Shown piece by piece: positions 1 to 64,000 of a stretch of 64,000 nucleotides of DNA. Numbering within the stretch: position 1 is the stretch's first letter; each line of letters opens with the position of its first letter. The stretch spans positions 1,719 through 65,718 of IMG/VR virus record IMGVR_UViG_3300020456_000177; one strand, given 5' to 3'. The notes beneath the pieces are model-generated. The model was not told the DNA's origin. It was given only the letters and a program-made list of their open reading frames with translations, and did no database searches. Made by a program: the position numbers and the translations under genes. This stretch comes from a virus. Lineage: Duplodnaviria; Caudoviricetes.

Positions 1-341
1 CGAGAGGCATACTTGAGGATATTACTGCGGCAGAATGCTTCAGCATCACCGACAGACTCAATAAGATCTAAGGTTTGAATCTTAGATGAATAGTGTGCAT
101 TATAGGTACGGGAGATGTATTCTTCAATCTCCTTGATTGTTTTATCTTCACCATACTTCCAATTACTTGGAGGTTGCTTTGTCGGTTTGATTGCGTAATC
201 TTTAGCAGGTTTGATGTTCAAGTCATATGAGTTCATCTCCTGCAGATACTTTTCATACCGATCGTCAAGATCTTTCCAGATCTTCTCTTCAGGTTCAAGT
301 GATTCCATAGCGTCGTAAAGTAGAGACCAGGCATTGATCAT
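1..341 (-). CDS. Partial ORF running off the window; DUF3310/SaV-like protein
   Basis: Hand-translated from ATG 341: MINAWSLLYDAMES...WKYGEDKTIKEIEEYISRTYNAHY...IESVGDAEAFCRSNILKYASR; HY and FCxxNxxKY resemble DUF3310. Confidence 0.6.
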   Translation of the reverse strand, partial: MINAWSLLYDAMESLEPEEKIWKDLDDRYEKYLQEMNSYDLNIKPAKDYAIKPTKQPPSNWKYGEDKTIKEIEEYISRTYNAHYSSKIQTLDLIESVGDAEAFCRSNILKYAS

Positions 342-347
342 ATTATA

Positions 348-1409
348 TCATTCCTCCACGTTGCAGTCAACAACATTCACATCAGCATCGACTGCTTCAT
401 ACAAACTCATGAAGGCACTCTTGGTATCATCATCGAAACGATTCAAACCAAGATTGATTGCCTTTGCTTTGTCTTCAAAGATATTGAAAGCATTGATGAT
501 GTGAACCAATCGACGGGTGCTGATAACCTCATCAACACCACCTTCCTTGAAAGTCTTACGGATGATATCAGCCCAGTCTGCCAAACGTTTGCAGAAGAGG
601 GTATCATCACACAGTTTATTCAAGATACGTGTCTCAATGGCAGCACTAGGATACTCTTGCTCCAGGGTGATGCAGAACCTCTCTAGAAAGGCTTCGTTGA
701 GCACGTTAGTACCGATGAATCGTCCGTCGTCGGATCCTTTTCCCTTAGTATTTGCGGTGGCGAATACTTGGAAACCCTCCTTGGCTTTAACGACTCGGCC
801 AATTTTCTTGAGAAAAACTCCTTTTCCCTCAAGGATTGACTGAAGGCAGAGGATTTTGTTACTTGCAAGGTCGATTTCATCGAGCAATAGTACGGCACCT
901 CGTTCAAGGGCTTCAATGACTGGTCCATTGTGCCAGACGGTTTCACCATTAACAAGGCGGAACCCGCCAATAAGATCATCTTCATCAGTTTCGATGGTAA
1001 TGTTTACACGGATGAGTTCTCGTTCGGTTTGAGCACAAGCTTGCTCAACACAGAACGTTTTACCGTTTCCAGACAGTCCAGTAATGAACGTCGGATAGAA
1101 CATCCCAGATTGAATGATCTTTTTAATATCACCGAAGTTACCAAAGCGGACGAAGGTATCACTTTTTTCTGGAATAAGATTAGTTTCAAATGCAGGTGTA
1201 GCAGCAGGTGCTTCATATGACTGCTCAAGTTGTTCCTTGACAGTCAGATCCCACTTGCCACGTCCTACCTTGTACTGTTCCAGTTTCTTGGAAACAGTAG
1301 GATATGTGGTGCCATTCATTGCACACCAGGCACGGATATCAGCACCAGTCACTTGATCACCATACAGGTTCTGAAGTGAAGTGCGAATGTATTCAACCGA
1401 AAGAGACAT
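348..1409 (-). CDS. cobS: MoxR/CbbQ-type AAA+ ATPase (cyanophage 'CobS')
   Basis: Walker A GLSGNGKT, Walker B LLLDEID, ATANT, LNEAFLERF, ISTRRL; start 1409 (MSLSV) or 1421. Confidence 0.85.
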   Translation of the reverse strand: MSLSVEYIRTSLQNLYGDQVTGADIRAWCAMNGTTYPTVSKKLEQYKVGRGKWDLTVKEQLEQSYEAPAATPAFETNLIPEKSDTFVRFGNFGDIKKIIQSGMFYPTFITGLSGNGKTFCVEQACAQTERELIRVNITIETDEDDLIGGFRLVNGETVWHNGPVIEALERGAVLLLDEIDLASNKILCLQSILEGKGVFLKKIGRVVKAKEGFQVFATANTKGKGSDDGRFIGTNVLNEAFLERFCITLEQEYPSAAIETRILNKLCDDTLFCKRLADWADIIRKTFKEGGVDEVISTRRLVHIINAFNIFEDKAKAINLGLNRFDDDTKSAFMSLYEAVDADVNVVDCNVEE

Positions 1410-1433
1410 GATGTGTTTCATCTGTATGCATAC

Positions 1434-1490
1434 ATTATACGATGAAAACCATATCTATATCTATGTTGGTAGACAGTTGGTTGGTTGTCA
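1434..1490 (-). promoter_or_regulatory. Operator-promoter upstream of the AAA ATPase
   Basis: Minus strand TGACAACCAACCAACTGTCTAC-N29-TATAAT-N5-CAT; same geometry as four other sites. Confidence 0.65.
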
Positions 1491-1682
1491 CATCTCCCTG
1501 AATTTATAATCAAGGATGATGCGATACAGATTGTCCTTCAACAGGAAAAGATGCTCCTGCTCTAAAGGATTGCCACCAGCCCACATTTCTATGTGCTTAT
1601 TGACACTCAGATAGAGCAAGTAAACATCTTCTATCGCAAACTCAACCTTATATACGTCTATTGGTTGGTCCTCTTCAGACAT
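1488..1682 (-). CDS. Hypothetical protein
   Basis: ORF track 1488..1733; likely start MSEEDQ at 1682, avoiding overlap with the upstream gene. Confidence 0.55.
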   Translation of the reverse strand: MSEEDQPIDVYKVEFAIEDVYLLYLSVNKHIEMWAGGNPLEQEHLFLLKDNLYRIILDYKFREM

Positions 1683-1725
1683 AAGAATGATGTCTTTGTA
1701 TGGTACTATGTAGCCCCACAAACAA

Positions 1726-3819
1726 TTAGGCAATCAGTTTTATAAACTCATTTAGAACCTTTTTGTTTACTTTTTTAGATGCTAGAGACTTGCGAAATGC
1801 ACTCTTGATCTGGGATTTGGTGGCATCTTCCTTTACATCAAAGTCAGTGTCTGCCTGCAAACTATTAGAAAGCAATAAGAAATACTTATCGTATCCAGTA
1901 TTGTCAATGGCAACACTCTTTTCCTTTGTCAGGACATCAATATATGGTTGGAACTTGGCAACGTTGTATCGACTGTATCCACGAATCATGCGTGAGCAAT
2001 CACCCTTGGAACCAACACGGATACCCATGAAGTTAACGTTGGGGAAGTTTGCTTTGAGATTGTGCAACAGAGCAGCAGTAAACTCCCACTCAGTCTCTCC
2101 CATATGCTTGATATATCCAATCTTACGATCCCTAAGGAAAGTCTTATCAGGAACCCATGAACGACATCCCCACCGTCCATCATCATTTACATTTTTGTAA
2201 GACACCCAAACTGTATTATACAAAGGTGCTGCTTCACCATCTGTGAGAATAACTACATTCACATTCTGCAGATTGTACTTCTTAGTAAAAGTAGGAAGGA
2301 TTTGATGCAGAGTAACAAGAGTTTCATTCAATGGTGTACCACTGAGTCCAAACAGAGGGGGAGCATTATACATGGCATAAAGATTATCAGCCCTACCGAA
2401 AGAACACACAACCCTCCACAGATTCAAAAGTTGCTTTTCAGACTCTTTACTATTGACACTGCTGGTAAGCATGTGGAACAATCCAAAATACTCACTGATG
2501 TGAAATACATTATCCTGTTGCTTATATGGTTTGGGATGCGTCTCATCCCACTTGTTCTCAGACGTAAAAGCATATACATCATAAGGAATACCAACCTTAC
2601 GGCAGAACCAAACAAGGTTGTACAGTTGCTTGATAGTATCAAACAAACACTCAACCATAGATCCACTCCAGTCAAGAATGAACAGAAGTCCATGGTTCTT
2701 GCCACTAGGAACAACACTCACACGTTTGAATAGATCTTCATTGTATTTGTAACTGTGAAGTTTGATGCAATCAAGAACACCAGTGCGACTGGTTGTGGAT
2801 CGCAAATACTCATCTGCAGACTTCTTACATTCAAACTCCTTTACCAGGTAGTTGACTTCTTTCCGTGCAGATTCTTTAAACTCACGATATTTTTTATCAA
2901 CTGCATCAAAACAATCCGTATCCTCATACAGTTGCCAATGCTGATCTGCCATAGAGTGAGTTTTTTCGTTGTCGATGATGATGTGATCTAGATCAACCTC
3001 TGGACGAGTCAGATACAGGTTCTCCCTACCAAACATATCATTGTTTGCCAACTCGGCAAGTTTCTTATCAAAAGATTCCTGAGTTGAAGGAATCTCTTCA
3101 TCCATCTCATAGCTGGGTGTGTCTAGATCAGCATCTTTAAATCCACTATCATTCTCATCATCATGCTCAAACTCTTCAACGTCACCGTCTTCAGGTTGAG
3201 CATTCTCATCAATCAAACCTTCAGCACCATCAGTACCTTCTTTAGGATATGCCTGATCAATCTGACTAGGTATATGCAGATCGTTATTGTTTACATAATC
3301 ATACAGAACCTTAGCAGCAGCAACTGCTTCTTCAAAAGTCTCAGCATCACCAACGAGATTGACAATCACCATCTCAGGTGGAGTGAACCTCACGTTGAGG
3401 AAACTACCAACCTTGAAATATAGATTGATCTTGTCGGCAAGATTCATTGTATTGACATTCTTACCCTCAGTGGCAAAGAAGTCCATCTCATTGAGTTCTT
3501 TGTACCCACGAAAGAATGATCGAGGAATACCAGGATATTTACGTTTCATCAACTTCTCTACCCTCACATCTTCTGTGATGTTTACAAAAGACTTGCTGAC
3601 TTCAACATCGAAATCAGTGTTGGGTGTGAACAATGCATGAGCAACCTCATGTGCCACCAGCATGTCATATACAGACTCTGAAGCATCTTGCCAGATAGGA
3701 AGAGTCAAGAGACGACGATTGACATCGAACGATGCCGTCTCAACCTTCTTATGCTCAATGATTAGATCTTCAGTAGCAAGCAGCTTCGCAAGTTGTCCCT
3801 TGATTTCTTCGAATGACAT
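1726..3819 (-). CDS. HExxH metallopeptidase-like plus VWA domain protein (CobT-like AAA partner)
   Basis: N-terminal VAHEVAH and later ITEDVRVE; acidic linker; VWA MIDAS LDWSGSM, GTPL, LTDGE. Confidence 0.8.
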   Translation of the reverse strand: MSFEEIKGQLAKLLATEDLIIEHKKVETASFDVNRRLLTLPIWQDASESVYDMLVAHEVAHALFTPNTDFDVEVSKSFVNITEDVRVEKLMKRKYPGIPRSFFRGYKELNEMDFFATEGKNVNTMNLADKINLYFKVGSFLNVRFTPPEMVIVNLVGDAETFEEAVAAAKVLYDYVNNNDLHIPSQIDQAYPKEGTDGAEGLIDENAQPEDGDVEEFEHDDENDSGFKDADLDTPSYEMDEEIPSTQESFDKKLAELANNDMFGRENLYLTRPEVDLDHIIIDNEKTHSMADQHWQLYEDTDCFDAVDKKYREFKESARKEVNYLVKEFECKKSADEYLRSTTSRTGVLDCIKLHSYKYNEDLFKRVSVVPSGKNHGLLFILDWSGSMVECLFDTIKQLYNLVWFCRKVGIPYDVYAFTSENKWDETHPKPYKQQDNVFHISEYFGLFHMLTSSVNSKESEKQLLNLWRVVCSFGRADNLYAMYNAPPLFGLSGTPLNETLVTLHQILPTFTKKYNLQNVNVVILTDGEAAPLYNTVWVSYKNVNDDGRWGCRSWVPDKTFLRDRKIGYIKHMGETEWEFTAALLHNLKANFPNVNFMGIRVGSKGDCSRMIRGYSRYNVAKFQPYIDVLTKEKSVAIDNTGYDKYFLLLSNSLQADTDFDVKEDATKSQIKSAFRKSLASKKVNKKVLNEFIKLIA

Positions 3820-3840
3820 GACGTGCTTTCGTATGTGCCT

Positions 3841-3896
3841 ATTATAATACCCCCAGCAAGTGCCAGGGGTATGAGTGGACAGATCAAAAACCGGTT
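3841..3896 (-). promoter_or_regulatory. Operator-promoter upstream of the VWA gene
   Basis: Minus strand ...CTGTCCAC-N28-TATAAT-N5-CAT; spacer holds an ATACCCC/GGGGTAT inverted repeat. Confidence 0.65.
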
Positions 3897-4081
3897 CCTG
3901 ATTTTGGTTTGTCTAGGATTTCAATATGTGAAAGGAATGGATTCTTCTGAAACCAGATTCCTTGTGCTTGATCGTATGCTTCTACTTTGATTGCTTCACC
4001 ATTGCTAGCAACCACCTTGTAGTGGTGCCTATCATATGGTTTATTAGATGTTTGTGTGTAGAACAGAGGAAGTCCTGTCAT
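3884..4081 (-). CDS. Hypothetical protein
   Basis: 65-aa ORF coupled to gp46 by an ATGA overlap. Confidence 0.65.
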   Translation of the reverse strand: MTGLPLFYTQTSNKPYDRHHYKVVASNGEAIKVEAYDQAQGIWFQKNPFLSHIEILDKPKSGTGF

Positions 4082-5790
4082 GACAAGAGTTTACTAAAAC
4101 CTTTTACCTTGTCAAATTTTAGCACATTTTCGAACTTATCCAAGAGTTCTGTCTTGTGACTGATGACAAAGATGTTAGCACCTTTGATGACATACCGGAT
4201 GATCTTCAGGAATTCGTCTGTACCGAATCCATCCAGTGAACTATCAAACACCTCATCCATGATCAGGAGATTAGTGTTTGCAGAATTTTTAAACCTTGCA
4301 ACCTCTCTCCATGTAAAGAGAAGGGCCAAATCAATTCGCATTTTTTCACCTTCACTAAATGAAGAATATGAGAACTTGTCATGAATCGGAGATTGGATAG
4401 TCTCAACAAATTCTTCATCTAGTTTGAAGTTGATGTAGAAATCCATCAACTGAAGATAACGATTTACCTGCTGATTGATCAGGGGGAGATACTTCTTGAT
4501 AATTTTTGTTTTTACTCCACCATCCTTCAGGAGATTATGTGCGAAATTTTGATAATTGATCTCTTGCTTTTTCTTCGCAAGCTGATCAAATAGTGATTGT
4601 AGCCCTTCCCTTAAATGTTCTAGTTTCTCATGTTCAGCAGATCGGTTTTGTAACTGATCGGTAACAACTTGAACTTCCGATTGTAGATCTCTTGACTGTC
4701 TTTGCAGCCCAGATATTCTAGTATTGTTCTGAGAAATGTCATGTGATAGGGATGTAATCTCCTTAGTAAGTTTGGTGAAGAGAAGCTCTCGATTTTCTTC
4801 CTCCTTTATCGACTCCTCCAGTTGTTTAAAACCTTCTTGGAGTTCCTGTAACTTAGATTGAGCTTCACTAATTCTATCTAGGCGAAAGTCTTCTTCAATA
4901 TCCTGCTGACAGGTGGGACAAACCGTATTAGTTTCAAAGAACCCTTTATGTTCTGTAAGGGTTGATACTTTATTAGAGATTGCACCACGCAATGTACCCA
5001 ACTTACGAAGTTTTTTAGTGGCACCATTGAAAGATTCAACATCTTTGGTCTTACCATCAATCTTCTTATTCAGATCTCTATTCTTCAAAGACAGTTCATC
5101 AATCTCAAGATCAATCGTCTTGATCTTTGCATACTTCTGATTGATGACTTCCATTCCACGTTCTTCTAGATTCTCAATGAAGTCTTCTTGCATCTGCACT
5201 TTATCTTTGGCAGCATTCTTTTTGACATCAAGAGATCTAATAACTTCTTTATTCTGACGAATGTCTTCTTTGATCAGATTATTCATTGCAGAGAACACAC
5301 GAATATCAAGCAAGTCCTCAATCACCTCACGTCGGTGAGTTGATGTCAGTTGCATGAAAGGAGTGAACCCAGCAGATCCAAGAATCACAATCTGAGTAAA
5401 TGACTTATAGTTCAGTTTGAGAATATGCTCTTCTAGGATCTTCTGATTAGCACGATCGTCTGCTTCCTTGTGAAGCATCTCACCATTGACAATAATATCA
5501 AATACGTTTGGTTTGATACCACGTCGTACAGTGTATTGTCTACTGCCAACTTTGAAATCAATCTCAACCACACAGTTCTTCTCATTGACAGAGTTGATCA
5601 ACTGTGGTTTGTTGATCTTACGATATGGTTTGTTGAACAAAACAAAGCACAGTGCATCCAGAATAGTGGACTTACCAGCACCATTGCTACCAACAATTAG
5701 ATTGGTTTCATTCTCAACGAAAGAAATTGTAGTTGGCACATCACCTGTGCTCAAAAAATTCTTCCAAGTAATTTTTTCAAACAGAATCAT
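4078..5790 (-). CDS. g46: Recombination endonuclease ATPase subunit gp46 (Rad50/SbcC-like)
   Basis: KNFLSTG, Walker A GSNGAGKS, zinc hook CPTC, signature FSEGE, Walker B LIMDEVFD, ISH. Confidence 0.95.
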   Translation of the reverse strand: MILFEKITWKNFLSTGDVPTTISFVENETNLIVGSNGAGKSTILDALCFVLFNKPYRKINKPQLINSVNEKNCVVEIDFKVGSRQYTVRRGIKPNVFDIIVNGEMLHKEADDRANQKILEEHILKLNYKSFTQIVILGSAGFTPFMQLTSTHRREVIEDLLDIRVFSAMNNLIKEDIRQNKEVIRSLDVKKNAAKDKVQMQEDFIENLEERGMEVINQKYAKIKTIDLEIDELSLKNRDLNKKIDGKTKDVESFNGATKKLRKLGTLRGAISNKVSTLTEHKGFFETNTVCPTCQQDIEEDFRLDRISEAQSKLQELQEGFKQLEESIKEEENRELLFTKLTKEITSLSHDISQNNTRISGLQRQSRDLQSEVQVVTDQLQNRSAEHEKLEHLREGLQSLFDQLAKKKQEINYQNFAHNLLKDGGVKTKIIKKYLPLINQQVNRYLQLMDFYINFKLDEEFVETIQSPIHDKFSYSSFSEGEKMRIDLALLFTWREVARFKNSANTNLLIMDEVFDSSLDGFGTDEFLKIIRYVIKGANIFVISHKTELLDKFENVLKFDKVKGFSKLLS

Positions 5791-6049
5791 CTTCTTGCTT
5801 TGGTGGAATCACAATGTCTTCAGACTTAATCACACAGTATTTGTAATTATAAGCGTCACATGCCTTCATGGCAAGCTCATCGTCTACTTCTACTACATTT
5901 AATTTCTTATGGTTCTCATCATTCTCCCAAAGTAGTCCCAAATATCTCTCAGCATCATCCTCTTCCTCAAACAGAAAAAGAACATTCTCACCCCTTTCAT
6001 CTACTACTGCGTAGGCTCCAGTTGCTGATTTTGATGCTAGCAAAAACAT
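5777..6049 (-). CDS. Hypothetical protein between g47 and g46
   Basis: 90-aa ORF overlapping both neighbours; FEEEDDAERY motif. Confidence 0.7.
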   Translation of the reverse strand: MFLLASKSATGAYAVVDERGENVLFLFEEEDDAERYLGLLWENDENHKKLNVVEVDDELAMKACDAYNYKYCVIKSEDIVIPPKQEDDSV

Positions 6050-7089
6050 TATTCTACTTCACATGCCTCTCGATAGATTGACTCAAACAAACCTTTGATA
6101 ATATTCTTATCTAGTTCTGTTTCTGATTCATCAATGTATCGATTAAGAATAGACATGGTGTTCTCAGACTCTTCTACTTCAAAGTCTTCATTCTCTTCCA
6201 GTACAAAATTCTCAATAATTTTTACCTCTGTGGCAACACTGGTAATCTTGTCAATGAATTTTTCAAACTCTTTTGCATCTGATTTCTGTCGAACAATCAC
6301 CTTGCAGATTTTGTTCTGATATTCGGTAACATCAAAAAGTTGATGTGGTTGATCCTCATAGTAAATGTTGTAGAACATCCTATTTGGATTATTAACTGGT
6401 GTGTGTTCTAGAGTCTCAGTATCAAAGATATGAAACCCTCTACAATCATTCACATCATTCCAGAACATCTCATAAGGATTGCCAAGATAGAATACCTTAC
6501 CATCATCAGATCTAGTGTGATAGTGTCCAGAGAATACTTTCTTGAACTTCTGAATCAATCTGATATCATCTCTTGCCTCTTCCTGAACGTGTCCTCTGTG
6601 TGCTCTGAATCCGTTCAATTCAAGGTGACCCATGGCAATCTCTGCATCACTTGAATCAATGGCATTGTACGTCTCTTTACGATTTTCATCGTTGATCCAT
6701 GGCAAGAATAAAATCTTGCGTCCATCAATTACATGTTCGGCAGCAGAAGAAATACTGACGACGTTATCATACTCTCGTAATAGAAGACTGACAGTGTTAA
6801 CCTCATTAGTGTTTTTGTAGTAGGCAGTGTGATTTCCCACAACAGTGTAAACGTCCACCCCAAGATCCCTAAGACGGTCATAATAATTCGTCTTAGCCCA
6901 GTCCAGAGCCCAGAGATCAATTTGCCTACGGTGATCAAAAGTATCCCCGAGATCGAGAACACACTTGATAGATTCTCTCTCAAGAGTTGGGAAAAATACT
7001 TCATTGTAGAACTTTAAAAAGTATTCATGAAAAAACTTACTACCCTTTCTAGCACCAAAGTGTTGGTCAGTAATTATGGCACACTTCAT
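6049..7089 (-). CDS. g47: Recombination endonuclease subunit gp47 (Mre11/SbcD-like)
   Basis: Metallophosphoesterase motifs TDQHFG, LGDTFD, VGNH, SGHYH. Confidence 0.95.
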   Translation of the reverse strand: MKCAIITDQHFGARKGSKFFHEYFLKFYNEVFFPTLERESIKCVLDLGDTFDHRRQIDLWALDWAKTNYYDRLRDLGVDVYTVVGNHTAYYKNTNEVNTVSLLLREYDNVVSISSAAEHVIDGRKILFLPWINDENRKETYNAIDSSDAEIAMGHLELNGFRAHRGHVQEEARDDIRLIQKFKKVFSGHYHTRSDDGKVFYLGNPYEMFWNDVNDCRGFHIFDTETLEHTPVNNPNRMFYNIYYEDQPHQLFDVTEYQNKICKVIVRQKSDAKEFEKFIDKITSVATEVKIIENFVLEENEDFEVEESENTMSILNRYIDESETELDKNIIKGLFESIYREACEVE

Positions 7090-7628
7090 TGACGATTGAG
7101 TTTGTGATGAATTTTTTCTTTAATACTATTATAATCGGAAGACGTACCGTTTGCACCATCCTCTACAACCATGACATGATCGTATCCTGTCTTCTCAATA
7201 ATTTTAGTTTTAATTTCTAATTGCTTCTTCTCTTTCTGAATCCTACGCAGGAATGCATAGTGAATAATTTGAGTGAAGTATGCAAAAGGATTCTTTGACT
7301 TCTCTGGATCAAAGTTATGGATATACTGAACACAATTTTCAATACCATCAGAGATCATATCTTCTCTGAACATGTAATTAACAAAGTTTGGTTTGTATGA
7401 CAAGTGAGTTGCAATCTTCAGAAAACAGTCACCTAGGTAATTTGGAATACGTGGTTTACCTGGCCACCTCTTTGCTCTTTCTTTTCTGGCAACTTGTTCT
7501 TCAAAATCACTAAGGTCTACATTGAAATGTTTCTTATAAGACTTTTCAACCTTTGATCGATAAACGACCATTGCCTCAAGCAATTCTTTGTTGTTTACAT
7601 AATGTTCTGATCTCTGTTTGAAAGGCAT
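7086..7628 (-). CDS. g55: Late transcription sigma factor gp55
   Basis: HYVNNKELL, YKPNFVNY, EDMISDGIENC, NPFAYFTQIIHYAFLRRIQKEKKQ. Confidence 0.95.
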   Translation of the reverse strand: MPFKQRSEHYVNNKELLEAMVVYRSKVEKSYKKHFNVDLSDFEEQVARKERAKRWPGKPRIPNYLGDCFLKIATHLSYKPNFVNYMFREDMISDGIENCVQYIHNFDPEKSKNPFAYFTQIIHYAFLRRIQKEKKQLEIKTKIIEKTGYDHVMVVEDGANGTSSDYNSIKEKIHHKLNRQ

Positions 7629-7657
7629 GGCATTTGTCTATCTCTAAATGTATTCAT

Positions 7658-7707
7658 ATTATAACATAAAATCAACACTTGACAAGTAATGAAAACACAT
7701 GTAGACT
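7658..7707. promoter_or_regulatory. Divergent overlapping sigma70-type promoters (- strand for g55; + strand antisense)
   Basis: Minus: TTGTCA-N16-TATAAT with TGn extension (-10 at 7658-7663). Plus: TTGACA 7679-7684, N17, TAGACT 7702-7707. Confidence 0.6.
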
Positions 7708-7714
7708 AACTCTG

Positions 7715-8137
7715 TCAGGGTTGATCGGAGATCTCTAGCTTATATATTTCTTCTAGTTTAATTCTAGCTTCAGGTACAGTTCCTAAGTAACCCATCTTCT
7801 GATCAGGTGTTACCTGTTTGCTACCATCATCATCTTCATCCTCTTCTAGAAGATCTTCATCTAGATACTTCTTATAGAATTTGATGATATCTTTGTTTGT
7901 AATTTCTGAAATAGTAATAACTTTATCCATTGGGATGGTAAAGACTTCTTCATCAGATATTTTCATCCAAGGTTCTATCTTTACACCAGAGTGAAATCCT
8001 CTCTTGATTACTTTCATAATCACAGGATTTTCTAGGATTACTACATGTTTGCCTTCTTTATCTTTATCAAACATGGCAGTGGAGAATATTTCTTCTCCAG
8101 TAACTAGTTTTAGAACGCAGTAAAAGTCATCTTGCAT
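7715..8137 (-). CDS. Hypothetical protein, Sm-like fold suspected
   Basis: LKLVTGEEI, LENP, EPWM; usual position between uvsW and g55. Confidence 0.7.
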   Translation of the reverse strand: MQDDFYCVLKLVTGEEIFSTAMFDKDKEGKHVVILENPVIMKVIKRGFHSGVKIEPWMKISDEEVFTIPMDKVITISEITNKDIIKFYKKYLDEDLLEEDEDDDGSKQVTPDQKMGYLGTVPEARIKLEEIYKLEISDQP

Positions 8138-9593
8138 TTTCTTTAAAATTAATGTTTACTATTTCATAGTTAAAATCTTCTTCATTATAGATTTTGATTC
8201 TCTCTACTAAGTGGTTGAGTGTGTAATTTCTTCTTGTCTTATAACTGCAATCGTCTGCAATATCGAATAGTGTGGCAGCAAATTTGTTACTACCCTTTCT
8301 AAGAACCCTACCAATACTCTGGAGGTTTCTTACTCTGGACTTTGAAGGTGAGGCAAAGATGACGTTATGTAGATTCTTAATATTAATTCCAGTTGAAAAA
8401 GTACCGTAAGAAGCAATGATGATTGCGTTGGTTTCTGCTTCTGTAATTGATCTTGCACTCTCTCTTTCTTCTACATCAACACCACCGTGGATGAAGAATA
8501 CTTTTCTGTCTTCTTTTACATTGCTATTTATTAAATCGTATAATACTTGACCATGATCTTCTACTCTAGAAAAGAGTACAAGAGTGTTGCCTTTCTGGTC
8601 ACATGCAAGGTTTCTAATAAATTTATTTCTCTTTTCATGTGTTATTAAGTATTGCACTTCATCTTCATATGTGTCAAACTTTTGAGGAGAGTGTTTCAAT
8701 AACAAAATTTTGGCGTTAAAATTAGCAAGATAACCTTTCTGAATAAGTTCGTCAGTACCGATAATTTTATGTGCAGGTCCAAACAGTCCCTCTAACACCC
8801 ACTTATGGGTCTGTGTGCCGTCTAAGGTGCCTGTGAACCCATATCGATACTTTGCATCACACAACTTTGTCATGATGCTTATAAGGGACTTAGACTTGAA
8901 CAGATGAGCTTCGTCACCAATAACAACTTCAAATCTCTCAAAGTAACTTTTCGGTAACTTATAGATAGATTGCCAGGTTGTAATTACTACTGGAGCACCA
9001 GTATCTTTCTCCTTACCAGCATATACCTTGTGGCAATATGACTCAACATCCCAACCATAATCCTGAAAGTCTTTATACATCTGCTCTACGAGAGAAGTCG
9101 TTGGAACTACTAGCAGGATGTTTTTGCTGTGATCTGTATAATATCTCACGATTGAGTAAATCATCAGAGATTTACCAGAAGCAGTGGGAGATATCATTAA
9201 CCTTCTATTGTGTCTTAGAGCATCATATACTCCCTCTATTTGATAAGGTCTCGGATCATACCGAGAAATAGACTTCATATAATCCTTTACACCCTCCTGA
9301 GAGATCATCTCATTTCTCTCAAAGGGTAGACCATAGTATTTGTTATTCTTGAAAGAGAATTCATACTTCATCTCTTCACAGAATTTGACTACCTTGTGAA
9401 GCAGACCGGCATAGATCTCACCGTTAGATTGATTGAACAATCTGATCTTGCCATCCCAGTATTTGTTACGATACTGTGGCATGAATTTTGCACCAGGTAC
9501 ATCAAAGGTAAACGTATCCGAAAGCTCCATATAGACATGGGGCTCTGCCTCAATTCTGAGGTATACCTCGTTCTTCTTTGATATAGAAATCAT
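8127..9593 (-). CDS. uvsW: UvsW SF2 helicase
   Basis: WDGKIRLF, PTASGKS, DEAH, GFTGT, QSIGRVLR; likely start MISISKK at 9593. Confidence 0.95.
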   Translation of the reverse strand: MISISKKNEVYLRIEAEPHVYMELSDTFTFDVPGAKFMPQYRNKYWDGKIRLFNQSNGEIYAGLLHKVVKFCEEMKYEFSFKNNKYYGLPFERNEMISQEGVKDYMKSISRYDPRPYQIEGVYDALRHNRRLMISPTASGKSLMIYSIVRYYTDHSKNILLVVPTTSLVEQMYKDFQDYGWDVESYCHKVYAGKEKDTGAPVVITTWQSIYKLPKSYFERFEVVIGDEAHLFKSKSLISIMTKLCDAKYRYGFTGTLDGTQTHKWVLEGLFGPAHKIIGTDELIQKGYLANFNAKILLLKHSPQKFDTYEDEVQYLITHEKRNKFIRNLACDQKGNTLVLFSRVEDHGQVLYDLINSNVKEDRKVFFIHGGVDVEERESARSITEAETNAIIIASYGTFSTGINIKNLHNVIFASPSKSRVRNLQSIGRVLRKGSNKFAATLFDIADDCSYKTRRNYTLNHLVERIKIYNEEDFNYEIVNINFKENAR

Positions 9594-10021
9594 CAGAATC
9601 CTCTTTGGAAATTCTGCCACTCAATTGCGTTCTTGATTTGATAAGTTCGATTGCTTATCTGCTTCAATATGCTCTCAAGATACGTGAGCATGGCATCATG
9701 GTAATCAATTTTTAATCGAATTTTTTGGAGTGCTGGATCAGCATCCAAGTGATAATTGAGAGAGTCTTTCTCTCTTACTTTATATGGGAAGGGATCGTCT
9801 TCGTAGACTTCTGGATCTGCCTTACCATTGTAATAATTTCTGCGTTCAAGATATTTTGTTTTGTGGTTGTGCTCTTCTTTCTTTTTCAAGAGAAGCACTG
9901 TATTATATAGTTCGTGATATTTGGCGTGTAATCTGGGAGTCTTGATTGACTCTTCATGCAAGTTGTCTGGATCAATGATGGAGTCTTGCGACCACATCTC
10001 ATTAATAAGGTCTAGATTCAT
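9593..10021 (-). CDS. uvsY: UvsY recombination mediator
   Basis: DSIIDPDNL, LHAKY, YYNGK, RTYQIKNAIEW; synteny g3-uvsY-uvsW. Confidence 0.9.
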   Translation of the reverse strand: MNLDLINEMWSQDSIIDPDNLHEESIKTPRLHAKYHELYNTVLLLKKKEEHNHKTKYLERRNYYNGKADPEVYEDDPFPYKVREKDSLNYHLDADPALQKIRLKIDYHDAMLTYLESILKQISNRTYQIKNAIEWQNFQRGF

Positions 10022-10572
10022 GTGGTACGTGTCACTAACTCTACATTATAAATCAAATATTTGAAAGTTGCTGTCGCAGTAATAGTCTGATAGTCCTGGT
10101 TTGTTGCATCGAATCTGAGTGCAGATAGACTTACTGGGAACAGATCAGTAAATTTTACTCTAGCAACACTGTTAAATTGATTGTTGAGGACAATTAGTGT
10201 ACCGTCACTATACTGTCTTTCTCTTTCAACCAAACCATCATCATTAGTTACTTCACTAATAAAGTCACCAATGCTATTTGGAAAACCTAATCCACGCATC
10301 CAATTGTGGATTGCCATCCAGTTCTCTAGTTCTTCATCAACAATGAATGTAAGTTCTAGATCGTCATATACCAGTCTGTCTCCTGGTAATGGAATCTCTT
10401 TCAAATAACTTGGTTGATTAACAACACCAAGAGTCAATCCAGGAAGGGTTGCTGTGTTTGAAAAGAAATCAACTTTAGGTGCCTTTGCCAAACTAAACTT
10501 AAACCCAACATCAGAAAGATAGTTTCTGTTTTGAATCTGTTTGTCAAACGGGTCTCTTCTTGGTGCAGACAT
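10018..10572 (-). CDS. g3: Tail completion and sheath stabiliser gp3
   Basis: NRNYLS..GFKF, PKVDFF, PGDRL.YDDL...FIVDE, FPVSLSAL.FD; follows g23. Confidence 0.85.
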   Translation of the reverse strand: MSAPRRDPFDKQIQNRNYLSDVGFKFSLAKAPKVDFFSNTATLPGLTLGVVNQPSYLKEIPLPGDRLVYDDLELTFIVDEELENWMAIHNWMRGLGFPNSIGDFISEVTNDDGLVERERQYSDGTLIVLNNQFNSVARVKFTDLFPVSLSALRFDATNQDYQTITATATFKYLIYNVELVTRTT

Positions 10573-10594
10573 GATGACTTAGACTTTACAACCT

Positions 10595-10602
10595 TATTTA
10601 TT
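10595..10602 (-). promoter_or_regulatory. Late (gp55) promoter for g3
   Basis: AATAAATA just downstream of the g23 terminator. Confidence 0.6.
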
Positions 10603-10607
10603 GGCAT

Positions 10608-10633
10608 AAAAAAAGGGGACCTTTCGGTCCCCT
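10608..10633 (-). terminator. Rho-independent terminator after the major capsid gene
   Basis: Minus strand AGGGGACC-GAAA-GGTCCCCT followed by a T run. Confidence 0.9.
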
Positions 10634-10662
10634 GCACTTCCTTCACACGGATATCTATTATA

Positions 10663-12096
10663 TCACATGAGGTTCTGAACACGTACTCTCTGGTAGTAAC
10701 GGTTAACACCAGGATATACACGTCCAAGTCCTTGGTTGTTGGCATTGCCTTCAGCAAATGGGTTGGAGATAAGACCATAACGGGTCTTAAAGCCAATTTT
10801 GGGCTGGAAGGTGTTCTCTCCAACGGCACGAACCATCTGGAGGGGAACATAAGGACAGTAGAACAGACCAGCATCATAGGGGCTGGAACCCTTGTAACCG
10901 ACAACGTAGTACTGGTTAGCAGCACTGTTGGCAGAGAATGGGTCGATGTAGACTCTGTACTTACCGTTGATGGTGCCAGCAAATGTGTTGCCGGTGTCAT
11001 CGACGTTCAGGTTAGCATTCAGAGCAGGGGTGTAATCCAATACACCAGCCATGGTCAGAGCAGAAGCAACATCAGCAGAAGTCAGGATGATGTTACCCTT
11101 CCCTCTACGAGTTCTTTGTGCAATGCGGTTGGCATCTCTTTCGATCTGGAACAGAAGTCCTTTGAACTTCTCAACCGACCATCTACCGTTGGAGTCAACG
11201 TCGAGGTCGAATGTACCTGCAGTGGCAACGTTTGCCTGAGCACCGTTCTCAGCAACCTTGTAGATCGAACGGATAACCTCACGGTTGATTTCAGCAAGGA
11301 TCTCAGTGCTGAGGATGTTAGCCAGTTCGGCTTCAGCATTCAGACCGTGGATTGCCTTAAGGTCTTGTGCCAGTTCCAGGGAGTATTCTGCCTTCAGAGC
11401 ACGGGACTTAGCAGTAACGGTAACTTTCTCGATCGAGAAAGCCATTTCACCGAAGTCCTGCTCACCGGTCTCTCCAAGAGACTCGGAAGTGCCGGTCTCC
11501 ATACCTTGACCGACGTTATACTGAGTACCAATGCCAGTGGTTGTACCAGCACCAGACAGTACAGCAGGGTTGGTTCCACGCTGATCACCTGTAGTACCGA
11601 AACCAACTGCGGCTCCAGTGAAGGGTTGACCAGAGTAGTTGCCAGAAAGAGCACCATCCCTTGTAGAGGAGAATGCGGTATCGGGCTCGTCGAACAGAGC
11701 TTCTGTGCCACCCTGAGTGGAGTAGCGGGAACGCATTGCGAAGATCAGTCCAGTAGGACCATTCATTGGTTGAACACCAGCCAGGTCATAAGCAACCAGG
11801 TTAGGCATAGAACGTCTGATCAGGGAGATCAGAACGGGGTCGAAACCAGCAACAGGACCGGATGCATCAGCACCACCACTGAAACCACCGGAAGCACCAG
11901 CAGCATTAGCAGCATTGGTGGGGGATTCGTTCAGCATTCCACCGTTGTCAAAAGCATGCTGCTCACGCAGGAATTGCTCTTGGTTCTCAAGCAGAACGGC
12001 AGTAACAGCCTTTCTGTGGGAGTCTTTGATAGGATCGCAGGACTCTGCATTCAGCAGAGGACCCCACTTCTCCATAAGTTTATCTGAATTGAACAT
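10663..12096 (-). CDS. g23: Major capsid protein gp23
   Basis: LLENQE, FDPVLISLIRRSMPNL, VQPMNGPTGLIFAMR, KSRALKAEYSLELAQDLKAIHGL, FYCPYVPL, FQPKIGFKTRYG. Confidence 0.98.
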   Translation of the reverse strand: MFNSDKLMEKWGPLLNAESCDPIKDSHRKAVTAVLLENQEQFLREQHAFDNGGMLNESPTNAANAAGASGGFSGGADASGPVAGFDPVLISLIRRSMPNLVAYDLAGVQPMNGPTGLIFAMRSRYSTQGGTEALFDEPDTAFSSTRDGALSGNYSGQPFTGAAVGFGTTGDQRGTNPAVLSGAGTTTGIGTQYNVGQGMETGTSESLGETGEQDFGEMAFSIEKVTVTAKSRALKAEYSLELAQDLKAIHGLNAEAELANILSTEILAEINREVIRSIYKVAENGAQANVATAGTFDLDVDSNGRWSVEKFKGLLFQIERDANRIAQRTRRGKGNIILTSADVASALTMAGVLDYTPALNANLNVDDTGNTFAGTINGKYRVYIDPFSANSAANQYYVVGYKGSSPYDAGLFYCPYVPLQMVRAVGENTFQPKIGFKTRYGLISNPFAEGNANNQGLGRVYPGVNRYYQRVRVQNLM

Positions 12097-12127
12097 TGTT
12101 CTCCTTTAGTTTAAGTTTGAGGATTTA

Positions 12128-13192
12128 TTATTTAATGGTAAGTGCTCTGAGATAGGCAGCCATGTGACCAGATCCCAATTCTGGTTCTGGATCAGAGACG
12201 GCTTCCGAAAGTGTCTCAGTTGCAGCAGTAGTACCCTTCTCAGAAGGGAAATATGATTCCCTCAGGGTAACAATCTTTTCACGGTATTCTTCTTCACCCG
12301 CAAACTCAACACCTTCAACTAAAGAAGCAAGCTTTTCTTTTTGTGTATCAGCAAGACCTTCTGTTACCTTTGCGAAGATACCTTCAGCAGTGGTCTCAGC
12401 AAGTCTTCCTGTAAGAGCAACATTCTTCTCAATTTGCTCGTTGAGTTTAGACTCCATTTCATCAAGTTTATCTACCATGCTCTCAAGAACATTGTACTTA
12501 TCGTCAGGGATAGTGACATAATGATCTTCAAAGAGACTCTTCATTCCAGTAAGGAACGAATCAGTCATTTCGGTCTTCAGACCATGCTCAACTTCGATGG
12601 CATTCTCAGTAAGCCACTCATCAGCGACATACTCAAGATATGCATCGAGTCTTTCTACCAACTCTTCCTTAACCGAAACAAGGTTCTCAGAGAGAGCCTT
12701 TTCGTATTCAGCAGCAAGAGTTTCTTGGACTTCACTAACCTTGGCTGTCAGAGCAGCCTCGAAAATTGTCTTTGCCTTTTCTTGGAACTCTTCACTGAGT
12801 TCCTCACCACCGAACAGAGCAGCAAGATCTTGATCAACAGAAACTTCAGGAGTCTCTACGATAGCATCTTCTGTCTTCTCTTCAGTTTCCGCAACTACCT
12901 CTTGACCTTCCTCAGCCTCAGTTTCTTCAGCATACTTAGGTGCCTTAGGCATTGCTTCAGCAGGTTTTGCACCCTTATTAACGATATCCTTTACTGTTGC
13001 CAGAGAAGGAGCCTTGAGTGCAGCCGACATATCATCGGGCTTATAGTTTTCAGGGGTAGGACCACCAAGATCTTCTACTGTACCTTGAGCAGCAGTATAA
13101 GATGCTTTCTTGGAGGTATCCATGGGGTCTGCGGCTTTCGCACCCCTTGTTACGGGATTTTCCATTTCTTGTAATTCGTTACCAGCGGACAT
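12128..13192 (-). CDS. g22: Prohead core scaffolding protein gp22
   Basis: ELSEEFQEKAKTIFEAA, YLEYVADEWL.EN, LRESYF, C-terminal MAAYL; acidic. Confidence 0.92.
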   Translation of the reverse strand: MSAGNELQEMENPVTRGAKAADPMDTSKKASYTAAQGTVEDLGGPTPENYKPDDMSAALKAPSLATVKDIVNKGAKPAEAMPKAPKYAEETEAEEGQEVVAETEEKTEDAIVETPEVSVDQDLAALFGGEELSEEFQEKAKTIFEAALTAKVSEVQETLAAEYEKALSENLVSVKEELVERLDAYLEYVADEWLTENAIEVEHGLKTEMTDSFLTGMKSLFEDHYVTIPDDKYNVLESMVDKLDEMESKLNEQIEKNVALTGRLAETTAEGIFAKVTEGLADTQKEKLASLVEGVEFAGEEEYREKIVTLRESYFPSEKGTTAATETLSEAVSDPEPELGSGHMAAYLRALTIK

Positions 13193-13231
13193 TTTTCGGT
13201 TGCTCCGATTTATTAGACTAGTGATAATCTG

Positions 13232-13243
13232 TATTTATTTATT
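13232..13243 (-). promoter_or_regulatory. Late promoter for g22
   Basis: Overlapping AATAAATA copies in the g21-g22 gap. Confidence 0.6.
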
Positions 13244-13246
13244 ATT

Positions 13247-13897
13247 TCAGAGATTTTGTAAGAAATCTTGAAATAGATTTAGTTTATTTTCCTCAAGTCT
13301 TCTTTGATCGACAAGAGTATTGACTTTCTTATAGGTTTTCTCAGCATACTTTTCGCGGAGAATTCCACCATCCCAAACCCAATCCTTACCTTCCATGATG
13401 CCATTTACAAAAGCATCTGGAGCAGAAGGATCTGCAACGATATCAGCAGCAGTGGCAAGCATAAAGTCTTCACCAACTACCTTAATACCATTACGATCTT
13501 CTTTCAGAGAACCCATGCCTCTGGAAGAAACACCGAGTTTGACACCTTCATCAAGAAGGTTCTTGGCAATGGTTCCCATGGGAGTAGAAAGAATCTGTGC
13601 TCTACCTACCCAGTTAGAACCTTCCTGTCTCAGAGAGGTAATCTTGTGGGAAACACGATCAAGGTTAATCGTAGGACCATCAGGATGACCAAGTTCTCCA
13701 AGAGCACGTCCTTTCTGAATGAAAGACTCATTGTATCTACCTACTTCTTTAGCAAGAGTTTCAGCAGGATACATTCTGCCATTACGATTCTTGATGTCTC
13801 CCTGAAGGAATACACCCTCAATGTAGAGATTCTTCTTACCGTTGCGTTGTTCAACGATAACCTCTACGTTTTCGATTTCCTCTCTAATAAGTTTCAT
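13247..13897 (-). CDS. g21: Prohead protease gp21
   Basis: LYIEGVFLQ..NRNGRMYP, ALGELGHP, GVSSRGMGS, DIVADPSAPDAFV. Confidence 0.96.
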   Translation of the reverse strand: MKLIREEIENVEVIVEQRNGKKNLYIEGVFLQGDIKNRNGRMYPAETLAKEVGRYNESFIQKGRALGELGHPDGPTINLDRVSHKITSLRQEGSNWVGRAQILSTPMGTIAKNLLDEGVKLGVSSRGMGSLKEDRNGIKVVGEDFMLATAADIVADPSAPDAFVNGIMEGKDWVWDGGILREKYAEKTYKKVNTLVDQRRLEENKLNLFQDFLQNL

Positions 13898-13901
13898 TTG
13901 A

Positions 13902-14168
13902 TTAGCCTGTAAATCCTACTTTTGCGAGTCTAACGGTTCCACCAGTGCTATGGATAAGATCGGTTGCCTTCTTCTCAATCAACTCCGAAGTGCTGTTTAA
14001 CATGGTAAAAGATCCAATACCAGCAAAGGAAGAATTTTGAACAATAATTTGAACCGTGCTACCAGAAGCATTTAGTACTCTGACAACAGTGGCACTGTCA
14101 ACTGTGGTACTGTTACCAGCTCCAGCAGCAACGGTGATTTCGTCACCTAAAACTAGTAATCTAGCCAT
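13902..14168 (-). CDS. Small beta-rich putative virion protein
   Basis: 88-aa ORF in the head module; aligns by eye to 20885..21178. Confidence 0.65.
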   Translation of the reverse strand: MARLLVLGDEITVAAGAGNSTTVDSATVVRVLNASGSTVQIIVQNSSFAGIGSFTMLNSTSELIEKKATDLIHSTGGTVRLAKVGFTG

Positions 14169-14362
14169 TAGTTCTCCTCTACTTCTGTATCAGTGGTTTC
14201 AATTTCTTCACCTTCTGACTCTCCATCAAAAAGAGAATTGGCAACGTGTGGTCTAAGTGCGTCAACTCTTTCTGCTGCTTTGTTAAAAAGCAAATCCTTG
14301 ATTTTATCACTGATCTCAGACGCGGAAGAATCCGTAGCAATAAGATCAATAACGTCGTTCAT
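14168..14362 (-). CDS. Small acidic prohead core protein (gp67-like position)
   Basis: 64 aa, KIKDLLFNKAAERVDALRP, acidic tail; directly after the portal gene. Confidence 0.6.
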   Translation of the reverse strand: MNDVIDLIATDSSASEISDKIKDLLFNKAAERVDALRPHVANSLFDGESEGEEIETTDTEVEEN

Positions 14363-14387
14363 TTTCTTAATATTGTAGTATATTGGT

Positions 14388-14395
14388 TATTTATA
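14388..14395 (-). promoter_or_regulatory. Late promoter
   Basis: Perfect T4 late consensus TATAAATA overlapping the g20 stop codon. Confidence 0.75.
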
Positions 14396-16046
14396 TTACG
14401 CCGACATCTAAATCAGTGTCAGTCATTTCATTTCCCCTCTGACGCATATTTTCTTCAGGGGGTTGTTGCTCCATTCCTGGTTGCATACCAGGTTCCATTT
14501 CAAGCATTTGATCGTTAGGATCTGGGATGATACCTCTTTCGATTTCATCTTCGATCTGAGCATCGATCTCAAGAATCTCAGTATCTTTCTGTCTCAGAAC
14601 TTTTCTGCGGACATACTCAGTAGAGTAGTATCTACCAACATATGGTTCTACCTGTTGAAGGAGTGCCATTCTGTTGTTCATCAGTTCTGCTTCTTTCAGT
14701 TCAGCAAAGTGATTATCATAAAGATAATCGAACTGAATGTGCTCAGACATGATCTCCCAATCTTCAGGAGTGCAGATATTCTTAAGCAGCAGTTGAGTTT
14801 TCAGCATATCTAAGAACAGATTGCTAAATCTCTTGCGCAGTCTACCTACAAACTTACTGAAAGAAATCTCATCACGAAGAATCTCAGAAGAACGTCCAAG
14901 GTTGAAACCATCACCAGAACCAGGCATTCTAGATTCTGGTACACCCAGAGATCTATAAAGTTTCTTCTGGAAGTATTCAATATCAGACAGTTCACCTAAA
15001 TTCTGTCCACCTGGCAGAGTGGTGATCTCAGTTCCTCTACCACCTTCACGACGTGGCAGCCAGAAATCTTCCAGCATGCTCATGTATTTCTTATCGTCAC
15101 GAATCTCACCAGTCTGTGCATTATACACAAGCTTGTTACGATAACGATTCATAACATCACGCAGATATTGTTCTGCCTTTACCTTAGGTAGATTACCTAC
15201 ATCGATGTAGAAGATTCTACGTTCTGGTGCTCTGCTCAAACGGTAGATAACCAGAGAATCTTCAATCATTCTCAGTTGATTGAGAGACTTAGTTGCCTTC
15301 TGCAGATAGGAAAGTACAGTGTGACGGTTTCTATCTACAAGACCGGATGTGCAATATGAAATAGAATCTGGAGCAAACTTAATACCTTTCTGTCCACCAC
15401 CCATCGATGGGACTGTAGTGGGGTAATTAATCTTTGGTGTGTAGATAAAGTAATCTTCTAGTTCTGGGAAGACAACTCTCTGTGCATCATCTACAGATTT
15501 TGTGTTAAACAGATCTGCTCTATCTTTATTCTTGTTCTTCTCTTTTCTTACATACCTCATCTTCAGAGCATCGATATATCTCAACTCTTGAATACCATCC
15601 TGAGGTCTCTTGATATCAATTACTTTGTTGTAATAAATTCTTCCATCAACATACCAGTTACGGAAGATCTCATGAGATTTTTTATCAAAGTCTAGAAGAT
15701 CTTTGATGTGCTTAAATTCTTTTCTAATTTTATCCTTGATGCCATCACTAGCATTCAAGTTGCTCAGATCAATTTCAACAGGAGAATCATCTAGATCACT
15801 TACAATAGCTTCATTGATTACGTTTTCAATCGCTTGATCACACTCTGGATGGAGTGCCATCTCACGATATCTACGAATCAGTTCATACTCACTCTTGTAA
15901 ACACCCTCAAAATCAATTGTCTGGCTACCAAAAGCTGTAGAGACATAAAAATCAGCCCCGTCCTCCTGAGTGGGAGGAACAGGACTGACTACACCTTTTG
16001 ATTTATCGTCGTTTTCCTCAATCGAAAAACCAAACAACCTTGCCAT
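14391..16046 (-). CDS. g20: Portal vertex protein gp20
   Basis: YRLSRAPERRIFYIDVGNLP, MLEDFWLPRREGGRGTEITTLPGGQNLG; start MARLFGF at 16046 lies downstream of a late promoter. Confidence 0.97.
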   Translation of the reverse strand: MARLFGFSIEENDDKSKGVVSPVPPTQEDGADFYVSTAFGSQTIDFEGVYKSEYELIRRYREMALHPECDQAIENVINEAIVSDLDDSPVEIDLSNLNASDGIKDKIRKEFKHIKDLLDFDKKSHEIFRNWYVDGRIYYNKVIDIKRPQDGIQELRYIDALKMRYVRKEKNKNKDRADLFNTKSVDDAQRVVFPELEDYFIYTPKINYPTTVPSMGGGQKGIKFAPDSISYCTSGLVDRNRHTVLSYLQKATKSLNQLRMIEDSLVIYRLSRAPERRIFYIDVGNLPKVKAEQYLRDVMNRYRNKLVYNAQTGEIRDDKKYMSMLEDFWLPRREGGRGTEITTLPGGQNLGELSDIEYFQKKLYRSLGVPESRMPGSGDGFNLGRSSEILRDEISFSKFVGRLRKRFSNLFLDMLKTQLLLKNICTPEDWEIMSEHIQFDYLYDNHFAELKEAELMNNRMALLQQVEPYVGRYYSTEYVRRKVLRQKDTEILEIDAQIEDEIERGIIPDPNDQMLEMEPGMQPGMEQQPPEENMRQRGNEMTDTDLDVGVI

Positions 16047-16069
16047 CTTAAAGTTTGCGTTTATTGTAC

Positions 16070-16077
16070 TATTTATC
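16070..16077 (-). promoter_or_regulatory. Late promoter for g20
   Basis: GATAAATA overlapping the g19 stop. Confidence 0.6.
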
Positions 16078-16708
16078 AGGCAATAGTACCACCGTTTCCA
16101 ACGGCTTCCCACCACTGAACTTGAAGTTCAACAGTGAACTCTTCGATAGCATCAGTGTTATCGTAGTTCAGATCAATTGCAGAAACTGCAGTTGGGAAGA
16201 TTCCATGGAACTGATAACTTCTAAGAATGGGTTGATCAGTTGCACTTTCTTGAGCACCAGCACCACCAGTTACAGGAGCACGTCCAAGTTGGTGGACAAT
16301 AGCATCAGTCTGATAATCCAGTGGATCTGTGTTACCAGAGTTATCGGATACCTTAGCAACAGAGTTCATCCATCTTTCGAAGGAACCTCTGATCGCAAAG
16401 TCAGTATCGTTGATAACAGTGATGGTCCATACATCGAATGTTCTGTCACCAGCAATCTTGAGATTACGTCCTCTGAAAGGAATGGTGATTGGTGTGATGT
16501 TGGATGCTGGAAGGTTTGCACCTTTTACCAGGAATCTGGACTTGGAATCCAGATCATTTACGCTAGGATCGACTACACCATCGGGGAAGGTCAGAACAAC
16601 CTCAAACAGATTAGGTCTGGCGATGCCACCAGACAATCTGCTTTTGAATCTGTCGATAGTACGATCAGCTGTCTTTGGGGGATTTTGTTGTTGAATTAAG
16701 TCTGCCAT
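16076..16708 (-). CDS. g19: Tail tube protein gp19
   Basis: ARPNLFEV, FRGRNLKIAGDRTF..WTITVIND, IEEFTVELQVQWW. Confidence 0.95.
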   Translation of the reverse strand: MADLIQQQNPPKTADRTIDRFKSRLSGGIARPNLFEVVLTFPDGVVDPSVNDLDSKSRFLVKGANLPASNITPITIPFRGRNLKIAGDRTFDVWTITVINDTDFAIRGSFERWMNSVAKVSDNSGNTDPLDYQTDAIVHQLGRAPVTGGAGAQESATDQPILRSYQFHGIFPTAVSAIDLNYDNTDAIEEFTVELQVQWWEAVGNGGTIA

Positions 16709-16728
16709 CGGTTTGTTACCTCTTTAGA

Positions 16729-18909
16729 TTATACTCCGAGAACTTCCTCAAAGCTGACACCCGTGCGAGTGGCAACGAAGGTCAGACCGATGAAGTTGAT
16801 GGAACGATTTGGTTTGATGTAGATATCGGCAACAAATTCATTGTTATCGATCACTGCAGCAGTGTTATTCGTCTCATCACACTTGACTACGAAGTCAGTG
16901 ATGCCTCTCTTTGCCTGAACATCACGCAGGAAAGGCTCAACGATGCTAACAAAGTTTGTTCTAGTAATCTCATCGTTGAATTCGAACATCTGATCTCTGG
17001 CAGCAGCAGAAATTGCTTTCTCCAGATAGATGAACAGACGACGAACGTTGATTCTATCGAAGGCAGATGCTCTTGCCAGAGCAGTCTTATCACCGAACAG
17101 AACAATACCGGAACCAGGTGAGAAGATGACAGGGTTTACTCTGTTAGAGTAAAGAACATCTCTCTGTGCCTTGGTTGGGTTGTATGCCAACTTAACGGCA
17201 TTCAGGATTGCACCTCTTGTGGTTCCTGCAGGAGAGAACCATGGGAAGTTGTTAATGTCGTTTCTTGCACACAGACCAGCCATGTCACCGTTCATTGGGA
17301 CATATCTGAAGGTATCACCGAATCTGTCATAGGTGTACTTGTAACTGCTATCGAACACCGCATAAGAAGATGAGGTGATAGCAGAGTAGTAACTTACCAG
17401 GTTGTCAGTGATTGTCGATGTGCTATTGAGTGAGATCATAGCACCGTCAGCAAGGAATGCTTGACGATATGGAGAAACAAATGCGACGGCATCCTTTCTT
17501 TCTTCAGCAACAGCAACAATCTTGTTGGCAATTGCTTGGGTTTCTGCCATGCCATGAGCACCAGATCCCATCAGCAGGTAATCGATGTCATAACTATCTG
17601 GATTTTCGAACAGGTCATAACCTGTAGCAAGATCACCAACGTTAACCATCAGTCCAGCATTTGTAGTAATGCCAGTTGTGTTACCGTAGTCCTTACCACC
17701 AGAGAGTGTCAGGGTTTCGTTTCCATATGCATCGAAGGTAGTATCAGATGCTTTCTGATCCCATCCACCATCACCTGCCAGGGTGAACGTAGTTCCACCA
17801 GCACCAGCTGCGAAACCAGTTGTTACAACACCTGTTGGTTGACCACCACCGAAGATATTCTGAGATTGGAATTGTAACCAACCTCTCCAGTATTGATCAG
17901 TTCCAGCAGAGAACTCAGCATCAGTTGCTTTAGACAGACCCAGATGCTTCTCAAGCAATGTACCAGCATTACCAGAAACTTTACCGAGATCGTCATATAC
18001 TACGACATGAACCTCATCGTTTCTAGCATTGCGAGCAGCACCGTAAGCAGTTGTGGTTGGTCTTTCGGCAACTCTGTTCCACTTAACGGTAGATCCAGTG
18101 AGAGTGATTGATTGCTGATCGAACCAGTCTAACTGTGCAGTGTAGGTTGACAGACCCTGTTCGTTAGATGCATTGTCATAGATGAACAATGCGGTAACAC
18201 TATCAGCACCGTTAGCAGTGTTAGAGAATCTGTAGATACCACCAGGTGTATAGTCTCTGTTGGTTACAGTATTGTCAGCAGCAACGTGTGCTACAAACTT
18301 AACATCAACATTGGTTCCGTCTACGTTGGTGACAACTCCTTTGAAGTAACCATCGAGAACAGAAGTCGATCCGGCACCAGGAACAACAGTGTTGGCAGGT
18401 ACTCTCTGAGTAACACCGTATCCAACCTGTAGAGCTGTACCAGAATAACCAGTCAGTCTTTGGTCTGCTTTACCATCAATAATGGCAACTTTGAGACCGT
18501 TTGACCAGGTTCCTGGGTTCTTGGCAACAAAGGTAACATTGTTGATCGTGTTAGTATCATACCCTTGGTTGGTGTAGTCCTCTGGACTCTTAACCTTGAT
18601 ACTAGTTGCAGATCCAACTTTACCATTGTAGAGACCAGCATTGTCTGATCTTACAACTCTTGCTACCCCACCATAGGCAAGATAGGAAGAAGCAGTATAC
18701 CAATACTCATATTGGTTATTTGCTGCATGGGGTTCACCGAAATTGTTAAGCAAGTCTGCTTCAGTTTCGACTAATGTGGGAGTTTCTACTGGTCCTTTTT
18801 CAAATGGAGCAACGATGCCAGCAACTTTATCAGAAGTGGGATCTACGCGTCCAGCCGTAAGGTCTACTTCCCTTACGACAATACCAGGAGATGCTAAATT
18901 CAGTGGCAT
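16729..18909 (-). CDS. g18: Tail sheath protein gp18
   Basis: SPGIVVREVDLT, PWFSPAG, FGDKT, AFDRINVRRLF, FEFNDEITR. Confidence 0.97.
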   Translation of the reverse strand: MPLNLASPGIVVREVDLTAGRVDPTSDKVAGIVAPFEKGPVETPTLVETEADLLNNFGEPHAANNQYEYWYTASSYLAYGGVARVVRSDNAGLYNGKVGSATSIKVKSPEDYTNQGYDTNTINNVTFVAKNPGTWSNGLKVAIIDGKADQRLTGYSGTALQVGYGVTQRVPANTVVPGAGSTSVLDGYFKGVVTNVDGTNVDVKFVAHVAADNTVTNRDYTPGGIYRFSNTANGADSVTALFIYDNASNEQGLSTYTAQLDWFDQQSITLTGSTVKWNRVAERPTTTAYGAARNARNDEVHVVVYDDLGKVSGNAGTLLEKHLGLSKATDAEFSAGTDQYWRGWLQFQSQNIFGGGQPTGVVTTGFAAGAGGTTFTLAGDGGWDQKASDTTFDAYGNETLTLSGGKDYGNTTGITTNAGLMVNVGDLATGYDLFENPDSYDIDYLLMGSGAHGMAETQAIANKIVAVAEERKDAVAFVSPYRQAFLADGAMISLNSTSTITDNLVSYYSAITSSSYAVFDSSYKYTYDRFGDTFRYVPMNGDMAGLCARNDINNFPWFSPAGTTRGAILNAVKLAYNPTKAQRDVLYSNRVNPVIFSPGSGIVLFGDKTALARASAFDRINVRRLFIYLEKAISAAARDQMFEFNDEITRTNFVSIVEPFLRDVQAKRGITDFVVKCDETNNTAAVIDNNEFVADIYIKPNRSINFIGLTFVATRTGVSFEEVLGV

Positions 18910-18944
18910 CTTTCTCTCCTTTCGTGTCCAAATTATGCTAGAGT

Positions 18945-18952
18945 TATTTATT
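18945..18952 (-). promoter_or_regulatory. Late promoter for g18
   Basis: AATAAATA about 35 nt upstream of the g18 ATG; SD GGAG present. Confidence 0.65.
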
Positions 18953-18992
18953 AAAAGGTATGTTTACGATGCGGAAACACTGCGAAAACACA

Positions 18993-19223
18993 CTACCAGT
19001 CAGGATACTCCCACTTTGCTTCATGGTCGTTATCCATCCGATTTCTTAGAACTCTATCAATAGTGCATGGTTTACATTCATAAGAATATGCTGATGGAGC
19101 TCCACCTCTGTCTTTTCTAGTCAAATAAAAATCAGTCATAAGATCTTTAACCTTACCACATGTTTTACATTTTCTTTGTTTGAAAAGAAGATGTTCTAAT
19201 ATAAATTCCTCTTCAATATCCAT
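18993..19223 (-). CDS. Small CxxC...CxxC zinc-finger protein
   Basis: CKTC...YSYECKPC; likely start MDIEEE at 19223 coupled to the g17 stop. Confidence 0.65.
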   Translation of the reverse strand: MDIEEEFILEHLLFKQRKCKTCGKVKDLMTDFYLTRKDRGGAPSAYSYECKPCTIDRVLRNRMDNDHEAKWEYPDW

Positions 19224-20875
19224 CAGAGATATTCCCACATAAAGGATCTGTCACCATATTCAGCACCAGAACTCCATCTAGTTCCTTCACTATCTACAAA
19301 ACCAGCATCATCATGTATGCCATCATTTAAGAAACCAAATGGTGCCATGTCTTGTTCAATCTGATTCTTCTGATCTTCATAGATTCTCTTTCGAACATCT
19401 TGTTCAGTCATCTCTTTGAAGTAGTCTTGTGCTACCAACCAAGAGAAAATAACAAGACACATTGCCAAGTCATCATGGCAACCTTCTTCTGCCATGAATG
19501 TATTCTTTCTTTGTACAAAGGTTGTCAACTCTGCAATAATGTCATAGTCACATGTTGCCAACTTGTCATCTTCTAACAGTGTCTTCAGGTTAGAACAACC
19601 CAACTTCTTAACTGCCGATGTCATTCTGACACCAAGTTGAGACTTCTTACCAGAGAAACCAGAACCGACAATCTGACCAGCACGTCCACGCATAGAACAC
19701 ATCAATACGTTCTCATACTCAAGGTCAAAGAATAGGATAGATGCTACCTGGTCACCAATATCATTAACTTCAATTAATGTGTAAGCGTAATTATATGCCT
19801 TTGCAAGATCATGAATGATACTAGGGAATAGCATCGGTTTGATTTCATTGTTCTTATATTTTGCTACTACCCTGTATGGGAAATCGGTAATATCAAATAT
19901 AATAAAAGCGGAATAGTCACCATCAATTCCTCTCGCAGTATCCACCGTGATAATGTAACTGTGATCATCGATTGGATTCTCATAGATATCTAACCCTGCG
20001 TTTTTCTTAATGGGATCATTATAAACAAGAGTCTTCAGTTTTGCCACACTGATTAATGTATCTACAGATCCAAGGAATTCGCACTCAAACTCAACCCGGA
20101 ACTGTTCTTCTGAAGTGTTAGCAATAGTTTGCTTTTTCCATTTAGCATTCCTACCCGGAACTTCTGACCAGTGTACTTCTGTAGGAATATAATCATTTCG
20201 ACCACGTTCGGCATCATGCCACATACGGTAGAAGTGATTCATACCGTGAGGGGTAGATACAATAATTACTTTTGTGCTTTTACCAGAAGTAATAGTAGGA
20301 TAAACAGAGGCAAAGAACGAGTCAGCAATGTGATTCGGGACGAATGCGAACTCGTCGAGAAAGATGATGTTGAACGACATACCTCTGACAGCACTTGCAG
20401 ATGTAGATGCTGCCAATATTTTACTGCCATTTTCTAACTCCAATGAACCTTTGTTCCATGCAATGATACCTTGCTGCATCCACTTTGGTAAGTTTTCGTA
20501 AGCAGTTTGTAACCTACCGAGAAGTTCTCTAGCAGTTGCTGCTTTGTTTGCCAGGATGCCAATGTTTACATTGTCATTGAAGACAGCATAATGCAACAGA
20601 AAGGAAACTACTGTAGTAGATTTACCAGTCTGACGTGGCATCTTACAGATATTAAATCTGTTATTGTGGAAGTTCTTGATAAGTTTCTTCTGAAACTTGT
20701 ACATGTCAAAAGGAACCAAACCCTCATCAAGAGAGACAATCTTTACATACTTTGCTGCAAAGTATACTGGATCTTTTTTACACTTAATAAATTCAGTAAC
20801 TTGTTCTTTGGTAAATTGAATCGGCGTATTTGCCTTTTTTAGATTCGGATTACCAAGATAAATGTCATCACTCAT
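19223..20875 (-). CDS. g17: Terminase large subunit gp17
   Basis: YLGNPNLK, PRQTGKST, IFLDEFAF, STPHGMNHFY, VDTARG, HDDLAM. Confidence 0.97.
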   Translation of the reverse strand: MSDDIYLGNPNLKKANTPIQFTKEQVTEFIKCKKDPVYFAAKYVKIVSLDEGLVPFDMYKFQKKLIKNFHNNRFNICKMPRQTGKSTTVVSFLLHYAVFNDNVNIGILANKAATARELLGRLQTAYENLPKWMQQGIIAWNKGSLELENGSKILAASTSASAVRGMSFNIIFLDEFAFVPNHIADSFFASVYPTITSGKSTKVIIVSTPHGMNHFYRMWHDAERGRNDYIPTEVHWSEVPGRNAKWKKQTIANTSEEQFRVEFECEFLGSVDTLISVAKLKTLVYNDPIKKNAGLDIYENPIDDHSYIITVDTARGIDGDYSAFIIFDITDFPYRVVAKYKNNEIKPMLFPSIIHDLAKAYNYAYTLIEVNDIGDQVASILFFDLEYENVLMCSMRGRAGQIVGSGFSGKKSQLGVRMTSAVKKLGCSNLKTLLEDDKLATCDYDIIAELTTFVQRKNTFMAEEGCHDDLAMCLVIFSWLVAQDYFKEMTEQDVRKRIYEDQKNQIEQDMAPFGFLNDGIHDDAGFVDSEGTRWSSGAEYGDRSFMWEYL

Positions 20876-20884
20876 ACTAAAAGA

Positions 20885-21178
20885 TTATCCTTGATACACT
20901 ACCGATGTTGCATATACGTCTGATGCACTTGAATAAATCAAATCCGTTCTTGCTTTATAAACAATAATTGGATCTTTTCCTGCTAGATGTACACTACCAT
21001 ATGTCACACCAGCACCCGTTCTGATTTCTACAAGACGATCAGAAGAATGACTATGTTGAAGCAATACATATTCTGCACCAATAGCAGATCCAAGACTACT
21101 ATTGTCTGAACCAGGAACTGATGTTCCAGATCCAGCATTTACTTGTGTGGATTCACCTAAAATTTTTATCGCATTCAT
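20885..21178 (-). CDS. Small beta-rich putative virion protein
   Basis: 97 aa; aligns by eye to 13902..14168. Confidence 0.6.
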   Translation of the reverse strand: MNAIKILGESTQVNAGSGTSVPGSDNSSLGSAIGAEYVLLQHSHSSDRLVEIRTGAGVTYGSVHLAGKDPIIVYKARTDLIYSSASDVYATSVVYQG

Positions 21179-21179
21179 G

Positions 21180-22181
21180 TCAGCAATTCCAAGCTCTAAG
21201 GGACTTATTGATCCTGCTATCGGGATCGTTAGCAGTTTTTGAAGAAGTGAGTTTCTTCTTCATTCCTTTCATTCTCGCACAAAAGCTCTTTCGACGAGGG
21301 TTCCCAACTTTCTTTGAAGGTCTCTTAAGATCGCTTCCTGGATTTTCTGCTTCATAGCTCTTTCTTCCTTTCTCGTTGAGCCCACCTGACTTATTCTTTC
21401 CTGCCTTTCTGGTCCATGCTGCTGCCTCATCAACTACTTCCTCCTTTGCCATCTTAGTGGCAGTTGCATACATCACTGATTTATAATCATCACCATAACG
21501 TGACTTGAAATCTTTGACAGATTTCTTCATACCTTTTACATACTTCTCTTTATCTTTCTCTTCACCTGTAGTAAGAGATCTCTCCTCAATTGCTTCCTCA
21601 CCAACAGGTACACAGTTTGGAACCATACGGTTACCTTTCTTCTTTAAACCCTTAGCAGTATATCCCTTCCAGCATTTCTCACCAAGGAGTTCTTTGGGAG
21701 ACAAAAGTTTAGTAGATTCTCTCTGCACTTTAGTTTTAATTTTTTTCTTACCATCAGGTGAAGGAATAAATTCACCCATCTCCTGAGTCTTGGGATCTGA
21801 GGTATCTACATCACCATCAACATCGGCATCAATTCTCTTGACTGCTCTAGCAGCAAGTGCTTTGAGATTCTTTGAAGGAACCTCAACATCAGTAGAGACA
21901 CCTTCAGTCTTTACGTTGATTGCTTTACCCTTTCTATCGGGATTGGGATCTTGTTTCTGCTTACGACGAAATGCTGCTTCCTCCTCATCTTTGGAGAGAG
22001 CACGCTTCATTTTGCTGGAACCGCACTTTGGTTTGGTGGTTTGACCTGGCTGTTTGGCACAGGGTTTTCCTGCGTATTTACCACCCAATTGAACCCAACC
22101 AGGGGTGCCATCAGAAGACTTACTCTTGCCAAACCAGTCACGCAGAGAAGAATCACCACTTTTGTTTTCATTCAATGCCAT
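21180..22181 (-). CDS. Lys-rich modular protein; possible gp21-processed internal head polyprotein
   Basis: Distinct short modules separated by (L/I/V)xE motifs; own late promoter. Confidence 0.6.
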   Translation of the reverse strand: MALNENKSGDSSLRDWFGKSKSSDGTPGWVQLGGKYAGKPCAKQPGQTTKPKCGSSKMKRALSKDEEEAAFRRKQKQDPNPDRKGKAINVKTEGVSTDVEVPSKNLKALAARAVKRIDADVDGDVDTSDPKTQEMGEFIPSPDGKKKIKTKVQRESTKLLSPKELLGEKCWKGYTAKGLKKKGNRMVPNCVPVGEEAIEERSLTTGEEKDKEKYVKGMKKSVKDFKSRYGDDYKSVMYATATKMAKEEVVDEAAAWTRKAGKNKSGGLNEKGRKSYEAENPGSDLKRPSKKVGNPRRKSFCARMKGMKKKLTSSKTANDPDSRINKSLRAWNC

Positions 22182-22204
22182 GCTTTCTACAAAGTATTAT
22201 AACT

Positions 22205-22212
22205 TATTTATT
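22205..22212 (-). promoter_or_regulatory. Late promoter
   Basis: AATAAATA overlapping the g16 stop. Confidence 0.6.
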
Positions 22213-22624
22213 TCTTTTCATCCATGAGACCCTGCTTGATCAACTTCTGCAACTCAGCAGTTGTACCAACGATCAATGCGTTATTGGTTACATGGGATGG
22301 ACCTTTCTTATCTTCAGCATTTAGATCTTTCAATTCCTTTTGCAATTTGAGGAGTTTATCTGTTGCGTCAGAAACATTCTTGATCAACTGACCAGCAACC
22401 TCATATGCTCTGGGTGAGTTAGTTTCTTGTGCTAATTCTAAGACACCATCTAAAGTTTCTTGTCCCTTCTCAATGATAGAGTACAGTTGTCCTCTGGTAT
22501 ATTCGTAGTCTTTGTCAACATCACTTTTCGTCAACCTATCGGGTTTCTGCTTCTTGACAGGTTTTACTTCTAATGTTTCACTAGTTGTATCTAATGCATC
22601 ATCGATACCATCATATCCAGCCAT
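22208..22624 (-). CDS. g16: Terminase small subunit gp16
   Basis: DYEYTRGQLY, PRAYEVAGQLIK, VTNNALIVGTTAELQK. Confidence 0.92.
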   Translation of the reverse strand: MAGYDGIDDALDTTSETLEVKPVKKQKPDRLTKSDVDKDYEYTRGQLYSIIEKGQETLDGVLELAQETNSPRAYEVAGQLIKNVSDATDKLLKLQKELKDLNAEDKKGPSHVTNNALIVGTTAELQKLIKQGLMDEKK

Positions 22625-22626
22625 GA

Positions 22627-23430
22627 TTAAATATCCGTTTGTTGGGTAGGACTATATTGTCTAGAATCTGTGAAGAACAAAGTTTCTTCAGAGAATCCAA
22701 AATCATCTGCTGGATCAGCATTAATAGGATCGGGAACAGCAGTATATCTTTGCTCTCTCTTAGCAATAGTTTGATCAGTCTCTGTGTGATAATCGACTTG
22801 AACTTTTCTGATGAGTCCATCGGAAGAATCCGCAATAGGACCAAACATGTAAGTCTTAGCAGTGAATTGTAAAGTATAAATCAATGCTCTTCTGGTTGTA
22901 AAGTCACCCTCATAATCATCCTGAATACTTACGTTATTAAGGACGAGAGGAATATCTTTTTTCTCACCAATAGATGAAACTAAATCAACTGTGATATTGA
23001 ATGATGGTTGGAAGAATGGAAGAATCTGCTCAACAATCTGCAAAGCATCATCATTTAATTTACAATAGATTCCCAGTTCAAAATCAATATTATAAGGAAC
23101 TGGCATATAAACTTGTTTGATGCCACTGCCATCAGCAGCAACTGCCTTAAAGGTTTTTGTTACTGTGGTTTTTCTAGTGGGATCAATCGCAATACCCGTC
23201 ATTTCAAATGACATTCTAGGTAAAGTAATTGCGACTCCCTTGCTTAAATCTGCTTGCTGTTGAATCTTAGCAAGAAACTTTTGCATTGGTGCATATGCAA
23301 GAGGCACCTTTATTTGATCAATAGTTCTCCCATCATCATTTGCATGCTTGATATTAATATTATTAAAAAGAGTTCCAAACGCAATGATCGTCTTTCTTAT
23401 AATCTCGTGGTAAAAATAAGTTCCTAACAT
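22627..23430 (-). CDS. g15: Tail terminator / proximal sheath stabiliser gp15
   Basis: YFYHEIIRKTIIAFGTLFNNI, VPLAYAP, LPRMSFE, EQILPFFQP. Confidence 0.93.
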   Translation of the reverse strand: MLGTYFYHEIIRKTIIAFGTLFNNINIKHANDDGRTIDQIKVPLAYAPMQKFLAKIQQQADLSKGVAITLPRMSFEMTGIAIDPTRKTTVTKTFKAVAADGSGIKQVYMPVPYNIDFELGIYCKLNDDALQIVEQILPFFQPSFNITVDLVSSIGEKKDIPLVLNNVSIQDDYEGDFTTRRALIYTLQFTAKTYMFGPIADSSDGLIRKVQVDYHTETDQTIAKREQRYTAVPDPINADPADDFGFSEETLFFTDSRQYSPTQQTDI

Positions 23431-24866
23431 CAGAAGTCACCAAATGGGTTACCTTCGCTGAAATCAATGATACCTTGTCCAGCGTCTTCAAATTCTTTAT
23501 TAGTGTCAAATGGTGATGTCTCGTCAAAAGTTTGATAAGATGCAATCTTCCTTCTTGCAGTAGAAGCAGTGCCTACCAGCATTTCACCAACAAAGAATGT
23601 ACCACTATTTATGCCTACCTTAAGAATTCCTGTATTAACATCCCAATCTCTGACTTTTGCACTTACAGAAGAAGCAGCACCAATAACAGTTTCATTGTAG
23701 ATAAAGTTGGCTTCATTAGGTTCTGTAGTTCCAATACCAGATGTTCTGGAAATTGTCAACGCAGGTGCTTCACTGTATCCAAATCCAGTGTTTCTGTAGT
23801 ACAACTGATTGATTCTTCCACTGAGAATAGTGAATTCCAACTCAGCAGTTCCAACACCAATTGCACCACCAGTAATAGTGGCAACACCAGCAACTGTTGG
23901 GGTATTGTAGTAGTTACTACCTCTAGTCAACAGTCTGACAGATGCAATACCTGTAGCACTATCATTGACAATCGCAGTAGCAGCAGCACCTGCACCAACT
24001 ACAACTCCATCAACTGTTTGTGGGGTGATGGTAATAGTTGGTGGATTAGTGCTGGTATATCCAAATCCAGGGTGGGTAATTAAGATTCTGTCAATAGAGT
24101 GAATACCATTCCTTTCTGTAGTTACGGCAACTGCCTCTGCCTGAGAACCTTGAAGCAAGAGTGGTGATGTACTGATAGCAACTGTGGGTGGTCTTGTATA
24201 TCCAGATCCATCATCAGTCAATCTAATTTCTCTTACCAATCCAGATCTACCAAAGTTATCAACTCTCAAGGTAGCAGTAATGCCAGTTCCAACCAAAGTA
24301 AGTGCAGTAATATATCCCTGATCTTTTACTTCATCATCAATAAAGTCAATGCTAGTGTCAATATCTTCACCTTCATACTGGAAGAGTTCGCACTGAAGTT
24401 TGTAAACGTAATTAGTTCCTAGTTGATAAAAAGGTTGTTCATGCTCAACTCTCTTTACCTCAAATAGTCTTTCACCCAATGGGAAAAATATTAGATCACC
24501 TTCTCTAGGTCTTGTATCTAAGATAATCTCATCATCAGGCATGTTACCCAAAAAGGGTTGAATGAATGTTTCAAATCTTTCTTTAGAAAGAATTAGTGTT
24601 ACTTCATTCTGTAGATTGATACCAAACTTAGTCATGATATCAGATCCTGGTGCATACCCTTCAAAGTTTTCTAGGTATGCTTCGATAGCAAAGTTATCAT
24701 CAAACTTAGACGCATCAATCTCTCGGATAATATTATCCGATCCCAATACTTTTCTTGGGAGATAATGAACATCTAAACCATACGTTCTAAGATGTTCGTT
24801 GATCAGATCTTGAAGCAGATATTGCTCGTTCTGTGAGCCCTGCAGAAAGAAGGGATTGAGTGCCAT
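23430..24866 (-). CDS. g14: Neck protein gp14 with a GxGY-repeat insertion
   Basis: NPFF, YLPR, RPREGDLIFFP, PFYQLG..YVYKL.CELF, C-terminal DFSEGNPFG. Confidence 0.92.
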   Translation of the reverse strand: MALNPFFLQGSQNEQYLLQDLINEHLRTYGLDVHYLPRKVLGSDNIIREIDASKFDDNFAIEAYLENFEGYAPGSDIMTKFGINLQNEVTLILSKERFETFIQPFLGNMPDDEIILDTRPREGDLIFFPLGERLFEVKRVEHEQPFYQLGTNYVYKLQCELFQYEGEDIDTSIDFIDDEVKDQGYITALTLVGTGITATLRVDNFGRSGLVREIRLTDDGSGYTRPPTVAISTSPLLLQGSQAEAVAVTTERNGIHSIDRILITHPGFGYTSTNPPTITITPQTVDGVVVGAGAAATAIVNDSATGIASVRLLTRGSNYYNTPTVAGVATITGGAIGVGTAELEFTILSGRINQLYYRNTGFGYSEAPALTISRTSGIGTTEPNEANFIYNETVIGAASSVSAKVRDWDVNTGILKVGINSGTFFVGEMLVGTASTARRKIASYQTFDETSPFDTNKEFEDAGQGIIDFSEGNPFGDF

Positions 24867-25708
24867 TATCCAATTAAATCAAGGGGTGGAATTTCATATT
24901 CGAGCATCATCTTCTCTTTGATTACTTCGAGTTCTTTCTCAGCATCTTCATAAATCTCTCTACCATTTAGTTCAATACCACCAGGCAACTTTGCACCTTT
25001 GAACTTAATGAGGTTCTGTCCCCACTGTTTCTTGAGTAATGCAGTCAAATATAGTTTTACAAAACTATCATTGTACACATTGCTAAAGTCATTTGGATCC
25101 ATGATCCTATAGCAATCTAAAACAATATAATCACCTGCTACAGCACTTCCCCAATCAATGTCCATGTATAGTCTATTCTGTCTTTTATTGAATCGTAATT
25201 GCTTATCTGTGGTCAATAAGAAACCAATATCTTCCAGATAACTCTTTGTCATTGCATATGACAGCAGTCCGTCATATCCTAAATTGAAAGCAATATCATT
25301 TAAGAATAATTGATATTTTACACTAAACATTCCGTTGCTGACATTTGCAGAATCAAACTTGTACAACTTTTCAATACCGATTACAGAATCTGGCAACTGA
25401 AGAAAGTTTGAGTTTTCATACCAGTCAAAATTTACTGTAGCACCAGCAATGGTTGTTGATGTTGTGGTGGTTGTAATACCAGCACCACCTTCTCCACCTG
25501 CTCTGCCACGAGAAACATCATCTGCTGTGAGTTGATATTTTAAAAACGTTCTTGCTACTCCATCAAAATGCCTTTCATGAAATAGTTGAAAAGCATCATC
25601 TACGGCATCATCAATTTGCTCATCGGCAACATTGATTTCCAAAACAGGAGCACCTAATTTTCTCAGACAGTAATCAATCAGTCCCTGTCTTGTGCTTGGC
25701 TGTGCCAT
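24866..25708 (-). CDS. g13: Neck protein gp13
   Basis: YCLRKLGAPVLEINV, HFDG, KKQWGQNLIKF, LPGGIELNG. Confidence 0.93.
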   Translation of the reverse strand: MAQPSTRQGLIDYCLRKLGAPVLEINVADEQIDDAVDDAFQLFHERHFDGVARTFLKYQLTADDVSRGRAGGEGGAGITTTTTSTTIAGATVNFDWYENSNFLQLPDSVIGIEKLYKFDSANVSNGMFSVKYQLFLNDIAFNLGYDGLLSYAMTKSYLEDIGFLLTTDKQLRFNKRQNRLYMDIDWGSAVAGDYIVLDCYRIMDPNDFSNVYNDSFVKLYLTALLKKQWGQNLIKFKGAKLPGGIELNGREIYEDAEKELEVIKEKMMLEYEIPPLDLIG

Positions 25709-28700
25709 TAGAATGAGCCTCCATCAAATACGTTTGTCCAGACTGGAACACCGGCACTATCGGATGTTACAAAATAATTTGAAGTGGTAATACCACCAGT
25801 TGTGGCAGCACTGCTAACTAAGAGTCCTGTGGTGTCAAAGTATGCAATTCCATTAGGACCATCAAAGTCACCCGCATCATAGTAAATACCGTCAGAAGCA
25901 GATAGGAAACCAACAACATTTGTGTGGGTGTTGATAGCAACATTATTGCCAATCTCTGAGTCTAAGACAAGTGCGCCCGTCTTACTATTTATTGTGTTAT
26001 TTGTAGCATCACCCAGTTCGATGTTGGCAATCGTAGCAATACCAGTGATATTGAGATTCCTACCATTTACCTCATCATAGGTGATGTCACCAGCAACATT
26101 TAGATTACCACCAACAAATAGATCACTCAAGAATGTGCCGATGCCAGTTACGGTAGAAGCACCAGATACTTGAATATCAGTGATGATACCTGCACCGATG
26201 GTTGCAGTTAGAATGTCACCATTCTGAACATCCAATGTAGTGATCGTAGCAGCAGTGCCGACGAGATCATCAATAATAGAACCACCAAGAACTTCTAACT
26301 TAGCATTGGCATCATCTGTACCAATACCAACATTGTAGGAGTTATTACCAGTGATCCATGCAGTGGATCCAGAACCAATAACAAGTTGTCCCCATCCAGT
26401 TGTATCTTTGACATCAACTGTACTAAAATTACCAGCAGTAAGAACAACGTTGAAACCACCTGCAGTGATACTATCACCTGCCTGATTACCAAGCAGAAGG
26501 TTTCCACTACCTGTAGTAACTTCATCACCTGCCTCATATCCCAGTGCAATGTTGTAATCACCTGTAGTGGTGGTTTCACCATACAATGCACGATATCCAA
26601 TACCAATGTTTGCTGCACTATTAGAACCATCTTGATATAGTGCCTCATATCCAATAGCAATATTTTGAGTACCCGCACCATCGTGCGCATACATTGCTCT
26701 ATAACCTAAAGCAATATTATTCCCACCTTCACTATCATATCCTGCTTGATATCCAATATAAACACTGTTTATAGTATCAACTGCTGCATATCCAGCATAT
26801 GCACCCAAGAATGTAGAGTAATCACCTTCAGCATTATATCCAGCACCATATCCAAGTCCAGTTACGTAATCACACTCATCTGAATTGAAACCAGCATACG
26901 CACCAATAAATGTATTGTAGTTTTGATTATTATTGGTTGAACCACCTGCACTATGTCCAGTAAAGGTGTTGTAACTTCCACTTTCAAGTTCATCACCAGC
27001 AAATGCACCAACTAAGACATTACCACTAGCACTGGTTATTTTATATCCAGCTTGGTAACCCAGAGATAAGTTGTAGCTACCCGTGAGAGTAGTAAATGCC
27101 TGAGCAAATGCACCAACAGCAATGTTACCAAAACCAGTGCTTACCCATCTATTTGCATAGTAACCCATTCCAACATTATAGTCACCAGTGGTTAAGTACT
27201 GCAGAGCATAACTACCAACGGCAGCATTACCAAACGTATTACTGTTTGCTGAACCAAATATGGCAAAGGCACCAACAGCAACGTTATGATCACTGCTGAC
27301 TAGATCATATGCTGCTTTGTATCCAACACCAACGTTGTAATCTGAGTTTGCATCTGATGTTAAACCTGCCTCAAAACCAGCATAGAAACTATTTGAGTTA
27401 CCACTGTAACTTTGGAATCTAAGAGCAGTAGTAATACCAGTTACATCTAAGTTCTCAGTTACATCGATGTTGGGAGTAACAATCTTACGATCATATAAAT
27501 GATGAGATCCTGTTGCCAGTCTTACATCATTTGGAACCATAGTGGATCCAACACCAACTGCATAGTTGGTCATAAATGCATCAGTAGTTCCAACACCAAA
27601 AGTGTTGTGCTTGAACCACATGATTTGCTTATAATTGTCAAGAATGTCAGTGGTTGTAACACCAGCGACTGTCAGGTTGACGAGAGGTGAACCTTCAGTA
27701 GATGCAATTGCAATTCCACCACCATTTGCCGTGGTGTCACTTGAGATGTCATTATTAGCACTATCAGTGGTGATACCCATGATAATGTTGTTTGCTTCAA
27801 CGTTGATGTTTGCCTGGTTAACGTTGGCAAACGTACCAGCAACACTCAGGTTACCAGAAATAACAACGTTGTTATGGAAGATTGCCTGAGTATCATATAC
27901 ATCAAACTCATTAATTACAGCTAATTGCGCAATTGTGACAATGCCAGATGCATTGACATTATCGAGTTCTGTATGACCATCTACATCAAGATTGACTGGA
28001 ACATCAAGTCGGTCAATAGTTGCCGCAGTCGCAACCATGTTTGTGATGGTTGAGAATGTGCCAGTCAGTGATGTAACAATACCCTGCTGAATAAATGCAT
28101 CATCTGTAGTTACAGAGTTGAAAGTAGCAATATTAGCACCAACCAAGTTAAAGGTTGAAATTCCACTAATGTTGATATTTCTACCACTAACTTCATCATA
28201 AACCAGATCACCCGTTACATTCAGATCACCATCAATGTAGACATCATTCTGGAATGTAGCAATACCAGTGATTGTAGAGGCACCAGATACATTCAGAGTT
28301 CCTGTTGTTGTTCCTCCAGAAACTAATACACCTTCATTGGTGGTTTCAAATTTCTTGGAGTTATCAAAGTAAAGATCTACTGAACTATTCTTGTTAAATT
28401 GTCCATATACTTCATTACCACCAACATCAGTAATCCTTACATCAGCATCTCCCTGAACGAAGAGAGAACCCTGTCCTTCATCTCTAATGATTGAGTGTAC
28501 TCCACTATGGAGGAGTTTCAAATCATTAGAATCACCAATGCGGAGTTCATCATTATCACCAAGATGAACATGATTTTGGAATGTAGAAATACCAGTTACA
28601 TTTAACTGACCAGTGGTTGTGGTTCCAGTAACCGATAGATTATCGATGGTTGCTGTTTCACTGTCAAATGTAGTTCCAGTCAGAATACCAGAGACAACTG

Positions 28701-29808
28701 CATTTTCAGCAGTCAGACTGGTTATAACACCTGCTACGATATTTGCTGTCAGAGCATCAATCAGATCAGTATCTAATGTTGTGATTGTTGCTGCAGTACC
28801 AGTAAGTGATGTGACAACACCTGCTACGATATTTGCTGTCAGAGCATCAATCAGATTAGCATCAATCGTAGTAATTGTTGCTGCTGTGCCAGTAATCGAT
28901 GTAATAACACCAGCATTGATATATGCTGATGGTGAATGCAGTGTTGTAATGGTGCCAAGACCACTATTGAAGTTGGCAATAGTACCAACACCACTGATAT
29001 CTAAATTTCTACCTTTTACTTCATCATATTGAATATCTCCAGTGACGTTCAAGTCACCACTGACATATACATCACCTTGGAATGTAGCAATCCCAGTGAA
29101 TGTGGATGCACCAGATACTTGAATATCAGTTACGATACCACTACCAATCGTAGCAGTTACGATGTCTGCAGCATTGGCATCAATCGTTGTGATTGTTGCG
29201 GCAGTGCCTACCAAAGATGTGATTACACCTACATTGATGAATGCATTTGTAATGATACCAATCTGCGATCTAAGATTAGTAATTGCAAAATTAGTTGCAA
29301 GACCAACACTGATATATGCAGTCGGAGCAACAAAGTTAGATCCAACAGATACAGATCCATTGACTGTTGCTGTTCCAGATACCTGAATATCGGTGAATGT
29401 AGAGATGCCAACGAAACTAACGGCACCACCAACAACTACATCACCCTCAACTTCCAGATCATTTCTGAATGTTGACAGACCAGTAACATCTATACCATCA
29501 CTGACACGAATTCTATCAATGACTCCTTGGTCATTTGTAGACAGAACTTTCCTAGGAATTAAGACACCTTCTTCCGTCAAGTCGGAAGGAAGTCTCTCCA
29601 TGTAGTATTGACCACCTACAGGAGAAGGTAAGGAACTTACACCTGCAGGTCCGTCACCAATATAAAGCTTTCTAAATGTACCACCGGCACCAATATTATT
29701 AGTGTCGTATACGTATACAAATTCACCATGGGATACACCACTTCCTACTGGTGCAACCTGTGGTAAACCTGTACCAAACGTTCTTTTTATCCTAATCTGA
29801 GATGGCAT
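25708..29808 (-). CDS. Fibre / adhesin-like virion protein (1366 aa)
   Basis: N-terminal IRIKR...GE...KLYIG fibre anchor; repeated G/T/V/I-rich modules; ~14-aa N.AxGYxA repeats resembling beta-roll adhesin heads. Confidence 0.75.
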   Translation of the reverse strand: MPSQIRIKRTFGTGLPQVAPVGSGVSHGEFVYVYDTNNIGAGGTFRKLYIGDGPAGVSSLPSPVGGQYYMERLPSDLTEEGVLIPRKVLSTNDQGVIDRIRVSDGIDVTGLSTFRNDLEVEGDVVVGGAVSFVGISTFTDIQVSGTATVNGSVSVGSNFVAPTAYISVGLATNFAITNLRSQIGIITNAFINVGVITSLVGTAATITTIDANAADIVTATIGSGIVTDIQVSGASTFTGIATFQGDVYVSGDLNVTGDIQYDEVKGRNLDISGVGTIANFNSGLGTITTLHSPSAYINAGVITSITGTAATITTIDANLIDALTANIVAGVVTSLTGTAATITTLDTDLIDALTANIVAGVITSLTAENAVVSGILTGTTFDSETATIDNLSVTGTTTTGQLNVTGISTFQNHVHLGDNDELRIGDSNDLKLLHSGVHSIIRDEGQGSLFVQGDADVRITDVGGNEVYGQFNKNSSVDLYFDNSKKFETTNEGVLVSGGTTTGTLNVSGASTITGIATFQNDVYIDGDLNVTGDLVYDEVSGRNINISGISTFNLVGANIATFNSVTTDDAFIQQGIVTSLTGTFSTITNMVATAATIDRLDVPVNLDVDGHTELDNVNASGIVTIAQLAVINEFDVYDTQAIFHNNVVISGNLSVAGTFANVNQANINVEANNIIMGITTDSANNDISSDTTANGGGIAIASTEGSPLVNLTVAGVTTTDILDNYKQIMWFKHNTFGVGTTDAFMTNYAVGVGSTMVPNDVRLATGSHHLYDRKIVTPNIDVTENLDVTGITTALRFQSYSGNSNSFYAGFEAGLTSDANSDYNVGVGYKAAYDLVSSDHNVAVGAFAIFGSANSNTFGNAAVGSYALQYLTTGDYNVGMGYYANRWVSTGFGNIAVGAFAQAFTTLTGSYNLSLGYQAGYKITSASGNVLVGAFAGDELESGSYNTFTGHSAGGSTNNNQNYNTFIGAYAGFNSDECDYVTGLGYGAGYNAEGDYSTFLGAYAGYAAVDTINSVYIGYQAGYDSEGGNNIALGYRAMYAHDGAGTQNIAIGYEALYQDGSNSAANIGIGYRALYGETTTTGDYNIALGYEAGDEVTTGSGNLLLGNQAGDSITAGGFNVVLTAGNFSTVDVKDTTGWGQLVIGSGSTAWITGNNSYNVGIGTDDANAKLEVLGGSIIDDLVGTAATITTLDVQNGDILTATIGAGIITDIQVSGASTVTGIGTFLSDLFVGGNLNVAGDITYDEVNGRNLNITGIATIANIELGDATNNTINSKTGALVLDSEIGNNVAINTHTNVVGFLSASDGIYYDAGDFDGPNGIAYFDTTGLLVSSAATTGGITTSNYFVTSDSAGVPVWTNVFDGGSF
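28726..28856. repeat. Intragenic tandem repeat, 90-bp period
   Basis: Identical 41-mer AACACCTGCTACGATATTTGCTGTCAGAGCATCAATCAGAT at 28726 and 28816. Confidence 0.9.
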
Positions 29809-30023
29809 TAGAATACACCTCCGTCTACATCAGCAGCAACTGTTGATGTATTCACCCATCTCTGAGTTGCAGCATCATAGTTTAAAACTTGATCATCTGC
29901 CAATGAGTTGATAACAACATCAGAAAGTGTAGCAAGGGAACCTCCTCCACCACCACTTATTGCACCTGTTGTTAATACCTTGACTGCATTTTGTTGGCCT
30001 ACACGTACCTTTATGTTTGCCAT
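29808..30023 (-). CDS. Small putative virion protein
   Basis: LATLSDV, QVLNYD...WVN, DGGVF; its C-terminus resembles the fibre's DGGSF. Confidence 0.65.
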   Translation of the reverse strand: MANIKVRVGQQNAVKVLTTGAISGGGGGSLATLSDVVINSLADDQVLNYDAATQRWVNTSTVAADVDGGVF

Positions 30024-30361
30024 TACCTAGTTACTCCTCCTCTAACAAGGACCGTTCCCTCCACTGCTCTCGTTTTAGTTCCTGCGTTTTCGATCACCAA
30101 GTCATATACGTATCTACCTGGTTTGAGAGTAGATGTCAATGAGGATCCCATCGAGACAGTGATAATACCATCTGTCAATGTTGTAGAAGTAGTAAAGAAA
30201 GGAGTACTGGTAGTTGCAAGAAAATGTTTTCTTATTTGCGCACTATGTCCATAACCCGTCAAGTCCAAAGCAGCATCAGAGTTTGTGTCAGCTAATGTGA
30301 ATGCCTGCTCAAAATTCACGCCTTGCTGTATCGATAAGTTTGTAACGTATACTGCCGACAT
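30023..30361 (-). CDS. Ig-like (BppU-type) baseplate/fibre connector
   Basis: NLSIQQG..F, DLTGY...AQIRK, LKPGRYVYD, RAVEGTV.V..GVT. Confidence 0.6.
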   Translation of the reverse strand: MSAVYVTNLSIQQGVNFEQAFTLADTNSDAALDLTGYGHSAQIRKHFLATTSTPFFTTSTTLTDGIITVSMGSSLTSTLKPGRYVYDLVIENAGTKTRAVEGTVLVRGGVTR

Positions 30362-30384
30362 TTACCTATAAGCACCCTATGTGG

Positions 30385-30392
30385 TATTTATC
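30385..30392 (-). promoter_or_regulatory. Late promoter
   Basis: GATAAATA overlapping the upstream stop codon. Confidence 0.55.
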
Positions 30393-30603
30393 TCGAAAGT
30401 AAGTCTTGTACTAATTCTTTCAGTTCTGTCAGTTCTTTTTGGAGAGAATCAACTTGAGTCTCTAAATTCTCATTATGTGTTTTCTGTTTCATCCTAATAG
30501 ATTTCTGACGGAGGTACTCTTTGTACCCCCGTTCATCAGTATTCACGATCGCATTGGTCTTAGGATCTCTATAGAGATTCTGAAACCCTTCTACTTTTAT
30601 CAT
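30388..30603 (-). CDS. Small coiled-coil protein
   Basis: KVEG..NLYRD..TNAIVNTD plus C-terminal heptads. Confidence 0.7.
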   Translation of the reverse strand: MIKVEGFQNLYRDPKTNAIVNTDERGYKEYLRQKSIRMKQKTHNENLETQVDSLQKELTELKELVQDLLSR

Positions 30604-33600
30604 GCAAATGCCAGTGTTCTAATATCTTGGAATGTTGGGATATCGGACTGGTTTGTTGTAGTGGCAACAACCTTAATAACATATCCAGTGAACTGTTCCA
30701 GGTTATCAGCAGTGAACTGATATTCGAGATAGTCCTCAGTTGTGAGACTTGGTGGAACAAGAATATCGGAATGACCATTATTCTTTGTAGGATCAATTAC
30801 TTCATCACCGAATCCATCACCATCATTGTCTCTCAGATTTTCATATCCAGGGAACATCGAGTAGGACTGATCAATCTCACTAGAATCTGCTCTAATCAAC
30901 TTATAGAGAACTCTGAAGTCAGAAGCAGCTGGTCTTACGGCAGTGAGAAGAACTCTCAATGCAGTTGCAGGTTGACGTAGATTTACTCTCTCGGAGATGT
31001 AGATTGCAGAATGTGGATCATCTTCATTGGACTTGACTCTAGCATCATTTGGATAATCCATCGTTGGATTGTCAATTCTGTTGGAATACAGTTCCAGTTG
31101 TGTTGTATCCAGGTGAATGATTGGTGACAAATATTCAGTATTGCTGCTGAATTCTACACCCATGGTGAAGGACTTATTACGTGGCAGACTGGTGGTTCTG
31201 GCATCTTCATTTACCTTAGATGCGATCAGTCTTGGTGTTCTCAGTTCATTGACCGTGTTAATACCAATTGCCTCATATCCTTGATCAAGGAAGGAGACTT
31301 CAGTGCCATTTACACTTGTACCAGATACAGTTCTGATTGTAGCAGTTGCACTTGTTTCTCCAGGAGTAACCAGACTGAAGTTTGGTGCAATGTAGTTGAA
31401 CTGAACATTCTGAGATGCTTCAATTTGTGCTCCACCAACCAGAGCATTTGTGTTGAACGAAAGTTGTGGTTCAGCAGATGCATTGTCATCTGTGTTTCTA
31501 TTAGATCTATCAATTTGCAGATAGTATTGATCAATGGTTCTATCAAGTGATCCCATGTCATGAGTCTTGTTGACTCTTCTGAGAGATACACCGTTCAACT
31601 CATACTTCTGTGCTCTATCATTTGTCTGATGAGCAATAGTTAAGGAACTATCAACACCTCTTGCAAGAACACTAATAGAACCAACACCAACCTGATCGTA
31701 GGAAATGATTTCATCATTGACTACCAGATAACCAGTGTTTGCTGCACCAACTGCAAGTCCTTCAAATGTATCCAGACCTGTAGTGCTGGCAAGAGAGATG
31801 ATATTATCATCAACACCCAGATTTCCAGAAAGAAGATTGAATGGTGTGTTTGGTTTGATCTTGGCAAGTTCTACCTTGTTATTGTCGGCATACATGCCAT
31901 GATTGTAGTGGTTGACACTAAACCATGTTCCATCATTAATACTACCACCTGTGATAGCACTGGAAGTAACTTCATTGTTAGATGCAACTGGAGTCCCACT
32001 ATCGAAGTAAGAGAGTCCAGCACCAACAGAGAAACCTTCACCCTGAACATTTGTCAGATACAGGGTATCGATACCCCAGAGAGATTCAACGTTGATAACT
32101 GCACCAGATCCAGCATTACCCATGCCAGCGGTAAGAATTCCAACAGTATCACCAGGTACGTATCCAGAACCTGAAGAGGCAACGGAAACAGCAGTTACAC
32201 TGCCACTTGCCTGAGTAACGTTAAGAGTTAGTCCAGTTCCATTTCCAGTGATGTTGTAGGTGCCTACGGGGTTCGATGGTGTGCCATATGCACTACCACC
32301 TGTCATAACACCACATCCACCAGCAGCTGCTGGTCCACCTTGCTGCTCAACGAATCCATATGTATAACCCTTAGAAGCAGAAGTTACCTTTCTACCAATT
32401 GCCAGTGTGGTAATACCTGTGTGACCATTGGCAAATGTTTCAATACCAACAGTGAGTTTCTTGGGATAAGTTTCAATGGGATCCTCATCAAGAATTCTTG
32501 TACCACTGTTACTTGTATCCAACTTAGGATTATAGAAATAAGCAGTTCCTGCGGTAGAAGAGAAGGATGCACGATATAACTTGAATGTCATATCCTCATA
32601 TTGAGAAGCATTCCAGATGGATCCATTCTGAGACTTGAACAGAGATCCAAGAGAATACTGAGCACTGTATACAACACCAGTAGCAGCAGGAAGTTGACTT
32701 GCATTGACAGTCTTCTGACCCATTTCTGCAATCCATACTTCATACTGATCGGTGTCAGCAAGAAGAACTAAAGCATACTCTAGGTTTGGTTCGAGATAGA
32801 TTGGTGATGGGAACTTAATATTAGTCGCAACGGTTCCGTCTCTGGATGTTGTGATCTCAGATGGTTTAACAAGGACTCTAGCATCAGGAGACACAAGAGT
32901 AGTTGTTGGAGTACCCAACTCCATGGTGCGAATTTGTACTTCAACAGGAATGTTACCAGGATCTTTGTTGCCGAAGAATACATCAACAGATGTGATGAAT
33001 GCACCTTCATCTTCAACAAGGAAGGACTGTGCCAGAGGATCAACGAAGTTAACTCTTACACTCTGTCTGGTGATAATTCTACCATTAGCAGTGTAATTGG
33101 TTTCTGCGGTAGAGATTAACTTACTACCTGGCAGAGGTTCTGCATTGGTGGGACTATTAGTGAGTTTGTACTCCTTAGTTCCTGTGGTAATTCTTACGTC
33201 AGGTGCAGGACTTGCATTGGGGTTTCTGATAAAGAAGCATCCCAGCAAATCACCACCATTATCACTGACTAATCTTACGTCAGATACATCTGCCTGAGCA
33301 CCACTATTCAGTCCTCTCAGTCTCATTCCAACTTCGACTCTACCCGAATATGCACCTTGTGCTTCAGCAGCCATTGCTCTGGTATCTACGTTCAGAACAG
33401 TAGATGCTACAGAATAGGATGTAGGTAGGGTTGTTGTATTGTCGTATGGGTTGATCGTATAGGAAGTTGTGGGTGTTGCAAAAGGACCTTCCTTGTGATC
33501 TGGTCTTGCAATTCTAAAACTACAAAGATCTGTTCCATCAATAGATCCGACAACAGTTTCTCCAACTTCAAATACACTGGTTACATTCTCAACTTCAAGA

Positions 33601-36600
33601 AGTTTGGGTACAACGTCAACTTCACCATTTCCATCAAGGAACTGATAGTATCTGGTATATGGTTTCAGACCAACAGAGAAGAAGTGAACGTTTCTAGATC
33701 TCATGAAACGATCAGCAACGTTGCTGACAGTTCTTACGAAACCAAAACCACCTTGTCTACCACCTGCTGCAGCATTAAGTGTGATGCCACCAGCCCAACG
33801 ATTAACTACCCAGAAGTCAGACTGTGGATTCAGACTAACACTACCATTGTAGAGAACAACATCAAATGGGTTTACGTTCTCAACTTTAGTTGCATGTGGT
33901 TGAGAAATATATTGCTTCTCAGTGTAGTCCAAAGTTACTACATTGCCAGTCTTCTTGACATTAGAATCAAGCAGATCATAGTCAACAGCAAGATCCAACT
34001 CATTGTCAGGAACACTAGTCTTAGGTGACAGCAAACCTGTCAGTGTTGTTGCATCACGGAATGGTCTCAGAATACCATCTTCTGGCAGCATCACAGTTCT
34101 GTCATCAATAAAGTCAGTGGTTGCAAAGTTATCAACAAAGAAACCAGACTTAAATCTATTCAGACCAGTAGCATCTTGAACTTGCAGAGACTGTGTTTCA
34201 ACTTCCAACAGGTTCAGTGCTGTTACTTCTTCCAGTGCATCAATTCTATCTTCCAAATTACCGATGTCACGCATCGTATATCTTCTATTATCAACACTAG
34301 AGATTCTTACGGTCTCTGTGTTATAGAGATATGCAGGCATGCTGATATTAGCAATCAGCATGGAATCACCATCTTTCTCTGGTGCCTTAGGTGTTCTATC
34401 AGGTACACCCTCAACATATACAAACTGACCAGTCTTATTCAAATAAAGTCTGTCAATTCTAGGTGCATAGAATGTATATCCAATGATAGAACTTTCATTT
34501 GCAGCCAACAGAAGTTTTGGTTGACTTGCGAAAGATCTAGAATTGAAATCAAAGGGAGATCTAGTAGCAGTTCCAGGATCAAATGTGGCAACTCTGGGTC
34601 TAAAGTCAAGAGTATCAGATGCTCTTACTAAGTTTGGTCCAATGTTTGGAACATCCATACCAAATCTTTCACCATCGTAACTTCCAACAGTGAAGATATC
34701 ACCCTCATCATTAGATGGTACGGTGTAGTTGTCATGAATTACAGTGATTCTTCTGCTAGGTTCTGGATATCCATCCTTTCTAACCAAACGTGAATAATCA
34801 TAGTATTGATCTTTCTGTCCCTTATCTAAATTAAATCTATTTGTGATATCACTATATCTTCCTGGTGTGATAGCAGAGATTTGTGCAAAAACGTTAGACT
34901 CTTGGAATCTAACATTTTCCTGTGTTCTGAATCTGTTCTGGTTTAGATAAACAAAGGTAATCTGGTTAGCTGCTTTAGTAACAACCTTAGCAATTGTGCC
35001 AGAATCATTTCCAATCAGATTCTCACCAAGAATAACACTATCATTAATATCTGCGTTAGTGAAGAATGTAGCAGTGTCAAGGGTTACTGCATTCTCATCA
35101 ATTGACTGATAGACAGCAAATACATTGGCAACATCAGGAACATTCAAACAGATCTCCTTGTCCTGAACTCTCAGACCAAAGAAGTTGCTCTGTGTCAAAC
35201 CATCATTGATGCTTGTATTGGCATTAGAACCAGAACTGCTGTACTTAGATCTGGTAATTTCAGCAGAGGAAACTCTGTTATATACTTTCTGCTTATTCTG
35301 AATAGCAGTCTTTCTAATTGTGGCAGTTACTGCAACGTTAGATTGACTATTACGCAATCCACTGATAGTTACAACGTTGGAAGAAATAGAGACTTGACTT
35401 TCTCTCAGTGGTTCAATATTACCATTACTGTATACAACCGAATATCTCTCTTCATCAAATGCTTCAAACAGGACATCAGTGAGACCAGTAACATCAGAGG
35501 CAGAGAGTGTCATGACACCACTACCATTGGTAGTCTTACCAGTGATCTGCACAACTGCTTTCAGATCAGATCCTTCAAAATCAACTGTGGCAATATTACC
35601 ATCATCAAGTTGAGCATACAGGTGTCCTTCACCTTCATTCTGAATTCTGCTCTTACCAGTGGTAAATTGAACTTCAATAGTTCCACTAGGAAGTGTTCCA
35701 TCACATACACCATTTACACTAGCAACTGCTGCCAGAGTCATGCTGAGACCATCTGCAGCAACGGTAGCAACTCTGTTGAATGTTGGAACAGTTGAACTCT
35801 GCTTCTGATATCTAACAATATCCCCAACCTTAAAGTTGGCAAAGTTGTTACCTGCAGAAGTGGTGGCACCAGTGTTAGAAATGGTAAGGGTATCGGCAAC
35901 ACTGAAGTTGACGGGTACTCTGAAATCTAAACTTGTATCTGCTTGGAAGTCAGTATTGAATCCAGCAACCGCACTAGTGTCTTGGAATACCATTCTGACA
36001 TCACTAGCACCATACTCCTTGACTGTAGTAACAGTTCTGGGGGTAATAGAAATGCCATTGATAGAGATAGCCTCACCTTGGATAAATGATCCTGAGGTCT
36101 GTCTCAGATACATCTGACTGCTACCTGTGCCAACAGTAGTAGCATATCCAGTAGCACCACTGCTCAGTCCCTTAATGTAAGAAGACTCTGGCAGTTCAGC
36201 ACCACTAAGGTTGGAGTTAACATTCAGTCTGGTGTATGTTTGAACATCGTACAGATAGCAATCAAATGTAGAGGATGCAGTTACAATACCAACGGCAGTT
36301 TCTGCCTTTACAGCATATACTCTTGCTTCACCGATTTGGTTACCTTGTCCACCTCCACCACCTGCTCTTCTTCTATCAAACAGTTGAACAGAACTCTTGA
36401 ACTGAGGAACACCAGTTACATGATTGATTTTGACGAGGTTACCCATCTCAAAATCAACTGCAGAAGTTTTGACTTCTTTAGTCTCTCTGGGTTTGTTTAC
36501 GTCAATAATTGTTGTCCCATTCTTCTCTACGTCAAATCCTTTGACATATGCAAGACCAGGACCTACCTTCAGACATGCAAGATCGTCTGTAGGAGTGTTT

Positions 36601-37622
36601 CCTTCAAATGTAGATTGATTGGCAAAATACAAACCATTATTGCCAAGTCTATCATTCAAAGAATTGAAAATATCTAACTCAAAATCTCTGACAGAATAAT
36701 CTCCAGACTCATCAAATGTTCTCTTCGCAAGATAGTCACGAATGATGTTGTAATCAGTATTCTTGATGATCTTTCTGATCTTGCCATTTTCAAGTCTCAG
36801 AAGTTCAATGAAGTTTACATCTGTGGTATCAGATACAGACTTCTTACCAAGGACTAATTCAATCTGTAATCTGTCTGCACCAGGTGCAGTATAGTTAGAG
36901 AATCCCTTTGCGTTGTCATACAGACTGGCATCATCTTTAATTGTTGAGATAGTCTCATTGATGACTAAACCAACTCTATATGAAGGAGTATTTGAATACT
37001 GCTCAAGCAGAAGAGTCTGCTTAGAAACTCTTACAAATGTTCCTCTGAGGAACATGATACCATCACCAATATGTGCAGCTGCACCGATAGAATTAGCATT
37101 TTCAGCAATACAAGTTGCGAAGGTATTACCCACTGGGATAGTTGTAGTGCCATAATCTACTGCTTCTAAAGTCTCAAGGTTTTCACCATCTGTAAAAGAT
37201 GCAAATGTATTTGTATTACCAGAATCAATAAACTTCACATAGAGTGTGATATTACCTCTCTCAGACTCATTCTGCGAAATGACATGCAGAACCTGAGCTG
37301 TTACGTTAGACTCTTGACCGACAATTCTTTTGCCAACAAAATTATCAATGTATAAACTTACATCACCACCTTGATGAGTCGCATCAATTTCAACAGCATA
37401 AAACTGATCGTCATACACCACATTGCCAGGAATGACAATGGATCCTTCTTTGAAGATATGACTTCCAAAACTTTCAATTTGATTCTGCAGAATAGACTGC
37501 AGAGTCGTCAGTTCTCTTGCCTGAATAGGAAAACCGGGCTTGAATAGTACACGGTAATAATCCTTATCAGGATCAAAATCATCATAATATGGGTTGACGT
37601 TTAGATTTGTCTGTTGTGGCAT
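30600..37622 (-). CDS. Large baseplate/tail structural protein (DUF4815/VrlC-like)
   Basis: NLNVNPYYDDFD, LFKPGFPIQARELT, APGADRL, RTFDESGDY, RFKSGFFVDNF, DPLAQSF, GSLFKSQN. Confidence 0.85.
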   Translation of the reverse strand: MPQQTNLNVNPYYDDFDPDKDYYRVLFKPGFPIQARELTTLQSILQNQIESFGSHIFKEGSIVIPGNVVYDDQFYAVEIDATHQGGDVSLYIDNFVGKRIVGQESNVTAQVLHVISQNESERGNITLYVKFIDSGNTNTFASFTDGENLETLEAVDYGTTTIPVGNTFATCIAENANSIGAAAHIGDGIMFLRGTFVRVSKQTLLLEQYSNTPSYRVGLVINETISTIKDDASLYDNAKGFSNYTAPGADRLQIELVLGKKSVSDTTDVNFIELLRLENGKIRKIIKNTDYNIIRDYLAKRTFDESGDYSVRDFELDIFNSLNDRLGNNGLYFANQSTFEGNTPTDDLACLKVGPGLAYVKGFDVEKNGTTIIDVNKPRETKEVKTSAVDFEMGNLVKINHVTGVPQFKSSVQLFDRRRAGGGGGQGNQIGEARVYAVKAETAVGIVTASSTFDCYLYDVQTYTRLNVNSNLSGAELPESSYIKGLSSGATGYATTVGTGSSQMYLRQTSGSFIQGEAISINGISITPRTVTTVKEYGASDVRMVFQDTSAVAGFNTDFQADTSLDFRVPVNFSVADTLTISNTGATTSAGNNFANFKVGDIVRYQKQSSTVPTFNRVATVAADGLSMTLAAVASVNGVCDGTLPSGTIEVQFTTGKSRIQNEGEGHLYAQLDDGNIATVDFEGSDLKAVVQITGKTTNGSGVMTLSASDVTGLTDVLFEAFDEERYSVVYSNGNIEPLRESQVSISSNVVTISGLRNSQSNVAVTATIRKTAIQNKQKVYNRVSSAEITRSKYSSSGSNANTSINDGLTQSNFFGLRVQDKEICLNVPDVANVFAVYQSIDENAVTLDTATFFTNADINDSVILGENLIGNDSGTIAKVVTKAANQITFVYLNQNRFRTQENVRFQESNVFAQISAITPGRYSDITNRFNLDKGQKDQYYDYSRLVRKDGYPEPSRRITVIHDNYTVPSNDEGDIFTVGSYDGERFGMDVPNIGPNLVRASDTLDFRPRVATFDPGTATRSPFDFNSRSFASQPKLLLAANESSIIGYTFYAPRIDRLYLNKTGQFVYVEGVPDRTPKAPEKDGDSMLIANISMPAYLYNTETVRISSVDNRRYTMRDIGNLEDRIDALEEVTALNLLEVETQSLQVQDATGLNRFKSGFFVDNFATTDFIDDRTVMLPEDGILRPFRDATTLTGLLSPKTSVPDNELDLAVDYDLLDSNVKKTGNVVTLDYTEKQYISQPHATKVENVNPFDVVLYNGSVSLNPQSDFWVVNRWAGGITLNAAAGGRQGGFGFVRTVSNVADRFMRSRNVHFFSVGLKPYTRYYQFLDGNGEVDVVPKLLEVENVTSVFEVGETVVGSIDGTDLCSFRIARPDHKEGPFATPTTSYTINPYDNTTTLPTSYSVASTVLNVDTRAMAAEAQGAYSGRVEVGMRLRGLNSGAQADVSDVRLVSDNGGDLLGCFFIRNPNASPAPDVRITTGTKEYKLTNSPTNAEPLPGSKLISTAETNYTANGRIITRQSVRVNFVDPLAQSFLVEDEGAFITSVDVFFGNKDPGNIPVEVQIRTMELGTPTTTLVSPDARVLVKPSEITTSRDGTVATNIKFPSPIYLEPNLEYALVLLADTDQYEVWIAEMGQKTVNASQLPAATGVVYSAQYSLGSLFKSQNGSIWNASQYEDMTFKLYRASFSSTAGTAYFYNPKLDTSNSGTRILDEDPIETYPKKLTVGIETFANGHTGITTLAIGRKVTSASKGYTYGFVEQQGGPAAAGGCGVMTGGSAYGTPSNPVGTYNITGNGTGLTLNVTQASGSVTAVSVASSGSGYVPGDTVGILTAGMGNAGSGAVINVESLWGIDTLYLTNVQGEGFSVGAGLSYFDSGTPVASNNEVTSSAITGGSINDGTWFSVNHYNHGMYADNNKVELAKIKPNTPFNLLSGNLGVDDNIISLASTTGLDTFEGLAVGAANTGYLVVNDEIISYDQVGVGSISVLARGVDSSLTIAHQTNDRAQKYELNGVSLRRVNKTHDMGSLDRTIDQYYLQIDRSNRNTDDNASAEPQLSFNTNALVGGAQIEASQNVQFNYIAPNFSLVTPGETSATATIRTVSGTSVNGTEVSFLDQGYEAIGINTVNELRTPRLIASKVNEDARTTSLPRNKSFTMGVEFSSNTEYLSPIIHLDTTQLELYSNRIDNPTMDYPNDARVKSNEDDPHSAIYISERVNLRQPATALRVLLTAVRPAASDFRVLYKLIRADSSEIDQSYSMFPGYENLRDNDGDGFGDEVIDPTKNNGHSDILVPPSLTTEDYLEYQFTADNLEQFTGYVIKVVATTTNQSDIPTFQDIRTLAFA

Positions 37623-37626
37623 TTTA

Positions 37627-39210
37627 TTAGAACTCTAATACGATTTTAACGTCTTCCTTCTGTCTCTCATTCCTGGTAACAGAGGGTCTGTTGTCAAGGT
37701 AGATGATTTCTCCCTTCCTTTTATTTATTTCTGGATTTGCAAGTCCATTTGTAAAGTTGACTCCCAAATTGACAACTCTGCCAGATGTCAAAGTTGTTGT
37801 CACACCACTAAAGTTTTGATCAACGTTAACACTAAACGATCCACCTGTTTTCGTAATCGCATTAGCACTTGATGTAAAATCAACTACTGGTGCTCTGGTA
37901 TTAACATCAACAGCATCTTTTTCATCACCAGTACCAATATTGTAATACAAACTTCTATCTTGATAATACTTGATTACTCTTGTTTCAGTATCATAAGAAG
38001 CAACAATACCTCTAGCAGTGGTTCCTACACCTACTGTTTGCTCAATCTTATCACCGATATTCAAATCCTGAGCACTACTTTGAGATGCAAACTTGATTGA
38101 ATATAGAGAAGAGAACTGGTTATCGGTGAAAATAGTATCAGTTCCTCTTACTGCTGGATTCTTGACGATTCCAACCTGAGAGAAGATAGTGTCACTAGCA
38201 AAGTCATAAGACGAATTATCAAATCTAGCATACATCAGAACCTTATCTGCACCTAACTCCTTATAAACATCAGCACCATGTCCCTTAGAGGGTGGAATGA
38301 TTGGTGTCAGTTTTGCAAATGCAGAAGTTGAAGTTTGTACACCAGAGTTTTCTGAAGACAGATCAACTCTACCGAAAGAATAACCAGATCCACCAGATGT
38401 AATCTGAGTTTCTGTGACCTGTCCAAGAGAGTTTGTTGTAATTCTAACTCTACCACCTGTACCATCACCAAGAATATTGAACTCTCTAGCAGTAAATTGT
38501 GGATATCCTAAACCTGGTTCATCAATAGCAACAACCTTGATCTGGTTGTTATTTGTATCAGAATCACCATTATCCCTAACAGCTTGAATTCCTGTGTTGG
38601 TTGTTGTCAACCAATCATTGGGAACGGTGATATATTCCGTAGAGTCAAATTTAACAATGTCACTAGGACTAATTGTATACAGATACTTCCACAGATAACC
38701 ATCACCACTAGTGCCTGCAGTGCTAGGTTCTACGTCAGTAAATGTTGGTTCGTCAAGAGATGCCGATGGAGTGGTAGAGATGCCTGTGGCAGTTCCATTA
38801 TCCAAGCAAATATAAACACGGAACTCACTATTTACAACATAGTAATTCGCACTATATAAACGATTCGAACTGGTTACTTGAGAACGATTAGTAGGACTAT
38901 AGTCATGTCTATAGTAATCGTAAGTAGAACCGGAAATCCAGTTTACCTTTCTAACCAATCGTCTAGCGTTAGCAGATGTGACACGTTTGCCAAATAGCAT
39001 CGTGTCATACGTATGGTTAGAGTAATTGCTATTGTCTACTGGGAATGGTGGTCCAGCCGTTCCATTCCAAGTAGACGTTCTACCATACCCACTGGCAGTT
39101 GGATCAGATAATCCCATGAATGCATAATAAGAATTAGCAGTGTTCGCAATCGAAGCTACAAAATTCTCAGCATTCAATATTCTAAACTGATCTGTAATAA
39201 TCGCAGACAT
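37627..39210 (-). CDS. g8: Baseplate wedge subunit gp8
   Basis: MSAIITDQFRILNA, YICLDNG, DGYLWKYLYTI, PSKGHG, GEIIYLDNR, EDVKIVLEF. Confidence 0.9.
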   Translation of the reverse strand: MSAIITDQFRILNAENFVASIANTANSYYAFMGLSDPTASGYGRTSTWNGTAGPPFPVDNSNYSNHTYDTMLFGKRVTSANARRLVRKVNWISGSTYDYYRHDYSPTNRSQVTSSNRLYSANYYVVNSEFRVYICLDNGTATGISTTPSASLDEPTFTDVEPSTAGTSGDGYLWKYLYTISPSDIVKFDSTEYITVPNDWLTTTNTGIQAVRDNGDSDTNNNQIKVVAIDEPGLGYPQFTAREFNILGDGTGGRVRITTNSLGQVTETQITSGGSGYSFGRVDLSSENSGVQTSTSAFAKLTPIIPPSKGHGADVYKELGADKVLMYARFDNSSYDFASDTIFSQVGIVKNPAVRGTDTIFTDNQFSSLYSIKFASQSSAQDLNIGDKIEQTVGVGTTARGIVASYDTETRVIKYYQDRSLYYNIGTGDEKDAVDVNTRAPVVDFTSSANAITKTGGSFSVNVDQNFSGVTTTLTSGRVVNLGVNFTNGLANPEINKRKGEIIYLDNRPSVTRNERQKEDVKIVLEF

Positions 39211-39234
39211 TATTTGACGATTTTGGTTTTTTTA

Positions 39235-39242
39235 TATTTATA
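39235..39242 (-). promoter_or_regulatory. Late promoter for g8
   Basis: Perfect TATAAATA overlapping the g7 stop. Confidence 0.7.
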
Positions 39243-42200
39243 AGGACTTCTTGAGAGCACCTGTATCTCTCAGTCCAGAATTTCTTCTCTGGAATGTTGG
39301 ATATGTTGACATTCCAACATCGAAGTGGTTACCATCAGGCAGAATATTCACGGCAGGTGTTCCTCTGTCATATCCAGTAATTCTACCCCAAGTCATCTTA
39401 CCTGCGGGATTATGATAATCACCCGTAGTTGCGATACCAACGATATTGGTTGCTGGATCTACGAAACAAGTGGCAATGCCATTTGTCCCATCGAACTGAC
39501 TATAATAAACTTCATAGATGTTATCAAGATTGTTGGAAGAAATACCAATAACATTATCAGTTCCAATACCAGTCGAAATGGCAGATCCGACAATAGTTGT
39601 TACACCAGTTCCAACTGCAGTATCATAAACCAGCATTCTATATCCACGTACCAACTCTTGTCTCTCAGCAAGTCCACCAGGAACATCAGTAAGATCTAAC
39701 TGGAAGATCAGACCCAAACCTGCAGGTGGAACACTGAAGTGGAACTGTGATCCAACACCAGCATTGCTTACCAAGAATACTCTCTCACCATCTGGTTTGA
39801 TAGTAGAAGAATGACTTACACCAGCACCGAGAACATACGAAGAAGTTGATCCGATACCAAGTGTGCTGATATCCCATCCACTAGTCAAATTATATTCTAA
39901 GAATCTCTGAGTATCTGCACCGATAACCAGCATCTTCTCACCATTTGTGCTGAAGTTGAAGTCAGATGGTGCGGCATCATCTGTAACTGCAATACTGCTA
40001 CCGAAACTAATTGTTGTAATATCAAAGTTTGTGCCAAAATCATAGTTACGGAAGCATGCCTGACTTGGAGACAGAGTAATCATTTGCTGTCCACTGTTCA
40101 CAACTTGCAGTGATCTGTGCAACTGTCCCTGGTTAGAGATTGTGGTATTTGTAGAAACACCAGCAGGGAGAACACTAGTCAGTTCCCATGGAGTGGTCAG
40201 GTTGAACTGGTTAACTTGGAATACGAAAGGTGCAGCTGCACCCTGACCGATGACATACATTCTTGTACCATCAGTAGAGAAGTCAAGATCAAATACACTT
40301 TGAAGTTGAGTACCAATGCCAATGTGGTTAGTATTGTCAATAGTGGCAGTATCAAGTTCAAATGCAGTAGACAGGTTCCATGCAGTAACTCTCAAAGTAT
40401 TACCATCAAGAACATATAATCTCTCACCATCTGGTCTAATGAACAGACCCTGTGGATCATTGTTAGTCCCATCAGTCAAACCAAGTTGCTTTCTGTAAAC
40501 TGTCTTAGAAACATCAAATCCAGTAAACTCTTCCAGTCTTGCAAAAGATGTCTGAATACCAGTAACGATACCCTGATAACCTCTTACACCACCTGGCAGA
40601 ATGCCAGTAATAACTTCTGTTGGAACTGTTGTGGTAGAACCAATGCCAGCAGTAGAGAATCCACTGATCATGATTGCACCCAGTTCATTGGTATTGCCTG
40701 TAGCACCAAGGAACAACTCATTGTTATCAACGAAGATTTGTGTGGTTCCAGTAGAAACTACATTGCTGATAATCTTTGCAGTTGGATATACTTGTGCTTC
40801 GATGGAGTCTCTTGCTTTAGGAATCCATGTTCCACCAAGGAACTTATCAACTTTCTGCTTAGTCCAAGAAAGTGGTTTTGGTTCAACAGTGTTGACACCT
40901 TCACCTCTATAGAGAGTAGTTTCAATTTCACTGGAAGACTTAATACCAACGATGGTTCTCTTGTACTCCTGAGAGAAGTTGGAGAAGTCATATGCAGCAT
41001 CATTCTTTTCAATAAGAGGTGTTCTCTTCAGACGAACCTCATCACCTGGTTTCAGGGTTTCGTAAACATCCTTCAGGAAACTATCATCACCACCAGTTCC
41101 TCTGTAGAAGAAGATATCAACGTTATCCTCTGGTGCTGGAGCCTCAGAGAACAGAATCGATGTGCCACCGAAGAACTCATAAGATTCACCAGGAACCTGC
41201 AGAATACCATTGACAAATACCAAGAGCAGATACTTGATATCAATCAGTACAGAATCTGGATCGGTAGGATCGGTTTCGAAACTGATCAACTGATCATTGT
41301 ATGCAAGTGGGAATCTTGCATTGATTCCATCTTGGAATGCCTTAACACTATCAATATAATCCAGTTCACCAAACTGCCAAGATGCGAAGTTATCTTGGAA
41401 AGCATCAACAATTGTCAGAGTAAAATCTTGATAGTTGTCACCTGCAGTTGGATCAGTTGTAATACCAGTGATTCTGAATACATCACCCTTCAGGAATCCA
41501 TAACCACGTTTTGGAATATCGAACTGTTTTACCTCAAACATTGTGGCACCAACACCACTGATTGCAACACCACCAGTTCCTGCACTGTATGCATATCCAA
41601 CACCTTGAGTATCTGCAATACCGATGTTAACCGTGAATCTATTCTCATCAACATACTGAAGAACTGTGTAGTCAACAGAAATATCGGAGTGTGGGAAGAT
41701 AGTTCCACCAGAACCAACAGGTGCAGCAGGGGAGAACTGAAGATTCTTCAGTCTTACAACATCACCACTTGTGAATCCATGACCAACGGCACTGACTGTT
41801 GCAATACCAATGGTATCTGTATAATCAAAGTCAACAATTGGAATGTTGTTGTAATGAGTATTGATTCCAAGAACACCAACGGTGACCGACATACCCAAAC
41901 CAACTTCAGTGGTAGCACCAACAGATAGTCTAGAAACACCTTCAATAGTGAGGTTATCATATGAAGGAGGTGCGATATTGATTGTTGGATCAACATAACC
42001 ACTGCCTGCCTGGTTGATGGTGAAGATCAGAGTGCCACCAGCACCAACGGTTGCACTAACAAGTGCCTCAGCACCAGTGTGACCAGCCTCTGTAACAGCA
42101 ATTGCAGGTGCAGTAACTGTTGAGTATCCACTACCAAATGTAGCATTATTCCACTTAGCAACCGTACCACCAGTGTTATATGTGTGTGCGAAGGTTACGA

Positions 42201-45200
42201 TGCCAACCTGAGTCTCAAACTGTGAATCAGAGAGAATCTTAGTAGCATAGTATGGACCTGTTGGTTTGACTTCAAATGCAGTTCCATTTCCAACATAATT
42301 GTGTGGAATTGTGCAGACACCAACATTGACGAGGAAGGAGTTAGTTCCAGCAATACCGATAATAGGATACTTGTTGATATCTACTGCTTTTCTGCCAGAA
42401 CTTCCATCTGGGAAGATGGTTGTAGTAACACCAGCATGAGGAGCAGCACAACTAAATTCAATACCCTCAAGATGAACCATTCTGCCAACTCTGAAGTTGT
42501 GTGCAGATGTCAGTCCAACTGTAGAAAGACCTGTCAGGTTATCGTAGACAAAAGAACTGATATCAAAAGAGACTCCCTTATCGGATGGATATGTGAAGTT
42601 ATTAGTAAAAGGACCGTTAGCAGGACATGTGAACTGAATGTTGCGAAGTCGAATCTTATCACCAACTGTCAACTCATGGTTGGCAGCAGTTACAGTCATA
42701 ACACCAGTTACGTTGTCATAGTTGACGTTTGTAATCGAAACGTTAGGGCTAGTAGTAGAGACACCAGAAACTGCAGTCAGTTGTCCAAGAGTTACGGTTG
42801 GGATAACTTCTGCTGGTACAAGAGGTGCGAATCCAAGTCCAGTGGTAGATCCAAATGTGATGGGAACACCACCTCTAGGAAGTTGGTTCTTATTAATATC
42901 ACTTGGATCAATAATCTGTCCAGTATCAGATCTAACACCAGTAAATGTGATGCTGCTGATTCCAGAACTTTCAGTAATACCGAAGTTATTATCTGGGTTG
43001 TTTGGAGAAGATGGTGATTGGAAGATGCCATTGATGAATACAACACCATTACCACCTGTAGTTCCAATACCAGTAATATTTTGCTTGTCAGATGTCAGAA
43101 TAAAGTTAGACTTAGTTCCATCAAACTCATCTGCAATATCATCAAATACTGCGTTAGTATCATAATCTTTTCTGAGATATACTCTGCCTTGGAAAGAAGA
43201 TCTTGGCAGTGGCAGATTTCTATCATTGAGTCTGGTGATACCAGGTCCTCTTGGTGGTTCAGTGAAATGAATCGTGCTGTCAATAATGTTGAAAGCACCT
43301 CTGTAAAGAGTTACAGTATCAAACTGACCGTGAGCAACAGCTGAAGATCCAACATATCCTCTGGTAACTTCTGCAAGAGGCAGAGTGCTGAGTCCAGTGA
43401 TGCCTGAAGCATTGGTAGAACCAAGACCAACAGTGGTGATTCTCATGTATTCATCATTAATTCTCAGAATGTCATTTGCTCTAGCAGATGCAATTCCACT
43501 CAGTTGAATGATGCTTGTGCCAGCACCAACGGCATGCATTGTCTGCTCTTCAAAAGGTGTTCTGCTGATTGGACCTTGAGCAATGTTATCAATAGTCAGC
43601 AATGTCTTAGATGCTCTCTTCACCATAGAGAAGATGTGCTGGTTGCCAGATCCTACGGCAGTGAATGTGGCAGCAGTACCAGCAAGTGCATTGGCAGTTG
43701 AAATAGCAACTCTGAATCTACCCTGATTCAATCTGATTGCGTATACAGTTTCTGGCAATCTAGCAGTTGTACCAGCACCAGATTGATAGACGATACCAGT
43801 TCCAGCAACACCAGCAAGGTTAGATTCTGCTCTGTATTGCAGTTCCTCACCACTGTAGAAGAAGTGGTCCATGGTGAATGTACCAGTGGTGGTGCTGAGA
43901 ATACCAGTATTGCTTGGATCAAGAGTCTTAGCATAGATTGGAGATCCGTTATGCTTTGCTTCGAATGCAGTCTTGTCTCTCTGGTTCAATCCAAAGTAAA
44001 CACTGTGGAGTGCCTGCTGAGTGATTCCACCATAAGTTGTTCCACCAACACCATCATCATTACTGTTCTGATCAAGTTCGGTGTAGATGATTTCACTGAA
44101 TGTTTGTGCTTCAATATCACCACTGTAATCTGGATGGAACATGATGTCCACACCATCATTACTGTATTCTGCAGAGAATGTGCCAATACCATTTACATCA
44201 TTTACTGAAGCATAGGCAAAACTTGCAACATCAGTTTCTACTTGAGAAGTGGAGTCATTAGTAATGTAAACCTGATGAATTGCTTGAGTTTCACCAATAC
44301 TAACTCTTACAAGAGCTTTGGCAGATCCATCAACAGTGCTGCTGATTCCAGCAATCTTAGTCTTAGTGCCACCAGTAACAAGAGCAAAGTTAGATTCAAA
44401 TCTACCAGTTCTTTCAGCACCTGCAGGTGTTCCTTGTGGTGCAAATCTGTAAGTTCCAATTCCAGTAGCAGTTGTACCAATACCAATGATTTGAGACTTG
44501 ACAGTAACTTCATTGGCACCGTCATTATGATATACAAGATTCATGACACCAGATGTCAAGTCGGAACCAAATGTTCCGATAAATGGACCAGAAAGTCCAT
44601 TGAGTCCAACATTAGTATTGAATGCTGCAACTTCTGTCAGGTGAGTATCATCATCATTATGAGTCAGAACAACTTCAACATAATCTGTTCTATCATCAGT
44701 AGAATCATAGATTTCAAAACTACCGTAAATGGTGTCTGTAATTGCAGTTGTGAATCCTAAGATGGTTGATGTATTTGCAGCACCGATAGTTACTTGTTGA
44801 GAATAAAGATCAACAAATCCGATTGCCTGAGATCCGAAACCAGTGTTATTGGTAAAGATGGTTTGCAGTGCTTTGATTTCATAATCAACATCATCAGGAT
44901 CATTAGGACTGAATCTCAGAGCATATTGAACACCATCATAAGATCCATCATATTCACCAATGCTATCTCCAGCACCTGCTTTCTCAAGAGTATATGTGTT
45001 GTTGCTATTGGCAACCAAAATAACTTCACGTACATTCAGTTCATCATTCTCAGTGATGTTTCTAGTTTGAACCAAGAACTTGTTGGTTCTTCTACCAGAA
45101 GCAAACTGGAATACATCAGCATATGACAGGAACTCGTCTTGAGGACCACCCAAGAATTGTCCACTAATATCGTCAATAGGAATAACTCTGTTTGTCTTGT

Positions 45201-48200
45201 TCAGAATGTAGTCTGTAATTCTGATGTTTTCAAGATCAATAGACTTAGACGTTGTGGTTGTAGCATCAACGTCTCTGGCAAAGTCAAAGTCATTAATTGT
45301 ATCAACTCTCAGAGCACCTTCGTCAGCAATAACATCGAGAACCAGGAATGGTTCTTCTTGTGCAGTTGTTAGAGATGCGCCAACATTCTGTCCGTTCAGC
45401 AGAGACGCACTAGGTGTCAACTGCATGTCTTTGAAGTTCTTGAATCCACTTGGGTGAACATTCTCATTGACATAACTGATGACATCATCAAATGTCTTCT
45501 CACTCTGAATAGAATAAGACATTCTCTGATAATAATCATTATCACCCATGACTGAGTAATCTTCACTCAGTTTGCCAATATCATCTTTCCAACCACGGGT
45601 TACGTCAGAGAATGCATCGATCTCAAAACTACCAACATAACTTACTACGTTATCAATAGTACACTTAGAACCACTTGTGCCACCAGTAAGTGTATCTCCA
45701 GACTCGATTCTAGTAGATCCACTGATGTTCAACTTACCAGTTAGATCATTGAAACTGATCACAGTCAGATCAGTAGATCCATTACTAAAGTCAGAATTCA
45801 CATACAGCAACTCACCAGGTTCAAATCTTGCATTTTGCTTAGTAACTCTGAGAATAGGAAGATCCTCAGCAAGGATTACCTGAGCAAACAGACTTGGAGT
45901 TGTTTGAGCAACACCAACAGATGCACCTGCAGATACAAATGAATTCAAATTGTATGTCAGCAGGTTGGGGTTAGAAGTGCTGTCATAACTTGCAACTGTA
46001 AATTTCTGATATCCATAGTCTGCAGAGTTGTGACCTTCTCCTGTAGTGCCACCCATGCCGATACCTTCGACAAAGATGCTGTCTCCAACTTGGAATGGTG
46101 CAGTTGTAAATCCAAGAACAGGAGTTGCAATTTGCAGAGTAACGTTATTGTTCTGGGTAGACGCAACACTAACGATGGAAACACCATTGTCATTATTGAC
46201 GGTATATGCCTCATAAACAACATCGTCTTCCAAACCAACTGGATTCTTGTCAATTCTGACTCCAGGGACACCATCTACAGTTGGGCTAACAGAATTGCCA
46301 GCCAGTTCTGTAGAACCTTGGAAATCAGGTACAACTTCATTGGTTGATGGGTTGTATAGAATAACGTTAGGTGGTGTCTGGAAGTTTCTACCACCAGAGA
46401 GAATTGATACAGAGAACAGTGTTTGATAATCTCTTACATTCAGTTCATTTGGAATACTTGCCTCTGGAGAAAGTGTCTTATCAGATGGATAAGAGAAACC
46501 AGGTGTAAGCAGTCTTACTGTGTCTAACTTTCCAACTGTAGAAGAATTGAGTCTCAAGACCGTATCAGTTCCAAGTCCAGAAGTGATACTAGAAATGCTT
46601 GGGAATTTCTTATAATCTAATCCAGGGAAGATAAGATCAACTTTATCAATAGAACCATTAGCACTAGTGGACTTGGTGGTATATTTCAGCAAATCACACT
46701 CTGTGGAAGCATATGATACTCTTTCTGGAACATGTGTCAAATTAATGCCATATGTTGTGCTAGTAACACCAGAAATAGAATACTCACCAGAGAATACACT
46801 ATTATTATATTGAATTTCATTATATCCAGTAACTGTTTTATCAGCAGTGCTAATAAAACCAGATCTCTCTACATTGTAGTAAAGAATTTCGGGGAAGTTT
46901 GTAGAATAGGAAACTGTCAGTGCTGCACCTGCAGAACCGATAGTTCCAGAACTATTAATCAAGAAACTGTCAGTCTGACCAGTAGAAACTGTAGAATTGA
47001 AGAAATCTTGATCATAGTAGATCTTGAATTCAAATCCTGTCAAGGATGTGTCTTCTAAATTGAATACAACATCATCATTCTTATAGACTGATAATGGTGG
47101 GTTAATTCTAGCAATAGACTGTGATGTACCACCAACAGAAGTGAGACTGACGATGTTTGGTGGGAATACTTGAATATCTCTTTCCGTTTCACCAAGACTG
47201 AAATTATCTTTGTCAATAGTGTAGATATAGAAAGTTCCGGTTGTCAGTCCACCAATAACTTCAGTAGATTCATAGAATACCTTGTCTCCAGTAGAATATT
47301 CATGATCTGTTAATGTAATGACATTTGTAGATGTATTGACACCAGCAGAACTGATTGCAACTGGATTAACAAGAAGATTGTCTTTTGCAATCTTGAGAAC
47401 GATAGAAGAACCTGCTCCGACACCTCTAGTGAGGTTTGACTTCAGATCAAGTTTGATAACATCAGCATTTTCAAGATTATGATCTTCACCAGTGGTTACA
47501 GTTGCAGTTACCTTCTTAACATCTGCTGTAATCTGCTGATACTGTGACTGAAGGACATAATCATAGAAATCGGTGTTTGTAACATCACGGAAGTAAACTT
47601 TATCACCATTCAGGACAGTTGCGATACCAATTGTATCTTTAGATGTCTTGATGGCAAATACATCTGCTGGCATGTCAAATCTGTTGCCAGTTGGAGATGT
47701 TGAGATTCCAATTGTGCTAGTACCAGATCCAACATAAGCCAGATGCTGATTAGTTACAAATGGATGATTTGGAAGGAAAATATTTTGAGTTTGGATAGTT
47801 CTGGTAGTTGTTACACCATTGAACTGATAAGATCTAGCAGTTGTAAAACCAGCAGTGATACCAATACCAATTGACTCAAATGGGTTGAAATAAATTACAT
47901 CCTGATCTTTTGATTCAAAATATGGTGTTTCAACATTTACCGTAAATGCTTGTGGCAGATAACTGACAGATTCTGTTGCTGTATGAGCAACTCCACCGTT
48001 TGCAGTCTCTGATGGGTATCTCTTAACTCTAATAATGCCATCAGCATCAAATACATTCAAAACACCAAGTGTTTCGGTGCTGACTTTGATGGAATTGCCG
48101 ATAGAAACAGGAATATTAGCAACACTAATATCAGTGACCATTCCACTGACACCAGTTGTACCAAAACCAACAACTAGGTTTGAAATTGGATTAATAGTAT

Positions 48201-51200
48201 TGGCAACTTGTGATCCTGTAAGATCTTTAACAAAAGTAGAAAGACCTGTGATTTGAACTACATCTTGATCGATAAGATCAAAATTAACATCAGATACTAA
48301 CTCTACCTCTTTGCTGTTCTTCCACTTAACAACAACATTTTCATAAATTTCGTCTGTGGAGGCAATACTGACAACTGACTTGCCAACAATACTAGAAACT
48401 TCAGCCGCAAGTCCTGTTCCTTCACCAGGTGCAAATTCGATGAAGTTAACAACATCACCAACACCATACTTACCATTACCAGTAGCAGCAACACTTACAG
48501 AATCAAAAGATCCTCTGGAAATGCTCTCAACAATTGCATCTTGAACAAATACCTTATATGGTTCAATAACAAAGTCATAAGATGCTGCAGAATCACCAAT
48601 CTTCTGTGGGAAGGTGTTTCTAACTAAATCAGAGTTATTAAAATCAAATGCCTGACTAATCTTAACAGCAGGATCAAGGTTCTCTGCAATAGGAGCACAT
48701 CTATAGTGTGGTCCAACAAAGAATGGGAATTCTGGATTACCAATTGTGTCTATAGTAGCATAATATGCATAAACACCATTTGGAAACTCATTGGTAATTG
48801 CAAATCTACCATTATATTCATCAAGATCACCACTACCATCATAAACAAAGTCATCTACAAAGAATCCAGGTGGGAAGACTGTGGTGCTTGGTCTGTTGGT
48901 GATATTAGTGATAACAGAAGTATATCCTGTACCAACTCTCTTAATACCACTCTGAATGTTCTCTGGATCAACATATCCGTAAGATCCATAGATTGGAACA
49001 CCATCATACGACCATCCAATGATTGGGGAGTGTGCTGAACCACCATCACCAAATTCTACTCTGAAAGTAGATCCATATCCAATAGCAGCATACTCAAGAC
49101 CATTCCTTGGAGTTGGGTTTACAATCTCACCACCATTATCATTAATCTTCGCAAACTTATTGACCTGCAGTTTCCTCACGAAACCATTCAGAATGGCACC
49201 AGAACCGACTGAATTGACTTTGATACTAGTTGTATTGATATCATAGTTCTGTCCCTTTCCTAGGACCACTACGTCGGTTACAACACCAACATTGTTGATC
49301 AGTGCTCTCAGTCTTGCACCGGTTCCTGTAGTGGCAATACCAACAGGACTAGAGGTGACTTCTAACTCTGGTGGTGAAGTATATCCACTACCACCATTTT
49401 GAACGAATGCATTTTCAATTCTACCATTAATAATGATAGGACTTACAGCAGCACCAGATCCACTAGTGACTGTAAGTTTGGGTACTTTCTCAAAATTAAG
49501 TGTTTCTGATCCATAATCAGAACCTTCTTCATACAGATATGCATCAACAATAGCACCACGGACAACAGGAGTAGCAGTGAACTGTCCAGCGGTCTGTTGA
49601 GTTGTTACAGCATTGATAGTAACTTCAATGGCAGGATACTTAAAGATATGACTACCAACACCAACAGAGTCTAATGCAACATGCTTACGTCTAATGTAGT
49701 CTGTGAGATTAGTTCCTCCAACACCAGCATTGGCAAGTCTAAATGACTTATTATCTACGGCAAGAACTTTATATCGAGTTGTTGTGCTAAGTCCAACTAC
49801 TCCAGTATCGAAGAACTCATACTCTACAAAATCACCATCAGTAAAGTTATGGTTATTAAAGACAATAGTATCATTTGCAGTGTTTATACCTGTTGACTTA
49901 ACAATGAGTTTCCTATTAGAATAACTCTGTCCAGGGTTAAGGATATTAATTCGATCTAGCTTAAGCTTCTTATTAGTAGTTCTGAACTTCATTAGTCCAG
50001 CATTGTTTTCAGTAGTAATACCAATAGTATTGATACCACTCTGTGCTTCTGCTTTAGTATTGAACAGTTGAACTGTTCTACTATTAATGAATCTAGAGAA
50101 ATAGATTTCACCTGATTGAAGAGTCAGGTTTTGAATAGCATCATTAGCAGAGTCTGTAGAAATACCAAGAGCAGGTGTTCCTAAGTCGTTGTATACAATA
50201 GAATCTCCTGTTTGGAAATTATGTACTGTATCAAAAGTAATTGTATTGTCAGCAGCAGATACACCACCACCGTTAGCAAGACTATTAGCATTAAAGAATA
50301 CTTCTCTAAATTCAGATGCTAAAGTAGCAGATGCTGTTGCACCCTCACCATTACCACCAGTAATATTGATAGAAACAATTTCTTCAATGTCAAAGCTTAC
50401 TGGATCAACTTCAACATCAACAAAAGATCCACTAACAACTGGTTGTACTAATGCAGTTGTTCCTGTAGATACTTCTGGATCACTTACTACTACAGAAGGT
50501 GCATTTGCAGCATCATAGTTAGATCCACCAGTAAAGATACCAACGTTGGTAATAGGACCATAGTAAACAGAATCATCAGACTTATAGTTTACAATTTCAA
50601 CACCATTGATCAACATACCAGTTGGACCTGGTTCTGTTGTGGTATCATTACCACTCATCAAGTTTTGAGAAAGTGGGAACTTCTTCAGAAGCTTTTGTGG
50701 TTGAATCTCATCAACTCTTTGCTCAGAAAGAATAAATTCATGTGGTCCATTATTTGAAGGAGTAAATCTAACAAAAGATTGTGCATCCAAGAAAGATTTG
50801 GAAAGTGCTAGTTTTACTCTGTTTGGATTTGCACTATCAACATTTACATAATACGATCCAGTATGAAGACCAATAATTGGAGTTACTTCTGGATCATAGA
50901 ATACCTCATCACCAGTTACAAAAGGAACATTTGCAGAAAATGCAAGGGTATCGTAATTTAAGGTATTGGAATCATATCCAAGGATTGCACCACTAGTTGT
51001 AGATGCCGTTGCAATATTGACTTTTGTCGTTACTGGTCTAATTTCATAAGATGGTAGTGAGTTTGATGCAACATAACCAAAATCATTGTTTTCGTTATAA
51101 GCATTCAGAATATCTGAAGCAAGTGCGTCATTACCAGCAGATAAAGTAGAACCAACACTTGTTGCTTTGCTAATTCTCTTTCTAATGTCATACTTAAGAT

Positions 51201-52785
51201 CTGTATTAATGCCAGTGAGATTTCCATTTACAGTAATGGCATTAGTGTTTAGATTGATCGTTTGAACTTCTAAATTAGTCGCATCAATCTCTTGAGAAGA
51301 TCTTCTTACAATATCAACACGGTCTCCTACCTTCAGACTGGATCTATCAATCGAAGATTGTACATTAAAGGTAGATCCATTGAAACTGGATACAAAATAC
51401 CTTGAAGAGCTGTTATAGACCCAAGAGTTAAAGAATACTTTTTTGTAACTGATATCTTCATCACTATTGTCAATAACTTCTCCAAGATTTTTTACAGAAA
51501 TGATAGAATTCTCTTCTGAAGAGAAAACATTATCATCTGTCTTCAATCCTTTCAATACACCGGTAAGGGTGAAGATTACTGGTTTGGTGAGATCATTATT
51601 TTCATATGCATATACCTGAAGATCTTGAATAATCTCAGATCTTGGATTAATGGCACTAGTAATTCCGGTACAACCCAAAAATTGGGTAACTGTCTTGTCA
51701 GTATATGTGACAGTGCTCATTCCGACTTGGAATGTTCCAGATTGCGGGAATCCGATAGTGGAATCAACAGTAATTACAGAATCGGTAGTTTCTGTGGTTC
51801 CAATAGTGAAACTACTGCCAGGAATGATAAAAGTGCCTTCTACAAGACTCTCATCACCAAATCCAGTGAATAGGGAAATCTTATAGTAGGTTTGTCTGCC
51901 AATATCATCTGTGGTGCCTCTAGTAAAGATTTCTACTTCCGAGATGGGTCCACTAGCAGCACCAATACCGATATTGGTTTGTGCATCTTGGAAAAGAGTA
52001 GCACCGGAGATCAGTTTTGGATTTCCGCTGATTAGTTTGGCAACAACTACCTTTCTGCGAATAAATTCGGCAGAAGAAGGTCTCGAAAGGAATTGTTCCA
52101 GATCAATGACCTTGGAATCTACACCAAACAGAACTTTGAGCAGAATCTTGATCGATTCTTCCGTGCCTTTGCTCTGATATAAACTTCTAGACTCTTTAAT
52201 GAAATTATTGACACTCAGATCAGGAGCAAATGCTACATTCTCTAATCCGGGTGTATAAAGTCCTTTTAATTTGTTATAAAACTCTTTCAGGAACAGAGCA
52301 CTGAGATTTTGTACTGCAGTGCCGTTAGAATGGTCAGCCGCAACACTTGTGGAGAATACTAACTCCTCTGGTTGGTTTGGAGCATGATAAGATGTAATAC
52401 CGGAGAATCCACGGACACATCCCGTGAAAGAATTCGTTGTTACTCCAGTATATGTGATAATTTCATCATTTAAACGGAAAAGTCCGTATTCTTCAGGGAA
52501 TCCTTTCGTATTAGTTACAAAAATCTCCGTATCTGTGCTATTAACAGCAGAAGATACCGTAGACATCCCGACAATGATCTCGGGAGTCAATTTATCAAGT
52601 TTTAGATACTTATCTAAGTTCTCAGCAATATCTACAGGACCACCAGCATACTCTTGAGACGTATAGTACGATCTCAGAAAATCCACTACAAGTGGATTCT
52701 CATCTTTGATAAACTCAGGCAGTTGACTGTCTACAACTTGCTGAATTTTAACTCTAGATTCGAATACGGAATTCGTGTTTATCAT
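39238..52785 (-). CDS. g7: Giant baseplate wedge initiator (gp7-like, 4515 aa)
   Basis: SQLPEFI, YQSKGTEESIKILLKVLFG, HSPIIGWSYDG.PIYG, DNDYYQ..SY, VHPSG; lies between g6 and g8. Confidence 0.8.
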   Translation of the reverse strand: MINTNSVFESRVKIQQVVDSQLPEFIKDENPLVVDFLRSYYTSQEYAGGPVDIAENLDKYLKLDKLTPEIIVGMSTVSSAVNSTDTEIFVTNTKGFPEEYGLFRLNDEIITYTGVTTNSFTGCVRGFSGITSYHAPNQPEELVFSTSVAADHSNGTAVQNLSALFLKEFYNKLKGLYTPGLENVAFAPDLSVNNFIKESRSLYQSKGTEESIKILLKVLFGVDSKVIDLEQFLSRPSSAEFIRRKVVVAKLISGNPKLISGATLFQDAQTNIGIGAASGPISEVEIFTRGTTDDIGRQTYYKISLFTGFGDESLVEGTFIIPGSSFTIGTTETTDSVITVDSTIGFPQSGTFQVGMSTVTYTDKTVTQFLGCTGITSAINPRSEIIQDLQVYAYENNDLTKPVIFTLTGVLKGLKTDDNVFSSEENSIISVKNLGEVIDNSDEDISYKKVFFNSWVYNSSSRYFVSSFNGSTFNVQSSIDRSSLKVGDRVDIVRRSSQEIDATNLEVQTINLNTNAITVNGNLTGINTDLKYDIRKRISKATSVGSTLSAGNDALASDILNAYNENNDFGYVASNSLPSYEIRPVTTKVNIATASTTSGAILGYDSNTLNYDTLAFSANVPFVTGDEVFYDPEVTPIIGLHTGSYYVNVDSANPNRVKLALSKSFLDAQSFVRFTPSNNGPHEFILSEQRVDEIQPQKLLKKFPLSQNLMSGNDTTTEPGPTGMLINGVEIVNYKSDDSVYYGPITNVGIFTGGSNYDAANAPSVVVSDPEVSTGTTALVQPVVSGSFVDVEVDPVSFDIEEIVSINITGGNGEGATASATLASEFREVFFNANSLANGGGVSAADNTITFDTVHNFQTGDSIVYNDLGTPALGISTDSANDAIQNLTLQSGEIYFSRFINSRTVQLFNTKAEAQSGINTIGITTENNAGLMKFRTTNKKLKLDRINILNPGQSYSNRKLIVKSTGINTANDTIVFNNHNFTDGDFVEYEFFDTGVVGLSTTTRYKVLAVDNKSFRLANAGVGGTNLTDYIRRKHVALDSVGVGSHIFKYPAIEVTINAVTTQQTAGQFTATPVVRGAIVDAYLYEEGSDYGSETLNFEKVPKLTVTSGSGAAVSPIIINGRIENAFVQNGGSGYTSPPELEVTSSPVGIATTGTGARLRALINNVGVVTDVVVLGKGQNYDINTTSIKVNSVGSGAILNGFVRKLQVNKFAKINDNGGEIVNPTPRNGLEYAAIGYGSTFRVEFGDGGSAHSPIIGWSYDGVPIYGSYGYVDPENIQSGIKRVGTGYTSVITNITNRPSTTVFPPGFFVDDFVYDGSGDLDEYNGRFAITNEFPNGVYAYYATIDTIGNPEFPFFVGPHYRCAPIAENLDPAVKISQAFDFNNSDLVRNTFPQKIGDSAASYDFVIEPYKVFVQDAIVESISRGSFDSVSVAATGNGKYGVGDVVNFIEFAPGEGTGLAAEVSSIVGKSVVSIASTDEIYENVVVKWKNSKEVELVSDVNFDLIDQDVVQITGLSTFVKDLTGSQVANTINPISNLVVGFGTTGVSGMVTDISVANIPVSIGNSIKVSTETLGVLNVFDADGIIRVKRYPSETANGGVAHTATESVSYLPQAFTVNVETPYFESKDQDVIYFNPFESIGIGITAGFTTARSYQFNGVTTTRTIQTQNIFLPNHPFVTNQHLAYVGSGTSTIGISTSPTGNRFDMPADVFAIKTSKDTIGIATVLNGDKVYFRDVTNTDFYDYVLQSQYQQITADVKKVTATVTTGEDHNLENADVIKLDLKSNLTRGVGAGSSIVLKIAKDNLLVNPVAISSAGVNTSTNVITLTDHEYSTGDKVFYESTEVIGGLTTGTFYIYTIDKDNFSLGETERDIQVFPPNIVSLTSVGGTSQSIARINPPLSVYKNDDVVFNLEDTSLTGFEFKIYYDQDFFNSTVSTGQTDSFLINSSGTIGSAGAALTVSYSTNFPEILYYNVERSGFISTADKTVTGYNEIQYNNSVFSGEYSISGVTSTTYGINLTHVPERVSYASTECDLLKYTTKSTSANGSIDKVDLIFPGLDYKKFPSISSITSGLGTDTVLRLNSSTVGKLDTVRLLTPGFSYPSDKTLSPEASIPNELNVRDYQTLFSVSILSGGRNFQTPPNVILYNPSTNEVVPDFQGSTELAGNSVSPTVDGVPGVRIDKNPVGLEDDVVYEAYTVNNDNGVSIVSVASTQNNNVTLQIATPVLGFTTAPFQVGDSIFVEGIGMGGTTGEGHNSADYGYQKFTVASYDSTSNPNLLTYNLNSFVSAGASVGVAQTTPSLFAQVILAEDLPILRVTKQNARFEPGELLYVNSDFSNGSTDLTVISFNDLTGKLNISGSTRIESGDTLTGGTSGSKCTIDNVVSYVGSFEIDAFSDVTRGWKDDIGKLSEDYSVMGDNDYYQRMSYSIQSEKTFDDVISYVNENVHPSGFKNFKDMQLTPSASLLNGQNVGASLTTAQEEPFLVLDVIADEGALRVDTINDFDFARDVDATTTTSKSIDLENIRITDYILNKTNRVIPIDDISGQFLGGPQDEFLSYADVFQFASGRRTNKFLVQTRNITENDELNVREVILVANSNNTYTLEKAGAGDSIGEYDGSYDGVQYALRFSPNDPDDVDYEIKALQTIFTNNTGFGSQAIGFVDLYSQQVTIGAANTSTILGFTTAITDTIYGSFEIYDSTDDRTDYVEVVLTHNDDDTHLTEVAAFNTNVGLNGLSGPFIGTFGSDLTSGVMNLVYHNDGANEVTVKSQIIGIGTTATGIGTYRFAPQGTPAGAERTGRFESNFALVTGGTKTKIAGISSTVDGSAKALVRVSIGETQAIHQVYITNDSTSQVETDVASFAYASVNDVNGIGTFSAEYSNDGVDIMFHPDYSGDIEAQTFSEIIYTELDQNSNDDGVGGTTYGGITQQALHSVYFGLNQRDKTAFEAKHNGSPIYAKTLDPSNTGILSTTTGTFTMDHFFYSGEELQYRAESNLAGVAGTGIVYQSGAGTTARLPETVYAIRLNQGRFRVAISTANALAGTAATFTAVGSGNQHIFSMVKRASKTLLTIDNIAQGPISRTPFEEQTMHAVGAGTSIIQLSGIASARANDILRINDEYMRITTVGLGSTNASGITGLSTLPLAEVTRGYVGSSAVAHGQFDTVTLYRGAFNIIDSTIHFTEPPRGPGITRLNDRNLPLPRSSFQGRVYLRKDYDTNAVFDDIADEFDGTKSNFILTSDKQNITGIGTTGGNGVVFINGIFQSPSSPNNPDNNFGITESSGISSITFTGVRSDTGQIIDPSDINKNQLPRGGVPITFGSTTGLGFAPLVPAEVIPTVTLGQLTAVSGVSTTSPNVSITNVNYDNVTGVMTVTAANHELTVGDKIRLRNIQFTCPANGPFTNNFTYPSDKGVSFDISSFVYDNLTGLSTVGLTSAHNFRVGRMVHLEGIEFSCAAPHAGVTTTIFPDGSSGRKAVDINKYPIIGIAGTNSFLVNVGVCTIPHNYVGNGTAFEVKPTGPYYATKILSDSQFETQVGIVTFAHTYNTGGTVAKWNNATFGSGYSTVTAPAIAVTEAGHTGAEALVSATVGAGGTLIFTINQAGSGYVDPTINIAPPSYDNLTIEGVSRLSVGATTEVGLGMSVTVGVLGINTHYNNIPIVDFDYTDTIGIATVSAVGHGFTSGDVVRLKNLQFSPAAPVGSGGTIFPHSDISVDYTVLQYVDENRFTVNIGIADTQGVGYAYSAGTGGVAISGVGATMFEVKQFDIPKRGYGFLKGDVFRITGITTDPTAGDNYQDFTLTIVDAFQDNFASWQFGELDYIDSVKAFQDGINARFPLAYNDQLISFETDPTDPDSVLIDIKYLLLVFVNGILQVPGESYEFFGGTSILFSEAPAPEDNVDIFFYRGTGGDDSFLKDVYETLKPGDEVRLKRTPLIEKNDAAYDFSNFSQEYKRTIVGIKSSSEIETTLYRGEGVNTVEPKPLSWTKQKVDKFLGGTWIPKARDSIEAQVYPTAKIISNVVSTGTTQIFVDNNELFLGATGNTNELGAIMISGFSTAGIGSTTTVPTEVITGILPGGVRGYQGIVTGIQTSFARLEEFTGFDVSKTVYRKQLGLTDGTNNDPQGLFIRPDGERLYVLDGNTLRVTAWNLSTAFELDTATIDNTNHIGIGTQLQSVFDLDFSTDGTRMYVIGQGAAAPFVFQVNQFNLTTPWELTSVLPAGVSTNTTISNQGQLHRSLQVVNSGQQMITLSPSQACFRNYDFGTNFDITTISFGSSIAVTDDAAPSDFNFSTNGEKMLVIGADTQRFLEYNLTSGWDISTLGIGSTSSYVLGAGVSHSSTIKPDGERVFLVSNAGVGSQFHFSVPPAGLGLIFQLDLTDVPGGLAERQELVRGYRMLVYDTAVGTGVTTIVGSAISTGIGTDNVIGISSNNLDNIYEVYYSQFDGTNGIATCFVDPATNIVGIATTGDYHNPAGKMTWGRITGYDRGTPAVNILPDGNHFDVGMSTYPTFQRRNSGLRDTGALKKSL

Positions 52786-54689
52786 TGTCTACTTAATTGT
52801 CCGTTAGTATAACTGGATGCTACTGGGAAACCAACTCCTGAAATTTGTTCACCTGATGCAATGGTGTCCCTTGCCATATTTATGGTGCTATTCGAGATAT
52901 CTAGTTGCAAATACAGGTCTTTCAGACCAATCACATCATTGGACTCTGGAACTGCCTGAATTTCAATAATATCGTCATTTTTAACAGTAGATGTAATATT
53001 GATGGCATTAATAATAATTTCACCCTTCATGTAGTCCACTGTACCGGCATTAGGAACGACAACAACGGGTCCAGACTCAGATTCCTTAACAACAGAGATT
53101 ACACCCGTCTTATAACCGGTATTAGGCACGTCTGTGAAGAATACTACTTCAGAGGATCCCTCTACAGTAAATCCTGTGCTCTTAATATTGAATCCTTCAG
53201 ATACAACGTGGAATTGGTTGCCATAGCAAATCTCATATTGAGTATACTGGTTAATCAGTGCTCTCAAATTGCGTCTAATAATGATATTTGTGATATTTGA
53301 CGTAATTGCATAATTCGTATCGTCAATAACCTTGATTGCTCTGCTATATTTGAATCTACCACCAAAAGCATTCAAATCAACCGAATCTGAGTAACTATTC
53401 AGACTAGAAACAACATCAGTCTTAAGTTGATTAGCATCAGTAACCTTACTTGTGTCGTAGAATACTGTAGAATCCAATTCTACGTACAAAAGCTTCAAAT
53501 CTTCGATTCTTTGGTTTACACCTGCAACAGTATACTTCTTCAAATCTTGTAAAATCTCACTTTTGGTGAAATCCGACAAAAATGTGCCATTTTTTGGTTT
53601 AATGCTCAAAACGACTGTTCCAAATTCTGGTGGATCCAGTTCTTCACCACCTACAACAGAAACAGACTCAGTATCTGGATACACTCTCTGCACGATTGCC
53701 TCATAATCTCTTGCAGTGACTGCTCTATACTGAGAAGAGTATAATCTAGGTGCAAAATACTTGATAGACTCAACTGGTTCAATATCAGCACCGTTAATGG
53801 CACTTTGATTAGTAGTTACGGTAACTGTATTCGATGGTAAGAAAGAAACCATCAAACTATTCTCTACAGTTCCTACAAATGAGAAGTTTGCGGCACCATT
53901 TCCGGTTGTTCCATCACTAATGATGTAAGATACTTCGATTACTGCTCCATTTTCTAATTTTTTACCGAAAATTCCGTCACCAAACAGCAATTCGTATCTT
54001 TCATCCGCAATCTCTTGCAATAAGTAGATTTCTGAAATGGAAGAAATATCAATAATGTTCTCTACTTGTCTATATTCTCTTCCTGTAGTTTCTTGAGGTC
54101 CTTTTACAGTAACTCTGATCGTACTTGTGTCAATTCCAGGGTTATCAAGGATAAACCTCTGATCCTCCGATTGGTTGACCGTGAATGCCTTTGTAAGGAG
54201 TGTTCCTTGGTAGATATCGATATTGTTAAACGTAGACCTTCTAGGTCCATTTCCGTTGGTTGCAGCACCAGTCAATACTGTGGTTGTTGTGATGTCCTCA
54301 GGAATGGAAAATACAACAGATGTGTTATCTTGAGCACCAACACAGACCAAACCCTTCTTTAAAGTGGTCGATGGACTAGTTCCAGTGAATTCAATGTTGA
54401 AACTCACCTGCGCCGTCGCAGATTTTCTGGATCTAGGGACATAACCAATGTTTCTTGCCAAAGAAACTACGTTTTCACGCACAGTTGCCGAATCGATGAA
54501 CGATTCATTGACAACCATGTTAGAATTGAACGCAGTAATGTACGTATTATACGCAAGCGTGTCAATTAAAACGGAAAAATTTGATCCTTCAAAGTCAAAA
54601 TCCGTAAAATTGGAGTTTGAACGCAAATAAGACTTAATTTGCGTCTTTATTTGATCAAAATCTAGATCTGTAAACTTAGTTAATGGCAT
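52782..54689 (-). CDS. g6: Baseplate wedge subunit gp6
   Basis: LDFDQIK, FTDFDFEGSN, LAYNTY, FGDGIFGK, RAVTARDY. Confidence 0.93.
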   Translation of the reverse strand: MPLTKFTDLDFDQIKTQIKSYLRSNSNFTDFDFEGSNFSVLIDTLAYNTYITAFNSNMVVNESFIDSATVRENVVSLARNIGYVPRSRKSATAQVSFNIEFTGTSPSTTLKKGLVCVGAQDNTSVVFSIPEDITTTTVLTGAATNGNGPRRSTFNNIDIYQGTLLTKAFTVNQSEDQRFILDNPGIDTSTIRVTVKGPQETTGREYRQVENIIDISSISEIYLLQEIADERYELLFGDGIFGKKLENGAVIEVSYIISDGTTGNGAANFSFVGTVENSLMVSFLPSNTVTVTTNQSAINGADIEPVESIKYFAPRLYSSQYRAVTARDYEAIVQRVYPDTESVSVVGGEELDPPEFGTVVLSIKPKNGTFLSDFTKSEILQDLKKYTVAGVNQRIEDLKLLYVELDSTVFYDTSKVTDANQLKTDVVSSLNSYSDSVDLNAFGGRFKYSRAIKVIDDTNYAITSNITNIIIRRNLRALINQYTQYEICYGNQFHVVSEGFNIKSTGFTVEGSSEVVFFTDVPNTGYKTGVISVVKESESGPVVVVPNAGTVDYMKGEIIINAINITSTVKNDDIIEIQAVPESNDVIGLKDLYLQLDISNSTINMARDTIASGEQISGVGFPVASSYTNGQLSRQ

Positions 54690-54690
54690 T

Positions 54691-55092
54691 TTATCTCGTT
54701 ACCTCAAGTAAAAAAGAGATATTTTGGGGTGGAAGGTCTTGTCCAACAATATCGAATGCTACAGTTACCTCAAAACTGTTATCATCGGGTCTTGGTTCGA
54801 CTGAAACGTTCAAATTTGCCGCTCTTGGCTCATAATTGAGGATAGTTTCAGTAATTTGGTCTGTAATTATGGATGCAGTTCCATAATCTACGAACTCAAA
54901 CAAAGAACTCCTTACATTAGACCCCAAATCAGGGTTAAAAAACCTCTCAGTAGGAATTGTCTCGACCAGATTCCTTACTGATCGAGCAATTGCACGTTCG
55001 TTTACCAATACTGGGAGGTCTTTTGTTACTGGGTGAGGTTTAAATGACAGTGAAATGTCTTTAAATGCTCTAGAAACCCTTGTCGAAGCCAT
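54691..55092 (-). CDS. g25: Baseplate wedge subunit gp25
   Basis: FKDISLSF..HPVT.D, SVRNLV.T...ERFF.P.LGS, YEPR. Confidence 0.93.
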   Translation of the reverse strand: MASTRVSRAFKDISLSFKPHPVTKDLPVLVNERAIARSVRNLVETIPTERFFNPDLGSNVRSSLFEFVDYGTASIITDQITETILNYEPRAANLNVSVEPRPDDNSFEVTVAFDIVGQDLPPQNISFLLEVTR

Positions 55093-55120
55093 GAATAGGC
55101 ATAATTTTAGATTATGAACC

Positions 55121-55128
55121 TATTTATT
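55121..55128 (-). promoter_or_regulatory. Late promoter for the g25-g6-g7 operon
   Basis: AATAAATA about 30 nt upstream of g25. Confidence 0.65.
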
Positions 55129-55372
55129 ACCCATTACAGTAAGTTGGCTCAGTACCATATTCCCAATCATCATAGTCATCATCATTGCGAATCTCTTCAG
55201 CAAGCATATTTTGACGTTTGATGTCATTTACATGATCACCAACGACTTCTCTAAGCATTTGTTCTTCTGGTTTTTTCATTGGTTTAGTCCAATAATCGGT
55301 AATTAATCCTCTAGTACCCCACATTGCTTCCATATAATCTGCATCTCTATCTGGATGTGGTTGAGTTGCCAT
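55127..55372 (-). CDS. Hypothetical protein
   Basis: 81-aa ORF, WGT..LITDY, DDWEYGTEP. Confidence 0.65.
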   Translation of the reverse strand: MATQPHPDRDADYMEAMWGTRGLITDYWTKPMKKPEEQMLREVVGDHVNDIKRQNMLAEEIRNDDDYDDWEYGTEPTYCNG

Positions 55373-55379
55373 TAAGAAT

Positions 55380-55414
55380 CCCCTCTAGAGTTCGTTTCAG
55401 AACTTTTAGAGGGG
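55380..55414. promoter_or_regulatory. Intergenic hairpin covering the SD of 55127..55372
   Basis: Minus strand CCCCTCTA-AAAGTTC-TGAAAC-GAACTC-TAGAGGGG, then ATTCTTA ATG. Confidence 0.55.
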
Positions 55415-55417
55415 TTG

Positions 55418-55666
55418 CTATCCCTTTTCATTATTTAGTTTTTCCTCTTTAACCTTCTTAAAATACAATTTATAGTATCTACCCTTAATTTCTTCTAGAG
55501 TTTCCATATCTTCTTTGAAACCACAATACTTTAGTATCTGATATGCACTCTCAAGATCACTGATTACTCTTAAAATGTTGGTAGCATGCGGCTCCATACC
55601 ACCAAATACGTATTTTCTAGAATCCTTTTCAATAAATTGGATACTTTCAGGTCTGTCTGTCCACAT
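55418..55666 (-). CDS. Hypothetical protein
   Basis: 82-aa ORF in the operon. Confidence 0.6.
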   Translation of the reverse strand: MWTDRPESIQFIEKDSRKYVFGGMEPHATNILRVISDLESAYQILKYCGFKEDMETLEEIKGRYYKLYFKKVKEEKLNNEKG

Positions 55667-56318
55667 AAAATCCTTTCCTCAAATAATCTTGCTCTTCAAT
55701 AAAGGTATATCCATCCTTTTCAACTACTTCTTCATCATTCCATACGGGAATACACACGGTATTGTTATATGCAAAGTCAGGATTTCTTCTAAACTGCACT
55801 TCTATCAGTTTACCACCAATAAATTCGCAGTTAATCCACCCATAACGATACATTCCAATGGTAGTTAGTATATTAGGATACGGCATTTGCACATCAACTT
55901 TCTCCCATCTACTGAATCTATACAAATCTTCAGTATCTCTAAACCCTTGTACGGTAAGTCTTTGTCGTTTTACATGATAATCTACAGAGTGATCCATTGC
56001 ATACTCTGGATAGCACCCTGTTCTATCCTCATGATACTCATAATCTACCGAAATATGATCACCTTCAAAGACTTCACACCAAAACTCAGCAGGATGAAAG
56101 TGTTCAGTATTATCTTCAATCCATTCAATGCGTGAATATCGTCCCATACCCATTAGGTTCATGCATGGACGCACAATATAAAAACCAGGTTTAGGAACTT
56201 CTAGTCCTGCAGGACCACAAGTATAACCTAAACGCTGGCTTAGAAACAACTTATTGTATATCCACAGATGCTCAGGGAGTATTCTATTCCATTCCTGAGC
56301 AACTGTATGACAATACAT
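55647..56318 (-). CDS. Minimal ATP-grasp-fold protein
   Basis: YNKL, IVRP..NLMGMG, EVFEGDHISVD, CEFIGGKLIEVQFR resemble ATP-grasp motifs (DK, VKP..G.G, EE...G, IEVN.R). Confidence 0.6.
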   Translation of the reverse strand: MYCHTVAQEWNRILPEHLWIYNKLFLSQRLGYTCGPAGLEVPKPGFYIVRPCMNLMGMGRYSRIEWIEDNTEHFHPAEFWCEVFEGDHISVDYEYHEDRTGCYPEYAMDHSVDYHVKRQRLTVQGFRDTEDLYRFSRWEKVDVQMPYPNILTTIGMYRYGWINCEFIGGKLIEVQFRRNPDFAYNNTVCIPVWNDEEVVEKDGYTFIEEQDYLRKGFYVDRQT

Positions 56319-56320
56319 TT

Positions 56321-56470
56321 TTATTTACCCTGTCCTCGATACTTCTTCTTTGCTACATTACGGGAAGTTGCAGCATACTTTGTGTTTTTGGAATTGCCTT
56401 GACGGGTACACTTGGGATTCCCTGGCATGAAATTAAGACCAGAGATGCCAACTTTAGACCGAACTGCCAT
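56321..56470 (-). CDS. Small highly basic peptide (49 aa)
   Basis: Hand-translated MAVRSKVGISGLNFMPGNPKCTRQGNSKNTKYAATSRNVAKKKYRGQGK; SD-like GAGG upstream; fills the gap exactly. Confidence 0.7.
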   Translation of the reverse strand: MAVRSKVGISGLNFMPGNPKCTRQGNSKNTKYAATSRNVAKKKYRGQGK

Positions 56471-56648
56471 TTTCTTGATTTACCTCAATAGTTTCATAAG
56501 TAATGTCGTCGGGATGTGGGTGTCCACAGTGATAGAAAGACAGAGCCATATCCTCCATAAAATCAAAGAAGTAATCCTCGGAAATTTCCTTATGGATTAC
56601 TTCTCCTCGACACATGATATTATACACCACCTGTCGTTGATTTGTCAT
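56454..56648 (-). CDS. Hypothetical protein
   Basis: 64-aa ORF coupled to the GT stop. Confidence 0.65.
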   Translation of the reverse strand: MTNQRQVVYNIMCRGEVIHKEISEDYFFDFMEDMALSFYHCGHPHPDDITYETIEVNQENGSSV

Positions 56649-57412
56649 CAGATGACCCTCGTCTTTTCGTGACCAACACGAATACGGGGATCACACCAGA
56701 TTTCATAACCTGCTTCGATAGCATCGAGACAGAACGAAACGTCTTCTCCACACATATCTTGCACTTCACCAGAGTTGAAACGTTGCATCTTAGGTGCGAA
56801 CCAAGGATACTCCATCTTCTCGTTCTCGAATACACCCTTCTTGATCAGAACCCAACCAAAACCAGTATAATCAACGGTGAAAGGCTTACGACGCTTAGAC
56901 ATCGTTTCATTAGTTTCGTGGTTCATGACACCACCATTGTTCTTGAAGTCATCTTCTTCCAGCCAGTGAGCAACAGAGGAAGTGTGACCATCTTCAGTAA
57001 GATACCAACCTGCGGCAATGTCCTTCTCCATGAGAACCAATTGCCAGAACTTCTCAGTATTGAACACAATATCCGAGTCAATCCAGAGTTGATAATCGTA
57101 GGGAAGTTTACCATCCCACGGAAGTTGATTGGGTCCACGCAGAACGTTTGCACCGAGACACTTGCATCGTGCAAAGTTCACCATGGAACTATAGTCTTGA
57201 GAAATTTGAATCTGAGCACCAACACCAACCAAATCAAAGCAAAGTTGTGTGAAACTCTTCAAAAAGGCAAATGAGCAACCACGTCCGGGAAGGCAGAAAA
57301 CGATACTCTTACCACGTACCATTTCTTTTGCTTTTTCGTAATCCCATTCACCTTGAGTAGGTGCATTTTGTGTTGTGGGTGCTTTTGCTTTAACTGTGAA
57401 TCCTTTAGCCAT
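56648..57412 (-). CDS. GT-A fold glycosyltransferase-like protein
   Basis: VNFARCK, LWIDSDIVF (DxD), VDYTGFG..LIKKGVFE, PWF, GEDVSFC, RVGH. Confidence 0.75.
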   Translation of the reverse strand: MAKGFTVKAKAPTTQNAPTQGEWDYEKAKEMVRGKSIVFCLPGRGCSFAFLKSFTQLCFDLVGVGAQIQISQDYSSMVNFARCKCLGANVLRGPNQLPWDGKLPYDYQLWIDSDIVFNTEKFWQLVLMEKDIAAGWYLTEDGHTSSVAHWLEEDDFKNNGGVMNHETNETMSKRRKPFTVDYTGFGWVLIKKGVFENEKMEYPWFAPKMQRFNSGEVQDMCGEDVSFCLDAIEAGYEIWCDPRIRVGHEKTRVI

Positions 57413-57459
57413 AATCTACAAAAGTTACTTCAGTATTCTAACAAATTATATAGTGGTTG

Positions 57460-58131
57460 TCAAACCCAACTGGTATCATAAGCAGAGTCTACGATACCGA
57501 ATCTACCTTTTGGCATAATATTGAATGCCATTGAGTATCTATTCGTTTTACCCTTGTATACCGATACTCTATGTTGCAAATAACTTGGGAAGAAAATCAT
57601 GTATCCATGCTTTGGTTTGAACCAATGAGAACCTGCCGTATATTCATTATCAACAACATATGGGTTGATGAAGAATGAGTGCATTGTATCTACGGGTGTG
57701 AAGAATCCAAGATTACCTTCGTCCTTATCATCATACTCATGAAAGTACAAAACACCACTGTAAAAACTATTTTTATGATAGTGTCTCTCAGAGAAACCAC
57801 CTGGTGCAATCTTAGTCAACCATGATGTGGTAATAAAAAACTCATTATCATACCTAAAGTACGAATGTGTAATTTCTGAAAACCTACATTCAATTTCGTT
57901 TTTTAAATCTGGATAATGTTCTAATATACGATGATTCACAGATGCATATGACTTAGACACATACTCCATGTAGTCACCCACACGATCTTTCTCTAGAAAG
58001 TTATCGGGACATGAGTTTTCATCAATCCAAGGAACATTTACATCAAGTTGCTTGCATAGGTCATCACTAATTTCGCAGATGAATACATTCGTAGGAAATA
58101 GTGGAATGGCATCAAAATTAGAGATTTCCAT
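57460..58131 (-). CDS. 2OG-Fe(II) oxygenase (TIGR02466-like)
   Basis: LFPT, SW, HYHKNSFYSGVLY, FFPSYLQHRV, RYSMAFN. Confidence 0.85.
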   Translation of the reverse strand: MEISNFDAIPLFPTNVFICEISDDLCKQLDVNVPWIDENSCPDNFLEKDRVGDYMEYVSKSYASVNHRILEHYPDLKNEIECRFSEITHSYFRYDNEFFITTSWLTKIAPGGFSERHYHKNSFYSGVLYFHEYDDKDEGNLGFFTPVDTMHSFFINPYVVDNEYTAGSHWFKPKHGYMIFFPSYLQHRVSVYKGKTNRYSMAFNIMPKGRFGIVDSAYDTSWV

Positions 58132-58303
58132 TTAATCGTCTTGCCTCTTCTACAATCATATTAGCACATCCTGGGATGTTATTCTCATTTAATTGTGCAA
58201 ATACACTTTCTAGAAATTCAAATGGAACATATCCAATAAAAATTCCTTCTGCCATACATTCTTCCTGCGCAATATCCAAACATTGCATAGAATAGTCTTC
58301 CAT
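58118..58303 (-). CDS. Hypothetical protein
   Basis: 61-aa ORF with SD GAGG; follows the fibre-like gene. Confidence 0.5.
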   Translation of the reverse strand: MEDYSMQCLDIAQEECMAEGIFIGYVPFEFLESVFAQLNENNIPGCANMIVEEARRLNGNL

Positions 58304-58311
58304 TGTACCTC

Positions 58312-60045
58312 CTATAATTTTGTTTGTTTTTCAAGACTGTGGGTGACAATCCCCACAGTGGGAGTTGTATTTTCAACCTGCGATGCATTAGTCATTGTTG
58401 TTGGTATTGGCCAGTAGTAACTGCCACCAGGTCCACCCCAATTTACATTAGAACCCGATAATGGATTTATATTAGTAGAAACAACCTGAGTGGGATTACC
58501 ACTTAGTTGTGATCTTGGAACATATTGGTACTCACCATAAATTCCATGTCCCTTATCCATATCTTTGGGAAACTTGAATAATACCACTTGATTCTCATGT
58601 GATACACCAGTCTGATCTGTACGATCGGTTTCGGACTGTAGGTAAATGAATTCATCACCTACTATCATTGAAATTTGACCGTCTGTAGAAGTTGCTATCC
58701 TATCATTTCCATTAACGACCGTTAGAATATTCTCATTAAGTAATTGTCCTGTTGTTGCATGGAATTTGACAATGGTGCATCTTGACTCATTATGACCACA
58801 AACAACATAGACATGATCACCATCCCATACTACAGAAGAAGGATTACCAGAATAGAAATTAAAGTCGGCAGAAGTTACATAGAACCCACGTCCAATGTTA
58901 GTTAAAGCGGCATCCCACCACCAGAAGTATTGTCTACTTCTAGGTAAAGGAGTTGTGGTATCATTACCGGTCGTAGCTGCAATTGACATGATTGGATAAG
59001 GATCGGTCTCATCACCATTAGTGAATACAAATCCAGGAAAATACCATGGAAATGGAAATGCGGTATAAGGTCCTGCTCCATTCTGCATTGCAATCCCAAA
59101 ACCACCGGGACCAATGGTTTCTCCATTAGTCGATCGACGATAGATTGCAACGATGTTATAACATGGTGCATTGGGTGATGAACACTTATGTCCCGCTCCA
59201 TTATCGGTATGGACATATACCCAATCACCTAACTTGCAAATCTTGATGCCATAATTATGTCCATTGGCATTACCGGTGCCACCACTACTACCCATGAACC
59301 TGGAACTGGTAGTAACTCCGGTCTGTGCCGATACGGTAGAACATGCAGTCATGAACTGTTGAGTAGGATAACCAAATGAATATGCATTCGCTCCTTCTAT
59401 CTGTAAAAGAGTTTCATTGGTATCAATAAAAACGGCATCGGTAATCATTCCACCATGGAAACTTTGTCCCCCACCAAAACCATTAGTCATGCCACCATAC
59501 AGAGACATTGACTCAGTGCTATCAAATCGATAAACACCATCCTGATCTACACTCTGTACCCAGGTATTATGATTGCTATTATTACCATTAGGAATGAGTG
59601 CATCACCTAACTGGTAAATGTTATCATTACTATCTACGAGCACCGTTTCGGTGGTTTTATCGAGATACGAGGTTGTGCCGGTCGGATCAGCCGTCCTCTG
59701 CCATACAACTTCCCCGTCAGGAGTAATCCTAAACAACGTGCAGAGCCGAAAACTACTACCCTGAGGTAGACTATTAACCGCACTGACTAGGTTGCCATCT
59801 GACAGTAAATTCAAAGGTGTCCCTTTTCTCTGAGAGGTATAGACTCTATCTGCTCCTGCCGTTCCGGCACCGAACAGCATCCGCCAGCCTGCTCCACCAG
59901 AAACAAATAATAAATCCCAATTACCATTTGCCTTACTGTATAACTCATCAATCTCTAACCATACACCATCCTTCTTGATATATGGTGATATAACCTTTCT
60001 CCAAGATCCTTCGTCCTTCACATAGAGATCACAACCTTCAGACAT
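58312..60045 (-). CDS. Putative fibre / receptor-binding protein with a beta-propeller-like body
   Basis: N-terminal YVK.EG.W / YIKKDGVW / YSKANGNW repeats; DGEVVWQR, VDSNDNIY, DGDHVYV blade-like motifs. Confidence 0.55.
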   Translation of the reverse strand: MSEGCDLYVKDEGSWRKVISPYIKKDGVWLEIDELYSKANGNWDLLFVSGGAGWRMLFGAGTAGADRVYTSQRKGTPLNLLSDGNLVSAVNSLPQGSSFRLCTLFRITPDGEVVWQRTADPTGTTSYLDKTTETVLVDSNDNIYQLGDALIPNGNNSNHNTWVQSVDQDGVYRFDSTESMSLYGGMTNGFGGGQSFHGGMITDAVFIDTNETLLQIEGANAYSFGYPTQQFMTACSTVSAQTGVTTSSRFMGSSGGTGNANGHNYGIKICKLGDWVYVHTDNGAGHKCSSPNAPCYNIVAIYRRSTNGETIGPGGFGIAMQNGAGPYTAFPFPWYFPGFVFTNGDETDPYPIMSIAATTGNDTTTPLPRSRQYFWWWDAALTNIGRGFYVTSADFNFYSGNPSSVVWDGDHVYVVCGHNESRCTIVKFHATTGQLLNENILTVVNGNDRIATSTDGQISMIVGDEFIYLQSETDRTDQTGVSHENQVVLFKFPKDMDKGHGIYGEYQYVPRSQLSGNPTQVVSTNINPLSGSNVNWGGPGGSYYWPIPTTMTNASQVENTTPTVGIVTHSLEKQTKL

Positions 60046-60047
60046 TA

Positions 60048-60269
60048 TTATTCCTCACAGTAATACCAGAGATCTCCATCCTTTCCTACATTATTACTCG
60101 ATGGTGTCGAAGCTGTACTGACGGTCACATTGGACTCTGGTGCGTTCGGAGTGAACTTTGCGTCCACTTCTTCCTTCGAATACACATCAGATATCTTACC
60201 TGTTACCCACAGATTACCTTCGATGGTCTTGAATAGTTGACCAGACGTATGATCCTTTTCTAGTTTCAT
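60048..60269 (-). CDS. Small fibre-type module protein
   Basis: Start MKLEKD at 60269 (ATGA overlap); VYSKEEVD and TPS...GKDGDLWY fibre motifs. Confidence 0.55.
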   Translation of the reverse strand: MKLEKDHTSGQLFKTIEGNLWVTGKISDVYSKEEVDAKFTPNAPESNVTVSTASTPSSNNVGKDGDLWYYCEE

Positions 60270-60439
60270 GCCTTCCTCAGAATTAAACAACCGTCTTCTT
60301 CATCTATAATCCACTCTAACTTATCTCCTTCTTCCCATCCCATATCCATACACATCCAATCGGGGATCGTAATGATAGGCTCACCAGTTACCGGGTCGAT
60401 CTCTACGGTCGTTGTCTCATGTCCGAAATTTTTATCCAT
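60266..60439 (-). CDS. AbrB/MazE/SpoVT-family DNA-binding protein (57 aa)
   Basis: Hand-translated MDKNFGHETTTVEIDPVTGEPIITIPDWMCMDMGWEEGDKLEWIIDEEDGCLILRKA; ITIP...GW.EGD.LEW....G.LIL.K. Confidence 0.7.
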   Translation of the reverse strand: MDKNFGHETTTVEIDPVTGEPIITIPDWMCMDMGWEEGDKLEWIIDEEDGCLILRKA

Positions 60440-60645
60440 ACCCAATAAACCCTATACCGTTTTTATATATGGGAAAAAAATTTTGAAATCGACCGGAATC
60501 GTTATAACGAACTCGATCTGGGTCGTTTATAGCTTAGAGGGACCCTTTAAATTATAAACCCCCATCGCAGGCACCGAAGGCATCAACGAAGGGGGGATAT
60601 AACTGCCAGCACACTAACACTGACTGCCGAAGGATTCACTCCCTC

Positions 60646-60674
60646 ATTATAACATAAGGACTGCCAGTTGTCAA
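60646..60674 (-). promoter_or_regulatory. Perfect sigma70 promoter
   Basis: TTGACA-N17-TATAAT with TGn extension. Confidence 0.85.
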
Positions 60675-60683
60675 CACATTACC

Positions 60684-60704
60684 TGTGGAAAAACCTGTGG
60701 AAAA
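60684..60704 (-). promoter_or_regulatory. Two tandem DnaA-box-like 9-mers
   Basis: TGTGGAAAA (reverse complement of TTTTCCACA) at 60684-60692 and 60696-60704. Confidence 0.65.
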
Positions 60705-60715
60705 CTAACACATAG

Positions 60716-60859
60716 TCATGCACAGTACCTGTCAGCCAACTGCTCATAATGTCCTACTTGATCATAGTCATCATCTGCATAGTTTGTGTCATAAACCTCC
60801 CCCATATCATAGAGTTCGCATATACTCTCATAGTCGTCATAAGTATAATCCTCACCCAT
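60716..60859 (-). CDS. Very acidic Tyr-rich micro-protein (47 aa)
   Basis: Hand-translated MGEDYTYDDYESICELYDMGEVYDTNYADDDYDQVGHYEQLADRYCA; upstream AGGGG SD, TGGTATAAT and GATAAATA. Confidence 0.55.
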   Translation of the reverse strand: MGEDYTYDDYESICELYDMGEVYDTNYADDDYDQVGHYEQLADRYCA

Positions 60860-60953
60860 GATTGAGACCCCTGACTGACACTGTGGTATTATACCATATT
60901 TATCACTGACACTGCCAATTGTAAGGGTTCTGTGATATTTTGAGTCCTGGGGG

Positions 60954-60982
60954 TTGACAACACTCTCTCTTCATGATATGCT
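60954..60982 (+). promoter_or_regulatory. Plus-strand sigma70-type promoter with no downstream + gene
   Basis: TTGACA-N17-TATGCT with TGn extension. Confidence 0.6.
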
Positions 60983-61138
60983 CACTTAACTTACATCAAC
61001 ACCGCACATTAAAGTATATTTAATTCACCCTTTTTTAACTGTGCAAAATAACACCTAAACCTACTATCTATAAGTGATTTTCAAGAGCACAAATTAGGAG
61101 ACATCACTGTCTACAACTGCGATGCGCAAAAATAACAA

Positions 61139-61174
61139 AGTTTTCCACAGATATGCCAAAACCTGTGGAAAACT
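61139..61174. promoter_or_regulatory. Inverted pair of DnaA-box-like sites
   Basis: AGTTTTCCACAG-N12-CTGTGGAAAACT, a perfect 12-bp inverted repeat. Confidence 0.65.
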
Positions 61175-61226
61175 CTATGTTTAGTTTATGTTAATTTTAT
61201 GCGAAAAAACCCTCGTTTATATACCC

Positions 61227-61376
61227 TTACCACTCAGACAGTACATGATACTTAGGGGAAGGAATATCCTCATCCCAGATAATATCCTCTGCATCCAACT
61301 TATCCCACAAGTGTTCAGGTATCTCATCCATGATGGAATCAACGAAGTCTTGTGATGTTGTCGTTGTAATAGTCAT
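61227..61376 (-). CDS. Small acidic hypothetical protein (49 aa)
   Basis: Hand-translated MTITTTTSQDFVDSIMDEIPEHLWDKLDAEDIIWDEDIPSPKYHVLSEW; SD GGAGG. Confidence 0.55.
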   Translation of the reverse strand: MTITTTTSQDFVDSIMDEIPEHLWDKLDAEDIIWDEDIPSPKYHVLSEW

Positions 61377-61380
61377 CAAC

Positions 61381-61659
61381 CTAAACCTCCGAAAGTGATA
61401 CTAACTGAGTAGACAGAACGTTATACTCCTCATCAATTATAGCACACAAATGCTTTACTTCCTTCTCACCAGATCCATACACTTTAACCATGAAAGTATC
61501 AGTCCAAGCTGACACTAACTCTACCGTTTCATATTTATCAAGAAAGGCAGAAATATCATCATACTTTGTTGATGCAAACTCTACCTCTAATTCAGCAACA
61601 TAACCAGAGTGGAAATGCAACCCTTTAGACAAACTTTCGACAGTGAGAGAACTTTTCAT
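61381..61659 (-). CDS. Hypothetical protein
   Basis: 92-aa ORF in the early-type cluster. Confidence 0.55.
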   Translation of the reverse strand: MKSSLTVESLSKGLHFHSGYVAELEVEFASTKYDDISAFLDKYETVELVSAWTDTFMVKVYGSGEKEVKHLCAIIDEEYNVLSTQLVSLSEV

Positions 61660-61689
61660 TATTTAGGGAAAATAGGGTGATTTCAGTGT

Positions 61690-61884
61690 TTAGTTAGTAG
61701 TGGTAAGATCAGGAATAAAGAGAAACTCATATTCACCATCTTCTGGATCTTTACCATCAACAATCCATTCATTCATGACGGCAAAAGCATCATCAGGATT
61801 GTTCAACTTTACATGTGCAGTAACAAGATCAAACAGTGATTCAGACATATTATCGACGCAGGATTGACGTTGCTTGTTGTTCAT
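61690..61884 (-). CDS. Hypothetical protein
   Basis: 64-aa acidic ORF with an ATGA overlap with the HicA-like gene. Confidence 0.6.
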   Translation of the reverse strand: MNNKQRQSCVDNMSESLFDLVTAHVKLNNPDDAFAVMNEWIVDGKDPEDGEYEFLFIPDLTTTN

Positions 61885-62072
61885 AACTGTGTGATTGAGT
61901 TGATGTACTTTTGGGTGAGAAATTGGATGCCTGGAGATACATCCTTGTGTTGTTTGGGAACAACTAGATTATGGCACACATTTGGGTGTTTGTAAACATG
62001 GTGCTTCCCCCCAGTTCTTACTAATTCAATGCCATGAGATGATAACATCTTGATGAATGTTTTGTATTTCAT
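61881..62072 (-). CDS. hicA: HicA (YcfA)-family toxin-like protein
   Basis: 63 aa, IKML..HG.ELVRTGGKHHVYKHP....LVVP..HKDVSPG follows the HicA pattern including the catalytic His position. Confidence 0.7.
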   Translation of the reverse strand: MKYKTFIKMLSSHGIELVRTGGKHHVYKHPNVCHNLVVPKQHKDVSPGIQFLTQKYINSITQL

Positions 62073-62077
62073 GGAAT

Positions 62078-62101
62078 AAAAAAGAGGGGGTTAATCCCCT
62101 C
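62078..62101 (-). terminator. Rho-independent terminator just upstream of the hicA-like ATG
   Basis: Minus strand GAGGGG-ATTAAC-CCCCTC-TTTTTT. Confidence 0.7.
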
Positions 62102-62450
62102 ATGAAAAGATGAAACCATTTTCGAAATCTTCGACGTTGAAGACTTTACCAGTGATGGAAGATTGTGCGATGCACTTTCTCACAAACCACTTGTAATTCT
62201 TCTGAAACACACCTTCACCCGAGATGCAGAAATAATCGCACAAAGCATTTAGTCTGCTCTTGGTAGTTACTGTCTGCCAACCACCATCAAAAATGGTCAT
62301 GTCGTTGTCAGAAATCTCGGCAATCTTGTTACCGTGAAGACGTACCACAGAAACACCAGTCTCGGGGTCAAAGTGAACAGAAGTGTTAGCAGATTGCCAG
62401 TTAATGTTGGACTGGACTGCTTGACACATTTGCTGTTCGATCTTGCGCAT
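62100..62450 (-). CDS. Hypothetical early-type protein
   Basis: Likely start MRKIEQQM at 62450; LHGNKIA, DGGWQTVTTKSRLNAL. Confidence 0.7.
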   Translation of the reverse strand: MRKIEQQMCQAVQSNINWQSANTSVHFDPETGVSVVRLHGNKIAEISDNDMTIFDGGWQTVTTKSRLNALCDYFCISGEGVFQKNYKWFVRKCIAQSSITGKVFNVEDFENGFIFS

Positions 62451-62507
62451 AATGAAGAAGAGAATGGGTTGGGTTGGTGGGGTTGGTTTCCCTCCCCCGA
62501 TGTCCTT

Positions 62508-62563
62508 AATATAGGGTATCTGGACGGCAGTGCCAAAAAATTGTGCCACTACGCCGACTGTCA
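62508..62563 (-). promoter_or_regulatory. Operator-promoter
   Basis: TGACAGTCGGCGTAGTGGCACA-N28-TATATT-N5-CAT; also TTGGCA-N17-TATATT. Confidence 0.7.
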
Positions 62564-62746
62564 CTCCCCGAAGAATGCAAAGTGAGCATCAACCACGAAA
62601 TCGATCACCTCGTCAGTGGCAGAGCACTCGAACTGCTCGCAAAACCAGTCCACCGCCAGATCAGCGGGTGCCATGGTATCGAACAGGAAATCTTGCAGGT
62701 CCTGCAGGGTTTGGGGATTGGAGAGAATCGTTTTTGTTTTGTTCAT
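62561..62746 (-). CDS. Hypothetical acidic protein
   Basis: Likely start MNKTKT at 62746. Confidence 0.6.
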   Translation of the reverse strand: MNKTKTILSNPQTLQDLQDFLFDTMAPADLAVDWFCEQFECSATDEVIDFVVDAHFAFFGE

Positions 62747-62752
62747 GCTCCT

Positions 62753-62809
62753 ACTATTGCACACCCAGGTTAAGTGGCAGTTAAGGAGTGGTCAATTTCT
62801 CAATCGTCT
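62753..62809 (-). promoter_or_regulatory. Operator-promoter (degenerate copy)
   Basis: AGACGATTGAGAAATTGACCAC-N29-AATAGT-N5-CAT(G). Confidence 0.45.
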
Positions 62810-62909
62810 GTTTACGTTGTTGCAATACCTCAAACATATTAGAATCAAGTAACTCAATCATGAGATTACTTGCCAACATGATGATCATAACCGTGAAGAG
62901 AATTCGCAT
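62781..62909 (-). CDS. Small putative membrane peptide (42 aa)
   Basis: Hand-translated MRILFTVMIIMLASNLMIELLDSNMFEVLQQRKQTIEKLTTP; TAATG coupling. Confidence 0.5.
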   Translation of the reverse strand: MRILFTVMIIMLASNLMIELLDSNMFEVLQQRKQTIEKLTTP

Positions 62910-63091
62910 TAGTTTGCCTCCAAAAGTTCAGGATAATACTCTTTAACTTCTTCCATCAATTCATCATCGGAATACTTATCATAACTCTCATGCATGTAAT
63001 CATCAAGAACTGACCACATAGTTTTGAGATCCATCCCATCAATTATGGCATTGATGAGTTCTGCTTGAAGTTCGGAGCGGTTAGTGTTCAT
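62909..63091 (-). CDS. Hypothetical acidic protein
   Basis: IIDGMDLK...EEVKEYYPELLE. Confidence 0.65.
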   Translation of the reverse strand: MNTNRSELQAELINAIIDGMDLKTMWSVLDDYMHESYDKYSDDELMEEVKEYYPELLEAN

Positions 63092-63285
63092 TTGCGTTGG
63101 TTGGGTAGGATTCGATGAATGGGGAAAATCTCTTGAATTGGGTGATCATGACCACAGGGAACAATGAAAACCCGATGTTGATGAAGATTGGCAATTTCTG
63201 TGCCTCGGGTTACTCCATCGGCGAAGGAGTGAGTAAACTCCTCCATAATTGTACCCCGATCGTCAACAAGTTTTAGAACGTACAT
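63088..63285 (-). CDS. Hypothetical protein
   Basis: 65-aa ORF with ATGA coupling. Confidence 0.5.
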   Translation of the reverse strand: MYVLKLVDDRGTIMEEFTHSFADGVTRGTEIANLHQHRVFIVPCGHDHPIQEIFPIHRILPNQRK

Positions 63286-63418
63286 TGCGTGGATTGATAA
63301 GTCTTAGGTGATCAAGTGCGTCACCTAAAGTTGAACGAACATACTCATCTCTGAGTATTGATTTGACATACACTTCATAGAGAGAAGTGTAAAGATCATC
63401 CCATTGAGTTTGTGTCAT
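63263..63418 (-). CDS. Hypothetical protein (51 aa)
   Basis: Hand-translated MTQTQWDDLYTSLYEVYVKSILRDEYVRSTLGDALDHLRLINPRNVRSKTC; TGATG coupling. Confidence 0.55.
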   Translation of the reverse strand: MTQTQWDDLYTSLYEVYVKSILRDEYVRSTLGDALDHLRLINPRNVRSKTC

Positions 63419-63675
63419 CAACCTCCGAACATTTCATCGAATAAGTTTTGAGCACTCTCACCACGTTCTTTCCATTCTTCTCCTCGCATTTCTATCTCGT
63501 GATCCATCATATCTCGCATCAACATAAAGTCATCAATCTTATCCTGAATCTTGTTACGTTGAGCAACAAGATCTTGGATTCTAGAGTTAATCTGGCAACG
63601 GTCCCAACCATCAACCGTCAAGACTTTAGTGGTCGTGCCGTTGATAATTCGGTTTGAGTCTTGAATGATGCTCAT
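63418..63675 (-). CDS. Hypothetical coiled-coil protein
   Basis: 85-aa ORF directly downstream of an operator-promoter. Confidence 0.65.
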   Translation of the reverse strand: MSIIQDSNRIINGTTTKVLTVDGWDRCQINSRIQDLVAQRNKIQDKIDDFMLMRDMMDHEIEMRGEEWKERGESAQNLFDEMFGG

Positions 63676-63698
63676 GAGTGTTTTTGTCTGATGTGCTT

Positions 63699-63755
63699 AC
63701 TATAGGACACCAGAGGGGGAAATCTATCCCCCTTGTGCCACCTAGTTGACTGTCA
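63699..63755 (-). promoter_or_regulatory. Operator-promoter with a spacer hairpin
   Basis: TGACAGTCAACTAGGTGGCACA-N29-TATAGT-N5-CAT; spacer holds an AGGGGGA/TCCCCCT inverted repeat. Confidence 0.7.
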
Positions 63756-64000
63756 TGCCTCGATTAACACTTTCTCGGGATCTTTCTCGTTAAATGAGTT
63801 CATATCATAGCAAACCCATTCGTTATTCACAGTCCAAACATATGCGAATTCTTCGTTATTATTTTTCTCTAGGTAATCAAAGATGCTAGAATCTAAACGA
63901 GGGGGACAATCTTCACCACGTTGAGAATAGTATTGAGGACCGTATTCTTCACTCTCAGACTTAGTGGCACCACCGTACTGGTTTGGTTCACTATCCCACC
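63753..64000 (-). CDS. Partial hypothetical protein (3' end)
   Basis: Open frame ...YGPQYYSQRGEDCPPRLD...EEFAYVWT...VLIEA*. Confidence 0.6.
   Translation of the reverse strand, partial: WDSEPNQYGGATKSESEEYGPQYYSQRGEDCPPRLDSSIFDYLEKNNNEEFAYVWTVNNEWVCYDMNSFNEKDPEKVLIEA

Follow-up and report, generated by a model that had tools for sequence, protein, structure and literature searches.

The window, by which we mean the whole 64,000-nt stretch of DNA of a T4-like marine cyanophage analysed here, contains in a gene-poor control region two pairs of candidate DnaA boxes, set among small genes and promoters. The features of the locus are as follows.

60266..60445, − strand: first downstream gene, encoding a 59-aa MazE/AbrB-like small protein (PHROG 661, E 9.8e-15)
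60446..60641, − strand: untranslated leader of ~195 nt, with a very widely conserved 20-mer (60514-60533) plus two motifs resembling TATATAAAA
60646..60674, − strand: strong sigma-70-type early promoter, TTGACA-17-TATAAT, 12/12, with TG before the −10
60682..60704, − strand: tandem 'double DnaA box', two TTTTCCACAGG units, the 9-mers 3 bp apart
60716..60859, − strand: gene for a strongly acidic 47-aa protein, the sole gene between the two box pairs
60884..60896, both strands: palindromic extended −10, TGGTATAATACCA, reading TGgTATAAT on − and TGgTATTAT on +
60954..60982, + strand: backward-facing geneless promoter, TTGACA-17-TATGCT, 10/12, TG present
60998..61039, no strand: conserved AT-rich block directly downstream of the + promoter
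61040..61048, − strand: degenerate fifth box TTTTGCACA, abutting the AT block
61141..61172, no strand: head-to-head DnaA-box pair, CACA ends facing, 14-nt gap
61227..61379, − strand: upstream gene of 50 aa, its stop 54 nt before the head-to-head pair

An earlier note on this DNA had described four perfect DnaA boxes within 490 bp, arranged as a tandem and an inverted pair and sharing a longer extended form, and had proposed a genome-wide count of the 9-mer; the exact count agrees on each point. The window contains TTTTCCACA at 60684(−), 60696(−), 61141(+) and 61164(−), four copies inside 490 bp, with zero further exact copies in the rest of the 65,718-nt record (65.7 kb); the match extends to TTTTCCACAG at all four sites and to TTTTCCACAGG at three. 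Shuffled versions of the window held 1.34 boxes on average, and four boxes anywhere were reached in 5 of 100 shuffles; among 3000 first-order Markov simulations, two or more boxes fell within 500 nt in 42 and three or more in none. The real signal is the clustering of the boxes, not their number. The degenerate fifth site at 61040-61048(−) matches the relaxed consensus TTWTNCACA. Weaker box-like sites (up to two mismatches) are mildly enriched, with 13 in 1 kb of the locus versus 4.1 per kb window-wide, and only five sites in the same 1 kb have at most one mismatch. The repeated heptamers that the note had also listed were rejected as a signal: with one mismatch allowed, AGTGTCAGT has 28 matches window-wide against 27.2 expected, a number at chance, and what stands of the claim is that two of the three exact copies lie inside the locus.

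The exact 23-mer of the phage tandem pair was found within bacterial arrays of 5-14 boxes, with dnaN and/or dnaA adjacent in six of the eight loci examined; one of these, in a Synechococcus MAG, has eight boxes upstream of dnaN. The same 23-mer is present in 51 of 61 host-family genomes and its reversed word, used as a control, in none, and hosts and phages have flank preferences in common (A at −2, G or T at −1, GG(T) after the box). Since cyanobacteria have this 23-mer tandem in their own box arrays next to dnaN or dnaA, the phage 9-mer is, judged by its sequence, a host-type (cyanobacterial) DnaA box. The naming of it as such in the earlier note thus withstood scrutiny in the oriC arrays, in the host-family genomes and in its selection in the phage (see below), and the premise that this 9-mer is the box of cyanobacterial oriC holds for the host arrays on which it was tested. 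With two precisely built pairs of perfect boxes, the virus very probably docks host DnaA at this locus; the sites are quite probably bound by the host protein.

The tandem pair ends 9 nt upstream of the −35 of the promoter, whose hexamers match at 12 of 12 positions, just as had been claimed. Its 3-bp spacing (60684/60696) agrees with the in-vivo DnaA binding unit of E. coli, that is, boxes 2-3 bp apart, which the ChIP-seq part of PMC11317965 gives for 15 of 16 regions; these regions are described there as mostly regulatory, and DnaA also as a roadblock terminator. Relative to the L039 group of relatives, the promoter hexamers are unchanged and the spacer differs at 11 of its 17 bases. Sister lineage A, which has no tandem boxes, still carries this promoter. 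In the 3 kb searched for promoters, the number of promoter-like matches is not raised (7 versus 8.5 expected). We rejected the idea that tandem boxes always stand before a promoter with the transcript start GGGAGTG: in S-PM2, S-CAM1 and Syn1 this motif is made up of the final codons of a convergent gene. The + strand frame at the motif in the window contains stops and a 1-nt indel relative to L039, so it is not coding.

Conservation of the leader exceeds that of the flanking genes (versus the L039 group). Its 20-mer recurs exactly in at least 115 metagenome contigs, mostly, among the matches listed, before a short gene whose product starts MxKN. One RNA-library contig has its end at 60641, close to the predicted start. 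This is a weak hint: contig ends are not transcript ends, and stretches of the locus that these contigs leave uncovered are no evidence either. The leader was discarded as a candidate structured RNA, its fold having a z of −1.4 and the arm opposite the 20-mer showing no co-variation across metagenome contigs (by eye). Besides its PHROG assignment, the 59-aa protein matches Pfam PF04014 at E 3.5e-4, under the curated cut-off.

The 47-aa protein has no family in PHROG or Pfam; its gene has a homologue in sister lineage A and, versus L039, mostly third-codon-position substitutions (first codons read by eye, uncounted). This gene would be served by the − strand reading of the palindromic −10 (TGgTATAAT), of which a single base is changed in the L039 group. 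A further RNA-library contig (run X17) begins at 60901, contig ends again not being transcript ends. The geneless + promoter at 60954, which the note had described as pointing toward the inverted pair, is indeed present (10 of 12 positions); in the L039 group its hexamers are unchanged at 12 of 12 positions and 8 of 17 spacer bases differ, and it is kept at three of four sister-lineage-A loci, the −10 of L262 being TATTCC. The AT block that follows shares ~40 of 42 bases with the L039 group, the next 85 nt being largely different (alignment read by eye), and its ends are conserved in sister lineage A. The AT fraction is 0.70-0.72 at 61000-61080 and 0.75 at 61160-61219 (window mean 0.60; 95th and 99th percentiles 0.70 and 0.75). 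The tracts that had been called AT-rich thus do exceed the window mean, but only moderately, to about the 95th percentile at 61000-61080. The fifth box is absent from the L039 group; a perfect TTTTCCACAG occupies the same place in sister lineage A.

On the − strand, the head-to-head pair also forms an 18-bp hairpin (61178-61135) followed by the U-rich run UUAUUUUUG, with a dG of −23.9 kcal/mol (z −6.2) versus −17.5 on the + strand. The inverted pair therefore has both the stable stem-loop and the U-rich run of an intrinsic (Rho-independent) terminator, a reading that leaves the identity of the arms with the DnaA box and the quantised gaps unexplained. The arms are unchanged and the loop is variable (4 of 12 bases) in the L039-group alignment, and the same holds for two RNA-library variants. 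Among 176 head-to-head gaps in viral contigs, 72 measure 3-5 nt, 92 measure 14-16 nt and 12 lie between; the commonest class is 14 nt (60/176), with 60 different sequences among 66 gaps of this length. A T-rich tail is seen after 37 of the 103 pairs in the 14-16-nt class, compared with 24% at random positions; 64% of this class and 82% of the 3-5-nt class have none. Head-to-head pairs of perfect boxes number at least 120 in viral contigs versus 4 of 61 host-family genomes, and because of this distribution we regard the architecture as a phage speciality and not as copied oriC. Altogether, the geometry of the pairs (3-bp tandem, quantised gaps, varied gap sequences) fits a protein-binding site. 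An Rfam scan of 59500-62500 with E up to 1 returned only a chance miRNA match, on the hairpin, and no tRNAs were found.

In relatives ~82% identical, all four boxes and 12 of 12 hexamer bases of both promoters are unchanged; the same relatives show changes at 8-11 of the 17 bases of each spacer, at 4 of the 12 bases of the loop and in the sequence flanking the boxes. The boxes are thus under purifying selection in the phage, as judged in effect from two sub-lineages and from metagenome variants (some of the RNA-library material may be DNA). Conservation at related loci, which the note had put forward as a check, accordingly came out in favour of the boxes in these relatives. Overall the answer was divided: the tandem pair is unchanged in L039, L055 and L070 and in L254, L255, L276 and L351, but a box cluster is absent from the nearest complete genomes (none of five). 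Among the matches listed, only 11 of 115 contigs with the downstream cassette (leader plus MazE-like gene) have two or more boxes, ~90% being without. Both promoters, the AT block, the leader and the gene for the acidic protein are also present in sister lineage A. The tandem pair is missing there; two head-to-head boxes stand 5 bp apart, with a degenerate third box at a distance of 2 bp. In one RNA-library contig (depth 2.4), 36 nt with the tandem pair are replaced by 3 nt. The element is conserved but optional.

Further afield, S-PM2 and L022 show a head-to-head plus tandem order with 4-bp and 3-bp gaps. In S-PM2, S-CAM1 and Syn1 the tandem pair follows the stop of a convergent gene and has no adjacent recognisable promoter, so a promoter-proximal role is not general. 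A dispersed DnaA regulon on the phage was considered and dropped: 17 of the 18 scattered boxes of these three phages lie in open reading frames, leaving one box locus per genome. A blastn search of the 1-kb locus against named phages and a tblastn search with the 92-aa neighbour protein gave no match; scans of viral contigs for an exact leader 25-mer and an AT-block 22-mer, and a search with the 59-aa protein, returned only the same three or four relatives.

Our preferred but tentative interpretation is that the sites are accessory docking sites for host DnaA that gate early transcription, and not a core replication origin. The four boxes and the weakened fifth would border a 445-bp early control region, in which DnaA on the tandem pair would raise or lower the firing of the 12/12 promoter, predicted to transcribe the conserved leader, the MazE/AbrB-like gene and the genes downstream. 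From the same position, DnaA could also halt read-through out of the 47-aa gene just upstream. At the head-to-head pair it may act as a barrier to transcription from both sides, including the geneless + strand transcript, and in this lineage the arms double as an intrinsic terminator hairpin. As a net result, early phage transcription would respond to how much host DnaA there is, or to its state. Directly observed are the match of the motif to host oriC boxes, its purifying selection, the phased geometry, where the promoters lie and the optional presence of the boxes; DnaA binding, and the sign and the purpose of its control at the locus, are what we infer in this model. Two observations sit awkwardly with gating: the spacing between the tandem pair and the −35 is not constant, differing by 2 nt between the two sub-lineages, and the geneless promoter with its AT block also resembles a T4-type origin.

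The earlier note had proposed a DnaA-dependent origin, a DnaA sink or a DnaA-sensing switch. Its host-type boxes stand; an oriC-like origin opened by DnaA has several results against it. No DnaA-trios lie on the CACA side of any phage box, the tandem pair being followed by a −35 hexamer where host oriCs show a box pair and then CTACTACTACTA, and no dense oriC-like array was found in 1 kb of the locus, host arrays having 5-14 perfect boxes in ~200 bp. The cumulative skew that the note had suggested as a check likewise gave no sign of an origin: GC skew is monotonic across the window with no turn at the boxes, a weak test for T4-like phages, and in all three complete box-bearing genomes it is monotonic with its global extremes at the record ends, not at the module, near which there are only frequent small local reversals (7, 11 and 19 per genome). 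Optional presence is a further point against such an origin. An accessory T4-type (oriF/oriG-like) origin is unlikely, though far from negligible: the + promoter's transcript into the AT block would serve as an R-loop primer, and, with the same modest likelihood, DnaA on the flanking boxes would help to melt the DNA, hold up the polymerase or set the timing. This would suit a geneless promoter with hexamers conserved over a diverged spacer, a conserved AT block beginning ~10-15 nt past the predicted start, a single box locus per genome and, in sister lineage A, a perfect box abutting the AT block on its CACA side, as in the unwinding elements of host oriCs. The note's premise that T4 starts by R-loops and recombination is in line with the account in PMC3016281, which describes minimal T4 origins as a promoter plus an AT-rich unwinding element, each origin dispensable, and this dispensability fits the optional presence of the phage boxes. 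Measured against the oriF/oriG layout (AT element within ~100 bp past the promoter), the block past the promoter at 60954-60982 has 0.70-0.72 AT, not extreme and only about the 95th percentile, and is conserved in sequence more than mere unwinding would need; the missing trios, the monotonic skew in the window and in the three genomes, and the five nearest complete genomes without any cluster all count against it too. T4-like phages, moreover, encode their own replisome, so the usual helicase loading by DnaA is not needed.

It is improbable that the boxes manipulate the host DnaA pool, whether by a DARS-like reset of ADP- to ATP-DnaA or as a titrating sink growing with phage copies, and equally so that this would change host initiation or DnaA-controlled host genes. 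E. coli DARS1 is described in PMC6868365 as a box, 5 bp, an opposed box, 3 bp and a third box, CACA ends facing. Such a core (I/II head-to-head at 5 bp, III in tandem with II) is seen in S-PM2 and L022 (4 + 3 bp) and in sister lineage A (5 + 2 bp, degenerate third box), head-to-head pairs are frequent in viral contigs and rare in host-family genomes, and every site is a perfect, predicted high-affinity box; a host genome has ~59 boxes per 3.1 Mb, so by arithmetic some tens of phage copies would equal the host total. In the window, however, no third box adjoins: the triple is not contiguous, the pair spans 32 bp (14-nt gap) versus the 19-26 bp modelled for DARS in PMC6868365, and the tandem pair stands 445 bp off. 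As a sink, moreover, four sites per genome would be small early in infection, the tight link to promoters and gene ends would be superfluous, and a lytic phage has no clear gain. A device in which box pairs, multiplied with each phage copy, both reset or capture the initiator and report host state to early promoters is decidedly improbable, as is its supposed outcome of pushing the host into, or locking it out of, a replication-permissive state, comparable to animal DNA viruses forcing S phase. We give little credence to sites read by another protein, for example a phage regulator such as the MazE/AbrB-like product, with box likeness only. A small DNA-binding-type gene does lie directly downstream, and dimeric regulators favour inverted repeats at fixed spacing, but host oriC arrays show exactly the same 9-mer, the same flanking bases and even the same 23-mer tandem, the MazE-like gene and leader occur in at least 115 contigs with two or more boxes in only 11 of those listed, and S-PM2-type modules have boxes beside different genes. 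There is only a very slim chance that DnaA plays no part at all, the inverted pair being a plain intrinsic terminator and the tandem pair a neutral leftover of host origin DNA that the phage once captured. The 18-pair hairpin with its dG, z and U-rich run, the T-rich tails in the 14-16-nt class and the loss of the tandem pair in places would agree with this. Terminator arms, however, should co-vary, and those of the inverted pair have in every lineage the 10-mer that is also found in the tandem and in the host box; gap lengths fall into classes one turn of the helix apart, most pairs of either class lack a T-rich tail, the boxes are unchanged amid diverged flanks, and the S-PM2-type pair sits between promoters, not past a gene.

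T4 is the textbook case of initiation without the host initiator, and marine Synechococcus loses a large part of its numbers to T4-like cyanophages. To our knowledge, neither the replication starts nor the early control circuits of these phages have been mapped, and a literature search found no published account of such DnaA-box modules in phages. An optional, conserved, helically phased element of perfect host boxes points to a direct link between a lytic phage and the master protein of the host cell cycle, and this link can be tested with the cultured phages S-PM2, Syn1 and S-CAM1 and with variants that naturally lack the boxes. Should DnaA gate early transcription or an R-loop origin, infection success would be tied to host growth state, including light and the diel cell cycle; if the DARS-like reading were true, this would be the first phage device editing the nucleotide state of DnaA.

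Among known systems, cyanobacterial oriC has the same 9-mer, the same flanks and the same 23-mer tandem in a 12-bp register. It differs in its 5-14 boxes in ~200 bp (4-5 boxes in 490 bp in the phage), in its tail-to-tail junctions (head-to-head pair in the phage) and in the CTA-type DnaA-trios that follow its box pair and that the phage lacks. Phage P1 and plasmid origins carry DnaA boxes. In phage lambda, host DnaA is described as needed for transcriptional activation of the origin (PMC8477408), a likeness in that host DnaA sites lie near a promoter or origin; lambda, P1 and plasmids, however, are temperate phages or plasmids on the host replisome, and T4-like cyanophages bring their own. T4 oriF (uvsY) and oriG (gene 34) also comprise, in the account of Kreuzer and Brister 2010 (PMC3016281), a promoter without evident need of a product and then an AT-rich element, and are dispensable and variable among relatives; they use MotA-dependent middle promoters and no host initiator, unlike the sigma-70-type promoter bracketed by DnaA boxes here. 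The E. coli DARS1/DARS2 core (Sugiyama et al. 2019, PMC6868365) shares (near-)perfect head-to-head boxes with a 3-bp tandem neighbour; its function in E. coli is ADP release from DnaA, and the phage likeness lies in box layout alone. The DnaA-regulated promoters of E. coli (purH, polA and mioC among others) are chromosomal, whereas the candidate phage element belongs to a lytic T4-like phage, uses the cyanobacterial box variant and has a second, head-to-head element 445 bp off. What the two have in common, as far as these promoters are described by Stringer, Fitzgerald and Wade 2024 (PMC11317965), is tandem consensus boxes 2-3 bp apart near a promoter, an arrangement at which DnaA acts in E. 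coli as repressor, activator or roadblock terminator.

The large terminase shares 82% identity with those of the Synechococcus myoviruses Sf-CH5, S-T4 and S-SKS1, and the phage is therefore a T4-like cyanomyovirus. At least half of the sampled words of the locus were present in 14 DNA runs, whose records are mostly of marine or seawater metagenomes, two being from wetlands and one naming a coded organism; any part of it occurred in 20 runs from 16 studies. An exact scan of the window recovered the four perfect sites claimed in the earlier note—TTTTCCACA at 60684(−), 60696(−), 61141(+) and 61164(−)—and the 9-mer was indeed clustered here, with no further exact copy elsewhere in the 65,718-nt source record (estimated completeness 34%). 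What is rare is the clustering of the boxes, not their number: at least four per 64 kb is not unusual (5 of 100 shuffles), at least two within 500 nt arose in 42 of 3000 first-order Markov simulations and at least three in 0 of 3000. The base after the box is G at all four sites, and GG follows at three. A fifth site, TTTTGCACA at 61040–61048(−), matches the relaxed DnaA-box consensus.

Both promoter sequences proposed earlier are present, and the AT-rich tracts are real, if only moderately so (~95th–99th percentile of 40-nt windows); the supposed heptamer repeats were no more frequent than chance. Read in gene direction, the module is organized as listed.

Features of the module, in gene direction (minus strand)
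End at 61227, −: upstream 50-aa gene
54 nt past the end of the 50-aa gene: start of the inverted pair, CACA ends facing across a 14-nt gap
~85 nt between the inverted pair and the weak fifth box: weakly conserved stretch
Weak fifth box, followed by a conserved AT-rich block at 61039–60998
60954–60982, +: geneless promoter TTGACA-17-TATGCT (10/12 match), directed back into the AT-rich block
60884–60896: palindromic extended −10
60859–60716, −: gene for a strongly acidic 47-aa protein
11 nt past the stop of the 47-aa gene: tandem pair
60674–60646, −: strong promoter TTGACA-17-TATAAT (12/12 match), 9 nt beyond the tandem pair
60446–60641, −: leader of ~195 nt after the strong promoter
After the leader, −: MazE/AbrB-like gene (59 aa)

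The palindromic extended −10 could fire from both strands. The sole gene between the two box pairs encodes the 47-aa protein, which has 15 acidic residues, one Arg and many Tyr, is kept in sister lineage A (see below) and has no family match in PHROG or Pfam; in composition it resembles small DNA-mimic proteins. In the RNA-library run X17, the 1.5-kb stretch has a single contig, of 405 nt at depth 26, which spans 60901–61278, starting at 60901 and covering the geneless part and the inverted pair alone; these ends are those of a contig, not of a transcript.

The phage 23-mer tandem was present in at least 120 bacterial contigs when one genome per species was scanned. Among the matches listed, its carriers included the cyanobacteria Microcoleus, Tychonema, Pseudanabaena and Synechococcus, as well as Sericytochromatia, Saccharibacteria, Acidobacteriota and some Clostridia. 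These bacterial copies sit inside clusters of up to 14 boxes and, in the flanking ORFs scanned, dnaN and/or dnaA directly adjoined the cluster at six of eight loci, with neither found at the other two. One of the eight, from a Synechococcus MAG, has 8 boxes upstream of dnaN; the whole 3.1-Mb genome holds 59 boxes versus 18 reversed words (the box read backwards, as chance baseline), and 51 of 61 genomes in its family carry the tandem in 12-bp register (control, 0), the spacer almost always starting with G. Host and phage boxes show the same flank preferences, in a comparison biased by the choice of loci through the 23-mer. Because the 23-mer lies in oriC-like arrays by dnaN/dnaA and flank preferences are shared, the sites are, by sequence, DnaA boxes of the host type, as the earlier note had held, and this likeness extends to their flanks. 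The same MAG (L159; genome G001, contig C2 13339–13401) has a second cluster, separate from the dnaN-linked array, of four same-strand boxes spaced by 21, 21 and 12 nt, a candidate datA/DARS-like element or regulatory site of the host.

Three IMG/VR relatives (L039, L055 and L070; ~82% identity to the window) retain every box within the aligned parts and the −35 and −10 hexamers of both promoters; by contrast, changes fall in the box flanks, in 4 of the 12 bases of the loop and in 8 and 11 of the 17 bases of the promoter spacers, which points to selection on boxes and hexamers. As the three hardly differ among themselves, the comparison effectively sets two lineages side by side. The same lineage includes four metagenome contigs that likewise have four boxes per kb, and two RNA-library contig variants differ in loop or nearby bases, with the hairpin arms unchanged. 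In a very close relative from RNA-library run X16 (depth 2.4), 36 nt at 60678–60713, comprising both tandem boxes, are replaced by three bases, the gene stop and −35 remaining intact; this single low-depth contig is possibly a natural box-less allele.

The box cluster was found in none of five complete genomes picked by terminase similarity alone: Sf-CH5, S-T4, S-SKS1, Bellamy and P-SSM2 contain 2, 3, 5, 0 and 4 scattered boxes, and 2, 4, 3, 3 and 1 reversed words, respectively. Tandem-like sequence matched 143 named records, 105 of them labelled Synechococcus, Cyanophage or Prochlorococcus phage; since at least 439 records under Synechococcus or Cyanophage labels match the terminase, it is present in at most roughly a quarter. 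S-PM2, S-CAM1 and Syn1 have one cluster each, with 17 of their 18 remaining boxes inside open frames. The leader 20-mer has exact matches in at least 115 contigs from metagenomes; among those listed, boxes lay within 300 nt in 4 of the 99 contigs with sufficient upstream sequence, and at least two boxes occurred anywhere in 11 of 115. Sister lineage A (L262, L346, L309, L305) shares this architecture but lacks the tandem pair, its head-to-head pair having a 5-nt gap and a degenerate third box 2 nt off, and a perfect box at the position of the window's weak fifth box; lineage B (L306, L353, L315) retains the head-to-head pair alone, with a 14-nt gap. Judged from these contigs and genomes, the boxes are an optional element, of which the head-to-head pair at the upstream gene's end is the persistent part in this group and the tandem pair a lineage-specific addition. 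A GGGAGTG..CGG motif (60632–60643, −) follows the tandem pair by 41–52 nt, as in S-PM2, S-CAM1 and Syn1 (L211, L212, L213); because it is shared but forms C-terminal codons of a convergent gene there and is non-coding in the window, it suggests that the tandem pair and ~70 nt moved or were inherited as a unit, inverted relative to the flanking genes.

The leader 20-mer itself (60514–60533, −) occurs in contigs of very different composition, GC-rich ones included. In most contigs among the matches listed it precedes, by ~60–90 nt, a short gene whose product starts MxKN, in the window the MazE/AbrB-like gene. The 20-mer is bordered by a pair of TATATAAAA-like motifs along with an A/T run; at least one contig (L246) has tRNA-like sequence around it instead. 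Since no Rfam family matches it and no opposite arm co-varies with it, it is likelier to act at the DNA level, as a promoter or operator, than as an RNA fold. Upstream of the module, at a distance of 0.7 kb, is a HicA-like toxin domain gene (63 aa, 61881–62072, −; Pfam PF07927, E 1.1e-8; PHROG 353 'toxin'), with no obvious HicB partner among the neighbour genes scanned. Two very long ORFs occupy the minus strand at 39238–52785 (4515 aa) and 30600–37622 (2340 aa).

In RNA form, the inverted pair makes a hairpin of 18 bp (dG −23.9, z −6.2), with a U-rich run after it. Among the matches listed in viral contigs (L359–L576, L005–L090), gaps of 176 distinct head-to-head pairs were 3–5 nt (72) or 14–16 nt (92), 12 falling between; other perfect-box pairs listed were tandem at 2–3 or 12–13 nt or tail-to-tail at 4 or 10 nt, gap totals not being comparable between orientations as each comes from the matches listed. 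Also among matches listed, 60 of 66 gap sequences in the 14-nt class were distinct, and a T-rich tail followed 37 of 103 pairs in the 14–16-nt class versus 24% at random positions. Gaps quantised by one helical turn and a free gap sequence point to two proteins on one DNA face rather than to an RNA loop. Few genomes of the host family (4 of 61) showed a perfect head-to-head pair.

Host oriCs have a box pair and then CTA-type trios on its CACA side. No such trio stands beside any phage box at the locus and weak boxes are enriched there only about twofold, both of which speak against an oriC-type origin opened by DnaA; the skew, put forward earlier as a check, was uninformative. T4 oriF and oriG are defined, in excerpts of PMC3016281, by a promoter plus an AT-rich element, and T4 origins are dispensable. 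The window's promoter and its moderately AT-rich block could answer to this arrangement, and an accessory R-loop origin is therefore a conceivable, though rather unlikely, reading of the locus.

We infer that host DnaA quite probably docks at these sites; that another protein should bind boxes of host type down to their flanks seems very unlikely, and that boxes retained in every aligned part should lack function is highly unlikely. A DARS-like or sink role would be unlikely: in E. coli DARS1, read directly, 5 bp separate the first box from an opposed one, and a third box comes 3 bp further on, CACA ends inward (the box order also in excerpts of PMC6868365), an order shared, with gaps of 4 and 3 bp, by S-PM2 and the compared contig L022 but not by the window. 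Our preferred, though tentative, reading is that host DnaA on the box pairs would gate early transcription, raising or lowering it, at the borders of the control region. In titles and abstract openings we found no paper on such DnaA-box modules in cyanophages, excerpts of PMC8477408 describe no DnaA boxes on a cyanophage, and literature matches to TTTTCCACA itself were mostly primer sequences among those listed. In E. coli, according to excerpts of PMC11317965, DnaA can serve as an activator, a repressor or a barrier to RNA polymerase and binds in vivo almost only at box pairs 2–3 bp apart—exactly the form of the window's tandem pair.
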